This document shows, one piece after another, positions 1 to 64,000 of a stretch of DNA of 64,000 nucleotides (position 1 is its first letter; every line of letters starts with the position of its first letter). The DNA lies in contig FLMG01000549.1 of NCBI GenBank assembly GCA_900088475.1, positions 1 to 64,000 of the forward strand, in the 5' to 3' direction. A program made the translations under genes and the position numbers. Under the pieces are notes generated by a model. It did not search any database, was not told the DNA's origin, and saw only the letters and a list, made by a program, of their open reading frames with translations. The stretch comes from Hyphochytrium catenoides (lineage: Eukaryota > Protista > Hyphochytriomycota).

Positions 1-200
1 CTCTCTCTTTCTCTTTCTCTGTCTCTCTCTGTTCCTCCCTCTCCTTTCTTCCCCACCTACAATCACCTCTAGCCCTCCCCTCTCCCTGCGTCTCTCATTC
101 TCTTTCTCTCTCAACATTCCCTCTCTTCGCCCTCTCCCTCGCTCTGTTTCGCGCTCTGTATCTCTCTTATAATCTCTCCTGTCTGTATGTCTGGCTAGAC
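1..200. repeat. CT-rich low-complexity/microsatellite tract
   Basis: Near-pure (CT)n/(CTCTT)n pyrimidine run at the window start; possibly part of a 5'-UTR intron of UNC119. Confidence 0.85.
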
Positions 201-633
201 CCGTCAATGTCGTACAGTCCATACTGAATTCTCCTCATTCTTCCTCCTCAGCACTTGTCGGTTGTACAAGTACAACGAGTAGCGCAACCAGCACCCCGCT
301 GCTCGCTCGCGGACTGCTGAGAGTAAAGAGACTACTAGCAGCTAGCCGATATCCTTGGACATCAGCACAATCTATCCGTTGTCATCAGGCTCACACCTAG
401 CTATTAGATAGCTTACTGAACCATAATCAGAAGCGGCACTACTAGGTGCTGAGGAGCTTTAAGCATCCGTCCAATCCTGATACCTACAATCGACGGAACC
501 AGCGGATCGCAGCAAATGAGATAGACCTTGCGCAACTCTTGATCGTCTCGCCGTGCGAAGATTGTCATCTTTAGGAGAACCTAGTCGGCTTCCCAGGCTT
601 TGGAACGGGCTTCAGCTCGCAGAGAATAGTGCA

Positions 634-1888
634 ATGCCGAAGGCGAATGAGTTGATCACTCCCCAGGACGTACTGGACCTGGAAGCTCCCACAGACGGTA
701 CGCATCGCTGCACTCGGTATGAAAGGACAGAATACTGACGTGGGTTCTGTGTCCATCCTAGACTTTCTTTGCCCGCTGACAGCAAATATCTATAACCTAA
801 CCTTCCTGAATTTTGAGATCATCAACTATGAGACCAAGAAAGTGATATTCGAGGTAGAGTTACCCTTTACTGCAGAGCACCATTGCACTAAGATGTTCTC
901 TGTGACTGACGGACTTTGCAATCTAGATTGGTAGGAACACGACCAGGCAACAAATTGACCTCGCGAAGCTCGCAATGATGGACGAGAAGAGCTTGCGCAC
1001 TATAAACTACGAGTTTCCTGAAGAGTTTCTTCGCCTCCCAACGGTGCAGACTAGGTATTGTGCCACGAAAGAGCCACGGAGCGTAGTCCGTACTGACGCT
1101 TGCTACCAGCTTAATGTTTTCCGTAGGTAACAAGGAAGTCCATAACTTCAGGATGATTGAGCGGCACTACTTCAGAGACGAACTCATCAAGAGCTACGAC
1201 TTCAAGTTTGGCTTCTGCATCCCAAACAGCACTAACACTTGGGATGCGGTCTACGACCTCCCTCCCCTAGAGGAGCACATCAGTACGTCTCTTTTTTATG
1301 CCGCCACCATACCTACTACCATCAAACCCTTTTTGTCGGTGTCGCTGTCCTGGGGCTCGAACATCATCTTTATCCTTGCCTAGTTGTTTGTTTACTAGCT
1401 TGCTTACAATTTGTCTCTTGCACCGCCAGCCGCCATTGTCACCCCCGTATGCTAACTTCTTCACTCCTCTTCTTATCGTTCTATTTAACTGAAGTTTTCC
1501 TCTCTCTTTCTCATCTCACGCCATTGGGATTTCCCTACGACTCTAACTAACCGCTTATCCTAGTCCAGAATATGATCGACCACCCTTATGAGACCACATC
1601 GGACACCTTCTACTTTGCGGACAATAAGCTCATCATGCACAATAAGGCCAGATATAAGTACTTGCCCACTGCAGAGGCCCAGGCTAAGGATTCACCAACT
1701 AGCAGCAAGAAGCAAAGACCTGCTAAGGGACAGAAAGGTCTTGCCATCCCTGTCATGCTTTTCTTAATCAGGAACTGACTCGTGCTCTTGCAGGCTCTAA
1801 AGATGATGACGATGACGACGATGATGACGATGCCAAGGGAGCAAAGCAGCGTGATCACAAGTGGTCAAAGGAGGAGGACTACAAATGA
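634..1888 (+). CDS. UNC119: UNC119 homolog (myristoyl-cargo carrier, GMP_PDE_delta fold), 6 exons
   Basis: Spliced through GT-AG introns: [122 protein letters not shown]. These are UNC119 signature motifs. Acidic tail, stop TGA at 1886-1888. Confidence 0.95.
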
Positions 1889-2780
1889 ACACGATAGAAG
1901 AAAGATAGCACTATCAAGACAGAGAACGCCGTTTCACCTAAAAAATCGCTTTGAAGCGGTGAACGTATGATTCAGGCCTATCAACTATTATAAGATAACG
2001 CACTTGAGCTTCCAAGCTTCCCTAGCCTTCTCCTGAAGCGGTTGTCGGTCTTTCACCTCTGCAAGGCCCTTCGGGAACCTCTTCTAGGATTCGTCACCGA
2101 ACAGAAGTGTCTCCATGCGTTATAAAAAGCTCTCTTCTCTTCCATGTGGAAGATGAGTGGAACATAGGTACACCACCCCATACGCTTACGGGTTGCCGTC
2201 TATTGCTAGCCACACCGCCAGCTGCCTTTCGTCCTGATGAGCAGGCAGATTGTGAACTATCTAACAAGGAGGACCAAGGTTGGAACTTGGTTCCGCGACC
2301 AGAAGAGAGCAGAGAACAATACGGCTGATGGGGATGCATGCTACCACACCCACAAAACGTCCTTCTATGAGGTCCTGGATAAAGCCATAGAGATAGTCAC
2401 AGTATGGTCCACCTCAGAGGTTCTTGCATCGTTTAATGTCTCACAGGCTCTGATTTCGCACAGAAACATCAGCTCCTGCTCCTCCTCATCCTGTTCAGGG
2501 CACTGTTCACCAGTTTCGGGCCACACATAGGTTGTCCCAGCCGAAGGCAGAGCACCATCTTTATTCCCAGATACGCCTATCACCTCGCTTCAAAGGCGTG
2601 TCTGCTGGTGCTTTAAAAGGCTGACAGCGGTGGACGGCCATTTGTGGCAACGGTCATTTGCCGCAAAGAAGTCGTCGTAGGCAGAGCTTTCAAAGAGCGA
2701 CTCACTACCATTGGAGGATTAGGGGCTACTAGAGGCTATTGCGGTTCAAAGGGACAGAGATAGACTCTGGGGTCGTAGCT

Positions 2781-4667
2781 ATGCACCGGCGGGCAATCAG
2801 TGCATTATGGAAGCCTACAAGGGCGCGCCTGCCGCCAATTGCGTGGGTGGCCGCGTTCACCGCATCTTACAGCCTACAGACCTCGTTGCTCAAAGAGGAG
2901 TCCCCGTCGGTGCTTAGGTGTGAGGGTGCTGCTGCGGAGGGCAAAGGGGATAGCAATAGCGCACGTACTTCTTCCGCAGAAGAAAAATCTACCAGGGCGG
3001 CTCAGGAGAGATCAGTTCCAGGCTGGGGGTGGAGTAAAGAGAAGGGTAAGCGGCACGGCAAGACTGATAAGTCGTTCTGGCTCTCCTCTACGCCCTTGTC
3101 TCAGAATCTCTGCTTGACTCGTCTCAACCTACTGTTACTGATACTCCGTTCTTCGTCATCCTAGTACTTGGTGAGAACGGCAACTATGTAGGCGTTTTCT
3201 TCACAAAGGACTCGGTCGCCACGCTGCGCCGCTCTCTCGGGCTCCCGGATCACCCGTACGAGAAGTCTGCGCCGCCTCATATCGTCCTTCATCCTCTCAA
3301 CACTCTGGTAGGTCCACCTTCGACATTAAACTTCTTCATCATCTTCCTTCCTGCAGGAACCGTAGCATATTCCTCTCCATGTGCAGAAGGATGAGCAGCC
3401 CTGGCCTACGTTCACCCTCCTTCTCGTTCGATCCTACTCATTGCCACTTGTCCACTATCTTCATCTGCCACGATGTTCACATGATTGCTCTTATCTACTC
3501 TTGTCTTCTGGATCCTGACTGTAGGAAGAAGGAAGCAAATTCTCGCATCTCTTTGGCAAGAAGGTAAAAATATCGCTTGATCTGGGTGAATGCCTAGAGA
3601 CGCCTACAGACGGGGAATCGGCCTCCCCCAAGGCATCAAGGCCCACTGAACTTGAAGGCATCATCGGCACAGCATTAAAGTAGGTATCGCCTCTCTATTG
3701 AACGAAGTCACGCCTCTATGCGCTTCGCTAGTAGCTGCTTCTCTGACAGGTCTCTCGTGTGCTCTGCCTCCTCTTCTCGGGTCCTCAAACTCTTGCTTTG
3801 GAACCCCATGTGTCGTCTGTTTTCCTGTCTATTATAAGGTAGAAGACAGGAATCTACAAATCTCTTAACTGCCTCTTATCTTTCGGTTCTAGCTTAGTGC
3901 TTGTCTCCGTGGCTCCATAAGCTGACCACATCGTGCTTTGCCTCTCAACTCTCCACTTCCTCCTCTTCATCCCCTAGCTATCACGCTGAGGAAGAGCGCT
4001 GTATGAGCGATGACCACGGCAGTTGTAGTATCTGCTGGTTGTATCAAGAGGGACCTTGTGGCAATATATTTCGAAAGTTTAAGGAGCGAACCAAAGCCTC
4101 CGAGTTCAAAGGGACCAATATGGGTAACGTGGCCCTCCGAAGCCCTTTTGCTTCATCCGTTGCGATATTGACAAGTTACCTCTGTCAACCATCCTTTATC
4201 GGTGTGCTTCATCTTCCTGTCTGGCACGCATTGCTTCTCTCGGAGACTCAGCATTCTGGCTCCTCCCTTTTGTTGTTCACTTATCCACGCCGTTCGCCTC
4301 GTTAGAGGAGCCCGACCGCTAACTTCATCTCTCTGTGCTTCCTCGGTGATGCTGGGGTTTTTGACCTGATTTGATTAAAAGCGAGTGATAACGGTAAGTC
4401 CCCGTGGCTCCTTGTCTATGGAAGCCGCTTACTAACAGCTTGCTCATTGCCCCGTTCCGTTGTTTCCCCCTGTCTTTGTTCGTAATCCTTCTATCCCCTG
4501 TAGCTGCTATGGAGGTGATAGCACAAGTGGCTGCATGCAGGGGAAGGCATAAGGAATATTATGAACAGAGGTTGAACTCATTTTCTTCAGCTGACGAAGA
4601 AGAGGAAGATGGAGAAGAGGAAGACAGAGAAGGGGAGGCAGGACCGGACGTTCCGAGGAACCAGTAG
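2781..4667 (+). CDS. Putative mitochondrial intermembrane-space protein: presequence + degenerate 2H-like segment + GCK/CHCH (Mia40-like) domain, 5 exons
   Basis: Arg-rich N-terminus MHRRAISALWKPTRARL, then LRCEG; exon YVGVFFTKDSVATL..PHIVLHP; C-terminal CSICWLYQEGPCGNIFRKFKER..AMEVIAQVAACRGRHKEYY with an acidic tail. Intron phases are consistent (last intron 4124-4503). Confidence 0.7.
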
Positions 4668-5135
4668 AAGTAAGCACTGCCTGCTCCGCCCTTGAAAGGT
4701 CTAGAAAAATATTGGAGAGAACGATAGTGCGCAAGATATGCTTCCTTGCATTAAGTTACACACTAGTTTACCTAGGTTGACTTTGAGCCTGCGCTACGTA
4801 ACCGGGAGAGGCAAGTAGGATGCGGTAGCCGGGAAAATGCACAGCAACCTACTGCAAAAGTATGACCTTCATGACTCTCCAGCGGCCCATACCCTATGGG
4901 CGTACAAGGGGCACGGGCGAGAGAAAGAAGCCGTACTCTCTTGTCTCACTTATGTTCAAGCATAGATTATGTTCGTTACCACCTGCCAAGCCATGTGCTC
5001 TCGTCATACAGGACGCAGGCATCGTCCGCACTCTGGCTCACGGCGGATGTTGCTCTATCCCGCTGTCGTATTATGCCGTTTACCAGGCATTGAATATTTG
5101 TCGCCCTTACCATTGCTTAGACTCATCTCGTAACT

Positions 5136-8100
5136 TTAGAGCATTAGCTCTTCTTCCTCTGCTACGAGCTGCTGCAGTCGATTTTCGACAAGCTCTTGCA
5201 GCACGGAAACCGCCCTCCAGATATATAGAGAGTGGGCAGGCTCAGCCTCAAAAATGAACAATCCTTGATCTGTCCCTTCTCCTTCTAAGTACCCGGCTCT
5301 AAGCAGTAAAAACTCTAAGATTGGCTCAGAACCATCCAGATTCTTGAAAAACGTTCCCGCCGTGCTAATTACCGTGTACTTGGGGTTTTCCGGCTGAGAT
5401 AGGAGGCCCCGGAAGACAGTAACCGCCACTCTGAGGCCACGAATGATCGTCGAAGGGCTCTCCCTCTCTATGAAAAATCGAAGGAAGTCATCTAGCTCTT
5501 TGTCAGTCTCCCTTCTCCACTCTTCCATTACTCTAGCAAGAAGCTCTTCGTTATTATATAGCTCTTGGAAGCAGCGAGTCAATCTTCGGCGCGGTGAGGG
5601 ATCAAAGGAAGTGGAGAAATCGGCATTTGAGTTGGCCCTAGAGCGTGCGTCATCGTAGAGAGAGAGATCTAAGGAATCAGCTCCTGAAGAAACCTTTCTT
5701 AGGAGGCGTCCCGGAGGCCCGGCCTCAGCCTCGTCCTTGCCTGGCTCTGATACTCGTTTGCTTGACGTTAATTCTGCGACCTCGTCAAGGTCCTGCCAGT
5801 CAGCAGCATCTTCTGGAGACTCTTCCTCGGCTTCGCCAACGTCATCCTGCTGAGGCAGCTCACGATATCCATCCGGCGTTATATTCAGAGAACCCGATCG
5901 TAGACCTATCAGTTCGTGGAGCTCCGCTAGTACATTTCTATGACCCTCTTTGTGAGCTGTGAGAGACGCAGCGTCTGCTACCGCCCTGACCTCTCTATAC
6001 CACGCATAAACTGCCCGTTCCATGGCGTCCTTGAGCTCCTCTTTGGACCGAGGCACATTGGGTTCTGCCAGATTCTGCCCAGTGATCTCTTGTAATCGAG
6101 ATTCTGCTGTTTCTGCCCGTTGTTTCAGTCTGTTTATCTCCTCCAACAGATTTTGTACCTCAGGAGTAGAGCTCTCCGAAGCAGCTGAAGAAACGGACAG
6201 GGTACGGGACAATGTTGCCTCAAGTTGGATGACCTCTACGCCAGTCTGGTTGGATAGCATGTAAGCACTCCTCATTGTAGCCCCATTAGGCTCCTCGTGT
6301 CCAGGGAGGGGCCCATTTGACGGCAGCTCAAACCCTGCTTCTGTTGCTGCCCGAGCAGCCTCTGCTGTAGCCTGAGCAGCTGCGGCGGTGTTCATAGAGA
6401 CACGACGCAGCGCTTCCGCAAATGTTGTTGCTGATGCCTCCTGTTTACCACGACGTCCTACAGTTTGGTTGTCCTTTTGCAGCTCTGTGTAAGAAAAGGA
6501 GGATGAATTTGTGAGCGGGTTGTGCTGCGCTGGAACAGGGAGCGGTAAACTCTTCTGTCGTCTAGTGGTTGGCGGAGCTCCCGCCATCTTAGAGGGAGGC
6601 TTAGGAAGTGGATAGTGAAGCATGGAACGCGCGTTGGAGTTCATGCCCTCTCTCCCTCGCTGCCCAGAAGATGTAGAGGACGAAGACGTTAAACTGCGAA
6701 GAAGCGGTTTGGGAGAGCTATCCGCTCTTTCCTGTCCGGCGCTATTATTGCTAAAAGTGCGGTTGCTCCGACCCTGAGGCGACGGGGCGCTATGCTGAAA
6801 GATTGGTAGAGGTCATGCATTAGTGGAATATTAGAAGACTCGGAAAAGAGTAGAATCAAAGCACGAAGGTCTCCCACGCTGATGTGTCCTTTCTTACAGT
6901 TACCAAGAAACATGATGGCGGCAGAACGGGCAAGTGGGAGAGAAGAGGGAGGAGAAAGAGGAAGTGCAAGAGGAAGAGAAGGCTAGACAAGGCAAGGGAA
7001 CGGTAAGAGGAAGAGAAAAGGTTGGAGGGCGACTGAAGAATGGAAAAAAAAGATAGTAGAGACACAGAGGAAATTCGAACGGCATCCAAGAACATACTTA
7101 CAGTGGTCAGTGCTCTCCGACTTGTGTCCTGTTTCTGCGATACCAGCATGAATTTCGATTCCTTCTGCTCCACTAAACGTACCGCTGGGCTAGCGTTCAG
7201 GAGACGAAGATTCTCGTGCACAAGGTCACTCATTGAAGAATTGGTGAACTTCTGACTGCTTCTCTCCTCTTCGAATTTCTTCTTGGCCTCCTCTCTCACC
7301 TTTGGCAATAAGAAGGTTAGTCCCGCATGTCCTGCTACTTCCACGTTAAGGGACGCCAGACCATCCTCTCTAGCTCTTACGAGCTGCCTGGATTGTAATC
7401 CCCAATCGATTGTCATCGTTAACTCACCTTCAGGACACAACGAGTGCAGACCCGTACTCTGGTCAAACCCACTGCTTGAATTTGAATCTCTCTAGCGGGT
7501 GCGCAAGGGGCACAGACGACTTCGCCACACACTCGACAGTGATGCTTGAGCCGCAATGGTGTGAACGGACGAAGACAAAGGGCGCAGCCCATCCTCAGAT
7601 CGCTAGGTATCCACCTTGACTTGTCTATAAATTTGCAACCACGTAGTCGGCGACGCTCAATCACGGCCGGGATATCTGCAACACTGGCAACTTTTTGTCT
7701 CAGGGCGGACTCTACCGCTCCAAACGATGAAGGATCACCTGGGAGTATTTACCAAGAGAGCGTTCCAATTATGAGGGGAAGTGGTTAGGACGAAGTTTAT
7801 GACGACAGTCCCGCATGGGAGCTGTCATAAGGGAATAGAAGGAAGGCATGACAGGAAGCCACCAACGCTCCGCAAGCTCTTGACAAACCCCAACAAACTC
7901 TGGTCATGCTGAATTGTGATGTGCCGTGAGCTATGAGCCGATGTCCAACGCATGCTCTAACATCAAGGCAAAACTACCGTGGTCACACAGCAAGCGAGAA
8001 AAAGAGAGAAGAAGGCCCGAGTGATGCGACATACCAACCGCTGGCTCCTGGCATATGTATATAACCTCAATTGCATCCTTCCTTTTGGCAGGTCTGAGTA

Positions 8101-9468
8101 TAAACCCGTTGAGACCCATTTGATAACGATTCAGCTGCAGCTCAATATCCAGCCAGCTCAACTCTGAGCGAGGAATGGATTCCAAGGCAATGACTGCGGT
8201 GAGCGAGCGATCAAAGACGCTACCGCGCTCCATAACGTTGCAATACTGGTAAACAAGAGGTCGAAGTGAGGGATATTAAGGGTAGAACTAAACATATTGA
8301 GGAGGACAGCAGAGAACTTACAATGACTTCATTAGCTATGCGCTAGAAGTACGAAGCGAAAAGGATGAGCTATACAAAGGACAGCAAGGATATTCGTGCA
8401 CTGCGGAAGGGGCGATCAAGGAAAAGACAATATCGTGAAAGGCATTTCTCAAAAGAGCATTGAGCTATCAGCAGCCGCGATGTGTGGAGCTTTTAGGCTT
8501 ACCTCTAGATAGACGTTATCTCTCACTGTTTTCTGTGTGCCCTTTATGGACTCAAACCCTGCCCACTTAAGGGCAAGAGACTGGAAGATATTGTTTGGTG
8601 TTGCTTGATCAATCACCTGCAAAATGTCGCATCAGCAGAACGAAGGTAATCCCAACAGAGCTATAGAGGTGAAAGGTACTGGACCCTTGCAATGCGAGCC
8701 GACCCAAGGCAACCACAATGGATGTTAATAGTTTTCAAGCCCTTCAGCTCACAGTCCTTTTGTCCGTGTCTCTCTCCTTTCTGTCTCTACCATCCCTTCC
8801 ACATTGGTCGCGTTGTCACTCGATGAGGCTGCTCCTTCCCAATACCTTGAGACAGCTTCCCCTCGTAAACTCCGGGTACAAGCTCTTCATGTTCTTTCTG
8901 AAGTCCTCGGACAAGTACGACACAAGCAAATCCACCAGCTCAAAGAGTTCGGCGTTGACCTCCACGCTACCCTTGAAGAGTATGCAGGCCGCGCCTGAGC
9001 CATTATTAGACGATTGAATCGGACCAAAGAGCTCCGACGGACAGAAGGCCTTTGAGATTGTGACGGATTTTTTCTCCTGCATGCGTCGTGCAATGTATTA
9101 GTGAGAGAACTAGTAGTGAAAGGAATTCCGTTGGGGCAATGTCGGAAGTGCAGAAGCATGGCCATAGAAGACTAGAGCAATGCCTACGATCAAGGTACGG
9201 GATCGCTTGAAAGCCAGGGAGTAAGGAGGTCCTTTGCTAATGACACTTCAGAAAGTGAGGTAGCGATCATAGTTTGGTCGTGTTACGAGTGACAGAAGAC
9301 GGGACAAACCTCTACAAAGTTCCACTGAATAAGAGGACTGCTGTTATCGCAGAGGCCCATCAAGTCTTGAGCTTTGCCCTCCATTAGACTTCGATAGCGC
9401 CTTTCCTCACTGCTGGTTAGCTCCACCACCAAAGGCCCCTTGGAGCCTTTGCTTACAATTGGCGCCAT
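5136..9468 (-). CDS. START-like + FYVE zinc finger + coiled coil + C-terminal PUB domain protein (multi-exon)
   Basis: Exons give a START-like domain (LALKWAGFES..RDNVYLEY) and a FYVE finger (WIPSDLRMGCALC..KHHCRVCGEVVCAPC..RVCTRC). An in-frame splice (ALTT|HSAPSPQG..REGMNSNARS) joins the 5136-6644 ORF, which ends in a PUB-like segment (VTVFRGLLSQPENPKYTVISTAGTFF..EFLLLRAGY). Confidence 0.8.
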
Positions 9469-10674
9469 AGTAAGGTCGAAGACTAGGACGCCAATATGAA
9501 GTACAGAGAATCAGGTGCTGCTCGCCGACTGAGAACTGGAGCGATGGCTACCGGTATGCAAGACCCACAAAGAGGTGACTCCGTACACCGCTTAGCCCTC
9601 GCTCATTGATTCCACGGGGCACGGTTTCTTCAAGGGGCTTGCACAGGCAATAAGGAGAGATTTACAAGCCCTGAGGCAGATCCTGGACAGTACGACTGAT
9701 CAAAGTCTACCCCTTGAAAACACTCCTGGCAGTGGCGCCCTCTCTGCTCATCGGACCTCTATTTACCAAGACCTGGTTAGAGCGATGTGACGATGCGTCG
9801 ATGGTTGTTTGGGTGTGGTGCCGCTCTAACTGCCTCTGAGGATTGTACGGAAGGAGGGTCAAGGAAAGGGCAACGATCCTGCTGAACGGGTGCAGGTGTG
9901 GAGATGATAGATGCAGCAATCCCTTTCCTCTTGATATCTCTCTTCTCTCTCACTCCCTGCCTCCCTCCTTCCTCCCTCCTCGATGTTCACTTCCCATTGC
10001 TGCAGCACGGCAGTGATGGTGAGGTTACATCGTGAGGAAGGCAGCTGGGCATTGAGCTTTGTCAGGGAAAGAACACTTCCTAGTGTGCGCGGCTCTCCCT
10101 CCATCTTCTGTGTGGAGCAAGTGGGCGCCATGAGGAGACAGAGAGAGACAGAGCAACAGGAATGGGGCGAGAGAGACGTGTGAGAAAGACAGGCAAAAGA
10201 GAATCTGGGAGAATGGACCTCAGGTGAAGACACAGAGCGAGCGTTTATAGCCTTTTATATCCTTCAGAGATGTGGAGGGAGATAGAGGATGATGAGAGAC
10301 AGAGTGCCCAAGAGGTAGGGAAGCGGCAAGGAGATCTCAAAGAAGCTTCAAGGTGAGAAGCCACAAAAAGGTTCAGTCCCCCTCCACCTGCCTGTCACAT
10401 TTCTTGTCGATCGTTCTCAGCCTTCTAACACTAATGTCTATACAATTGTAAGCGGCCGCAACCCATACAAAGTCTGTTAGCTTGACCGTTTTATTGTGGA
10501 GTGAAGGTTCTTCTCCTGGGGGAGGTTTCAGCAGTTGTGTCCTGGAGGAGACCTGTAGCAGGTAAGAAGGATGAGGAGGAGGAGGAAGTAAATGAAGGAG
10601 AGTGTTAGGGCTCTCAAAGCAAGCTATCATTATTCAATCCTTTTGCTTTGTTATAGTGCCGTGCCTAGAGGAGG

Positions 10675-12555
10675 TCAAGGGGCAGTGGCCTGGACCTGCT
10701 GGACAGCTCGACGCTTGAAGCGGATGGTAGGGTGTCCTTGCGGACCAACTACCATAGAGGTATAGTCATGCTCGGGAAGCTTGTCCTCACCCTTTTCCAT
10801 GTCGAGCTTCTGCAAGAGAGACACCAAGACAGTCTTCAGTTGCAAGTATGCATACTGTTGTCCCACGCAAGCATGCATGCCACCGCCGAAGCCAATGAAC
10901 GTGAAGGGCTTCTTGTCCTCCTCTCTGTCTGGTCCAAAGCGATCCGGATCAAATATCTCAGAGTCCTTGAACTCAGGGGCTACCCTGCCCCCAACAGCTG
11001 GAGATACACCCACAAGATGTCCAGCGGGAATTACCATGTCCTTGTAGTAGAGATCCTTCCTTACCCGGCGAAAGAGAAAGATGAGTGGAGGGTGCATCCG
11101 CAGAGTCTCTTTGATGCAGCGATGAAGGTACTGCAGCTTGCCGAGGTCTTCGTACGTGACTGGGCGGTCTCCCACCACTTCTGCAACCTCCTTCCTAGCC
11201 TTCTCCAAGGCACCAGGGCTGTCCAGTATGTGTAGCAAAGTCCAGATCGCAGTGGTGGAGCTCGTGTGCTGTCCCGCAAAGAGCAGCGCGATCATAAGTC
11301 CCGCGACGTGCGAAGGCGGAATTGGCTCCTTTGTGTCCTTATATGTTGCATCCAAAAAGGTCTGCAGAATATCCTCTTTCTTGACTCCCTCCTCTCGCCG
11401 CTTCGCGATGACATTAGCAAAAAGCTTTGTGAGCTCCTCACGCGCTCTGTCTCGCTTCTTGTGGAGCGGAATAGGTAAGTACGGGAAGAAGACTCCAACA
11501 GGTGTGCACCCATTGTCAAGGTCATGGTAGAGAGAGGTGACCTCATCGTAAAGGCTCTCCCTAATCTCGTCGCCCATCAGAGCACGTGCTGCACAATTCA
11601 TGACCAGCTCGACAAGGAACTCCTTGAGATCCAGGGTGCCTTCTTCCGGTAACGTCTCTACATGGGCCAAGGTCTCCCCAATGATCTTGTCCACATAGGT
11701 CTTCATCCTGCTATTACGAAGACCCGTTGCCATTATTTGCATCTAGAAACGAATGCGCACGACCGTCGGTGGGTCAGTCATTATCAATGAATACGCTATA
11801 CACAGCAAGATAGGACCTCAAAAGTCGGACTAGGGCGTAATGCAAAGCAAATAAGGATTAGCAGAGCGCAAGAGCTACTTAGGCAACGGCAAGTTTTGAA
11901 GCTTGGCCAAAGGTAACGGTAGCACATTTTCTACCCACGAAAGAAGCATAGGCAGATAACAGAGCTTTTTACCTGCTGTAGCCTCCGTTTTAGGGGCGCA
12001 TCAAAAACGATGCCCTCGCCAAAGACCGGCGTCATAAACTTGTAGGGGTCCCCTTGGTCCAGCTCTTCGTCCGTCGCTCTGAACGCAACCGCCTGCGCTT
12101 CCGGACCCACAAGGAAAGTAATCTTCTCAAAAGCAAAGTCAAGCGTGAAGATATCCCCGTACGCATAGTACACTGTGATTCAAAAAGAACAAAATCGGGA
12201 GTCCCATAGGGCGAGTTATAGTGGTTAGATACTCACCCTGGAGAGTTGAAACAGCTCAGAAATGTGTCAGTGTCTTACGTTCTGTTATGTAGCCCACTGG
12301 TGATCGGCAGAAGTTTAGAAAGGTGCCCAAATACGGGATGGTAGTATGTACAACGGGGGGGAGCTTCCCTTGCACCTTACGCCCACGCATCATCACGCTC
12401 ATAAGCACCGCCACAGCAGCCACCACGAGGACGGTGACAATAATAGGGCGAAAGTTCTCAGCGAAGATTAGGGAAGCATCCGCAAATACATTCTCGATTA
12501 CCGTCCGCATGGTCTCCGAAGAGATAAGGATCGCAACAGAGAGGATCAGCATCAT
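10675..12555 (-). CDS. CYP51: Sterol 14-alpha-demethylase (cytochrome P450 CYP51), 3 exons; start uncertain
   Basis: YKFMTPVFGEGIVFDA (SRS1), I-helix ALLFAGQHTSSTT, KETLR (ExxR), heme motif FGGGMHACVG, and an N-terminal membrane anchor followed by LPP. Confidence 0.96.
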
Positions 12556-13684
12556 CCTTGACAGGCTATTCTTTGGCAGTCTCCGAGCCCTCCACCAATA
12601 ACTTCTTTCGAAGGCAAGAACAGTGGATCTCAAGAACTTCCCCAGCTCTTCGGTGGCAGCGTTAGCTGGTACTAGTAGTAGAGGCCAGGGCGCAACGAAC
12701 TCGTCCAGTCCGGCGTCAAGACAATTGACAGATTTATTGACTGCGTGGATACTCAGTGAAAGTCCATCCTCGAGGCGATAGAAAGTGGAAGAACCATAGA
12801 ACAGCTCATAGAACTACAAGAAGATGGCGCTGATCTTCGACCTGGTGTTCTTTCTATCCACCACCTGCTGTGAAACACAGAGCCACAAACTGCTTTGGAC
12901 ATGGGAGGCTCTTCTGTCAGAGATCGGAATAAGTCTAACCAGGTCCTTCTCATAGTTCTCCCCGCTTCAGGAACTTTTTGCATCATGCCTCAGATCTCTG
13001 CTCCGGTTACTAAGTTTATGATTCTTCTGAATGATCAGCCGGAGTGATACTCTGTCCCAGGTTGAAGATCGCGATCTCCATGACACAGCTCAATCATAGG
13101 AGCAGTTCCTCATGACGTCTGATGACCGTCGTCCGCCATCAGAGTCATTCTCTACTGGGAGCAAGGAGCTACGCCATACCGTTGAGCCTTAGCCTAGTAT
13201 AGCGATGGTGAGCCGTCCAGTTATGAGCATAATGAGAGTGCTTGACCCTACCGCCCTACACCCTCATGATGAAGGTCGCCCAGACGATGAGCATTATTTG
13301 TTTGGACCTTAGACAGTGAATCGCAGTGGCTGCCAGGAAAGGTCATCGAGCTTAAAGAGAAGCCATGTGCTGGAAATCTACCGTGCAAGTATGACCAGAT
13401 TGGATAAGATAGAAAGGAGCTGAGAGTCTCCTCGTCATCAGCATACCAAGGCAGTGGTTTGCCTTGAAACGGGACTCACAGGGCCATGTAGTGCACCACC
13501 ACTCCTATCCTGTGTCATACCTCCATACTCGCACCTTGAGCTCATATTAAGGCTTGGACTCATCCATTTTACCTTTCATCATACATATATATATGCATCT
13601 CTAGCTAGATAGCGTATGGGTGCCTAAAAATGAACATGCCAGCGTACATTGAGAAATCTTCAGAGGAGGCAGAAATGTAGCGAA

Positions 13685-16600
13685 CTACGCTACTTTCTTG
13701 CGCTTTAGCTTCAGGACTTTCTGCGCCAAGCTGAAGGCAGCGATTCCTAGACCAACTCTAGATAAAGGCTGCTGTAAGAGGAATTGGGACTCAAAGAGCT
13801 GGCAAGCCTGCCTTGGTTCTAAGCTGGCTAGCTGGATATTCTGTCTTTCCCTATGTTCAGCGTTGAAGGCTGTAGTTGCTTCTTGACTCTTGTTAGCGGA
13901 GGGTGCCTCGTCTTGCCCTTTTTGTTCTTTCTGACTGGGCTCTTGTATCTCTGTAGAAATCTTACTGGGCTCTGTCATGTATAAGTTAAGGGTTAGGGTC
14001 GCTGTCTGCGCAGGTTGTTCTCCTCTATGGTACAAACACCTCTCACCTCTTGGCTGTCGCTTGCGAAGGGTATCCAGAGCCTGGATGTATTGTCCAATTA
14101 CCGGGTCCACCCACGACCGAACATGTGTCCAGCCTGTGGCCCACATGAGGTGCCCCCCTCTCTGAGTAGTGCACAGAATAACGTTGGGGTTGTCCCTTCA
14201 AATGCGTTTAGTCCAATAGTAAGACTGCGTAAGTGATACATTTTCTTAGACTGACTCTGACCTGCTCTCTTTGTATGGAAGAGTGACAGAATGTCCTAAG
14301 GGGTCATCTTGTGCATTAAGACAGAGTAGTGGGATCTGTATTCTGGCGACAGCTAGGAGAAGAGGTGTCACCCATGAAACTACTACCTCGCACTGACTAA
14401 AGAATAGACTTACATGCTGCCCCTCCAAGTCCATCTGCCAATAATCTGAGGCCACGGGCTAGGTTAGAGAGAGGTAGCAGGGGAGCTTTCAGCACTGGAA
14501 GAATGACAGTGCTCACCTGGCTGATTGCTCTCCACCGAGGCAGTCAGCTTCTCTGGAATCAAGGACAAGTTTATCGGCTGCTACCCAGGTGTTCACCTAT
14601 ATAATTGATTTCTTTGTCAGCTTCTTTTAGGGGTGGATGTTAAGGGTTAGGCTTCTTCGCGCCTATTCCGCGCAGAATGCTTGATAAGTCTACCCGTCCC
14701 ACTCTTTCTCATGTCTAAAGGGTCGTACGACGTCTCCTCGACATCTCGATTTCTTTAAGGGTTACCATGGGTAAACGTCCATTTTATGCCCTACCTTACG
14801 GAGGAAGTTAGACAGCTTCCACCCTGAGTGCTGGTGAGATGCTAACATCTCCCGAAGCCTGAGAGAGAGATGTTGCAAATCAGTGTATTAGCTCGTCTCC
14901 TTTGTACAAAGAGAGACTATCACTGTGGCATATCAAGGATCGAAGGATAGCATACCTCTGGCACATTCGACCGTCAAAGGGGTTGGCAACACTTACGGCA
15001 CCATCGAGAGAACACGCTGACTCCTCACTGGCAATCGCGTCCAACAGCAAACTGGCTCCGGACGAGAAGCCTACGGCTACGGCTGTGCCCCTTATAACCC
15101 TAGAGCGGACGCAGAAAGATGCTTCTTTTATGGCTTGTTTTTGCAAACATTGAACCTCCTGTCCGAGATCTCTTAGGAGTGAAGAACCAACGTTTATAAA
15201 AGGGTGACTTTGTACCTGTGCGGAGCCTGTTGAAGGTGATACCCTCAGCACTGCCACCTGCCATCCTAACGAAGAGGCCATGATAGTAGTTGAACAGACG
15301 GAACTACGTGACTAGGGCTGACATTAGCTCCTGAGTCGTCGCCGTAAAGGTTTGAGTTTCCTACCTGGCTGTCGCCAAGTGTTCGCTCCAAGTCAGGAAC
15401 CACCAACTAGAACACGAAGAGTGAAGAGATGAGCGTAAAAAATCATAAATGTCGAGTTAGATGTTTATGATTTTTGTCCAACTGTGTTACGACCAGAGCG
15501 AAGAGTCAGCAAGAGTTAGACACCAAGCAAAGCAAGCGCTCTGCAACCCTGGGAAGCCCGACATACATACCACTGTTGGGACATCCTTGGGTTTCATGCT
15601 GTTATTAGGTAGTACCCACTGCACGTAGCAGGAGCCTCCAACCGAGCACGGGAGCTCCTCGCTATATGGAATGTTAGATCATCTGAGTATTCAGTAGCGA
15701 CTCATTGAGCTGCGCACCGGAAGTTCTCAGAGACTGGAAGAGAAGCTCTATTTTTCTTTTGCATCATCAGGGTCTGCAGCAAGCTGGTACTCTGATTAGG
15801 AGAGTCATCACGAGATATTGAGCTTCCTGAAACACTACTCACCCATCTTGCAAATATAACGTGGGAAAATATCTCTCCGTGCCTAATGGGTGAAGCGGGA
15901 GGAGTGGGAGAGCGCCTCAATTGACAGAGTTAGGGAAGAAGAGATAGATCAGAATAGTGAAGTTGCGAAGATAGCAAGAGTATTGGTTATCTTGAAGTCC
16001 ACAGACAGAATGCTAAGAGGTGAAAGCTCCGGAAGCCAGAACCTGAAGCTCTATGCTCAAACTCACATAATTTTGGGCAAAGGCTAAGGACGGAAGCATT
16101 GAAGCTTGTTTGGGCGCAAGTGACTTCTGGCTTATCGGTTAGCAGATTTAGGAGGAGCTTATACGTTAGAAGAATAAATAATATACTAATGGAGAGCAGA
16201 CAACAGAGAGAAATAGTTAACGCGCTTAGGGCTCTCCATGGGCTCTGCGTGGGAGACGAGAAGTAGGGGAAAGAGATGGCGGGAACAAAGATTAGCAGTG
16301 GAGTAGTTCCTCAGTCAGCTTCAGGCTTGATTCAAAGTATATGGAAACATAGGCCTTCCTACCTCATCCATGTACCGCGACGCGACTATATGGCGGTGGT
16401 GACTGTAGATGGGCAAAGCACGGAAGATCGACCTAAGCGCCAAGAGATCAACTCGGAAATTGGCGGCCTTGGGGATAAAGAGTTAGAAGAGCGGATTCTG
16501 AAGTAGTTTAGCCTTAGAACAGAGAATAGAAAAGACGAACACTATGAACCGCGCTTGTTAAACTCTTGAAGGGAGTTGGAAGAGCTCGATCCCGGCGTAC

Positions 16601-16693
16601 CTGTTGAGCGATGATGGGGGAGAGCTGATCCATCACAAATAGCCCTAGGACGAACCCAAGGAAGAAATTGGTGCTGGTGACGTTATGACTCAT
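13685..16693 (-). CDS. ABHD1/2/3 (YheT-like) alpha/beta hydrolase with N-terminal TM segment(s); 5' end uncertain
   Basis: Spliced: LCPKLCTERYFPTLYLQDGLLQT, REELPCSVGGSCYVQW, nucleophile elbow AVGFSSGA, IPLLCLNAQDDP, NPNVILCTTQRGGHLMW (Ser-Asp-His triad). Confidence 0.85.
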
Positions 16694-17786
16694 GATGAAG
16701 TGAAGATTTCAAGAAGGTGCACTGTGGATGGCAGACAAGAGAGATATAACGAGCAAGAGAGACAATAGAGGGCTTCTACTGATTGGTTGATGGTTAGCGG
16801 CGACTGAGAGGTATGTTAATCTGTGGGGCTGTTTGTTGACCAGGAACTTGGTAAGTAAAGACGGTGAGAGGACGACGGGACGAAGGAAGAGGACGGGGTA
16901 GCAGTGGGAGGAGAAGAGTTAACATTTTATTTATTCCTTCCTCAGTCACCTCTCTCTCTCTCACTCTCTCCCTCTTTCGGCTCTCTCTCTCTCCCATGAC
17001 TCCTGATTCCTTCCACTGCTGCCCTCTATCTTTCTCATTTTGCTGCTCAGTGAGCTGTCACTCGGAGTTTCCTTTTCTCCCCGGCTGGCCCCGTCTCTCT
17101 ACTCTCTATGTTATGCCAACCCGATGGGCGGGTGGGAGACTAGATTATTCTGATGCGACCTTTCAGATAAGAGCCATCTCGAACTAACAGCTCAGCGCCC
17201 ATGAACGTCCTTCCTTCCCTAATCCATGACCGCCTTGATGAGAGTAGACAACTATGAGGTTGAACCTGTACGTCGTAGAAGAGCTATAGAGACGACCTGG
17301 CAATCTGGCGGGGAAGAAGGAGGACAGGATGCTGCCGCAGCAGCACGGCCCCAGAGAGGAACGAAGGCACTGTGAACGGATAGCGCGGGAAGAGGGCAGG
17401 AGGGTGATGGTGGAGACAGGCGAATATTTTGTATTTCTATAGCCGTTGCGTACCGCTAACGGCGTGTCAAGTGGAGAATCAGAAGGAGGCTGGGATCTTG
17501 CCTTCTCCTTGAAGCTTCCCAAGCTTCCCTTTGCCTGATGAGATGATGTGCTTGCTAGATCCACGGGCCTCCTGCTAGTTTGGCCGATCAGTTCCTGCTG
17601 CTCTCTGCTCCAGCTCCTCATGCTTCTCATGACAGCTTGAACTAGTGGGAGCCTTATGCGTTAAGTTCTTCTCACGCTTGTTGCTACCATGATGAAGCTT
17701 AACCAATAGTGGTGACAGAGTTGGCTCGATCACTCTGGTCAGGTGAGGCTCTTGCTAGCCCCCGAACCTCTATTTTCTTCCGCCTA

Positions 17787-20700
17787 ATGGGTGGCAGCGC
17801 GACGGAGCTCCTCGGAAGCCTACTTCAACGGGAGACATCGCTGGACACTTTCTTAGAAAGATGGCTCCCGGAGAGCGGGGAGGCGGTAGGTTACATCACC
17901 ACTCGAAAGACAAGCCTTTGAAACCTTTGGAGATTAGAGACACACACAGAAGAGAGACATTCAGCCTAGATGATAGAATGGGCCGCGGATAGGGTAGTTT
18001 TGAGCTGCGATGACGGCCCCATGTGAAGGGGCAATATAAGGTTAAGGGCAGGTTTAGTGGGATTCTGGCGCCATGTCAACCCTATTCCTGCATGCTTATT
18101 GCTACTTCCTGCCACCTCCTGGATCTATCCACTCATTTCCTTATTTTTTTACAGAGAGATTGGTACTTCCCTAGGACAATGATCTCCGTCAAAGGTCTGC
18201 CTACAAATACTCGAGAAGAATGGCCTCCGAACGGATCTAGCAGAACGGGTGATATTGACCCTGACATAACGGGCATCAAACCTTTGGAGCTTTTCGTTGG
18301 AGTGTTAAACCTAGTCCGTGATGATGCTCGACAGCTCCTTGAAAGTTCGGGAAAGAAGGTTGTTCCTGTGTTCCATCGGCCAGCTCCATCTGACCCCGAC
18401 CGGGGTCAGGATGCTAGGGTGAGCGATAAGAAGAACAACAATAAGCAAAAGGAGGATGAGCAGCTTGGAGGGGATGATAAGCAGAAGAACCCTTCAACGG
18501 AGAGTCGAAAGGCGTGGCGACGAGACAAACGAGATGAACACGTTTTCAGAGAAGAGGACTTCCCATCTCTGGCGGCCAGAATTGCAGCTGGTCCTAAAGC
18601 TCCCAGAGACGATAACCGGACGACGAAAGTGGCCAAACAGATGGAACGTCAGTGGTCGAGGGGCTCTCAGGTTAGTGATAGCCCTTGCCAGTACTTATAT
18701 TTTTCAGATTATACTCAACTCTGTCCTTAACTTAATGTCGCAGCGGCCCAGGAAGAGGGTACCTACGACGTTAGTCCATCCTTCGGAGGCGAAGCCTTCC
18801 CAGCCATGGGCTGGCCTGAGCGGTGCCGGAGCTGAGAGTTATAGCCCCCAGAAAGCAGAGTGTGAGATACTAAAAGGACGATATAGATCAAAAGGGCTCT
18901 TAACACCCCCGTCAAGAGGGGAGAAAGCCCAGCCACTCTCCCCCTTGTAAGTCACAGTAGGGCTCTACCTGCCTCCTTTGCCATGATTATCCCATTGAAA
19001 TAGGTTCCTAGCTCATGCTTGACTGTCCAGAGGCCCCTCTGCGTAAACGCTTAAATCACTAACAGGTTCTTTGGCTCACATGGCTACCAACCTTCTCGGG
19101 TCCATATCTTAGGCTAGCAAAGCCCCGAAAAGGTCCAGTTCCCTCGTCCCCAGAAGATCGTGAAGGCGAGGAGTTCAACGCGGAATATTTGCTACCGCTT
19201 ACCCCCCTACTGCGGATGGCCGAGCTCTATGCCTTTGCCTTGGCAAACGGTTTTGCTCCTAACGTCGCAACAGAGATCCAACTCCTGGTTAGGCTTCTAA
19301 CTCTAACAGAGTCACGACAAAGCCCAGGTACATGTCTACCAAATTCCCATTTTTTTGACATGTGGCAGACGTACATAACTAGACATTGCCTAACGCTCTT
19401 TGCCCCCTAGAAATGAACGGAAAGGTGCTCTGTACCTCGAAGCACTGCTGGCTATTTTCAGTACTCGTCCTTTCATCCCTCCCCTCTCTATTAGCCTCTC
19501 TGGGTGTCCAGATACTCCTTCTTCTTAGCCGAACGAGGGCCCTCGCTTTCTTCCCTGATTTTGCCTCTCAAGTGCAGATAGAGATTGATCGCTGGTATGT
19601 AACCTTTCTGGCGACCATTGCTATAGCACAGTAGCTGCGCCAATTCGCTCTTCCCAACTTTCTCAACCTTTAACGGTCTTTATAACCTAGTGATTTAGTG
19701 CTTGTCCACTTTGAACTTTATTTGAGGAAGAAGATGGAGTGTCCTACTGTTTAACCACAAGACCTCTACCACTTCCCAGAGCTCGAGCGGACTAACATAG
19801 ACAATCCTACTCTATCTTCGGGTTACTACTCTCTGTTCCACTTTCCAGCTATACTGCCTGGGCAGAGGCCAGCAGCAGGCAGCATGACATGCCAGTAGAT
19901 AGAAATGGGGAAGAAATATTCACGTTTGCCGAATCCTTGCGAACTCAAGGAAATGAAGAGGGTGAACGAAGAGTAGGAGGGGCTCTCAACCTCCTGTCAC
20001 ACCACGAGGAGAGTAAAGGCGTCAATTCCCGTTTGTACTATAAGAGGCCAGACCATGCGCGCATGTACAGCAACCGAGAATCTAGTCGGGACATTCTCCT
20101 AGAGCTTATTGGTGCTTTTCAGGTATCTAAGATCTTGCCCTAACCCAGCGGTGCTTGGTCCGATTAAGTGCTTCCTGCATAAGGGTTTCTGATCTTCATT
20201 AGCCTCTGGCAATTTGTTCATTACTGAGTCCAATCCTAAAGCAACCTTATATCATCATTAATACTGCTGTTCTTCATTGATATCTTTTCATTTTCTCCTT
20301 TTTTGTGGGCTGTATGGGTGGTGAGGCCTCCAGTGAGGTTACAGTGACACCGGCCCCTTGGGGAGTCCTGCCCCTTGTCCACCACCGGCCCTACTCATAG
20401 ACGAGCCCGTGATGATGGGGTTGGATCATCATGTTCATGTGCTAAGCTAGGCTCTATATTGTGCGCCGCTGGCGTTCCGTATCTGGTTTCTCTTCTCTCA
20501 CCTATCGCTCTTCTCGATGTTTTTGTCGTTTGAGACTTTAACTAGGGCATGATATCTTTTCATAAAGATGACCGCACCTCCGGTGACTATTCTGAGTTTT
20601 GGTTTTGGCCACTACTTTCTAAGCTATTTAATGCAGACTTGTCGATTTGGTGTTGATCCGGAGCCGTGGCAGCAGTTCAAGGCCGAGTTCCAGCAGCAGG

Positions 20701-23700
20701 TGGACCATCTCTTGTCCTTTCTCTTGCCGGTCAACAACCGCTGGTTCGCTTCGCTTCTAGTGTCACAGCTCCTTCATGTAAGAAAGCATGGAAGGAAAGA
20801 GAGGAAATGGTGACAGGCTTTATCAATAACATCATCCGTAGTTACGTTTTTCTCTGCTCGACAAGGACTGTTTTCCTGACTTTGTAGCCCTGTTTTCTTT
20901 CGTATCTCAGTGTTGCCACCACCTCGCTGCCCCAATAGCTCTGGGAGTATTGACGAGTTCTACCTTTCTTGTTCTCTGAGCGTTGTACACGCAGTTATCC
21001 ACGCACGACCAACAATACCGTTGTCACGACCGTTGACTTTCACATGTTAATAGACTGGCTTGAGCCCAGGCGTTGGCAATGACGAAAAAATTCTTGGGCT
21101 GGGGAGAGGACAAGGTGGACAAAATGTCCAGAGGCTCCGTAAACTCCAACGACGGTTTTCTGCGCAGAGCGTCAATCCTGGGCGAAGCACTCAGAGGCTC
21201 CGCGTAAACGAGAACAAAGATGGACAGCCAGTCATGGAAGGAAATGAGGTAAGGAGACTTAAGCAGACAGGGCCTCCTAAGCATATGAGGGGTGAGGTTG
21301 CGGTAAAGAACGCTTAGTTTGAGGTTAAGTTCACGTGTCGGATCGGGCATGAAGAGGGAAGCCAGAAGAGGAGAGATGATTATGGGGACAACTCTTGTGC
21401 TTTCTCGTAACGAGAAATTGGCTCTCGAACAGTGCAACTAAGGTATACTGTTCATATATAGACGGACATTCTGCGCTACTTTCCTGAGAATCAAGAGTTT
21501 TTCTACCTGTTCATCCGATCCTGTACGTCGTATCCCCTCCTGGAGAATGTCAAGGCCGTGACAGCAGCGATGCTGACCAGCGTAAGTCCTCCATCCTCCT
21601 CTGGAACCTAAGTTTTTCCGGGCTGAGTACATTGTCTGAATATGGTCTTAGCATCTTCTTCCTCTGATTGATCTCAAGCTCAAAGAACCTCACGGTCTGG
21701 TAGCATCTTCCTCCTTCCGCCCATGATTTTCTCCATGGTTATTCTGACTCCTCGCTTGGTCCTCGCATATGGATTCTGTCACGTTCCCTCGATCTCCTCC
21801 GTTCCCGAATCGGTTTGGCAATGTGGGATTCTAGCTTGCAGAGCGTAACCAAACGCCACATGCTGCCCGCGGTAACCTGACAGAGCGCGTATTGCAGATG
21901 AAGGTGTGGGCGTGTGTGTGTGTGTGTGTGTGTGGGGGGGGGATACCCTAACTTTGTAAAGTATCTCTTCTATCTGCTCTCCCTGCTTGACGTTGGCTGT
22001 AGAATTCAACACACACCGTTTATCTTTTGGCCTTTGTCCGCTATTCTCTACTAGGGCTTTGTGATTTGCTTATATCCTGCTACTCCAGGTACTCGCTAAA
22101 TTCCTGGGCTTGCTGCTGTTCTCTCCGTCGTGGGGCTTATCCGAAAACGTGCATAAGGCCGAGAACAAGGCTTTTCGACTAGCCTTTGAGGTATCAAGAT
22201 CTCTCCCGAATGACCATTTTACGGTCACCTCAGCCTCGTCCTGCCTTCTACTCTCTCCCTGATTCCCGATGCTTTCGTCTTTCGCTCAGTACTTGAAGCG
22301 GTTTGCCTAAACCCAAACGCATGCTCTGGCTGACGGTGCCAATCCAATTATTGCTCCCAAATATATTGTGTCTCTGTTACCTTTGGGCAGGAAGCGGTAG
22401 AAGTGTCCACAAGATGCCAGCCACAACTGTTGGACGTACGGCTTTTGGTTTTACAGGCCATCAGAGACCAGCACCTTTTAGCGACCATTCCATGGGTTCT
22501 CGACCACCTCAGGATGCTGCAGGGTGACAAGGTCAAGTACAGTATCAACTCTCTACTTTGGGAGGACAACTGCTGATTAGATGTGGATCCTTGACCCATA
22601 TATTGTCTTACTGCTATTACGAGGATTGGCCTCCATGTCCCCTCTATTCCTGTAAAATGACTGATCACATGTTGTCTCAATGGCCAGGTGTCCCGGCAAA
22701 CGAAGTACTATCAAGACGTGTTTCATATTCTTAGATGGATTCGGAAGCGCTATTTTCCCTTGTCCACGTCCTCTTTCACAGCCCTCTGCGTGCAGACGTC
22801 CATAGAAGAATTCTTAGAGGAGTTAGGTCTCCCTCCTCACAACTCTGACACTACAGCTCCGGAAGGACTAGAAGATCTCTACAAGAGTTTGAGCACTACC
22901 GGACCAGCTTTGCTGGCAACCGCTAGTGGTCCTTGCCCATTGTCGGAACAGGAACCACTTGACAAGCAGCCGTTTTTATTTGGAGAGCGGTTCCTTCAGG
23001 CCGTCAGTAGAAGTCTTCACGATGTGAAAAAGCTCTTAGAAGCTTCTAACGCTCTTAAAGTAAGAGGTAAGTGCAACCCAAAGCTAAGAATTGCAGAAGA
23101 CGAGACAGCATCTAGACTTAGACTGTGTCCTGGAACTGCCTAGTTTTCTCTATTCGCTCTTCGAATGGGCATTGTTAAGAACTATCTCACATTGTCATCT
23201 CTACGCTTTGACAGCCTCCCGCAGTGACTCAAACACAGTTGGCATCCGGAAGCTTAGGCCCAGTGTTATATCACCCGTTCAACCTAGAGAGCGCTACAGG
23301 TATAACTAGGAGGGTCGAGCTGGGAAGAGGATTACCCTAGGTTTGGGATCAAGAGAGCGTCAGGCGGCTAAATGCAGGATGTGTGATGTAGAAAGTGGAA
23401 CAACAGCCTAGCTTCATATGGGAAGTGAGGATGAGAAATAACTAAATGTGATTGCAGTCAGAGTATCCAGCTGCCAAACTCCTCTCCAGAGCCGCGGGTC
23501 CACCGTCAAGATCGTCGAGTAGAGAGCTCGACCCTGAATGGTCGCTTAGCGTCTGCATTCTTTGCTCAAGAGAACGGGTTACAGGATCTAGTTCAGCTCA
23601 TTTGTCCGACGCTCGTAAGAGTAAGTGTTGGGATAGATGATGCCTCGTGAATTACTCCCATCAACTTCACTCGTACATCTCTACCCATGTTGCCATCAGT

Positions 23701-25399
23701 CTTATAGCCCGAGGCTACTGTCAAGTCAGAGTGAGCATCATGATCCTCTTTTTGACTGGAACTATCCCCTAGAACGCTTGCTCGGATGCTATCAGGGTTA
23801 GTGTACCGCAAGCACTTTCGGAATATGAAAGGGACGGAGAGCTAGGAGAGGAGAGTAAGCCATACACACTTAGCGCCAAACGCGTGGAACCCCTCTATAC
23901 TCACAAGAGATTTATACCTTGACAGGCCTTAGCCAGTCCGTTTCCGGAGCACAGAATCGAGCAATCGCTTTCGCTCTATTACATTCTCAGCATTACATAG
24001 AAGTCAAGGTACGGCTTTTCTATGACATGCCATCTCAGTTTCCCTCATGAGCTTTGTGTGTAAGCGGTTACGGTTCATCGCTCCGTTGTGGCAAGTGTTT
24101 CTGCTCACGAAATGAACCTCATTCCCAAACAGCCGATGTTATCCCGGAAACTTATCTTTCGCCTCAATTTGTCTTGCAATTCGACTTTTGAATAGGCTGC
24201 TGAGGCTCTAAAGGCCCTAGCGCCTTCTTCAACCACAGTCCAAGAGTTAGACGTCGCCACGGCTCTTGCAGTTGCCTTCGTCAATCAGCAGGTTCCCAAG
24301 CGCCTCATTTCAGAGCTTCGAGAGATGGTGAAAGAGAAGGTGGGGTCGTCATAAAGAGGGTTATTTTTCTAGAATTCATGACGTCGGACACGCTTCTAGT
24401 GATTTGAAAACACTTACTGTCTGTGCCTATCTTTGTTGATGCCTTCTCATGTGTATGGCGGAGTAAGCTTTCTCAGTGCCATGAAACTCTTATATCCATC
24501 CATCTCTAGGTGGAGAGCAGCATTAGGAAAGTCGGGAGACAAGTGCGATTACCCTCAACAGTGGCTCAGAAGGTCCATAAGGGAAATGAGCTGATTACAG
24601 ATGATAAGGATATAGAAAGAGGTAGAACCACTTCAAGGACGGAGGTCAAAGGAGAAACACCCGAGCTAGAGAACATTACCAGAAACCTTGCCTTCGACTT
24701 TCTGTCAGTATCTCCTGGGGCTGCGGGGGACAGCGAAGATCCCGCCGTCAATGCAATCGAGCATTCCTCAGCTTGTGGTGAAACGGGACTCGAAATGTCT
24801 GGCAGAGCTGGTGAGGCAGGACCCGAAGATGGAAACAACAGGATGCTGGGAGACACTTCTAGTCTCATCTCTGGTCTTGATGGGCTTTCTCTCGCGGCTA
24901 TGTCTTCGTTGTCGGGTGCTCGCTTCATGGCAATAGCGGAGGCAATAGGAATGGAAAGCTCGGTGATGCAGAGCATCAAAATTCGACAGCTAGCTCGTGT
25001 CTGGAGTGACGAGGTAACGCATTCACAGATGATCCCCTCCACTAATCCTATCACCCTCTCACTCGTCTCCTTTGTGGGTAATCTCCCTGCTTGCCCCTAA
25101 TTGTCTATCTGTAGCTCAAACACAGATTTCTCCCTACCCAGCATATAGAAAGGGCAATCCTCTCCTTTCTACACCCAGTTCCAACTAAACAGGCGGTGGA
25201 AGCAGACCTCCTAATGTATAGGAAGCCTTTAGAACCACGTGGCGCCACCTGGGCCAAGCTGACTGTGACCAGAATTGTGCTAGAAGTGCTTTCGAATTAC
25301 CCCTCTCTACCTCTTCTGGAGGGCTGCATGAAAGTCTACCACAAGCGATTCAGCTCGCTGCTGCCAGAATACTTTCCGGCTAAGCCAGTTCATGAGTAG
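17787..25399 (+). CDS. CDAN1: Codanin-1 / Discs lost homolog (ASF1-binding), many exons
   Basis: Collinear codanin-like blocks: FVGVLNLVRDD; LRMAELYAFALANGFAPNVATEIQLLVRLLT; YSNRESSRDILLELI; WFASLLVSQLL; RLRKLQRRF; FPENQEFFYLFI; VLAKFLGLLLFSP; LDVRLLVLQAIRDQHLLATIPWVLDHL; LDKQPFLFGERFL..DVKKLL; RKLRPSV. ORFs 24510-25100 and 25196-25399 splice in frame as the last exons. Confidence 0.85.
21912..21942. repeat. (GT)n microsatellite plus G run inside a codanin intron
   Basis: gtgtgt...gggggggg read directly just after the donor site. Confidence 0.9.
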
Positions 25400-25509
25400 C
25401 ATGTTATGTAGCACTAGGGCTGCATGAAAGTCTACCACAAGCGATTCAGCTCGCTGCCAGAATACTTTCCGGGTAAGCCAGCTGATGAGAAGCATGTTAT
25501 GTAGCACTA
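25321..25509 (+). repeat. Tandem duplication (96 bp + 93 bp) of the codanin 3' end including its stop codon
   Basis: gggctgcatgaaagtctaccacaagcgattcagctcgctg...gcatgttatgtagcacta occurs at 25321-25416 and 25417-25509; the copies differ by a 3-nt deletion and a few substitutions. Confidence 0.95.
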
Positions 25510-25870
25510 TAACACGAGGAGGCCAAAGCTCTCTCTGCACTCTTGAACGCATTGCCGCAACCGGTCGCGTCCGAGTCCAGGTCACATCGATGCTATGCTG
25601 GAGACCAAGTATAACCCCTTGATAAGATTGCGGATCAATGTGCTTTGAAGATTGAGACGAGTACATAGCTTGTAGATCCCAAGGTAACGAAGATGATCTT
25701 GGCCACTCGCTTTTGTTACGAAACCTGTATTATTTATATATTTATTTTTAAGGAGACCATACCCCTCCACCCGCCTCGCTGCTGCCATTGAGACAAAGAG
25801 CTCTCCTAAGGCAGAGAAATCGCGGTCTAACGTTCATCCTTGTAACTCTGTATAGTAAGCTTGGTTATGT

Positions 25871-26935
25871 CTAGTCAAAGTTCTTGTGCTCCATATCAAT
25901 CCGATCCTGCAAGCTCCATTGCCGCATGAAGATAAAGCTAAGCAGCAGCTTAGTGTAACTCTTATAGGAATAAAGGCCATTATAGTACTCCGGAGCCTCC
26001 GCCCTCACTTTTGGGAGCTTGTTCCACGGCACAGAGGGGAAATCGTGGTGCTCATTATGAAAGCCTATATTGAAGGCAACCCGATTGAGTGGGCCATAGT
26101 AGGAGTACGTCGTCTGAAAGGGCTGGGTCGGGTAGTGTTCCTGAATCCATCGTGCGCCTAGGGGATGGAGCCCAATGGAGAAGAGAGAGGCCAGTAGCAT
26201 GTAAACAAGCACTTCAAGCCCCAGATAGTGCCAGATGAGGTAATTACAGCTTAACCCTACTGCGGTATTTGAGGCTATCCAAAGCAGTTCCTTCTTTGAA
26301 GGGATTTTGTATGTGTAGATGGCCAGCCGGAAAGACTGAATGAGCCAGAAAAATGCAAGCCAGAGTGCCTTCCGCACAGGACTATTACCCACAAATCTGG
26401 CCTCTACGTCGGTGGGAACGTCAGGATCTCGGTGTACCTGGTTGAGTTCAATGTGGTGCAGAATGTGATAAAAGCGGAAGGTCATCGCTGTGGGGATGAT
26501 GTGTGGGATGTTAGAGAAGATCGCACCGGCCCGATTTAGGGAGACGCTCTTGAAGACTAGATTGTGCGCGAAGTCGTGAATGAGAACCCAAAGGGCATGG
26601 TCAACGACCGCTCCCACAAAGTAGCAGGAGAGTAAAGCACCCCAGATGGGCAGGTAGGAGGTGCTCAGAACGGCGACCACCAGCTGAAAGGTCACCAGGA
26701 TCACGGAGAGGGCGGCAGTGAGTGGATTCCTTCCACAAAGGCTGGCTATACTAGGATGTGACTTCAGGATCTTTGTCCTCCTGTCTCCATGAGGATGGCG
26801 CTTCCTGCTTTTCCTCTCCATCTCCTCCTCCTCTCCCTCAGTAGAGATGCGATTCTTGTCGGACTTCATGGTGGAAATCTCCGAATGAAGAAATGCAGCT
26901 TTGGAAGCCGCGGACTTGCAATCGAGCTCAACCAT
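25871..26935 (-). CDS. DEGS1: Sphingolipid delta-4 desaturase (DES1/DEGS1 family), intronless
   Basis: HPHGDRRTKILKSHPSIASLCG N-terminal motif; His boxes HDFAH, HILHH, HNEHH; GLHPLGARWIQEHY and TYSYYGPLN. Confidence 0.95.
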   Translation of the reverse strand: MVELDCKSAASKAAFLHSEISTMKSDKNRISTEGEEEEMERKSRKRHPHGDRRTKILKSHPSIASLCGRNPLTAALSVILVTFQLVVAVLSTSYLPIWGALLSCYFVGAVVDHALWVLIHDFAHNLVFKSVSLNRAGAIFSNIPHIIPTAMTFRFYHILHHIELNQVHRDPDVPTDVEARFVGNSPVRKALWLAFFWLIQSFRLAIYTYKIPSKKELLWIASNTAVGLSCNYLIWHYLGLEVLVYMLLASLFSIGLHPLGARWIQEHYPTQPFQTTYSYYGPLNRVAFNIGFHNEHHDFPSVPWNKLPKVRAEAPEYYNGLYSYKSYTKLLLSFIFMRQWSLQDRIDMEHKNFD

Positions 26936-27289
26936 CCTGACACCTGATCCCAGTTCCTCAACTCGGTTAGCTCTGGGGTGATAAGTCCACTGCAACGTGG
27001 AGCCAACTCGGTGAGTGTGATGTGTGCGGCTTAAAGGAGAATAGCTACTGGCTTAGCCCCCGCAGATCCCAATTATGCTGACCACAAATAGAGCTGAGAT
27101 TTGCTGCGCTAGCAGGCCTGTTCTGTCCTGTCCAGAGCTTCCTGAATGAAGAGGCATGCACTATGTCCTTTTGAGTGACGACGAGTTAGGAAAAGACAGA
27201 TTCACTTCTGTGTAGCTGCTGATCGAGAAGACCAGAAACGGGTCACTCGGCACAAGATGTAGAGCTCACTTATCTACAAAGGCAAAGCT

Positions 27290-29230
27290 TTCCCAACAAA
27301 AGGTCAATCTTCTCCTCTTCCTCCCCCTGCTCCTCTTCCTCCCCCTGCTTCTCAAGCTCAATCTTCTCTAAAGTTCCAGATCATCTTCATTACCCAGCAA
27401 AAATTTTCCTTGTTCCTCCCATCATCAACTCCTCCGCTGCTACCGCTGCTGCCCAAGATCTTGGCCCCCCTTCTTCTCACCTCTGCATCTAGGGTATAAT
27501 AATACAGTAGATGGAACATACTCTATAGTCCCATCAGGAGTTTGGCTAATAATATGCTCAAGGTAAGCGTGGAGAGTGCAGGCTTCTGATGTTCTGATTC
27601 GAGGGTGCGGGACAAAGACGACATTGGACAGACAAACACCCCTGCAGCTGCCCTCCTGACCAACAATAGTCGCATTTACAGTGGGTCGGGATTTTATGTA
27701 GCCATTGATTTACGGTTCCCTATAATAATGATCAAAGGGTCCAGTGGGATGGTCGGTTGCCATAGACGATGCGAGGAGGAGAACCGATGTTTGTCGTACC
27801 ATCGGGGCGGAGTTGCAGGGCCATGAAAGTCAAACACCCCTGCCTACTGTCCGTTACTGGCTCTACGGACTCAAGCCTTCCAAAAATAATGATAATGTTG
27901 CCTGATTATAATAGTAAATGACATACATCTCGTAGAGGTCAGTGTGGGAAGTAACTTCGTTCCTCAGTCCTTCTTGTTGGTGTGGTGGGCCCTGATCATT
28001 GGTGAAGAAGGCCAAAAGTATGGCACTAACCTGATGAATTATTGTTCTCTCTTCTTTCTTCTCCCTGGACTCTCCCTCAAATGATCCATCCCTCCTTTTT
28101 GCCTGGCCTTTTTACTCTAGGACTAATAAGCTTTCACTGTTGGTTACCCACTACGTTAACATCGCCGGTGGTCTTAGCATTATTCACCACCATCCCATCA
28201 CCCATCATCTCATTAACACTTCTCTCAGTATGCAGACAAGCTTTTCCACCGTTCACAACAGCTGATGGGGCGGGCAACAACTTCCTCCCTGCTACCTTTT
28301 TCTTCTTTGGCACCAGCTCCGACCTTCAACCATTTTTTCAATCTCTCAGAGCGGGGAGTGACGTTTGGATAATATTGTGTCAGCTGCACCTGTTCTTTCT
28401 CTTCCGAGTTTCTTGAAGGAGTAGTAGTAACAGAGTTGTTGTTATTATCTAATAAACGTTGGTGAGGGCCTGCTGCTCGCTCCGAGATGATCATCTCTTC
28501 CCGAATGAGAATAACGCGGGATACTACGCCAGTTAGTAGTAAAGAAGAAAGCTTGATTATTTTACTCTATCAAAGTTTTCTTCCAGATCTATTTTATTTT
28601 GTTGAACCACCAGGAGCAGCGTGCGAGTTCTGTTATAGTGAGCCTCGTGCTAGCTAAATTCCTAGGTAGTCCTTCTACCATCAGCGCTCTTCTCCTCTGT
28701 CTCCAACAGCGGCAATAATAATAGTCAACATCACCCATACAAGTAATCTTCTTCTTATCAACCGATTCGCTGCACTACTCGGTCCAAGCAAGTAATACGA
28801 CGTTGTTCTCAATGCTTTACTGTTGTGGAGCATCTTCCTCAGTATTTGTAAGAATATAAGGCGGCCTTACGGAGTGGTTTATAAACCTCGATAAAAGAAA
28901 GACTGTTTGTCCATTGAGGAGGAGGCAGCTCTTCGGTATTAGTTGTTATGGTCCAGCCCTTGTTTGCGGCAGGGATATAAGAAAGAAGGACCCATCCATC
29001 ATCATGACTAAGGGGGGGANNNNTGTGGAATAAATGGAAAGATTCATGATGGAGCCGTTGGTGCCCAAACTTCCAAAAGGGCAAAGGGCGGGAACGCGGG
29101 AAGGGACCAGCACGAGGAACCGAGGCATGATGCTCGAAGAGAAGCAGAAGACAGAAGAAGAGGACACTCGACGAGAACGCAGCAGCGCCACCTCCTCTCA
29201 CATCATCATCCTTACATTCTGCGTCTTGGG
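27290..29230 (-). pseudogene. Decayed coding-like / low-complexity island (possible TE or viral relic), 4-N gap at 29020-29023
   Basis: Purine-rich minus strand with stop-interrupted frames, (AAT)n/(GAG)n runs and a direct repeat ctcctcttcctccccctg x2. No recognisable domain. Confidence 0.3.
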
Positions 29231-29399
29231 TTCCTCAATCACAGTCAACACCAAGCTTTGCTCTGCAGTGGCCATACACTGCTGCTCTCTGACTGAAGTC
29301 GAAGTGCAAGCTCTTCCAGATCTGCGAGCTAATGAAAGGATGGAGCTGATCAGGGTCAGCGCCATTCCTTGCTACTAAGGGGAACCTCTATGGGGGCCG

Positions 29400-30362
29400 A
29401 TGACACTACTCAATAGAGAAACAATCTGGGGACACGATAGAGACCAATCTTGGGACGCTCTAGGCAATAGACTTGAGCAAAGCTCCATTACAGAAAACCT
29501 AGCATACAAGATGGATGAGTCCTCTGAGCGGACTTTCGTGGCTGGAATGCCAGCTATCAGAAAAGACGACTTGTCTTCGGAAAGTGCTCGGACCTCGACT
29601 CCTGTACTTGGAGGTCTCGGCCAATCCGTCCAGGAGAAGTGCTTGGCAGATACCGTGATATCTGAAAACTCCGTATTACCCACAGGAGAAACACAATCAG
29701 AGTCTCAAGAATTGCTCGAGCTGCGAAAAGCCGTCGAATTATTATCGCAGCAGCTTTTGAAGTCAACACTGAGCGATGATGCCAAAGAGCGAGAGATATC
29801 AAGGCTCTCTGCCTTCTTATCACTACCAAAAGGGGAAGCTACTGCCGCAGCGATGCAAAACCAAAGTTCCCCTCGGCCTCTCAGTTCACCTGGATCCAAG
29901 TTTCACTCGCCGTCCCCCAAATGCCAACGCCAAAGACGGGATCCTTTGAGTTCATCGGCGCCTCAACCGGAATGCCCAATCTGTCTCTTACCTCTTATGT
30001 CTAAGGGAAAGGCAGTGTTCAGGACGACCTGTGGACATGAGTTCCATTTCCGATGCGTGAAGCAGTGCGTCCTAGCTGACCATGAAGGGTGTCCACTTTG
30101 CAGGCGGAAATTCAGGTAATCAATAGCACGCAAACGCTAAAATTTCTGTGCTAACACGAACTTTTACCCCCTCCTATGCAGTGATATGACACCTCCACGG
30201 ACCCCATCTATCCGTATGCCTGGCTTCGTGACAGCTCGAATAGCGCTGAGAGAGCAGCTAGCAATTAGACATGAAGACGCTGAATATGATCTCGGGGCCC
30301 AAGACACAACACAATCCCAAACCACATCGGCGACGCCAGTTATCTCCAGAAGGCGTTCTTAG
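29400..30362 (+). CDS. RING-H2 (C3H2C3) E3 ligase-like protein with coiled coil, 2 exons
   Basis: CPIC..CGHEFHFRC..CPLC; an intron after KF leads to an exon ending ISRRRS* at 30362. Confidence 0.85.
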
Positions 30363-30431
30363 GATCTGAGTTAGAGTGACTAGACACGGTAGTTCTACCG
30401 GACGCAAAGATTATACTTATTCATTCACTTT

Positions 30432-33400
30432 TCATCTCCTGGATCTCGCCATAAGCGTCTCATACTTGGTTCGCACAGCTTCCACTTCTCGTCGAAGGAA
30501 TTCATTATCCTATTGACCAAACTGTGAGCATAAGAAGTGATAGAGACGTTGACACAGATTACCTGGGCTAACTGCATCTCCCTTTCTGAGCCTATTCCCG
30601 TCTGCGTCTCCTCAAGCCCTATCTTTCCCCTAATCTGGGGAGTGGCGTCAACTAACAGCTGCCATTGCCTGCTGCTTAGTGCAGAGAGTACTCACCACAC
30701 GTTGAAGGTGCTGTATGGCTTCAACAAAGGTCCGCTTCTCTTGCTCCAACATATCTCTCAGTATCGAAATCTCTTTCTCTTTAGCGGCAAGCGTAGATTG
30801 ATATGCGCTTCGAAGCTTACTATTCTCCGCTGCATAGAGCCCGTGATGAGTTAAGTCCGGTTGGCAAGGCTTTCTTCAAAGACGTTACTTTGACTCGTGC
30901 TCTTACCCTTGATGGACTCCAACATAGCTTTAACACCATCTTCACTCCCGCTGGCCCTTTGAGGCTTCTGTATACGGCGGTCAGGAGAATGGAAACGGAA
31001 CTACGCGACATATGAAGGTCCACATACCCCATCGGTAGCACGAGTTCTTTCATAATCCAGCATTTGACTCTTAAGGGCGTTTATAGCTCTCAGTCCTGCC
31101 TCTACCTTCTCCTCTGCCTCTAGATGTTTGGCTTTGTATAGCTCACAGAGTTCTGAAAGTCTATGGTTTTCAATCTAACAAACACGTAAATGTGAGGCGC
31201 ATAGTTAAAACTTCTCAATCAAATAGTCTCCCCACCTCCATTAGCTTGCCGTTCGTTATGGCTGTTTGCGCTTCAAGATCTTGCTGGGCTTCCCTTCTGA
31301 GTTCGGAGCTGTTGGGTCTCCGTGACCCTCGTGATTGCTGACTGTCAGAACTGGCTGGACGGCTGTTCGCTGCCTTCAGCTGTTCCTCGAGCTTCCTCAC
31401 CTCTTGCCTTAGTTGCCTGATAATCTCTTCTTGAGATGTAATCTGCCATTTCGCTGAGTAACAGAGACCGGCCTCAAAGTCTGACCCCACACTACCTGTC
31501 GCGACTGATCCCTTAGCAATGTTTTTGTTCTTTGTTGTTCTTCCGGGGACATTAACCCTTCCGCTCCATCTGCACTAGCCAGACTGCTGGCTGACTCCTC
31601 GAGCTGGCTCTGGGCCGTCCGCAGCGAGTTACGGACACTGTCTAGCTCGGCCCTCAGCGCATCTATGAAGTGGTTGTCGGTATCGGTCTTATCCAACAGG
31701 GTCCTGATGTGCTCCTTGGTCTTTGCCACCTAGCCAATGCCATCCTGTTGGTTTGGTTTTATAATCGGAATGACCAGTACAATCACTGACCTCCTTTTCA
31801 AGTACTTTTGTCCGTGCTTTGGCCTTCTCATACTTCTTCTTGTTATCATGTAGCTCCATTGTTAGCCCTTGATTTTGTTGGACGAGTTGCTCTACTTCTT
31901 CTCTTCTTTTCATCGCTAAGCTGTTAATATCCTCTTGAGCCTTGTTGTCGACACCAGTGGGCTTGGACTGTAAAGTGCAGCATTTAGTCTGGCTCTGCAG
32001 ATACTGTGTAAAAAAAAGGCATCAAGGATTTACCTTGTCAAGCAGGATCTCATACTGCTTCAGCTTGGCTCTCAGCATAACAATTTGTTGCGCTCTGCCC
32101 TTCCAGCCTCCTTCTTCTTCCAAGAGCTTGTCCAAAGGAATATCTTCCCCGACCTACAAATCAAGAATGAGAAACACTACGGTGCGCAGGAGGGTAGACA
32201 CACGCGTAGCTCTCGTTGGCCGCCGACGTATTAGAAGCGGCGGAGCTGCAGAGTGTACCTCTCTTTGCAAGGCTCGTTGAGTTTTCTTCAGTTCAGCAGT
32301 CAACTTGTCACACTGAAGGCGCATCTCATGTAGTTTGCTATTTAGAGCCGCGTCAACTGTTTTGCTCTTGACTGCTTGAAAGAGGAGACTTAGATGGTAG
32401 GTAATAGCAGACTCGCCAATTTACCTACCATCGTCTTCTCCTTCCTTGCCATCGGCTTGTTCTACCTTTTTCCTCAGTTTTATCTTACTGCCCGGCTCTT
32501 CGTCCGCAGTCACGTGTACCTTCTGTGCGCTTGCCTCACTCTGTAAGGTCAGAGTTGAGGTCTAACATGGAAAGAGCTGTATATGAGATGCTCAAATGTC
32601 ACCTTAAGAATAGCAACTTCTTGCTCCAGCTTTGAGCTTTTCGATCTCTCCTTTTGCAGAGCAACATTGAGATTGCGACTCTTCTTTGCTAGTGAAAGTA
32701 TCTTCAAGTCGCGAATATCCTGCACAAAGAAGAAGCCATAAGTAGTGTTGACAGCAAGAACCCACTAAGCGAGGGAAACAGAGGTCTGATAATGGAGCCT
32801 TCTAGGGTCAGCTACGAGCTGAACGAATAATTTAGAACTCAAGAGACCGACAGACAGCGGCAGAGAAAGAGAGGAGAGGAACAAGCGTAAGTCAAATAGG
32901 TAGGGATGAATAATGGAAGCGTAAGTTTACATAGGTAGGATTCGATGTATGACCTTGTCTACCACTTCCGTCCCTTGGAGTATGTCCAGGTACTTGTTTG
33001 GGTCAAGCCCAGGGATAGGGTCAAGAGCTTCCAGGAGAACTCCCATCCTGAAAGAGCCAAACACCTAAGATTTATCGCTGAAATTTAAACAAAGGAGAGC
33101 TTCATGACGCTTACTGCTCAAGCTCTCTGTTCTTCTCATCAAGCTGCGCCAGGAGTCCAGAATTCTTCTGGACAAGCTCCTGTGTCTCCGAGAACCCATC
33201 CCACTTGAATTCCCCCTCAAACCTATTCTGGTTTGCCCTGGCAGCATCTTCAACGTCAATCTCTTCAGCTTCTGCTATTTGTGCCTCCTCCTCCTACGGC
33301 AGTGGAGAACCAGTAAGGAAGACGAGCTCACAACTTTCAAGGCTCACTTATAATAACGGTACCTGTTCGGCTAGCGTCGCCTCTCTCCTTTGACCGGCTT

Positions 33401-33569
33401 TGCCATTGCCGCGGCTCTTCGATTTCACACCCAGACCAATATCAATGTATTTCCTGCCATTAGGTGAAACCTGCTCTTTTCTTTCCACACTCTCTACTGT
33501 CAAAAATCTGTCACCAGGTATTTCCTCCTCCTCCTCCGGTCTATCAAGATACAATGGCAAGTTCGACAT
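30432..33569 (-). CDS. CCDC13: Coiled-coil domain-containing protein 13 (centriolar satellite/ciliary)
   Basis: DIRDLKILSLAKKSRNLNVALQKERSK; QRALQREVGEDIPLDKLLEEEGGWKGRAQQIVMLRAKL; KARTKVLEKE; LLDKTDTDNHFIDALR. These match CCDC13 conserved blocks. Confidence 0.85.
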
Positions 33570-33849
33570 CTTGCAGAAGCCTGTCACAGTCTACGCCACC
33601 AAGCAGAGGGCATCACTGAGCACGCCGTGCCACCACTGTGACGATTCCAAGCCGCGCGTCAGACCCAGGCCGTCTCAGTCATCTCCCGTTCGGTAGCCCT
33701 CAGTGCTTGGATGCGGCGGCGATATTTATTGAGTCAGGCCTTCGTCGACCTAAAGCCTGAGCTCAGAACCATCAAGGAAGTGCTGGTCCTTGCTTTCCAT
33801 CAGCACTGTAACGCCTTTTCCTCTGACCAAGTCATGAGAATCATGAGCA

Positions 33850-34520
33850 AATAACTAATCCCCCAGCTCTGATGATAATCAAAACTTCGAACAATGATCA
33901 ATTTTATTGTGATTCCCTACCTCACTGCCATCAGTCCTTGTGATGTGTGTGCCGGCCTGAGCATGATGATACTGTTTCACCTCCTCCTCCCTTTGTTATT
34001 ACTGAGCAAGTCAAACAGTGATTCTTCCTTTATTGATGATGAGCGTGGGGCAGATCGAGCTGATGAGGAGATCAAGGCTTTATATCTGTTCTTGTCTCTT
34101 CTTCGTCCTCTTCTTTCTAGGGATGTATTTTCCTTCATCTTCTTCTTCTCCTCCCTTTTCTTCTTCGTCCCCCTCTTCTTTTGATTAGTAGAGGTAGTCA
34201 ATATTACATGATGATAATATAACTGATGATGGGGGGATAAAATATAATCTATAGCATCGTAGGACTCTTGCAGTGCGAGATCCCTTTGCTTCCTGCGCAT
34301 GATTGCTCCCAAGATACAGAGACTTCATAATAAACCATCACTGATACTCAACCATAAAGAATGGGGACTTCACTCTTGATCCAGAAAAAATACATCTGAT
34401 GTCATTGCCTATCCTTGATGACGAGAGGTTGGTGAGCCCTTCAGCCCTCGAGATAGTCTAGGTGGCTAATCGGTACTCTGTCTTGCTTGTCATTGACTCT
34501 TTTCAATTGTTTGTCAGCAA
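33850..34520 (-). pseudogene. Decayed AT-richer coding-like island
   Basis: K/R/E-rich 111-aa ORF (33977-34312) flanked by stop-interrupted frames; composition resembles 27290-29230. Confidence 0.25.
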
Positions 34521-34635
34521 GAATAAGATTTACCTTACCACAAAGCAGCAAATTCTGGCATGACATACCAGTCCTTGCGGGCGTTAAGCTTAACGTTTTC
34601 TTCGATCACAGTTTATGAGCGGCTAATTGTGGCCC

Positions 34636-34790
34636 CCAAGGCCAGGTCAATGGCCTTGGTAGACCATTCATGATGTACACTTCGCTGTGCCAGGACGGTG
34701 GCCTCTTGGCAAACATCCAAGTTGTACACCATCTCTATGCCAGGATGGTGGCCTCTTGGCAGACCATCGCGATGTACCTCTCTCTGTGTT
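34636..34790. repeat. Three-copy, 50-bp-period degenerate array; each unit carries a 24-nt palindrome
   Basis: ccaaggcca-ggtcaa-tggccttgg (34636-34659), tgccagga-cggtggcc-tcttggca (34688-34711), tgccagga-tggtggcc-tcttggca (34738-34761). TTGG recurs at 34656, 34706 and 34756. Confidence 0.8.
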
Positions 34791-34918
34791 CCCACCATTG
34801 CGCCAGAAATGGAGCTCTATGAAGCGAAATCTATCCATCACCATGTCTGTAACGCGCTCTCACAACAAGGCACTATTTAACAAATGGAATAGCAAATGCT
34901 TTATTCCATAAGGTAGCT

Positions 34919-35450
34919 CTACTCTTGTTGCTTCTTGAGGTGGTTAAGAAGAACGTTGAGAGCGTGATGGTCCTCTCCGAACTCAGTGACAACAGCAACT
35001 GAGGTAGGAACGACGTTCTTGGGGTTGCCCTCGGCATCAATCTTGCAAAGACCAACCCACTCGCCAAGCTGCTCACGGGATGGTGCCATGATGAGGTAGA
35101 CGCCGTGCTGCTGGCATAGTGCCTATCAAAAGTATAAGGCGTAAGCTGTCTGATGGAAAATGACGATTTCGTATCTTGAGTCGAACCTGAACAAGCTTCA
35201 CGTAAGAAGCCTCATCACAGTCCTGAGCTAGGACGCACAGACGAGCAGCGCCGCTGTCAAGTGCCTTAGCAGACCTACGTTTTCCATAAGTAAGTATGCC
35301 CATTCATGACAAAGCATAGGCTACAGCGACTTACTCGTGAAGTCCCCTCTTGAGTCCATCGTGGATCATGGACTTCTTGAGTACCTCCTTAAGAGCGGCC
35401 ATAGGCTCAAGCTCCTCCTCACCGGTTGAAATTACTGGTTCGTCAGCCAT
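34919..35450 (-). CDS. RPS12: 40S ribosomal protein eS12, 3 exons
   Basis: [71 protein letters not shown]; AATAAA just downstream of the stop. Confidence 0.98.
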
Positions 35451-36018
35451 CGTTGATATTGTCACAAAGTCTGCTATACTTCCTCGTGCACTGCTGAGCG
35501 CGGCGGTCCTCGAAAGCTAGAGCAGAAATGATTGCGGAGCTCAGCTCATAATCTAGATGCACAGACCCGATCTGCAGAAGGGGCCAGACCCAAGAACCAG
35601 CAGTTCACGAGGAACCACTCACTGGCTGTCCTGGCGCGCCGCTCAAGGACAGAAAGCTTCACCCATTATGCGAAACTTTCACGCAGAGCTGTAGTTATCG
35701 AAAACGTTAGTTTGTGTGAATCTTGCCTTTGATCTACCTACGTTTGTTACAGTTCCTGCAGAAGCTGAAGCTCCAAACGACACATCCAGTGATAGAGGTG
35801 ATCCTCCCTAGAGGTCACAATGATAAGGGAGACTGCGAAGAATCACACAGGATCGATCGATAACAAAGAGTGGAGCGATTGAGCGTCCCACCGCACAGCT
35901 TCCTATCTTGCTGCTAGTCACACATCCCATTACCTCCGGTCCCACGACACGACGCCTCACTCGCAGGCTGCTGTCCTCTCGTCCTGCATGCGTGGCTCAT
36001 TGTTGACAGATAGAGAAC

Positions 36019-37992
36019 ATGAATAACTATCTCCAGGAGGGTCGAGCTCGACTGGACGGAAACTCGGCCCTCACTCCTCGGCGGGAGCTCATAGAGGACA
36101 TCATAGCCATTGCTAGCTGCACTGATGTCAAAAAGCTCAAGGTGGACAAGCTCATTAAAGACCTACGGGACCTAACATATTTCTCGACCTCCACATCCAG
36201 CGATGGCTTCAATGGTAACTTCGCTCTGGCTATGGTGCTCCTACTATCAAAGCTCAAAGACTCAGCGGATGAGAAAAAGGCAGCTCGCCTGGCACAATAC
36301 TTCCTCCAAAGTGTCACATCGGAGATCCTGGCAGGAAATATCGAAACCCTGAACAGTGACGGTAGCGTCACCCCTGTACGAAACCTACTACCACCCATTT
36401 TGGCAAGTCTGGAGGAGAACGACCTTATGTTAGACTTTCGTCCACGTAAAGTGGCCTCACTTCGGGTGTACTCCCGGCTATCGCATGCTTTGGATCAAGA
36501 AGGAAGAGTGCTCAAAGCGCTAGGAGCAGGTATCGCCCAACTAGCTCCTTTAGGGAGTTCCCGCATGACGAATAAGAAGAAGCCCAAAGAGAAAAAGGAT
36601 TTAGATGGCGTTCTTGCCAGCTCTCCTGGCCTATACAGCTCTGCACGACATGGTTTTTCGCACACCGAACACACGCTCTCATTATTACCTCTTTTGGTGG
36701 AGGGTCTATCTCTACCGGTTGCCGACGCCACTCGGCACATACTCGCCACCCTAATCAAGTTAGCTCAAGAGGAACCTGAAGAAGTCTATCGAGCTCTGCA
36801 ACCGAAGCTACCAAGGTGTCGCGAACTCTTCAACCTCGAGGATTCCGTGGCTGTTATCTATTTCGTCAACCTTTGTACCGTTTTGATAGAGGTCGCAGAC
36901 GAGTCCTCAAGAAGCACCCTATTAGACATTATCCTTGGTGTTATCACAGGTCCGCCCTCAGCTATCACAAAGGTTGTCTGTTTGGGCGCAATACGGCAGG
37001 TATTGACTGCTAAGAAGTCGGTTTTGAATTATGGTAACCAGGAAAATCTTCAAATGGTCAAAAAGATGGCTTCAGTGGTCGTCCAGCTGCTCAAGGAGAC
37101 GAACCATAGCGTGGGAACGTTACAGCCAGCTGTAGCGGAAGCTTTTCAGGCATTAAAAACGCTCGGGCTTTATCTGGATAAGCAGGCTCTTGAGAACGGA
37201 GGACCAAAAAATGACAGTAAAGTATCACTAGTAGAGGTGACGGAGCTAAGTTCGCAACTGTATTCCCTTGCAAAAGGCATGGTGTCAAGTTGTCAGGAGT
37301 TTCCTGCTCTGCTCTTCTCCTGTTTGGATGCAATGATATGGTTGCTCCCAAGAGAGGTCGGCGGAAATTCCGCTATGGAATGGCAAAAGCTTGTGAATGA
37401 GGTGATGACGGTGCCTTTGTCTGCACCCTTAAGATACAAGCTTGCTCTTTCCTGGAAAGAGAGAACCGTCTTAGCGGTACATCCACTCATGTGGAAGGGA
37501 GTGACAGATGTTTGCTGGCATTGGTTCTCAACAACTCCAGACGAGAAGGTTGGCACCTTAATGTTGACTCTTTATACTACCGCGGTGTTGCCGCTGGAAT
37601 CGGCACATCAAGTTTCCAAAGTCGGCCTATCAAAGAGCATCCTGTCCTCCATCTACAAACTGTTAGACTTCAGGCCATTACCAGGATGCAAAGCGGAGGT
37701 TCGCGATGCAATCAAGCGAACTCAGCGAAGGGCTTACTCATTCTTGGCTGAATATGGAAGATCATTGACAGCAGCTGAAGGAGATCCGGTTTCTATGAAG
37801 CCGAACACTAGTCCTCTTTATAGCGAACTCCTCCTCCGATTAACAGAAGTGGCTGCCTATGGGGACTGGGAAGCCAGGAGGCTATGTGCTTTGGCTCTCA
37901 ACAATATCAGCGAACCTTCATCACAACCAGTTATGAGCAGCTCTGAGTCCAACCCTTTTCAAGGTTGGACTATATCGGCAGTACTAGAATGA
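36019..37992 (+). CDS. ARM/alpha-solenoid protein, probable TSET complex large subunit TSAUCER (TASH3/TstB-like), intronless
   Basis: C-terminal blocks CLDAMIWL, IKRTQRRAYSFLAEYG and SPLYSELLLRLTEVAAYGDWEARRLCALAL align in order with plant TASH3 trunk motifs as I recall them (ALEALIWM, LQRLVQAAVWFLGENA, NPTLAGALTRLQRCAFSGSWEVRIIAAQAL). Confidence 0.6.
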   Translation: MNNYLQEGRARLDGNSALTPRRELIEDIIAIASCTDVKKLKVDKLIKDLRDLTYFSTSTSSDGFNGNFALAMVLLLSKLKDSADEKKAARLAQYFLQSVTSEILAGNIETLNSDGSVTPVRNLLPPILASLEENDLMLDFRPRKVASLRVYSRLSHALDQEGRVLKALGAGIAQLAPLGSSRMTNKKKPKEKKDLDGVLASSPGLYSSARHGFSHTEHTLSLLPLLVEGLSLPVADATRHILATLIKLAQEEPEEVYRALQPKLPRCRELFNLEDSVAVIYFVNLCTVLIEVADESSRSTLLDIILGVITGPPSAITKVVCLGAIRQVLTAKKSVLNYGNQENLQMVKKMASVVVQLLKETNHSVGTLQPAVAEAFQALKTLGLYLDKQALENGGPKNDSKVSLVEVTELSSQLYSLAKGMVSSCQEFPALLFSCLDAMIWLLPREVGGNSAMEWQKLVNEVMTVPLSAPLRYKLALSWKERTVLAVHPLMWKGVTDVCWHWFSTTPDEKVGTLMLTLYTTAVLPLESAHQVSKVGLSKSILSSIYKLLDFRPLPGCKAEVRDAIKRTQRRAYSFLAEYGRSLTAAEGDPVSMKPNTSPLYSELLLRLTEVAAYGDWEARRLCALALNNISEPSSQPVMSSSESNPFQGWTISAVLE

Positions 37993-38249
37993 GCCCAGTA
38001 AGCTTCATAATGTTACATGCTGCAACCATACGCCCAATCTTCTTATCACGCAACAGCCCACATCATGAGCCGAATCATTGTCACTCAAGTTATCGCTCCT
38101 AAGGGAACGGGAGCAGACGAGAACGGTAAACTTTCATTAGCTCTCTTCCCACCTAATGCGTTCTGTTCTGTTGTATAATATGAATGCTTATCTCTATTGT
38201 ACCAAAACGAACGCTGCCCTCCCAGCTCTGACCCTGTAAAGACTCCATG

Positions 38250-38950
38250 ACTCCTTCAAGAAGAATTATTATTTCCTAACCCCCCAGCAGGAGGACAGCA
38301 ACATACGCAGTTCAATGACTAAGTGACCAATCCTTGTCTGTCCATCACTACCTTGGTACCGCTCAAAGGGCAATTGTGGACTCGTTCCTCCCAGAAATTC
38401 CCTCCTTCTTCTTTACGTACTCAACTCTTCTTCGTCGTCAACGACCTAATTCCTTACTGGACCTCCGTCTGCCTTACCTCTGAATGAAAGAAGCCGTAGT
38501 TGAGCTAAACTTCGTCGTGATGCTTCTCTCACCAAGGCCTCTTCACTGAGAGCTTATTCCTACTACCCTCCCGGCGGTGAAGTAGCTGATTCCTCCCTCA
38601 TTCTAAAAGTCTGCTCTCGCCTGTTGCGTCATCTTCTGAAAGTCGAAAGGGCTGACAACCCCATCCTATCACTCTCCTAGTCCACTGATCTCTTCTATTT
38701 TTTTAGACCTAACGCTCTCTCAATTTAGCTCATGTCCATGTCGGATTAACCTTTTTTCTCTGTACTCCACACTCATTCAGTTGTAGACCAAATCCTTCTC
38801 CCAAGAGTCAATTGCCCAAATCCACGGTCTGTCCTCGCAGAACACTATCCATCCGTAGTAAGCCAACATGGTGGTCTTGGTTGTCCAGGCACAACTATGA
38901 ACCCACATCAGGAGTTGCTGTCAGACCTGACCTGACGATGCCAAGGCAAC
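38250..38950 (-). pseudogene. Decayed coding-like sequence
   Basis: Minus strand reads as a purine-rich frame broken by many stops (e.g. DGVVSPFDFQKMTQQARADF*). No intact ORF. Confidence 0.2.
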
Positions 38951-39610
38951 AATCTTATGACAGCTGGTAATGAGAAGTGCTATTGATGCTTGTTTGCGAG
39001 TAGTGAAGTCGCTATCACGAGCAATCTACCATCAGCTCAAGCATCTCCCAAGAAGGTTCCTCTCAACGGCTGGCATCATCAGTGATGATAAAGAAGATTA
39101 GGTACTTACTCGGAGTATATATTACCTTTGCGATGATGGGGAGAGCTTGCCCTGCTTGAGGCCGAGGCTTGCACTGACAAAAAGCTCTCAACAAGCAGCA
39201 GCGAACCCACGGTGGCGAAGAAACAAGCCTGGCGCCTGATGAAAGGTCATGATGAGTCACCTACAGCAGCAGCAGCCCCTCCGAACCCTTCAGCAGTACA
39301 CTGGTAGTAAGGGGATCTGATGCTGTCATCTGTCCTCCCTTCACCTGTTTGGTGGCAGTGAGCTGTGAGAGAGAAGAAGTTGAGAACACCCATCCCAAAG
39401 AGTTCAGAGGCGTTGGTTACTCCTTCCTAGATCCTTGATCCCTAGACCTGCTACAGGTAGTTCTACCTTCACAACAAGAGAGACAGGAGACCAAGAGGAG
39501 GTGTGCGCGCCGCATCATCAATCGTCTTTGGGCCCATCCAAGCCTAAAATTTCGGCAGAGGGCAGGGACGGTGGCACCACTCCTGATGAACATACAGAAA
39601 GGATGTACAG

Positions 39611-39638
39611 TAACCCTAACCCCTAACCCCTAACCCTA
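39611..39638. repeat. Interstitial telomere-like repeat (TAACCC/TAACCCC x4)
   Basis: taaccc-taacccc-taacccc-taaccc-ta, i.e. TTAGGG/TTAGGGG on the minus strand. Confidence 0.75.
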
Positions 39639-40314
39639 GGAACCTAATAAAAAACGAGACCTCATTGTGTATGTGTCGTTCCTACAAAAGCCTTGTAACA
39701 CCGAACAGTAGCAGTGGTAATGGCCTCATGAAGGTGGAATACAAAAGTAATAAGGCAGCGTCAAAAATAGTACTCCGCTCCTGGGGGAGTGATGAAACTT
39801 TTTATTCATCAGGCTTCTGAATCAGGAAGTAAAGATGGGTGGGAAGCGCCAGCGACCCACAGATTCTGTCAGGGGGTGGGTGGGTTGGTTCACCCTTGAA
39901 ACTGTCTCTACTTCACAAGGTGGCCGCGCGCCGCTGTCACCCGGCCACCAAGAGACAACAAAACAAAGTGAGAACAGGCGTGAAGAGCAGCGAGCTGATG
40001 ATGATGATTCCTCAATGAAGCCCCTGAGTCATAATGTAGCTGCAACCTCTCTGACCAAAAGAGTTTTGCTTTTCGAGGCCCGATAGCAGCACGACAATCT
40101 CTACATGCAGTATTAGCGGACAACCTCAACCAAGCTCCAATACCAGCTTTTCGCAATCTTCATACAAGGCCCAACGCTTAGCCGTGAACTTGGAACTTCT
40201 TGACAAGAGCACCACCGATTCGTGGTCCCCTAAGCTGGCCCGTGTGCCTAGAGTCTATCGCCCACTGCCACTCGAGCACCGGTCAAGAACTCAATTAGCG
40301 TGGCGAAAGGGGTG

Positions 40315-41022
40315 ATGGAGGGATATTTGATCAAGTACTCGGGACTTCAGTTTGGGTACGATTTGACACCGCAGGGAGAACCTCATGTGGAGACATCGTC
40401 TACGTATCGGCTGAAGCAGTCTGTTTGCTATTTCCTTTTGAAGGATGAAGGACGGCTAGAATACTATGACGACAAGGGCGGTGCTTTAGTAGGCGAGTTT
40501 CAGATATCGGGCACAAGTTTTCGCACAAGGACACTGCCAGATTCAGGGAAACTGAAGCATGCATTTCTTCTCAAGTGCATCAAGGTTCAGCGTAATCCCC
40601 TGACCAATAGGGTAGTGCTCGGAAAGTCTAGCTGTTTGGCCCTCGGGGCGCCTAGCGAAGAGGAGAAGCGCAAGTGGCTATACAGCCTTAAAACCTGGAA
40701 TCGATCCTTTTTCAAAGACGGTGCCGCAACTGATGAAACGGTTATGTTGGCGCAGAAGTATGTGCTGATTGCTAGGGTTGGAGGTCGAGCGCTCCAGGGC
40801 CTGACATCCGCCACAAGGTCCAGCAGTTTTCGTGCAGCGAAGCTAAGTGACGTGACGATGGAGTCTCCGATTAATACTTGCTCGTCATCATCAACCTCGA
40901 GCGCGGCGGGAAGTCCTGAGGGAACTGACCAGAAAGCGAACTCATCGGGGCTGCAATCTGCTTCCAATAATGGGAGCAAGCGTAAGATTAGCTCCTTTCT
41001 TTTGGGGATGGGGAAGCGATGA
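40315..41022 (+). CDS. PH-domain protein with Ser-rich tail, intronless
   Basis: MEGYLIK (beta1), YFLLKDEGRLEYYDD, and LALGAPSEEEKRKWLYSL (PH C-terminal helix with Trp). Confidence 0.85.
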   Translation: MEGYLIKYSGLQFGYDLTPQGEPHVETSSTYRLKQSVCYFLLKDEGRLEYYDDKGGALVGEFQISGTSFRTRTLPDSGKLKHAFLLKCIKVQRNPLTNRVVLGKSSCLALGAPSEEEKRKWLYSLKTWNRSFFKDGAATDETVMLAQKYVLIARVGGRALQGLTSATRSSSFRAAKLSDVTMESPINTCSSSSTSSAAGSPEGTDQKANSSGLQSASNNGSKRKISSFLLGMGKR

Positions 41023-41149
41023 CAACCCCCGTGTTAGAATCGCCTAGATTCAGTACTCTCTCACTTTTCAAAAGCGGCATACATTTTTAGTGGCTGATGG
41101 TATTTATTGCGTCTGCTTTCCATAGAAGGTGGGTGCGTCTATAATATAT

Positions 41150-42700
41150 TATGGCGGAGTTATGTGAGTTCTGGCCAAATCTATTCGTATTCAGAGAGGA
41201 GAGGGTTGGCTGTCCACGTCTTTGAGTTTATGTGGCTAAGGCAACTGACATTGCCACCCTTACAATTTACTCTTTCATCCACTGTCATTGACGATGAATT
41301 GCGATCCTTGTCGAGGTTCAGGCAGGTAATGCAAGATCCCAGTCCCTGCAAAGGGGAAAAATGTATCATGCGCAACTCATCCGAGAGTGAGAGGGCCAAT
41401 GTCTTCATCGCGGCAAGTAGTTCCCTTGAACCCTTATTAGCTCCCCGTCCCTGTATATCGGATAAAAGAACTACTTAAAGGTCTTTAGTGCAATAGACAA
41501 CGATCTCCGACGAGGTGGAATGACAGAGATAAGAGAGTTGTCTGACGAATGTCGACAACAAGGAGGGTGAGCACAAGTGACGGCATCACGCTGTCCGCAA
41601 GTTAGTATATTTTGTGGCAGCTCGGAGATGGTGCTCCCATTAAGACGTGGTTTGGATACGAAACCGTTCTGTCTCTCGAAATGGTGTCCTTGTCAAAAAC
41701 TCTAGCCCTTTTGACTAGCATTCCCGCTGCCTATCGTCACCTATGTTCTTCCCAGTCACTCACTCAGAAACTAACATTCATCTCGACAAAACCTTAACAG
41801 GGGCCATGGTGTAAGGTCAGCTCTCCTTTCCTGCTTCGATGCATCTAGTCGCCATTGACCACCCGGTAGCTTACCTCGAAAGTATTGACGCGCATTTGTC
41901 AACTACTGTTAGCACTACTAGTATCAAACAATATTCCATCAGTAGAGGGACCATCGCCAAGAAAGGTATAACTATTCCATTGGATGTCGTTCGCGATCCT
42001 CAAAAATAGGGGGAAATGGATGATACTGATACTTGGGCCCTTTACTACGCATAAGCAGTCTTATGTTTTGGCGATGAAGAGTCAAGCCTGGAGAAGTGAG
42101 CCAAGTCGACTGGAAGGTGCAACGTAACCCCTAAGTGACTGGAGTTGTCAACCACCAAGGCAGCTGCTGACGACTTAGCGGAGTCGTTATGTTAGCTATT
42201 GTCCATCTACTGCGATCCGACTGCACCACTTGGTTAGCAGTTTGACGACTGCACCACTTGGTTAGCAGTTTGACCCACTATATTGACGACATCTTTCATT
42301 TCTCCAAATATGCTTCCCGCCGCATCCCTTGACCACATTAACATCAATCGTTCGTCCCCTCTGCTCATCACTTTCCACTGAGCGACGTCTTATTAGGCTT
42401 CCTCTGCGCGTAGGTACCCGGTGGTGGACCCTCTAGTTCTGAAGGCTCCTGGTGACTAGTTCTGTCCTCTGTCCGCTTGATCATCCCGCGCAGGCTCCAG
42501 TAAGCAGGCTCCGAATCTCCGGATGGGAGCCGATAGAATTCAAATTATACAGCAATGATGGGCCTATCAACGGCTACACAGGAGCAACCATGACACCAAC
42601 AGTCACACACTACTACATGCTAAGCGCCATCTTGCGGACTTTACAATATTGAACCTGAAAGCTCTTTCCCCATGAGGGTCCGTTAATTTGTATTTGTACA
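41150..42700 (-). pseudogene. Possible decayed LRR-like gene
   Basis: Fragments TISELPQNIL, LTLLVVDI / SDNSLISVIPP (frameshifted) and ITCLNLDKD; retained splice-like sites (ttcgag|gtaagc); many stops. Confidence 0.25.
42218..42273. repeat. Perfect 28-bp tandem duplication
   Basis: cgactgcaccacttggttagcagtttga x2. Confidence 0.95.
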
Positions 42701-43251
42701 AGACAGGCATAATGTTCTGGTAGTTGGGTCACTACGCATCGATATTTATTTTTTTCAAATCTGCCTTCATTTTGTTCAACGCTGGTCCATCTCTCGTCTG
42801 TCGCTGCATCGGATGATGATGCTTCACTGGGCAGCAAGCGCGCCGTGAGATGTCTGGCGCTGCATCGGATGTAGAACCAGCAACATCAACGACAGGGCAC
42901 GTGAGGGCAACAAGAAGAGGACAGGAAGAGCATCAGCTCGTGAAATAGAGGCACTCAGTAGTCTTAATGTGCTGCGTGCCCTGTGCCATACCTGGGCTCC
43001 ACTAGCGGGCCCATCGTAACTGGCAGCAACTGTGGTGCGATTCAGAGGCTTCCTATCCCTTCAAGGTGATAGATGCTTGAAGACTAGAGGAACAGGGTCC
43101 ACCCTTCCGTGGCCGACAATTGATCTTTCCTCGCAGTTACAACTCCAAGTACCGGCACGGGTATTGAAGGGCTTCTTCAGTGTTTCATTGATAGCAGAGG
43201 ATGACTCGATCGCGACGAGCCACGACTGTCGCGGCGTCACTAGCCAGTGAA

Positions 43252-46200
43252 ATGGCGCATAAACAGCAAAAAGCTTCTACATCGAAAAAGGGAGCTGGCA
43301 AGGTCATGCACCTTACCTGTAGTCTTAATCCTTCTCAGCTTGGATGCTTACCTACCTGTTCCCACAGCCAGCAGACCCTACCAACGCAATGCCGTCGGAC
43401 TCCGTCGTTTCGCGGACAGGGAAGGTAAATGCCAAGGCTGTAGGTGCCACAGATGTGCTTGCATTTCTCATTGTGCTGCCTTCTACCTATAGGCCGCAGC
43501 CATAGCCACTCGATCTGCTTCCCCTCGACCTGTCAAGCATCCAGGGCCCTCACCAAGCAATCCATCAAGAAACCAGGTAGAGCCAGGATTAGAGCTATTC
43601 CAGTCTATCGGACGCCTTGGCAGCCATTCATTAGAGCTTCTCTTCTCTCCATGTCTCTGGCACGACTTCTCCCCCATCGTGCCTTTACACCCTTTTACTT
43701 CTCAACACCCTTCACCTCTCCCATACCTGCCCTATCGCCCGTCACTTTTACAGCTTCTCGCATTGGCATCGCCCATGGTCTTTCCATGTTCTTCTCTCCA
43801 ATAGCCCTGACCAAATTCAAACTGCTATCCTACATCGTTCAATCCCTACTGCTTAGTCCAAGCTTAGGGCCGCTTCACCTAGAGAGTCAAAGACTCTTGC
43901 AAATAGTAAGCTCAAGCCCATGGTGGCGCCCAAAAAAGATGATGACAAGAAGATTGTGACCACTCCGAGTGCTCGAAAGCGAGCTGCCAAACTTCCGCCC
44001 TCCGCAAAGAGACTCCGGGAAGGAGAAGACGGACGTTCTACCCCGGCTAAGAAGACCAAGGTGGCGGGGGTCCGAGCAGCCTCCAAAACTGCGGATGCCG
44101 AAACAGGCAAGAAGAGCACGAAAAAAGCAGCGAAAGGCAAAGCATCAAAACCTGTTATTGGAAATTCACAATCAAAGAAAGGGGTTAGTCAAGCAGGGTC
44201 AAAGGCCGCGCCATCTAAACTCCGGCCTGTCGAGGGGTCAGGCAAGAAAGGAAAGAACGCTGCAACTTCCACAACCCCACCTGCAAAGGCCCAGGACGGG
44301 GAAGGACTACATAAGAAGAAGAAGAAGAAGAAGGCAGTTGAACCTGNNNNNNNNNNNNNNNNNNNNNNNNNNNNNNNNNNNNNNNNNNNNNNNNNNNNNN
44401 NNNNNNNNNNNNNNNNNNNNNNNNNNNNNNNNNNNNNNTCAGGTCCCGTCGGTACACCTCAAGGTGAAGTGCATGAGTTCCAGATCTGGGAAGAGTGAGG
44501 GCTAGAAAGGTAGAGGGCACCAATAGGGAGAGGACCGTGGGGTGTTAGAGTCAGGCTGCCCACGGTGCACACGTTTATGTTGATAAGTGAGCTCTGCGGG
44601 AGGCTTGTTCCGGTAAAGTTAGGGTATCTGAACGGCACGTGGCAACCGGACTGTGCTCACATACCAAAATCTGTCAACAGGTGCATTGCAGGGTCGTCCT
44701 CAGCCTTGGCAGATGCCTGGCATGATGTCTGCGGGTGGCCTCATGAGTCCCATGGGCTTCCCATTGATGATGATGGGGACACCCACTAGTGGAGGATATG
44801 GAGTCTTTGGGCCTCAAATTAGCAATGGTGGGATGTTCATCTGCCAGTTCTGGGGCAGCTCTCTTAACATGGCGCTGCAACAGGTGATTTTTTTTTTATC
44901 TCTCCTACCTCGCCGTAGGTGCCGTCCATTTCTACCTACGGCTATCCTGCGCGTGACCGCTCAGCCACCTTGATGTGGGTACTGTGCTACTGACCTATGG
45001 GTGTTTACATGTTGGGCAGGTGGATGACAAAGTGGCTATATCAGGTTTCACGAAGACAGAGACCGGTGGCATAGGAGAAGCAGAGGCAAGTGGGAAGGTG
45101 GCGGTTGGGGACATCCTGGTGGCTATTAATCATAATGCCAATGGAATGGGCCACTTAGACACAGTAGTTGAGGCGCTGAGGTCATCACCCCGCCCGGTCA
45201 TCTTGACTTTCAAAAGGTAATATTGAGCTCGTCCATTCTCCTTTTACTGCCTTTGTCTCCCACAACTTTCATTTGGTTGACTGTTGCGTTCCGTTTGTTT
45301 CCACACCCAATGAGATGGAGATTTGACAGTTGACCTGATACTGTCGTCGTTCCACTGGTTTAGGATGGCCTCAGAAGGAGCTCCACAGATACCCGAGGCA
45401 GTAGGCTATCCCTCTTTCTACCCCCCACCTGCTGCTGCTTCCTACCCCACCTCCTGGGCTTCGGCGCTTCCATCTGCTCCATCTAATCTAGTCCCAGTCG
45501 CGGGGCCCTCAGGGGCTGGTATGCCCTCCTCGGGTGGGATGCCCACGAATCCCTTATTGACCACAGCGGAAGTGCCAGTGACGAACATGAAGAGTAAGGT
45601 AAAGTCCAAGCCTTCAAAGGCCAAAGCTAAGGCAAGCAGACCGTCGACACCTAGTGGTGCGAAGGTTTCTCGTAAGAGCGACCCTGTCAAACAGAGGCCT
45701 AAAAAAGGACCCGCCGCTAAGGAGAAGGCCAAGGGGTCAAAGCAGCCTGGAAAGAATTCTAAACTTCCTGGGGTACTTGAGAGAGAAGCACAGTCGAAGC
45801 CAGGCCCGAAACCTCAGCGTCTTGTTAGCCAGAATCAAAAAGAGCCACCCTCCAGCAGTCAGGAGAATTATGGCAGCATCACTAAGCCTGACGTTTCAGA
45901 AATGTCTGGGAGCACCAAAATCGCTCCAACAAGTGCTGCATATTCTCCAGCGAAGCCTTCAAAGCAACCCTCAGTATCCAACACTGGAGGTGGGAAGACG
46001 TCAACTCCAGCACTAAAGCCGGGACCACCGCCTGTAAATGTTTCCAAGTTGACTGCTAGTCCGGCCCCTAAGGCAGCTGACGTCAAACCCAGCCCACCGC
46101 CGGCCAAAAGGCCACTAGCTCCTAACCTTGGCTCTCCGGTCTACCAACCAGAGACAGTATCTGCACAAGTCACGGTATGTAAAGGAAAAATGAGGCTCGA

Positions 46201-46895
46201 GTCTACTCTTTCGCACTTATATGCTTTATCCTGCGGTCGCCCTAAAAGGACGGAAGCACCCACTCCTCATCTTGAATAGAAGAGTAGCTCCAGTCATTTA
46301 TTTCGTCTTTGAGGTCCTTTAAGGAATGTTGACACGGGGCTTGATTGTCTAGGTTACAACGGATTCTCTGTATCTCACCTTGCAGTTTTCTACGAGTAGG
46401 CGGGTGCTGGTCGGGGGTTTCCTAGACTCAAGGAGTACGCCTACAGGGGTCGGCGAGATAGAAAGTAGTGGAAAGGTTCAAATCGGAGACATCCTGTATG
46501 CCATTAACGAAAGACCTTTCCATGGTAAGGACTGTGATACCCTTCTCTGCACCTGCCTTACTCACCCTACATGGCGCCCTCTCTCTTTACCGAACGGGCC
46601 GGCCATGTAACCTTCTGTTCGCTTTTCACATCCTCTTCGAAGTGGTCAATACACCGATATTATTATTGCCCCTTGGTAGCCATCCATGGCTGCTTACACG
46701 ACCTCCTTTCACTTTACAGGCCTCGTGACGTTATCGGAATGTGTTGAACGAATAAAAAGCACCCCCAGGCCCATGCGGCTGTCCTTTCAGAGACCTGGGG
46801 AGCGAGGAGTTCCTGGGATCCCCGAGGGACTGATTGCTTCCGTTTTGAGCAAGAACAAAAGCTCTGCCACTCCGGTGAAGCCTTCTCCGCGATAA
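43252..46895 (+). CDS. Lys/Pro-rich protein with two PDZ-like domains (multi-exon; N gap 44347-44438; 3' end uncertain)
   Basis: Two repeats: VAISGF..GEAEASGKVAVGDILVAIN..VVEALRSSPRPVILTFKR and VLVGGF..GEIESSGKVQIGDILYAIN..CVERIKSTPRPMRLSFQR; basic histone-H1-like low-complexity regions. Confidence 0.75.
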
Positions 46896-47194
46896 CTATA
46901 ACACTCGTCCCTCATCTCTTTGCTACGTGTTGGGCCATATTAACGATTTCCTGAATAAAGCTTGTAATCTATACATCATACATGTAAGCCCTTCAATGGG
47001 GTGCCTCTCTCATCTACCCCAGATGGAATGATGGATAGTCCTTTCATGTCGCCACCCCCTTCGCATTATTAGTCTGCCAAGCCGCGTGACTACCGTCTGC
47101 TCCCCAATATGAGGGTCTGAAAATCAGATGTAAAACTAGTTCCTTGCTAAACGAGAGGCTGGCGCTTGAATATTGTCGCATGCCACGAGTAATT

Positions 47195-50100
47195 TTATAG
47201 AGATGTTCTCCTGTTCTTCCGAAGTCTCATCCTGGATCCTACCAACTGACTCTCGTCGATGTCGAGGATACCATCCATTCCAAAGTCTTCACCACTCCCA
47301 GCATCTAGAGAGGATCTACTAATGGGAGAGTCGTAGGTGCCTCGAACTTTGGAAGGAAGGTCTCGGAGAGCCTATAAGGAACAACAAAGCGCCAAAAAGG
47401 TGTGGGGAAGGTCAGATACAAGTCGCAAGGCAAAAATACATCAGGACGGTCCAAGACTGATTTCGTTCATAGAGTAATAAGTTGCAAAAGAGCCTAGAGT
47501 CCTTGGCCCACGATTGCGGAGTATTGATTAAGAATGTGCGTGGACAAGTGAATGAGGACCCTGATCACGAGCACGCCAATACCAGGCCCATGAGTATACG
47601 CGGAATCTCAATTTATGCAAGGTATGGGTAAAGTAAGGGAAGAGGTGTCAAAAGGCCCCGCACTCCTACCTGTTCTTCCGTAACTCTATCGGACAACCAA
47701 CAAATGAGGGCCTTCATCACAGGCTGGTAGTTCTCTGCCAGCTCTACCAACTCTTCCCGATGCATATGAAGAAGAATTGTAGGCGACAATGCCACCGCGG
47801 AAGTTAGGTAGGTTGCTTCAGGGACGATGGACATCTCCCCAAAGCAACCCCCCTTAGCTAGGGAGGCAACGACTGTCTTTGGAATGGTCGGAGGGACGTC
47901 GGACAGCAGGCTTTCAGCAGAGCCTTTTGATGGGGAAGATGCCAATAAGTTTTCCCTGATAACCGATATCTCTACTGCTCCTTCTACAATTATGTAGATG
48001 TACTCAGCAGCCTCTCCTTCGCAGTAAATCATCTCCCCTGCTTCGTACATGCGCTCATGAGAAATTTTTGAGACAATTGTCACCTAAACGCAGAAATGGT
48101 TAGACCGATAAAGGAATAGAATGAGGCGGGAGGACGGCCGGGGACTGAGGCCCCGATGCTAATAGAAGAATCAGCCTAAAGCTGTAGACAGACTACCGCA
48201 AAAAGATGTACCCTTGCTGGAGACACCCAGTAGTGCAGGAGGGTGTTGGTAGTACGAAAGGTTAGCTATTAATTGAGCAACGAGCAGCCAGCATTATTGA
48301 GCAGAGATAAAACTCTGGGCAGAGAGTTCCTGTAAAAGTTCAGCAAAAGAATACAAAGGAGCCTTGAGGTATAGAAGATTCTGTGAAGCTTGGAGTAAGA
48401 GGATGGCGAGGGACTACGAGGATTATGAGACCTGAGCATCATTTAATGCCTGGAAGAGGGAAGAACCCTTCAGACAGAGGCATTTTTCCAAGGTAGAAAA
48501 CGAGGCACCAGGTCCGGCGAGCTGGTATTTTATATTTGGCGAGGGAACTTCGCCGTCCGATATTTCAGGATTATGAGAAGTTGAATAACAGTCATCAGGG
48601 CTTAAGGAAGTAGCTCCAGCCATATGGACTGAGCGAGGGAGCCCAAACTGCAGTATTACAAAAAGAAGTGGGGAACATGAATAAGTTCGCTCGATGAAGG
48701 CAAAAGACGGACTCTACCCAAGTCCGAGGGAATATGTCTCCCTTGCGGGGCTAACTTACCAGCAGTCCTGCCGACCGATCGTGTGTCTGATGGTGCCTCA
48801 TCAGAAGGAAACTATCTTGTCTCTCCAAAGCGGAATGGATGGGACGGGCTGTCACCGTTAAGGATCGCGGCCGATTGTTCTTACAACCGCGGAAAGCCAT
48901 TATCAGGGAGGTAAAGAAGTCGGAACATGGACAAGGAAGTAAGTCAGTCTATCAGTCCAAGATAGGTCGAACCAGCGGCAGTGACCTTATTACCAGTAAG
49001 GGCTGACCGCCTTGGTAGGGACCAAGTTATAACCTTTCATTAAGCCCCTCCCTCTCGTTGTCAGCTGTTCATACCTTGGCATCCATACAGACTGCCTGGT
49101 TACCATAAGTGGGAGCCTTTGGCGGCTCCCACGCTCTATCAGCATCACCAGAAGTCATCTTAGTAGGGCTACTCTGCGAATGACCTCGTCCCTCCTCTTC
49201 ATGGTTCTGGACTGCGGACGTCTCTGCGGCTTGTCGGCCTTCCAACTTCCTGTACGTATCTGCACCGAAAAGAGATCTTTCGTAGCCTTCATGAGTCAAA
49301 CTCACTCTGAGGATGGTGCCCTTTTCTCTGACCCCAGTCTACTCAGAATCATGACGAGAGCACAGATCGCATTCAACCGCCTTCAGAAAAGGTACCCAAT
49401 CAACAAAATTCGAGAACGCAGAAGTTGCGTTGACACCAGTCTCCTGATCACTTGCCCTTCTTACCTTCTGCGGCTCCGACCAAGAACTTCCAGGAACGTT
49501 CTAGCCGCCATATCCACCTTAGCGGCGAGTCTTACTTTCTGGGTTAAGTCGCCACTCTCAGGCTGACGAGAAACGACGCTCTGTTGCCTTATCATGCGGC
49601 TCATACGCTTGTTTTGCAAGTCTTGGAAGGAGCTGCAGAACGGAATTTTGGTTTCAGACTTGGCGGAGTACGGAACATCATTCCATTCCCATGTTCCCTT
49701 CATCTCTCGTTCTCCATTATAGATAAACATGCTGCCAGGAGAGCTACCTCACTCCGGATTAAGTCTCACTCAGTCATGGCAGAAGAATTAGGCTGGTTTT
49801 GGATATGGGCCTCCCTTGGTGAGGTTACCTCTTACCTTCCAGTGGAGGGCGACACCCTGGGTTGATGGAGGCTAGTGGGGGTCAGAAGTGGAACTGCTGT
49901 ATAAGGAGTAGGATGTTGGTCTGAAAAGTTTCCCTCAGCATATGCTTCTATGTCAAGCTGGTCTGACCTTCAATTGGCATGGTGCTGTCAGAGTCGTTTA
50001 CATTCCTAAGAACCTCAGCCTGCAGCTGAGTTGTGAGCATCCCCAACACGCCCCGTGTGATTGGGACTGAAGATGTCATTAACTCTTCGAGGGCAGTCCT

Positions 50101-53100
50101 CGTGACCCCAAGCAAAATGCAGTCGGTCAGAGCGGTCACCGAAGCTGAGTAATTGCCTTTCGACAACCGCGGAGAAGACGAATTGTATGTTATATGGAGT
50201 CATAGGCGGCAGAGACCCCAAGACTAAGCAGATAGATGAGCACTAGAGTGATTCTTAGGCATTGATAGCGCGCAGTAAGGACCGCACATAAGAGATGGGA
50301 GGAGAAGTGCCTCACCAAGGTGGGTAGAGAACTGGGCGAGTGCCATATCGCCAACGCAGTCACCGGTCCCAGCGACAGCATAGACCTGAGGCCCGCGATG
50401 AATCTTTGCTTCCCCAGAGGCGATGACGAACCTATGATGGGCGAAGAATAAGGGAACTGGACTACATTCAGCACATAGGTGATAAACATATCAACGCGGT
50501 GACAAAGAAAAAAGAGGCTTTAGAGGTGCTTGTGATGTTCAGCAGGAGTCAAAATCACAGGTAGGGGAAGAGAGGAAAGATCTTATCCGTACATATGGGA
50601 CGCGATAGTCCCTTCCGCGATAAAGGTGGTTCCCGCGCACACGTTTTTCTGAGTCACTCGAGGGGCCACGCTTTCAAGAAGCTCCTTGACCTATCGGATA
50701 AGAAGGAAAAGTATACAGGGAGATAGTACCATGAGACTTGTACAAGGCGCTAGGGATTTAAAGCGCAAATGATAGGACTACTTTAGAGAGGTGACGATAA
50801 CGCTCCATTCGCCACACCTAGTTCATAGCGACGGATGAGTAAACCTACCTCGACGTTTCTGAAGACAGGAGAACTTCTCATAGAGTGAGCAATCTCACAT
50901 GAGGTTAGCCAGTAAAAATTTTCATCTTCCGCATCTCTGGAAGTGGATGATAAAGGAGGCTGCACCTCGCTCTTTTCCAGTATTTCTCGGAGAGGTTTTG
51001 ACATCCTCTTCATAACTTCCGTCTTCCGCCTGCTTTCTTGTTGTAGAAGGGCGACGACTTGTTGTTCTCCATCTAACTTCTCAACTGGGAGATCGAGAAG
51101 AAGTTCAACTTCTGAGGTTTTAAGTGCAAACTCTACCGCTAGAAGTCGCAATAGCGGATCTGCACCTGCGATCCAGGTGGAAAGCAGGGAGGCTTTTGCC
51201 TACAATAGAGAGATACCGAAAGCAAGATTGAACCGCGAGTAAGAGAGGGTATAGTAAACGTTCAAAGTACCGCTTAGCTCATGCTCTAGCTGGTTGCAAA
51301 GGAGCAATAGAGAGGTCAACATCGAGGTCAATAAAGCTTCAGTACTGGAAAGAAAAAAAAATCCCCAAAGCTTATGTATGACAGGCAATGTTTTACCTCC
51401 TTACTATCATCGAGGACAGGATAGAGGTCAATCGCCTTTGCAGCCAGCCTCCTACGGTCCCGCTCCAGCAGAAGGGGAAGGAGGAGACTTCGCTGGCGCT
51501 TGGTCACAAGACTCTCAAGGACCTCCTGCACACTAGACAACACCTGGGACGCATAAAGGTTCAGCAAGATGCGGGCAACCGGTCTATTCGGCCATGGTAG
51601 CCATGGACATGAGGGTAAAACGCTGAGGGGAGGACTTAAAACTGATAGATCTAGGGAAACGATACAAAGCAGGACCGCAGTAGCCTGGCCTCCATCGGGT
51701 AACCGAATCACTATTGTCTCACCTCCTGAGAGTCAGTGTTGATAGCTTCCAGCAGAAGATTAACGTTGAACTGCTTTGGAAAATTTGTGGAAAGTAGTCT
51801 GAAGGCCACCCGGACAGCAATCACACTGATCTGCTCGATATATGCAAGGAGTAGAGGTAGCTGAAGAGCTTGCTCCTCGTCGCTGCCTTTCATTTCACCG
51901 CTTCTTATCGGGAGATTTAATGGGGCTAGACGGACTCCTCGTGCAGAAGCTAATCTTCCACTTATTTCCTCATTCTCAGTGAAGCCTTCTTTTGATAGCA
52001 AAGGTCAGTTGGAATAGAAGGTGCAGCCTCAGGGAGAAGAGAATGGCGCAACAGACAGCAGAGAGTCCTATAAACGACTAGCTTGATGGACACAGGAGAT
52101 TATCCTTCTGCCCTTCCTCTAACTTGGACATCTCAAAGTTTCACTCGCTTCCCCGTCTCTTGTGAAAAGCTGCGATAAATAGTTCAACAAACCTTCTCTT
52201 CCAGCTTCGTCAAAGGCTTTCCAAAATTTCCAAAATAAATAGTGTGTGTGCTTGGCAAAGTAGGCCGTCCGCAGAGCCACAACATAAAGAGCCTGCAGTC
52301 GCCGTATCTGCTCGCCCGAAAGGTCTGTGCACTCTGTTGTTGTCAGATACTTCACCAAGGCTCCAGCTACTTCGTCTGATATGATCAGACGGCGCTCAAT
52401 ACAAGCCGCGACTCTATCGCTCTCCTTAGTAGAACCTTCGTGGCTTTCCAGTTCCCTTTCGCACTTCCCTTCCCTTCTCTGTATCTCCTGCGGTTCTTTG
52501 CCTTGCGGATCGATACTACAGTCATCCGGCTGCTTACTGCTACATCCTGATATTCGTCCGGCTGATGTCCGTTTTTCTCGCTGTATACTTCTATCTGCGT
52601 CAAATTCCTCCTCGTGCAAAATTTCCAGCATAGATAGGAAAGTGTCTATGGTCGGACGCGGAGGAAATATACCGGTAGAGAGCATTCGGATGGCCCCTAT
52701 GACCGCCTCAGGAGTGTCATAGTTCCCGTCCTCCCAGCTCAGCTCAGTCGCTGAAGCCCATGTGGATGAGGCTTCTTTCTCTGTTCCGCCAAGGCAGGAA
52801 CTTCGTAAGCCTGGGCGGTGAGAGAGACGAAAGTCGCAGTGAGAAGAAATTCACTGCGATGGGCAAAAACTTGGGGAAGTTGCATGGGACAAAGATGAGA
52901 GTTTGACACCTCTGAGAAAACGAGAGCAGGTGAAGCGTCCATGCCTAGCCCCATTCTTGTAGGATTGCATCATTGTCCCATTACCTTTTCGTTCTTCGTC
53001 AGCCATGTCACCAGCCATCTGCTTGTGGACTGCTTGGGTTAGAAAGGGAATGAGATAGCGCCAGACCTGCACCGGGTCCAACTGAGAGAGCCCAGTTATA

Positions 53101-56100
53101 GCTGACGCTCGGAAAAAAGGGTCGGCAAGCTACGAATGGAGTGAGAAAAGATTCTGTGAGGTGGAGACAGCTGCAGATTACAAATATTCAAGAGAATCAG
53201 CAGAGATCCCATGTCACCCAATGCCCTGTATCTCCCTATGCTTGTCTGACATGGGGTTGACGAGAAGATAGTACCCAAGTGATGACGAACTTCGGGCTCA
53301 ATAAGTCCTCACGATCATCCAACGCTAGTGCGGAAGAATTACCTTCTCAACTAACGCCGGTATAAGTATAGGTGACAACCTAGTCGGTGAACGACATACA
53401 TCCAGCGCGGCGGCAACCACTCTCTTCGTGGGATGATGAAGCAGATACACTAGATATCCGTTGCTGATGAGCTCTGGAAGGAAACTGCTCACAAGCTGGG
53501 TAGAGGGAACAGCAGAGAAGAGATTGTCAGTTTATGCTGCAATGTCTCGGGAAGCGAGAGAATAGTGGCCCTTTGGGGAATAGAAGCGGGCATGACCAGA
53601 AGCCAACTAGCCCATGTCGAGAATTTATCAAAGGCTTGTAGCGAAAGGACCCAACAGAACATCATTAATAAAGGTCTAGTGGTGGTGCATAAGATATCTT
53701 CGTGCTTGAAAGCTGCCGCATGTGAAGCTGACGGATAACTGAAGATATGGTGCGTACTTGCCGCAAGAAACAATAATTAAATTTGGCATTTTAGGGGAGG
53801 TTCCTATTCATTACCTGCAAGCAGATGACCTGACCCTCAGGATCATCATCATTGTGTAATAACCTCTGTATGCAAAGGTGTGCACCTTGGTGCATGAAGT
53901 GCGTTAGTTTGAGCAGTCCTACCGCGGCTGCCGCTCGCACTCGCTTTCTATTTGGGAAATTTGTAAGTCCTGAGCGACCTTGGCGTTCCCCTTTACAGGG
54001 TGGAGGAAGGTCTAGAGAAAAGTGTATAAGTTCCAGCTGCCTAACTCGAGAAGAGGGAGATACTAGGAAAGGAGACCTCTAGACATCCATATGAAACGTG
54101 CTACATAGCAAATGCAATTAACAATAGAATGATCGTGTTAGACGGTAAGCGGCCCATGCCTGACATGGTGTCACCATCAGGGTTGGACGGGTGGGAGGAT
54201 GAGGTAGTAGGTGAGACTAACCATCGGCGGCCAGATAATGCTCCAGACAACTTCTAGCGGCCTCATGTTCCTCCCAGCTGACTCCTGAGGTCATATGTCC
54301 TAGACATTGAGGCTATCAGTCTCCAACTGTTCCATAAACTTGGACAATAGTGGAAGTACATTGTTCAGGAAAATTAGGCCTCAAAGTTTGCAGGACAAGA
54401 TAGCACCCGCAAATGAGGATTTGGTATCCCGTTAGCCAGTTTTATGGTGTAAGACAGCGCAGATGTTGAGGCCAGAAGAGATAAGTCTCACCTAAAGCTA
54501 TCATTGCAGCGACACCTATACGCGGCCCCGTTGAGACCATGCCTTTTGACTCTGCCAACGCAATGAGGTCTTTTAACGTAAAGATTCCTACAAAACACAG
54601 GCCTTCAGAGTCACCTAGAGCAATGACCAGACTTTCTCCTATCTACCATGCAGCCGTAAAAGTATATCCAACTATAATAAAATGAACCGTCTCATTCTGG
54701 AAACTCCTTGTCGGTACTTTAGAACTAAAACCCAGGGAAGGTGGTGCGCCGGAAAGCGCAAATTTTCACCAAAGATGGTAAACAGCAAACCCACAGAGGA
54801 AAGTCTAGCAGGTAAAAAGAAAAAAAGGTCGCGATGGACCATTACTGAAACAAACTCACCTTCATTGACAAGCGGGAGTGATCTTCCATCTAGATCACCC
54901 TCTGCAGAAAGACTCAGCATGAGAGCTAGATTTCTTTTATCATAAAGCCTACCAAAAGCTCTTGGAAGGACAGAGTCTTGCTCCTGGGCGTAGAGGATGG
55001 CCTTTGTGTGGAGTTCCAAAATTCGTAAACGGGAATGAACCGGCGTTACTCTCTTGTCAGACTCTCTACTTTCATCTCCTACTTGGTAGAATAGGTCCCG
55101 CAACTCCTTGCGAAAGTGAGAAATTAGCTCTGGAGAAAGGGTCTCCAATATGAACCTATCATCGAGATAAATAGACAGGAAATCACAATTAGGCGCGGGT
55201 CTAGGCTAGAGGAGAACTTAGGATTAGAGTTAGCTATAACTCTCACAAGGTTGGAGAGAGAGGCACCCAGTGAGATCAGCCAAAATATGAAGGGCCAGTA
55301 TTTGTTTACGATATACTTAGTCTTGGGTTTCAAGCCAAATGAGGTTCCAGGTCCTATGAACGACGACAGGGAGAGGACAAAAACTTTTACCTTTTCTGGT
55401 TGGTATTGCCCTTCCTCAGGGTTTCTCTGACCAAAGCGACCTGGTCGGCAGAGATATCTAGTATTGGTGATTGGAAGTCGATATGTCCACGCTTGAGGGC
55501 GGAGTAAAACTCCATCGCATATGCACGAGTGGCAGGGTAGGTATCCACCTGGGACGGGTGAAATGCGGGGTGCATATTTGTGATCAGAAGAGAAAAAGGG
55601 ATTGGTGCTCTATCACTACTGAGGATGGTGGTGGGTGAACTCGACTGATAGTAATCTCAAGTATCAGTTAGGTGTGGAAGCTAAGGTGGGGCACAGTTAG
55701 CAGTTGACAGGTCTCACCAGCCAGAGCAAGCCCAAAACTCCTATTAGAACCCCAACAGGCCGGGCGTCTGCAACAAATGTGGCCAAGACTAAGGATAAAC
55801 CCGCTCCTACCACCTAAGTGATGGAAAGTTAGAGAGAAGGTCAGCGACGTAGATGAGGGTTCTGTTCTCCCACCCTCCCTCAACATACCCGTGAGAGGGA
55901 TCTAAAGTACCCTGTTATAAAGGGTTTGATTGTGACTCGGTCCTCCGTACTAAGAGGAAGCCAAAGGAGTTCCCGTGTAGTGTTAAAAACAGCATATGTG
56001 GTCGCATTGTACAGCGCCCGGCTATAAATGTAACAAATCACAGAAGTTTACATTAGCAGGTAAGGCGTACAGAGGTACCAATCTAGAGAGCCCTAGCCAA

Positions 56101-57672
56101 ACCTTCCAATTAGCACTTCCACGGAAGGAGACAGCGACGTGAAGGTGCCGAATATGAAGATTGAAAAAGGTAAGCTGGCTACTCCAGACATTACTCCAAA
56201 TCTGGCATACATGGGACCTGATCAAGGCAACAATGAAAGCTGTGTAAGACAATACCGAACACAAGCCAAGGTTCTAACACTACCTGCCGCTGCTTGAAAG
56301 GGGATCATAAGGCAGCTCTGTAATCCATTGATGATGCCTGGAATAAAGGAGTCAATGCGCGTTGACTTCTCCTCTGGATGTACGAAGCCCTCCAAGATAA
56401 GGGACAGGCACAAAGCCCGGTGGGTGTGCGAGACCAGGAAATATGGTTTTTGACACAGAACAGAGAGAATCTCACCCAAGGTGCGCTTGACTGCTGTCTC
56501 GTTATAGGCTGAGAGTATGGCGAACTGGTTGAAGTCAATAAGGACGCGCTGGAATGCAGTTCCATAAATTAACACCCTCCATAACTTTGCGCAGTATCAC
56601 CCAAGCTTACCGCTACAGTCGCGCAGAGCTCAAAGATGCACAGGTGATAAATATAAGGCCTCTCTCTGATGACAGACCATAAGGACATCGGCTTGTGACC
56701 ATCTAGATGACGGCGGGGAGCTACTAGGCGCGATTGTTAGTTCTGTTTGCAGAAGAAATGGCATTCTCAATTTCTCTTATGAACTTTAATCTCACCTTTG
56801 CTAGCTACTCGATGTGTGGGAACGGTGGAAGAGCTATGGGCTGACGTGACGGCAGGGACACCAAAGTGGAGTATTGTACCCATGAAAAGACACATGCCTA
56901 CGAGTGGTAGAATTATTGGAAAATGCGCTATTCAGCCTGACACCTAAGCAGCAAGCGGCACGGAATCTCACCTCCCATGAGCAAGAGGTTACTTCTCGTC
57001 TCAAGTTGCCAGTCTTCTAGATAGCGCACAAGGTAAAAGCCGGTAAAGAGGGTCCCGACTGTGGATCCCGTGCTGATAACTCCAAAAAAAGCTTTGCTCT
57101 CCCTCACCGTAAAAGATGCGCTGCCGATGCACAACAGGAGTTAGGTTGAGTGATCGGCTACATCATTTCCCACCCGTGTCCTCCAAAAACCTGCAAAAGT
57201 CCCAGAATTGCTGGCCCAGAAGTACATTCGCAATCTCCACTGCAATGTAGACACATGCAGGCGCAAGGGTAAATGATCTGTCTCGCTCAGCATATAGCCA
57301 GGCCCAAAGAAAGCCGTACAGAGCAACAATGAACCCGCACAGCCATGTCGCCACGCAGAGCTAGTTGCTTCCGTTAGCAAAGAACGGCAAATGGCTACAT
57401 ATACTTGATCGACCCACCGAGCCATAGGACTGCGTTAACGTAGCAATCCATTTGTTAACGTAACCTGAGATAGCCGCCACCACCAAAATGGCATAGGAGA
57501 TCTTATCCCTGCCATAAGACTTAATGAAGAGTGTATCTCTGGTGATAAAACCTAGAACAGCCAAGGCTGATTGAATAAATAAAAGAAAGATGAAGAATAG
57601 GATGATGATTGGCGTCTTCAGACTCGAGGGCCGATCTTCGGCAGTTATCCTCTCGGAGTTGGTATAGCCCAT
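47195..57672 (-). CDS. NTT/Tlc-family (Npt1-like) MFS transporter fused to HEAT repeats and two cyclic-nucleotide-binding domains; many introns
   Basis: TM part: GFITRDTLFIKSYG, VYIAVEIANVLLGQQFWDFCSASFTVRESKAFFGVISTGSTVG, VLIDFNQF, ARFGV, TRELLWLPL..KPFITG. Helical HEAT-like middle region. cNBD1 at ~50040-50900 (FIAEGTIASHMFVIASGEA..GDMAL). cNBD2 at ~47660-48500 (STLEKCLCLKGSSLF..IYCEGEAAEYIYIIVEGAV..FGEMSI). Stop at 47195. Confidence 0.85.
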
Positions 57673-58274
57673 TATTGTCTGGATCCTCCTCCTCGCTGAA
57701 GGAGACGCTAAACGTTACCGATCCCGGTTCATGCTGGACTGTAAGGACGACGGTGAAGCTCTGAATGAGAGTGGAGACGTATTAGTAGGCAAGTGATCTG
57801 CTGACAGCAGCTCCATGTCCCTAGTCCGAGGACGATACCAGGATGTCACGCCGTCTATGACGATCACCTGTCCCGTCCACTCTGGCTCTCTCCTTCCTTC
57901 TCCCTTTGCTTTCCCATACATTTCCTTCACAGAAATCTCCTGCTGTCGCTTCGCTGTTCAACTTGTAAAATCCATAAAACCACCCAACACTCACTACTGA
58001 GACTGTAAATATACCGTTTAAGAGTGTTAGTTACGTTCTCGAAACCGAGAACAGCCCGAACACGCAGAGGATGGTAGTTCCTAGTGTTCTGGACAGGTAC
58101 TTTCTTTATCCTTCTTGAGCTCGTCGATTCCTACACTTTGAAAAGGTTCCTTTTGACACATTCTTGTACAGAAAAAGTTCCTTTACTACTGTACAAGGAA
58201 AGATCTTGCTGGCAGCAGCAGATCCCTGGACTTGCGGTCTGCTCTGTCATCTTCCTCCTCACGGTGATCATCTG

Positions 58275-59857
58275 ATGTCAGAACAGCGAGCGGGGAGACC
58301 AAGCACGGGACTATGTACACTTGCTGCTTTCTCAATCCCTCCCTCTTGGTACCTACAAGTGCAAGTGGGTTTCAGAGCTCCTATCCTCTGCGTCATTGAT
58401 CTCGGCCTACCTTGAACATATCTAAAGATCTTCGCCAAGCTTCATTCGTACTCTTTATCGGACTAGCTAAAGAGATCCCAGAGTGCGCTAATCACGATGC
58501 CAGGGAAGCCTCACCACCCAGTTATTGTACAGCCTATGGGGTCGAAATCCACCCTAAAGAGCTATGTAGGGGACGACTTCTATTACGGTCGAATGGCTAG
58601 GTGGTTTGTTAACTGTTTCTCTTAGGTGCTCTCTACAAGACCATGGAGCATTCCTTGTTCAGTACTGCCTATCACGGCAGTTCTGCTGTATCTGCACTTC
58701 ACTCATGGTATGTACCAGTCTGGGGCTCTGGGCCATATTAGTTAATCTAATAATGTGTACTCTCCCCTAAGGGGTTGCACTCACATCCTCCCAGGCGATA
58801 GGAGCGGTGATGGCAGGATTGGCCATGCACTTGGGAGCAAATCTAACCAATACCTTGTACGACCATATCAAGGTACTTAGAGCCTTGTTCATTGCTTCAC
58901 GCTGTCAGTCATTTTGACCCGAATGCTTCCTAGGGCACCGATAAAGAAGCCACCGCCGCCGACCGGACTCTTGTAGACGGGTATGCTTACACGTTTGCTT
59001 TGCTGCTCTGTGATCCGTACGTACTCATTAATTTTTCAGAGAGCTAACAGAAGATGAGGTCCAGTTCCTGTCGCTTGTATGCTACGGCTCAGCATTGGCC
59101 ATCGTCTACTACAGCCACCCCGAAAACCTGTTTGTCGCTTATATGTTAACCTTAGTGGGAATATGTTCCGGCTTCCTTTATACAGCGGATCCAGGAAGGT
59201 AATTGGCGACTATAGGCCCTTCAAGGGGTGATTCGAGGTCTTACCACTTGCTCTTGGATACAGCTTGAAGTATTACGCTCTAGGAGATGTGGCCATCTTT
59301 CTTTCGTTTGGTCCTGGCCTAGCGGCGTTTACATGCGCGTTGTGCAACGTCTACGACTTAGAGATCCTGTTTTTTGTCATTCCGATGGCTCTGCCCGTAG
59401 TCGCTATTCTGGTAAGTTATATCTGACCGTGGTAGCGTGACAGATCACTTGAGCTAATGGCATTTTGATAAGCATGCCAACAATGCCAGAGACATTGAGG
59501 CTGACACAAAGGCTGGGGCAAAGACAGTGGCCAACATTCTTGGATTCCAGAGGTCCTACACGTACTTTTGGATATTGCTTGCTGGCGTATTCGCTAGTGT
59601 ACTAGTGCTTGCAGTGCGCCAGCTCAACATTGTGTTTCTGCTTCCGTGGATGACCCTACCGATGGTCAAAAATTTGCTCAGTCGCTTCAATGAGAAGGTA
59701 TTATCCTCCTTGGATGTACGTCGTATGAGGGTCTGAACTATGTCATCTTCTGTCATAGGAGATAAAGGGTCTTGTGGAGAAAACTGCGATTTTTCAGACA
59801 GCTTTCGGAATACTCTACTTAGGAAGCCTTTGTCTTTGGGGAATGCAGAAGTCCTAG
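58275..59857 (+). CDS. UBIAD1: UbiA-family prenyltransferase UBIAD1/MenA; first exon uncertain
   Basis: STRPWSIP; GANLTNTLYDHIKGTDKEATAADRTLVD; LKYYALGDVAIFLSFGP; ILHANNARDIEADTKAGAKTVA. Confidence 0.9.
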
Positions 59858-60224
59858 ATCAACAAGAACAAAAGAAGTCGACACTAAGGAAGAGTCTGAC
59901 TGAGTATGCATTAAAGCTTGTGCAGTCACAAGCAACACCCAGATGTAGGCTATAAATACGTAGGGCAACATCCAGACAGGTCTGGAGCACTTCGGGTGAC
60001 AAGTAGACATGCACAACAGAACTGTGGCCTCTAGAGTCCTCAGCTAACATATACAGTTTGCTCGCAGAGCTATACATAAAAGTCTAGTTCTATACAATTG
60101 CCCCTGGAAACAAGTAGCGGTTCGGGGATACAAACTTATAGCTGGTCTCGTTGCCTTCTAGAGCAGCACCTATTAGAAGATGAGCCAAGCTTAGCCGCTT
60201 GTTTGCATTCCTTTGGTACACGAG

Positions 60225-61496
60225 TCACCCACCTTGTGATGCCTCCAATGAATCAAGCGCCTCTGGAAGCTCCCAGTCCAGTTGTCTACACAGCTCCTTG
60301 ACGATATCATTGCAGTTCCCCATGAGCTCTATGTCAAACTTGTTCGGCTGACCGACAAGTTCTCTGTTAATGAGTACTACCGGAACATGCGCAGGTGTCG
60401 CGAAGGCAATGCCTCTTACGGGATTGACTTTAAGCGACGAGCCCATCACAATGACAAGGTCTGCTTCCTTTAGGTCCTCTTCCAGCATCTCGTGGAAAAC
60501 TGACGGGAGCTTTTCGCCGAAAAAGATTATGTCAGGCTTCACTACCCCTACACCACACTCTTTGCACATAGGGACGCGCTGATTCATGACGTCGTCCCGA
60601 ATTGAATCCGAGTTGACTTTCAGCCCACATTCCATGCACGTTGCACTCTCAAAGTGACCATGGCAACGTAGGGCCTTCTCCCTACTCACTCCAGCTAGAA
60701 GCTCCAACCCGTCAATATTCTGTGTATAGTTCCGGAGCAGCTTTCCTTTTTCCTCCAGCATGCGAATAAAGTAGTGAGACGGACTTGGTATGTACTTTGG
60801 CGGCGATGCCGGAAATAGCTCTCTTGCAAAAGCAAAGAATGGCCTTGGATTTTCTCTGAAGAAGCTAAGGTCAAACATGCTCTGAGGGCTTGGCAGTCTA
60901 TACTCCTCTAAGCGGCTGTAGATGCCATTCTCTGATCGGAAGTCAGGGATGCCACATGAGACCGAGATACCAGCACCCGTTAGCACTAGTATCTTCTCAG
61001 ATGTCTTTAGGAGCTCAACCATATCGTCCAAGGTGTTCACCGACATAAGTTTCTCCCGTCCACGGTTCTGATATTCGAGCAGCCCGATGCCATGAGAAAT
61101 AATAAAAACCCATAGTTCCTCCTCAGACGGGCTGTGTTCGCCGGAAGCCACAGAAAGACCAAATATCTTGAGCAAGTCTTTAGGATTGGTTCCTTTCTGC
61201 TTCTGGCCAATAAGCCATTCGTGAAAGCTCATGCTTTCGTCCTCCGTCTCGTCCTCATTTGCGGAAGCGGGAGGCACCTCTAAATTTTCCACATTGTCCT
61301 GAATACTAGCATTCGAGTCCAGACCTGAGACGATACGATCTGCGCCATATTCCTCACTTTCCGAACCCGCTAGGCTCTCAAAGTTACCAGTAAGACTCTT
61401 TGAGCAAATGGCTTCTGCATCTTCCTCTATCCGCTGCCGCTTCACTAGGAGGTCAGGGTGGCCTTGGCCGGCTTCGCAGGCCCTTCCACCCTCCAT
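60225..61496 (-). CDS. SIR2: NAD-dependent protein deacetylase, class I sirtuin (SIRT1/Sir2-like), intronless
   Basis: GAGISVSCGIPDFRS, LRNYTQNIDGLE, CHG, CxxC..CxxC zinc module, KPDIIFFGE, GSSLKV, INRE. Confidence 0.96.
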   Translation of the reverse strand: MEGGRACEAGQGHPDLLVKRQRIEEDAEAICSKSLTGNFESLAGSESEEYGADRIVSGLDSNASIQDNVENLEVPPASANEDETEDESMSFHEWLIGQKQKGTNPKDLLKIFGLSVASGEHSPSEEELWVFIISHGIGLLEYQNRGREKLMSVNTLDDMVELLKTSEKILVLTGAGISVSCGIPDFRSENGIYSRLEEYRLPSPQSMFDLSFFRENPRPFFAFARELFPASPPKYIPSPSHYFIRMLEEKGKLLRNYTQNIDGLELLAGVSREKALRCHGHFESATCMECGLKVNSDSIRDDVMNQRVPMCKECGVGVVKPDIIFFGEKLPSVFHEMLEEDLKEADLVIVMGSSLKVNPVRGIAFATPAHVPVVLINRELVGQPNKFDIELMGNCNDIVKELCRQLDWELPEALDSLEASQGG

Positions 61497-62067
61497 GGTA
61501 GTGGAGATAGTCAGACAGCAGCTAGCAGTTCCTCTCCCTGTCCCTTTGGACCTCCGTCAACTGGACGCTCTGAGGTCCTACTTGCGGATGTACGTTCTGC
61601 GTGTTCCAAAGACTTCGTCCTTTGATCGGCTCCACTCTGACATCTAGTCAATGCTTTCAATAGTTCTGGCGTGGCGTCTCTTAGCCTCGGTGCTCACATC
61701 AGAGCACTACAGCAGGAGCTGCACCAGGTCTGACAAACCCACGGCTCATTTTCAAACATTTCTAATATTGACAATGGTGTGACAAGCTTATTCTAAATCT
61801 AGACAAACTGTTGGTTATCGCGTTGGTAGCTGAGCTAACGTCCTTGTGTATGAATGGTGGCGCTGATGCGGCGATGATGGCTTCACAGCATCAGAAGCAT
61901 CAGAAGTCCTTTAGAAGAATTCGCCCCAAATCACACGGGAGGCGCCTCAATAGACCATCGAAGTGGCTTCATCGATAAAAGGTTAAGGCCGTGGTGTTAT
62001 CAACGCTCGCTCGATTAAGTTAACGAACGGTTGGCACCCTTGTGAAAGCTACGTGATTCTGCAAGCA

Positions 62068-63541
62068 ATGGTACTTTCCGGTTTAAAGATCAAAAAGAAG
62101 ACGATTCTGGATGCGGAGGGAAAGCCAGTGGAGGTAGCGGCGAAGGCAAAGCTCGTTAAGAGCAAGAGTCGGCTGAAAAGCGGGTAAGCACTTTGGTACG
62201 ACGACATAAGCTACTAGAGCGTTAAAAATAGTGTCACTTGCTTAGCGGCAAGAAAAAGCTGAAAGCGAGGACAGTCAGACTGCAGAAGAAGAAGGAGACA
62301 CAACTTGTGGAGGACGTAAAGAGCGCTCTAGTGCTCAGAGGCAATAAGACTTCCCAAACAATTAATGAAGTTCTCAAAGACCTGGTAAGCCAAGTCTCCG
62401 GGGCCCTGTCTGCCACCTCATTTCTTGCGCAGTGCTGATCAATTTACCTGCAGAAGCTACTTAAGGCACCGGATGCGAAGATCTTGCAGAAGAAGAACGA
62501 CATTCATGCATTTGAAGATGAGAATTCACTTGAGTTCCTAACGACTAAGAATGAATGCCCTCTCTTTCTTATCGGGAGCCACACGAAGAAGCGACCTGAC
62601 AATCTGATAATGGTACGTGTGCATACGAGCCTACGCAAGTGCAGACGTCATGCATTCACTGACTGTTCACGCTTAGGGGCGCACGTACGATGGTCATATT
62701 CTAGACATGATCGAGTTTGGAGTAGACAAGGCAGTTTCAATCGCAGAGCTGAAGGTATGTGACGGCCAACAAGTATCCCGAAAGAGCTGTGGTGCGCTGA
62801 CGCTCCTGCCTAAAGGGCAAGACAAAGCAAGTGGGGTCCAAGCCATGCTTTATCTTCCAGGGAGATGATTGGGAGCGAGATGAGACCTTGAAGAAGGCCA
62901 AGAACATGCTGTTAGGTACGTCATCGTCTGGCATTAAGCTGTCGTTCTAGCTGCAGCCATAGGACATGCTATCTTGGCCTTCTATGCCTTGCTTCGTTCG
63001 GGGCTTTTATACGTCTGCTGAGCCTCACGCCCAACTTGTTACCACATCCAATAGATTTTTTCCGGGGAACTGTTGTCAGCGCTATCAACCTCGCGGGCTT
63101 AGATCACGTCGTCTGTTGCACCTCCGCCAATAGCAAGATTCTTCTCCGGTGCTATGCTATTCATTTCAAAANNNNNNNNNNNNNNNNNNNNNNNNNNNNN
63201 NNNNNNNNNNNNNNNNNNNNNNNNNNNNNNNNNNNNNNNNNNNNNGAGGTTTGCTGCGACAGACTTGCTCAAGGAGGCTCTGCGAAAGCCAAAGGGGTAA
63301 GTCGGAGCTGGTGTGGAGTTCCGTTCACTGCCGACTTTCTTATATACTTTTCTGCAGCTTGGCACCGAAAAAAGTCAAGAACATCACTAGAGACGAGCTT
63401 TCTGGTGACAAGTTTGGTCGCATCCACATGGAGAAACAAGATCTGAGCACCATGCAAGTGAAACGAATGAAGGCTTTGCGAGCTTCAAAAGATAAGGAGG
63501 CGCAGAAAGGTAGTAAGGTCGCAGAAAGCACCGCAGACTAA
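62068..63541 (+). CDS. RPF2: Ribosome production factor 2 (Brix domain); N gap 63172-63245
   Basis: KKNDIHAFEDENSLEFLTTKNECPLFLIGSHTKKRPDNLIMGRTYDGHILDMIEFG; GSKP; DFFRG; GDKFGRIHMEKQDLSTMQVKRMKAL. Confidence 0.96.
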
Positions 63542-63697
63542 CCGACCTATCATTATTTTGCCACTTAGCTCTATCGCTCATGTACACATACCAGCAATGT
63601 AAGTAATGAGAAGAAGCGTTATCTGAAACCAGCACTAGCTAGAAGGTCCACATTCTATTGTATATCTCTCGGTCCCGATGTTCGTTACAAGGTTACT

Positions 63698-64000
63698 TCA
63701 AGCCACTGGCTCCTCTGCCTGTTCTGGAGCATCAGGGGACTCTACTTTGCCACTCACTGGTGCATTAATGTCTGCTTGTGGCGAATCCTCGTTCTGCTGA
63801 TTGTTGGCAGGGAGTCCCTCATTTTGATTTTCAATGAAGTAACGCACGTCTGCCAAGATAAGAGTCTTTTCCTGGTCCGTGGTCAAACCGTACATTCTCT
63901 CGAGAACACTCAGCTGATAGCCCTTTAGTCAGTCATCATCCGTCATTTAACGCGGAGTACATAAGTCACCGTACCTTGGACTCCAGGGGCAGTCGATTGT
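63698..64000 (-). CDS. 3' end of an unidentified gene running in from the window edge
   Basis: ..RLPLESK|GYQLSVLERMYGLTTDQEKTLILADVRYFIE..EEPVA* through a GT-AG intron. Confidence 0.6.

Follow-up and report, generated by a model that had tools for sequence, protein, structure and literature searches.

Among eukaryotes, the fusion of a nucleotide transporter (NTT) domain with HEAT-like repeats and a duplicated cNMP-binding domain (cNBD) was described by Major, Embley and Williams in 2017 as exclusive to oomycetes (PMC5381601), and the oomycete NTT-HEAT-cNBD fusion was restated in a 2019 review (PMC6995639). According to the original account, a bacterial fusion protein gave rise to the oomycete gene by horizontal transfer, the Pythium gene contains 13 introns, some bacteria carry separate cNBD genes adjoining an NTT-HEAT gene, and cAMP control of ATP uptake was proposed for the family (PMC5381601). 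For fusion-type NTT-HEAT members, no measured substrate or transport data were found in searchable papers. Hyphochytrium catenoides is a free-living saprotroph, and the hyphochytrids are the sister lineage of the oomycetes. We analyzed a 64,000-nucleotide window of its genome (contig FLMG01000549.1, positions 1 to 64,000), in which a preliminary description had recognized a gene of this architecture and treated the fusion as known mainly from bacteria. This implied novelty does not hold, since the oomycete fusion with its duplicated cNBD and many introns is published (PMC5381601, PMC6995639); that description is nevertheless confined to one eukaryotic group and does not extend across eukaryotes. 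Because the fusion itself is already on record, what is gained here concerns its distribution and timing, the gene being apparently the first NTT-HEAT-cNBD member outside the oomycetes among eukaryotes.

Exon chaining by dynamic programming placed the whole coding sequence of the NTT-HEAT-cNBD-cNBD gene at 47613 to 57672 on the minus strand, as are all exons and motifs below, from an ATG at 57672 to a stop codon at 47613 to 47615. The end of the gene had earlier been set at 47195, and no coding sequence was demonstrated at 47195 to 47612. The gene model used here (model3) predicts 36 exons, 35 GT-AG introns and a protein of 1763 residues, with the predicted length varying from approximately 1590 to 1760 residues with the choice of linker exons between the two cNBDs. 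The gene encodes first a membrane domain of the NTT/TLC type with probably 12 helices, then a helical region that is HEAT-like but divergent, and lastly two domains with the cNBD fold. All motifs that the preliminary description quoted for this architecture were recovered in the spliced reading, together with supporting profile scores. When stop-to-stop pieces of the minus strand were compared with the bacterial NTT-HEAT-cNBD profile ahead of any gene model, approximately 10 of 309 matched at iE < 0.1 and in collinear order, which is far above chance expectation; the full-length spliced model scored 279.6 and 334.0 bits against the bacterial family profiles. Boundaries from the helical region onward, except those of the cNBD exons, are approximate predictions, and we infer a single transcript across the locus. 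A model obtained with splice matrices re-trained on their own output was discarded, as it over-split exons and dropped conserved ones, and some micro-exons in the models are clear bridging artefacts. Searches by tblastn with bacterial proteins were too insensitive for exon placement, and a MAFFT alignment was left out, exon pieces being smeared over the full-length bacterial rows.

The 35 GT-AG introns and the neighboring genes, which are ordinary eukaryotic ones (CYP51, a sphingolipid desaturase, a PH-domain gene and SIR2), point to a eukaryotic nuclear setting, in agreement with the earlier view of an intron-rich eukaryotic gene. The neighboring CYP51 itself matched Saprolegnia at 48%, with no close relative in the database.

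The membrane domain is encoded by 11 exons, whose 10 introns splice without a frame break to give a 472-residue domain. Exon 1 (57418 to 57672) contains the start Met, TM1-TM2 and the RDTLF motif (57540 to 57526), matching the family profile with an iE of 4.7e-05 and corresponding to the oomycete block VLGxxTRDTxF. Exon 2 (57191 to 57360; profile positions 88 to 132) covers TM3-TM4 and ends in QQFWDFC, and its junction with exon 3 (56972 to 57120; iE 2.2e-04), which runs from SASFTVRESKAFFG to GSTVG and holds TM5, is the sole frame-compatible one; the motif QQFWDFC|SASFTVRESKAFFG is spliced over 57213 to 57081, and a by-eye count found 24 of 39 residues in the exon 3 block identical to Saprolegnia. 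Exon 4 (56796 to 56897), placed by its junctions, encodes TM6 and the start of the central loop, and exon 5 (56611 to 56723; sequence read, profile positions 216 to 243) encodes the end of this loop and TM7, the loop measuring 102 residues versus 104 in Phytophthora. Exon 6 (56476 to 56548; junctions read) encodes RVLIDFNQFAILSAYNETAVKRTL, with the oomycete counterpart RVLIDYRTLSILS; exon 7 (56284 to 56337) encodes GIINGLQSCLMIPFQAAA in TM8, opposite LGAINGVQSFFMIPLQ; and exon 8 (56103 to 56217; profile positions 283 to 309) encodes FGVMSGVASLPF and TM9, opposite FGVMYGISTLPL. The strongest NTT signature lies in exon 9 (55889 to 56021), spanning RALYN to TRELLWLPLSTEDR, with RELLWLPL at 55975 to 55952. 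The piece at 55883 to 56047, which contains this exon, matched the family profile with an iE of 9.6e-07 and Pfam TLC (PF03219) with an E of 0.026 and 13.8 bits, below the cut-off of 21; its sole match among 177,635 PDB sequences was 9j3n_A, "ADP,ATP carrier protein 1" (E 0.038). Exon 10 (55718 to 55813; profile positions 368 to 398, sequence read) supplies TM11-TM12, and exon 11 (55391 to 55548; profile positions 404 to 448) supplies VDTYPATRAYAMEF and the juxtamembrane helix following TM12. The acceptor of exon 11 at 55549 was chosen over one at 55645 because the resulting spacing of W..D...A.R..YAxEF equals that of the oomycetes.

When the spliced NTT part was aligned with the bacterial NTT-HEAT-cNBD profile, the alignment extended end to end (positions 20 to 474) with 164.6 bits, and hhalign returned a probability of 99.6% (E 1.3e-23), which bears out the kinship with bacterial fusion proteins proposed earlier. 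A hydropathy scan of residues 1 to 430 revealed nine clear hydrophobic segments; three weaker, sub-threshold stretches read by eye (approximately 150 to 175, 290 to 308 and 335 to 355) would bring the helices to 12. Canonical stand-alone NTT/TLC carriers (AtNTT1, 9j3j; 9j3n; PF03219) have a 12-helix domain, as predicted for this protein, and share with it the motifs FWxF...E(A/S)K..F(Y/F)..G.G and E..(Y/W)(I/L)PL. The homology to these carriers is direct for one exon and otherwise runs through the bacterial relatives, which score above the Pfam TLC cut-off while the same proteins carry HEAT_2 and cNMP_binding domains; one of them, P0306, matched the solved AtNTT1 structure 9j3j with an E of 1e-15. 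Compared to the canonical carriers, the hyphochytrid protein is distant in sequence and extends at its C-terminus by more than 1100 residues. TM1 begins approximately 20 residues past the Met, a position similar to that in oomycete proteins, so the earlier remark that an N-terminal targeting extension is lacking stands.

For comparison with oomycetes, we used the NTT domain sequences given in supplement file 3 of PMC5381601 for Saprolegnia parasitica XP_012200199.1 and Phytophthora infestans XP_002902644.1. Four NTT blocks were 41%, 62%, 54% and 53% identical to the oomycete sequences at equal spacing (by-eye count, NTT domain only), whereas the best bacterial relative among 141 members compared reached 23% identity in the NTT domain. 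The motif QQFWDxC...FTVxESK is common to the hyphochytrid and oomycete proteins and absent from the bacterial ones. The oomycete proteins, including Pythium ultimum PYU1_T010880, match the predicted hyphochytrid protein in domain order and in their pair of cNBDs, and like it they have no N-terminal extension and are encoded with many introns; the hyphochytrid gene is larger (approximately 10 kb versus 5 kb) and richer in introns (approximately 35 versus 13 in Pythium). Judged by the NTT domain, the closest relatives of the hyphochytrid protein are clearly the oomycete proteins.

The homology to the bacterial NTT-HEAT-cNBD fusions is collinear and takes in both cNBDs, the NTT domain and some of the HEAT region, and the best whole-length matches were P0241, P0228 and P0082. 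Two of these, P0241 and P0082, belong with their relatives to the bacterial two-cNBD fusions, a group with members labelled Myxococcales, Polyangiales or Deltaproteobacteria. The hyphochytrid protein is approximately 400 to 550 residues longer than the bacterial fusions and contains inserts both in its linker and in its helical region, and its gene is intron-rich whereas the bacterial genes have no introns. In an NTT tree with bacterial members, the hyphochytrid protein formed a very long unplaced branch of 2.86 changes per site. When the last exon was used as query in an exhaustive search of proteins, it recovered no close relative and no protein from the organism, only generic cNBD proteins and two bacterial fusion proteins, which served as stepping stones for further family searches; word-based searches from these two returned bacterial members only. 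Scanned against metagenomes, the last exon yielded cNBD matches of only 22 to 27%, and a scan of bacterial genomes with the back-translated ELLWLPL exon confirmed nothing. The 1423-residue protein P0337, considered as a eukaryotic member, was rejected because it sits on a compact bacterial contig.

The HEAT-like helical region (50937 to 55155) comprises approximately 760 residues from 13 predicted exons, mostly with ab initio boundaries, and the first codons of the exon at 50849 to 50936. The clearest HEAT-type repeats were found by profile matches in three exons (RVRAAAAVGLLKL, LLHNDDDPEGQV and LLHHPTKRVVAAALDV; 53067 to 54011). Residues 682 to 795 scored 27.7 bits against the HEAT_2-bearing part of the bacterial profile, with two to three repeats visible by eye, and residues 1118 to 1263 aligned to the C-terminal helical part of this profile; together, the C-terminal helical region and cNBD1 scored 83.1 bits. 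No single exon matched Pfam HEAT (PF13646 or PF02985), and hhalign of the whole middle region of an earlier gene model gave a probability of only 29%. Kinship of one helical-region exon with PIP kinases was dismissed, as the language-model look-alikes were weak and below a useful score.

cNBD1 is encoded by four exons (50849 to 50936, 50593 to 50690, 50316 to 50431 and 49968 to 50156; overall 49968 to 50936) and matched the family cNBD profile with 55.8 bits, with single exons matching Pfam cNMP_binding at E 0.0016 and 0.0061. The first exon of cNBD2 (48432 to 48647; profile iE 0.025 to 0.16) follows a strong 3' splice site at 48648 and carries the N-terminal helix STLEKCLCLKGSSLF (48497 to 48453), which agrees with the family consensus lstiEkvifLKqvpfF; an STxEKxxxLK helix ahead of the cNBD is shared by the bacterial fusions. 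The last exon (47613 to 48083; Pfam cNMP_binding E 3.1e-17) provides the cNBD2 beta-roll and C-helix, with a 27-residue loop insert, the cassette GEMSIVPEATYLTSA and the stop codon. For cNBD2, the bacterial profile gave 37.4 + 24.0 bits and the family cNBD profile 17.4 + 29.2 bits, and the structure predicted by AlphaFold2 for the last exon (mean pLDDT 80.7) has eight strands and the C-helix, with CRP, NtcA and PKG effector domains as the best Foldseek matches (E 2e-09). Between the two cNBDs, which lie approximately 1.3 kb apart in the DNA, tentative linker exons at 48760 to 49871 were predicted ab initio only, without homology support; the alternative is one 1.3 kb intron from 49967 to 48629, which also stays in frame.

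The phosphate-binding cassette of cNBD1, GDMALAQFSTHLGNYSASV, has a splice junction inside it and reads G-D-M-A-L...S-T-H-L-G-N-Y-S-A-S, with His in the Arg column, Asp in place of Glu and a 4-residue insert, whereas that of cNBD2, G-E-M-S-I...A-T-Y-L-T-S-A, keeps the Gly-Glu and has Tyr in the Arg column. In known cNMP receptors such as CRP, PKA and HCN, this Arg contacts the cyclic phosphate. The bacterial two-cNBD fusions mostly keep the cassette Arg (in each domain in 28 of 35 relatives), unlike the hyphochytrid cNBDs. Because both cassettes are without the phosphate-binding Arg, canonical sensing of cAMP or cGMP is doubtful; on these residues, the two cNBDs probably do not bind either nucleotide in the canonical way, and they may be ligand-free regulatory modules or binders of another small molecule. 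The preliminary description had proposed a transceptor that couples nucleotide transport to an intracellular ligand-sensing module; in a cyclic-nucleotide version of this idea, binding of cAMP or cGMP by the two cNBDs would link transport to signalling by cyclic nucleotides. The intact cNBD fold, the Gly-Glu retained in cNBD2 and the family-wide cAMP control of ATP uptake suggested by Major et al. (PMC5381601) speak for such coupling, but the Arg that would clamp the cyclic phosphate is missing from both domains, which weakens it. The structural neighbors of cNBD2, moreover, include NtcA. The ligand of NtcA is 2-oxoglutarate, not a cyclic nucleotide, and we regard cyclic-nucleotide coupling as rather unlikely.

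We consider it likely that the locus is one nuclear gene of a deep-branching stramenopile, the counterpart of the oomycete NTT-HEAT-cNBD-cNBD gene, and that it derives from a bacterial fusion by horizontal transfer. Against a single gene it might be held that an NTT-HEAT-cNBD1 gene ends at an in-frame stop past 49968 and that a separate cNBD2 gene starts at Met 48623, echoing the adjacent separate cNBD genes of some bacteria (Major et al., PMC5381601): read-through of the donor at 49967 reaches a stop at 49950 to 49948, the open reading frame from 48623 to 48423 begins with an ATG, and the exons in the 1.3 kb between the cNBDs are ab initio predictions. Both cNBDs, however, lie in one chain in the oomycete proteins and in the closest bacterial relatives, the splice site at 48648 stands upstream of the cNBD2 exon, the frame is kept with or without linker exons, and a terminator and promoter would have little room in 1.3 kb, so that division into two or more genes appears improbable. 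We give still less weight to a separate transfer from a similar bacterium, or to transfer between an oomycete and the hyphochytrid lineage. The long branch in the NTT tree, which points to no particular bacterial donor, would fit such a history, but the block identities to oomycetes far exceed those to bacteria, the derived motifs are common to the oomycete proteins, loop lengths are equal, both lineages have the two-cNBD architecture and many introns, and one acquisition in the ancestor of two sister lineages is simplest. A pseudogene in decay, or a spurious gene model assembled from chance open reading frame pieces, is hardly credible: very small exons and the artefactual bridging by some micro-exons would fit it, but the 11 NTT exons are unbroken in frame and align over their whole length with the bacterial profile and the oomycete sequences, the family motifs are retained, and both cNBDs are intact, with the fold of cNBD2 predicted confidently.

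In our reading, the membrane domain would carry a nucleotide or a related anionic metabolite over the plasma membrane or an endomembrane, and the HEAT-like region and cNBDs would together act from the cytosol as a regulatory tail, modulating transport or binding partners. If the gene was acquired once, in the ancestor shared by the two sister lineages, it would predate their split; its presence in a free-living saprotroph makes host exploitation unlikely as the ancestral role, and because the gene is bacterial in origin, all its introns would have been gained after the transfer. We hold at even odds the combined reading that the transfer was into a free-living ancestor of hyphochytrids and oomycetes rather than the oomycete stem, that the original role was not host exploitation, that all of the approximately 35 introns (10 in the 472-codon NTT part alone, compared with 13 in the entire Pythium gene) arose after transfer, and that the cNBDs lost the Arg and act as ligand-free modules or as sensors of another ligand.

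The presence of a copy in this free-living sister group would shift the horizontal transfer back to the common ancestor, and the claim of exclusivity to oomycetes among eukaryotes would need correction. The idea that these proteins serve host-parasite interaction, on which their standing as oomycete drug targets partly rests, would be weakened, and the copy offers a non-pathogenic organism for studying the function of the family. Setting its intron positions against those of the oomycete genes would trace how introns accumulated in a gene that came from bacteria, and if the ancestral transfer is true, the gene would serve as a natural, dated archive of introns gained and lost.

The minus strand between 57672 and 47613 consists of a succession of short open pieces, which the preliminary description had read as one spliced gene for an NTT (TLC-type) membrane domain, a HEAT-like solenoid and two cNMP-binding domains (cNBD1 and cNBD2). 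When pieces were compared singly with Pfam, the last one (47616-48083, minus strand) matched cNMP_binding with an E value of 3.1e-17, the piece at 49948-50166 (minus strand) gave a partial cNMP_binding match (E 0.0016), and that at 55883-56047 (minus strand), which contains the signature exon, gave a weak TLC match (E 0.026); no HEAT repeat was found by Pfam in single exons. The sole match of the piece with the signature exon among PDB sequences was 9j3n_A (E 0.038), coinciding in position with the Pfam TLC match.

Relatives were sought by exhaustive search of 1.84 billion representative proteins with the last exon as the query. No close relative was found among these representatives; within its best 150 matches were two long bacterial proteins matching at their C termini, P0114 and P0082, both composed of TLC, HEAT_2 and cNMP_binding, with TLC passing the Pfam cut-off. 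Word-based searches starting from these two proteins gave approximately 190 bacterial members, including Chloroflexi, Myxococcales/Polyangiales, Planctomycetes and Acidobacteria; several are labelled at source "Npt1/Npt2 family nucleotide transporter" or "ATP:ADP antiporter," and 35 contain two cNBDs. The bacterial family protein P0306 matches the structure of chloroplast AtNTT1 (9j3j, E 1e-15) and also 9j3n, "ADP,ATP carrier protein 1."

The minus strand was divided at its stop codons into 309 pieces, and before any gene model was made, every piece was compared with profiles of the bacterial proteins; the matches were collinear along the strand. NTT profile positions 20 to 398 were matched by eight pieces within 57603-55715, positions 404 to 448 by one piece, the HEAT part by two pieces, and the cNBD part by two sets of three pieces each. 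Approximately 10 matches had an iE below 0.1 among the 309 pieces, with about 0.1 expected for any one. Exons were then chained by dynamic programming. Scoring combined splice-site matrices with codon log-odds derived from long open reading frames (ORFs) in the window, and pieces matched by a profile received a bonus; the bonus biases the model toward such pieces, while the pieces and their order exist in the DNA independently. Critical splice junctions were checked by reading the DNA. The final model comprises 36 exons and 35 GT-AG introns (median, 127 nt; range, 48 to 348 nt) and encodes 1,763 residues; a variant with self-trained splice matrices cut exons too finely and was discarded. Introns in the NTT part are mostly short (57 to 169 nt, with 8 of 10 at 57 to 81 nt). 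In several introns, CTAAC lies 8 to 20 nt 5' of the 3' AG (within 57361-57380, 56724-56743 and 55814-55833, minus strand), resembling a branch-point consensus.

On the P0082-group bacterial profile, the spliced model scored 164.6 bits for the NTT part (profile positions 20 to 474, residues 24 to 496), 83.1 bits for the C-terminal helical region with cNBD1, and 37.4 and 24.0 bits for cNBD2. By hhalign, the first gene model reached a probability of 99.6% over its NTT part (E 1.3e-23, 409 columns). A hydropathy scan of residues 1 to 430 revealed nine clear hydrophobic segments, and three weaker stretches, read by eye, would make up the 12 helices that this fold should have. The central HEAT-type repeats scored 27.7 bits (residues 682 to 795) and the whole middle region an hhalign probability of only 29%. 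The preliminary description named the parts correctly, with the HEAT assignment weak.

For the helical region, exon boundaries are predicted ab initio only, as are the exons of the linker that separates the two cNBDs (49871-48760). The linker may also be spliced out as a single 1.3-kb intron from 49967 to 48629 with the frame kept; because both arrangements are in frame, the predicted protein has 1,590 to 1,760 residues. Less probably, the locus comprises two genes, split between cNBD1 and cNBD2. In all three DNA runs, a stretch within the exons and introns of the helical region (52224-53340) is represented by short contigs that come in pairs at roughly half depth, with numerous single-base differences and indels of 1 nt; this pattern resembles a heterozygous region with two haplotypes. 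The DNA occurs in small genomic runs of 2011 and 2017 that carry a single species label and, faintly, in a soil metagenome.

In an alignment to the family cNBD profile, His stands in cNBD1 where the arginine that binds the phosphate is expected, and four inserted residues come after it; reading Tyr in this column depends on gap placement. The cNBD1 cassette contains no Arg, and Asp replaces Glu. Because a strong GTGAGG donor fixes the splice junction inside the cassette, this loss of arginine is not a modelling artefact. In cNBD2, Tyr occupies the arginine column. Among the bacterial proteins, Arg is retained in 65 of 109 single cNBDs and, for each domain, in 28 of 35 two-cNBD forms. The last exon is predicted to fold into a beta-roll with a C-helix (mean pLDDT, 80.7), in which a loop insert of 27 residues is poorly defined. 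The structures that match it best are effector domains of the CRP type, among them that of NtcA, whose ligand is 2-oxoglutarate.

Since the neighbors of the gene are ordinary eukaryotic genes and G+C is even along the window (approximately 0.49), the locus is not bacterial contamination. These neighbors are a CYP51 sterol 14-demethylase (long exon, 10675-11742, minus strand), a sphingolipid delta4-desaturase (long ORF, 25874-26995, minus strand; FA_desaturase, 8e-24, plus Lipid_DES), a PH-domain protein (long ORF, 40300-41019, plus strand; Pfam) and a SIR2 deacetylase (long ORF, 60228-61496, minus strand; 2e-60). Exons are long in the latter three, whereas the NTT gene is finely split. Among 5.8 billion proteins, the CYP51 exon had a best match of 52% (Saprolegnia, 48%; ochrophyte algae, 47 to 49%), with no close relative and no H. 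catenoides protein itself; the H. catenoides genome paper reports CYP51 and a mean of 3.64 introns per gene. Two long ORFs lack a Pfam family, one of 502 aa (5136-6644, minus strand) and one of 657 aa (36019-37992, plus strand), the latter product not recorded anywhere as a called gene. An assembly gap (run of N) at about 44300-44450 breaks a lysine- and alanine-rich ORF on the plus strand.

The novelty implied in the preliminary description did not hold, as the architecture has already been published for oomycetes. NTT-HEAT and NTT-HEAT-cNBD fusions are widespread in bacteria, the Pythium ultimum gene has 13 introns, and horizontal transfer was inferred at the oomycete base from a source near Deltaproteobacteria, Bacilli or Marinimicrobia (Major, Embley and Williams 2017, PMC5381601); a 2019 review considers the fusion exclusive to oomycetes among eukaryotes (PMC6995639). 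We compared the window protein by eye with the NTT domains of Saprolegnia parasitica (XP_012200199.1) and Phytophthora infestans (XP_002902644.1) from supplement file 3 of PMC5381601. Identities to Saprolegnia were 12/29 around VLGxxTRDTxF, 24/39 in LLxQQFWDxC...FTVxESK..FG..GST.GT (13/39 for the bacterial protein P0213), 21/39 in RVLID...ILS...LGxINGxQS..MIPxQ and 47/89 in FGVM...LIGxRALYN...RELLWLPL...FRS..RV. Loop lengths agree as well: the GST-to-RVLID loops of the window protein and Phytophthora are within two residues of each other (102 to 104 residues), and the last Trp and YAxEF are spaced by 16 residues in the window protein and oomycetes alike. The comparison also bore out the positions of ten introns in the NTT part and decided an ambiguous junction (donor 55717 to acceptor 55549). 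In a tree with 141 bacterial NTT domains, the window domain formed a very long, unplaced branch, and it is at most 23% identical to any of them. On this by-eye comparison of NTT domains, the gene belongs with the oomycete group.

Judged from its sequence, the gene is an additional member of the published oomycete-type NTT-HEAT-cNBD fusion. In the literature searched, no paper mentions this fusion for Hyphochytrium, and functional studies of family members were likewise not found; the gene is probably the first member outside the oomycetes. The consequences are modest: the transfer would be older than inferred by Major et al., and its recipient would have been a lineage with a free-living saprotroph among its members.
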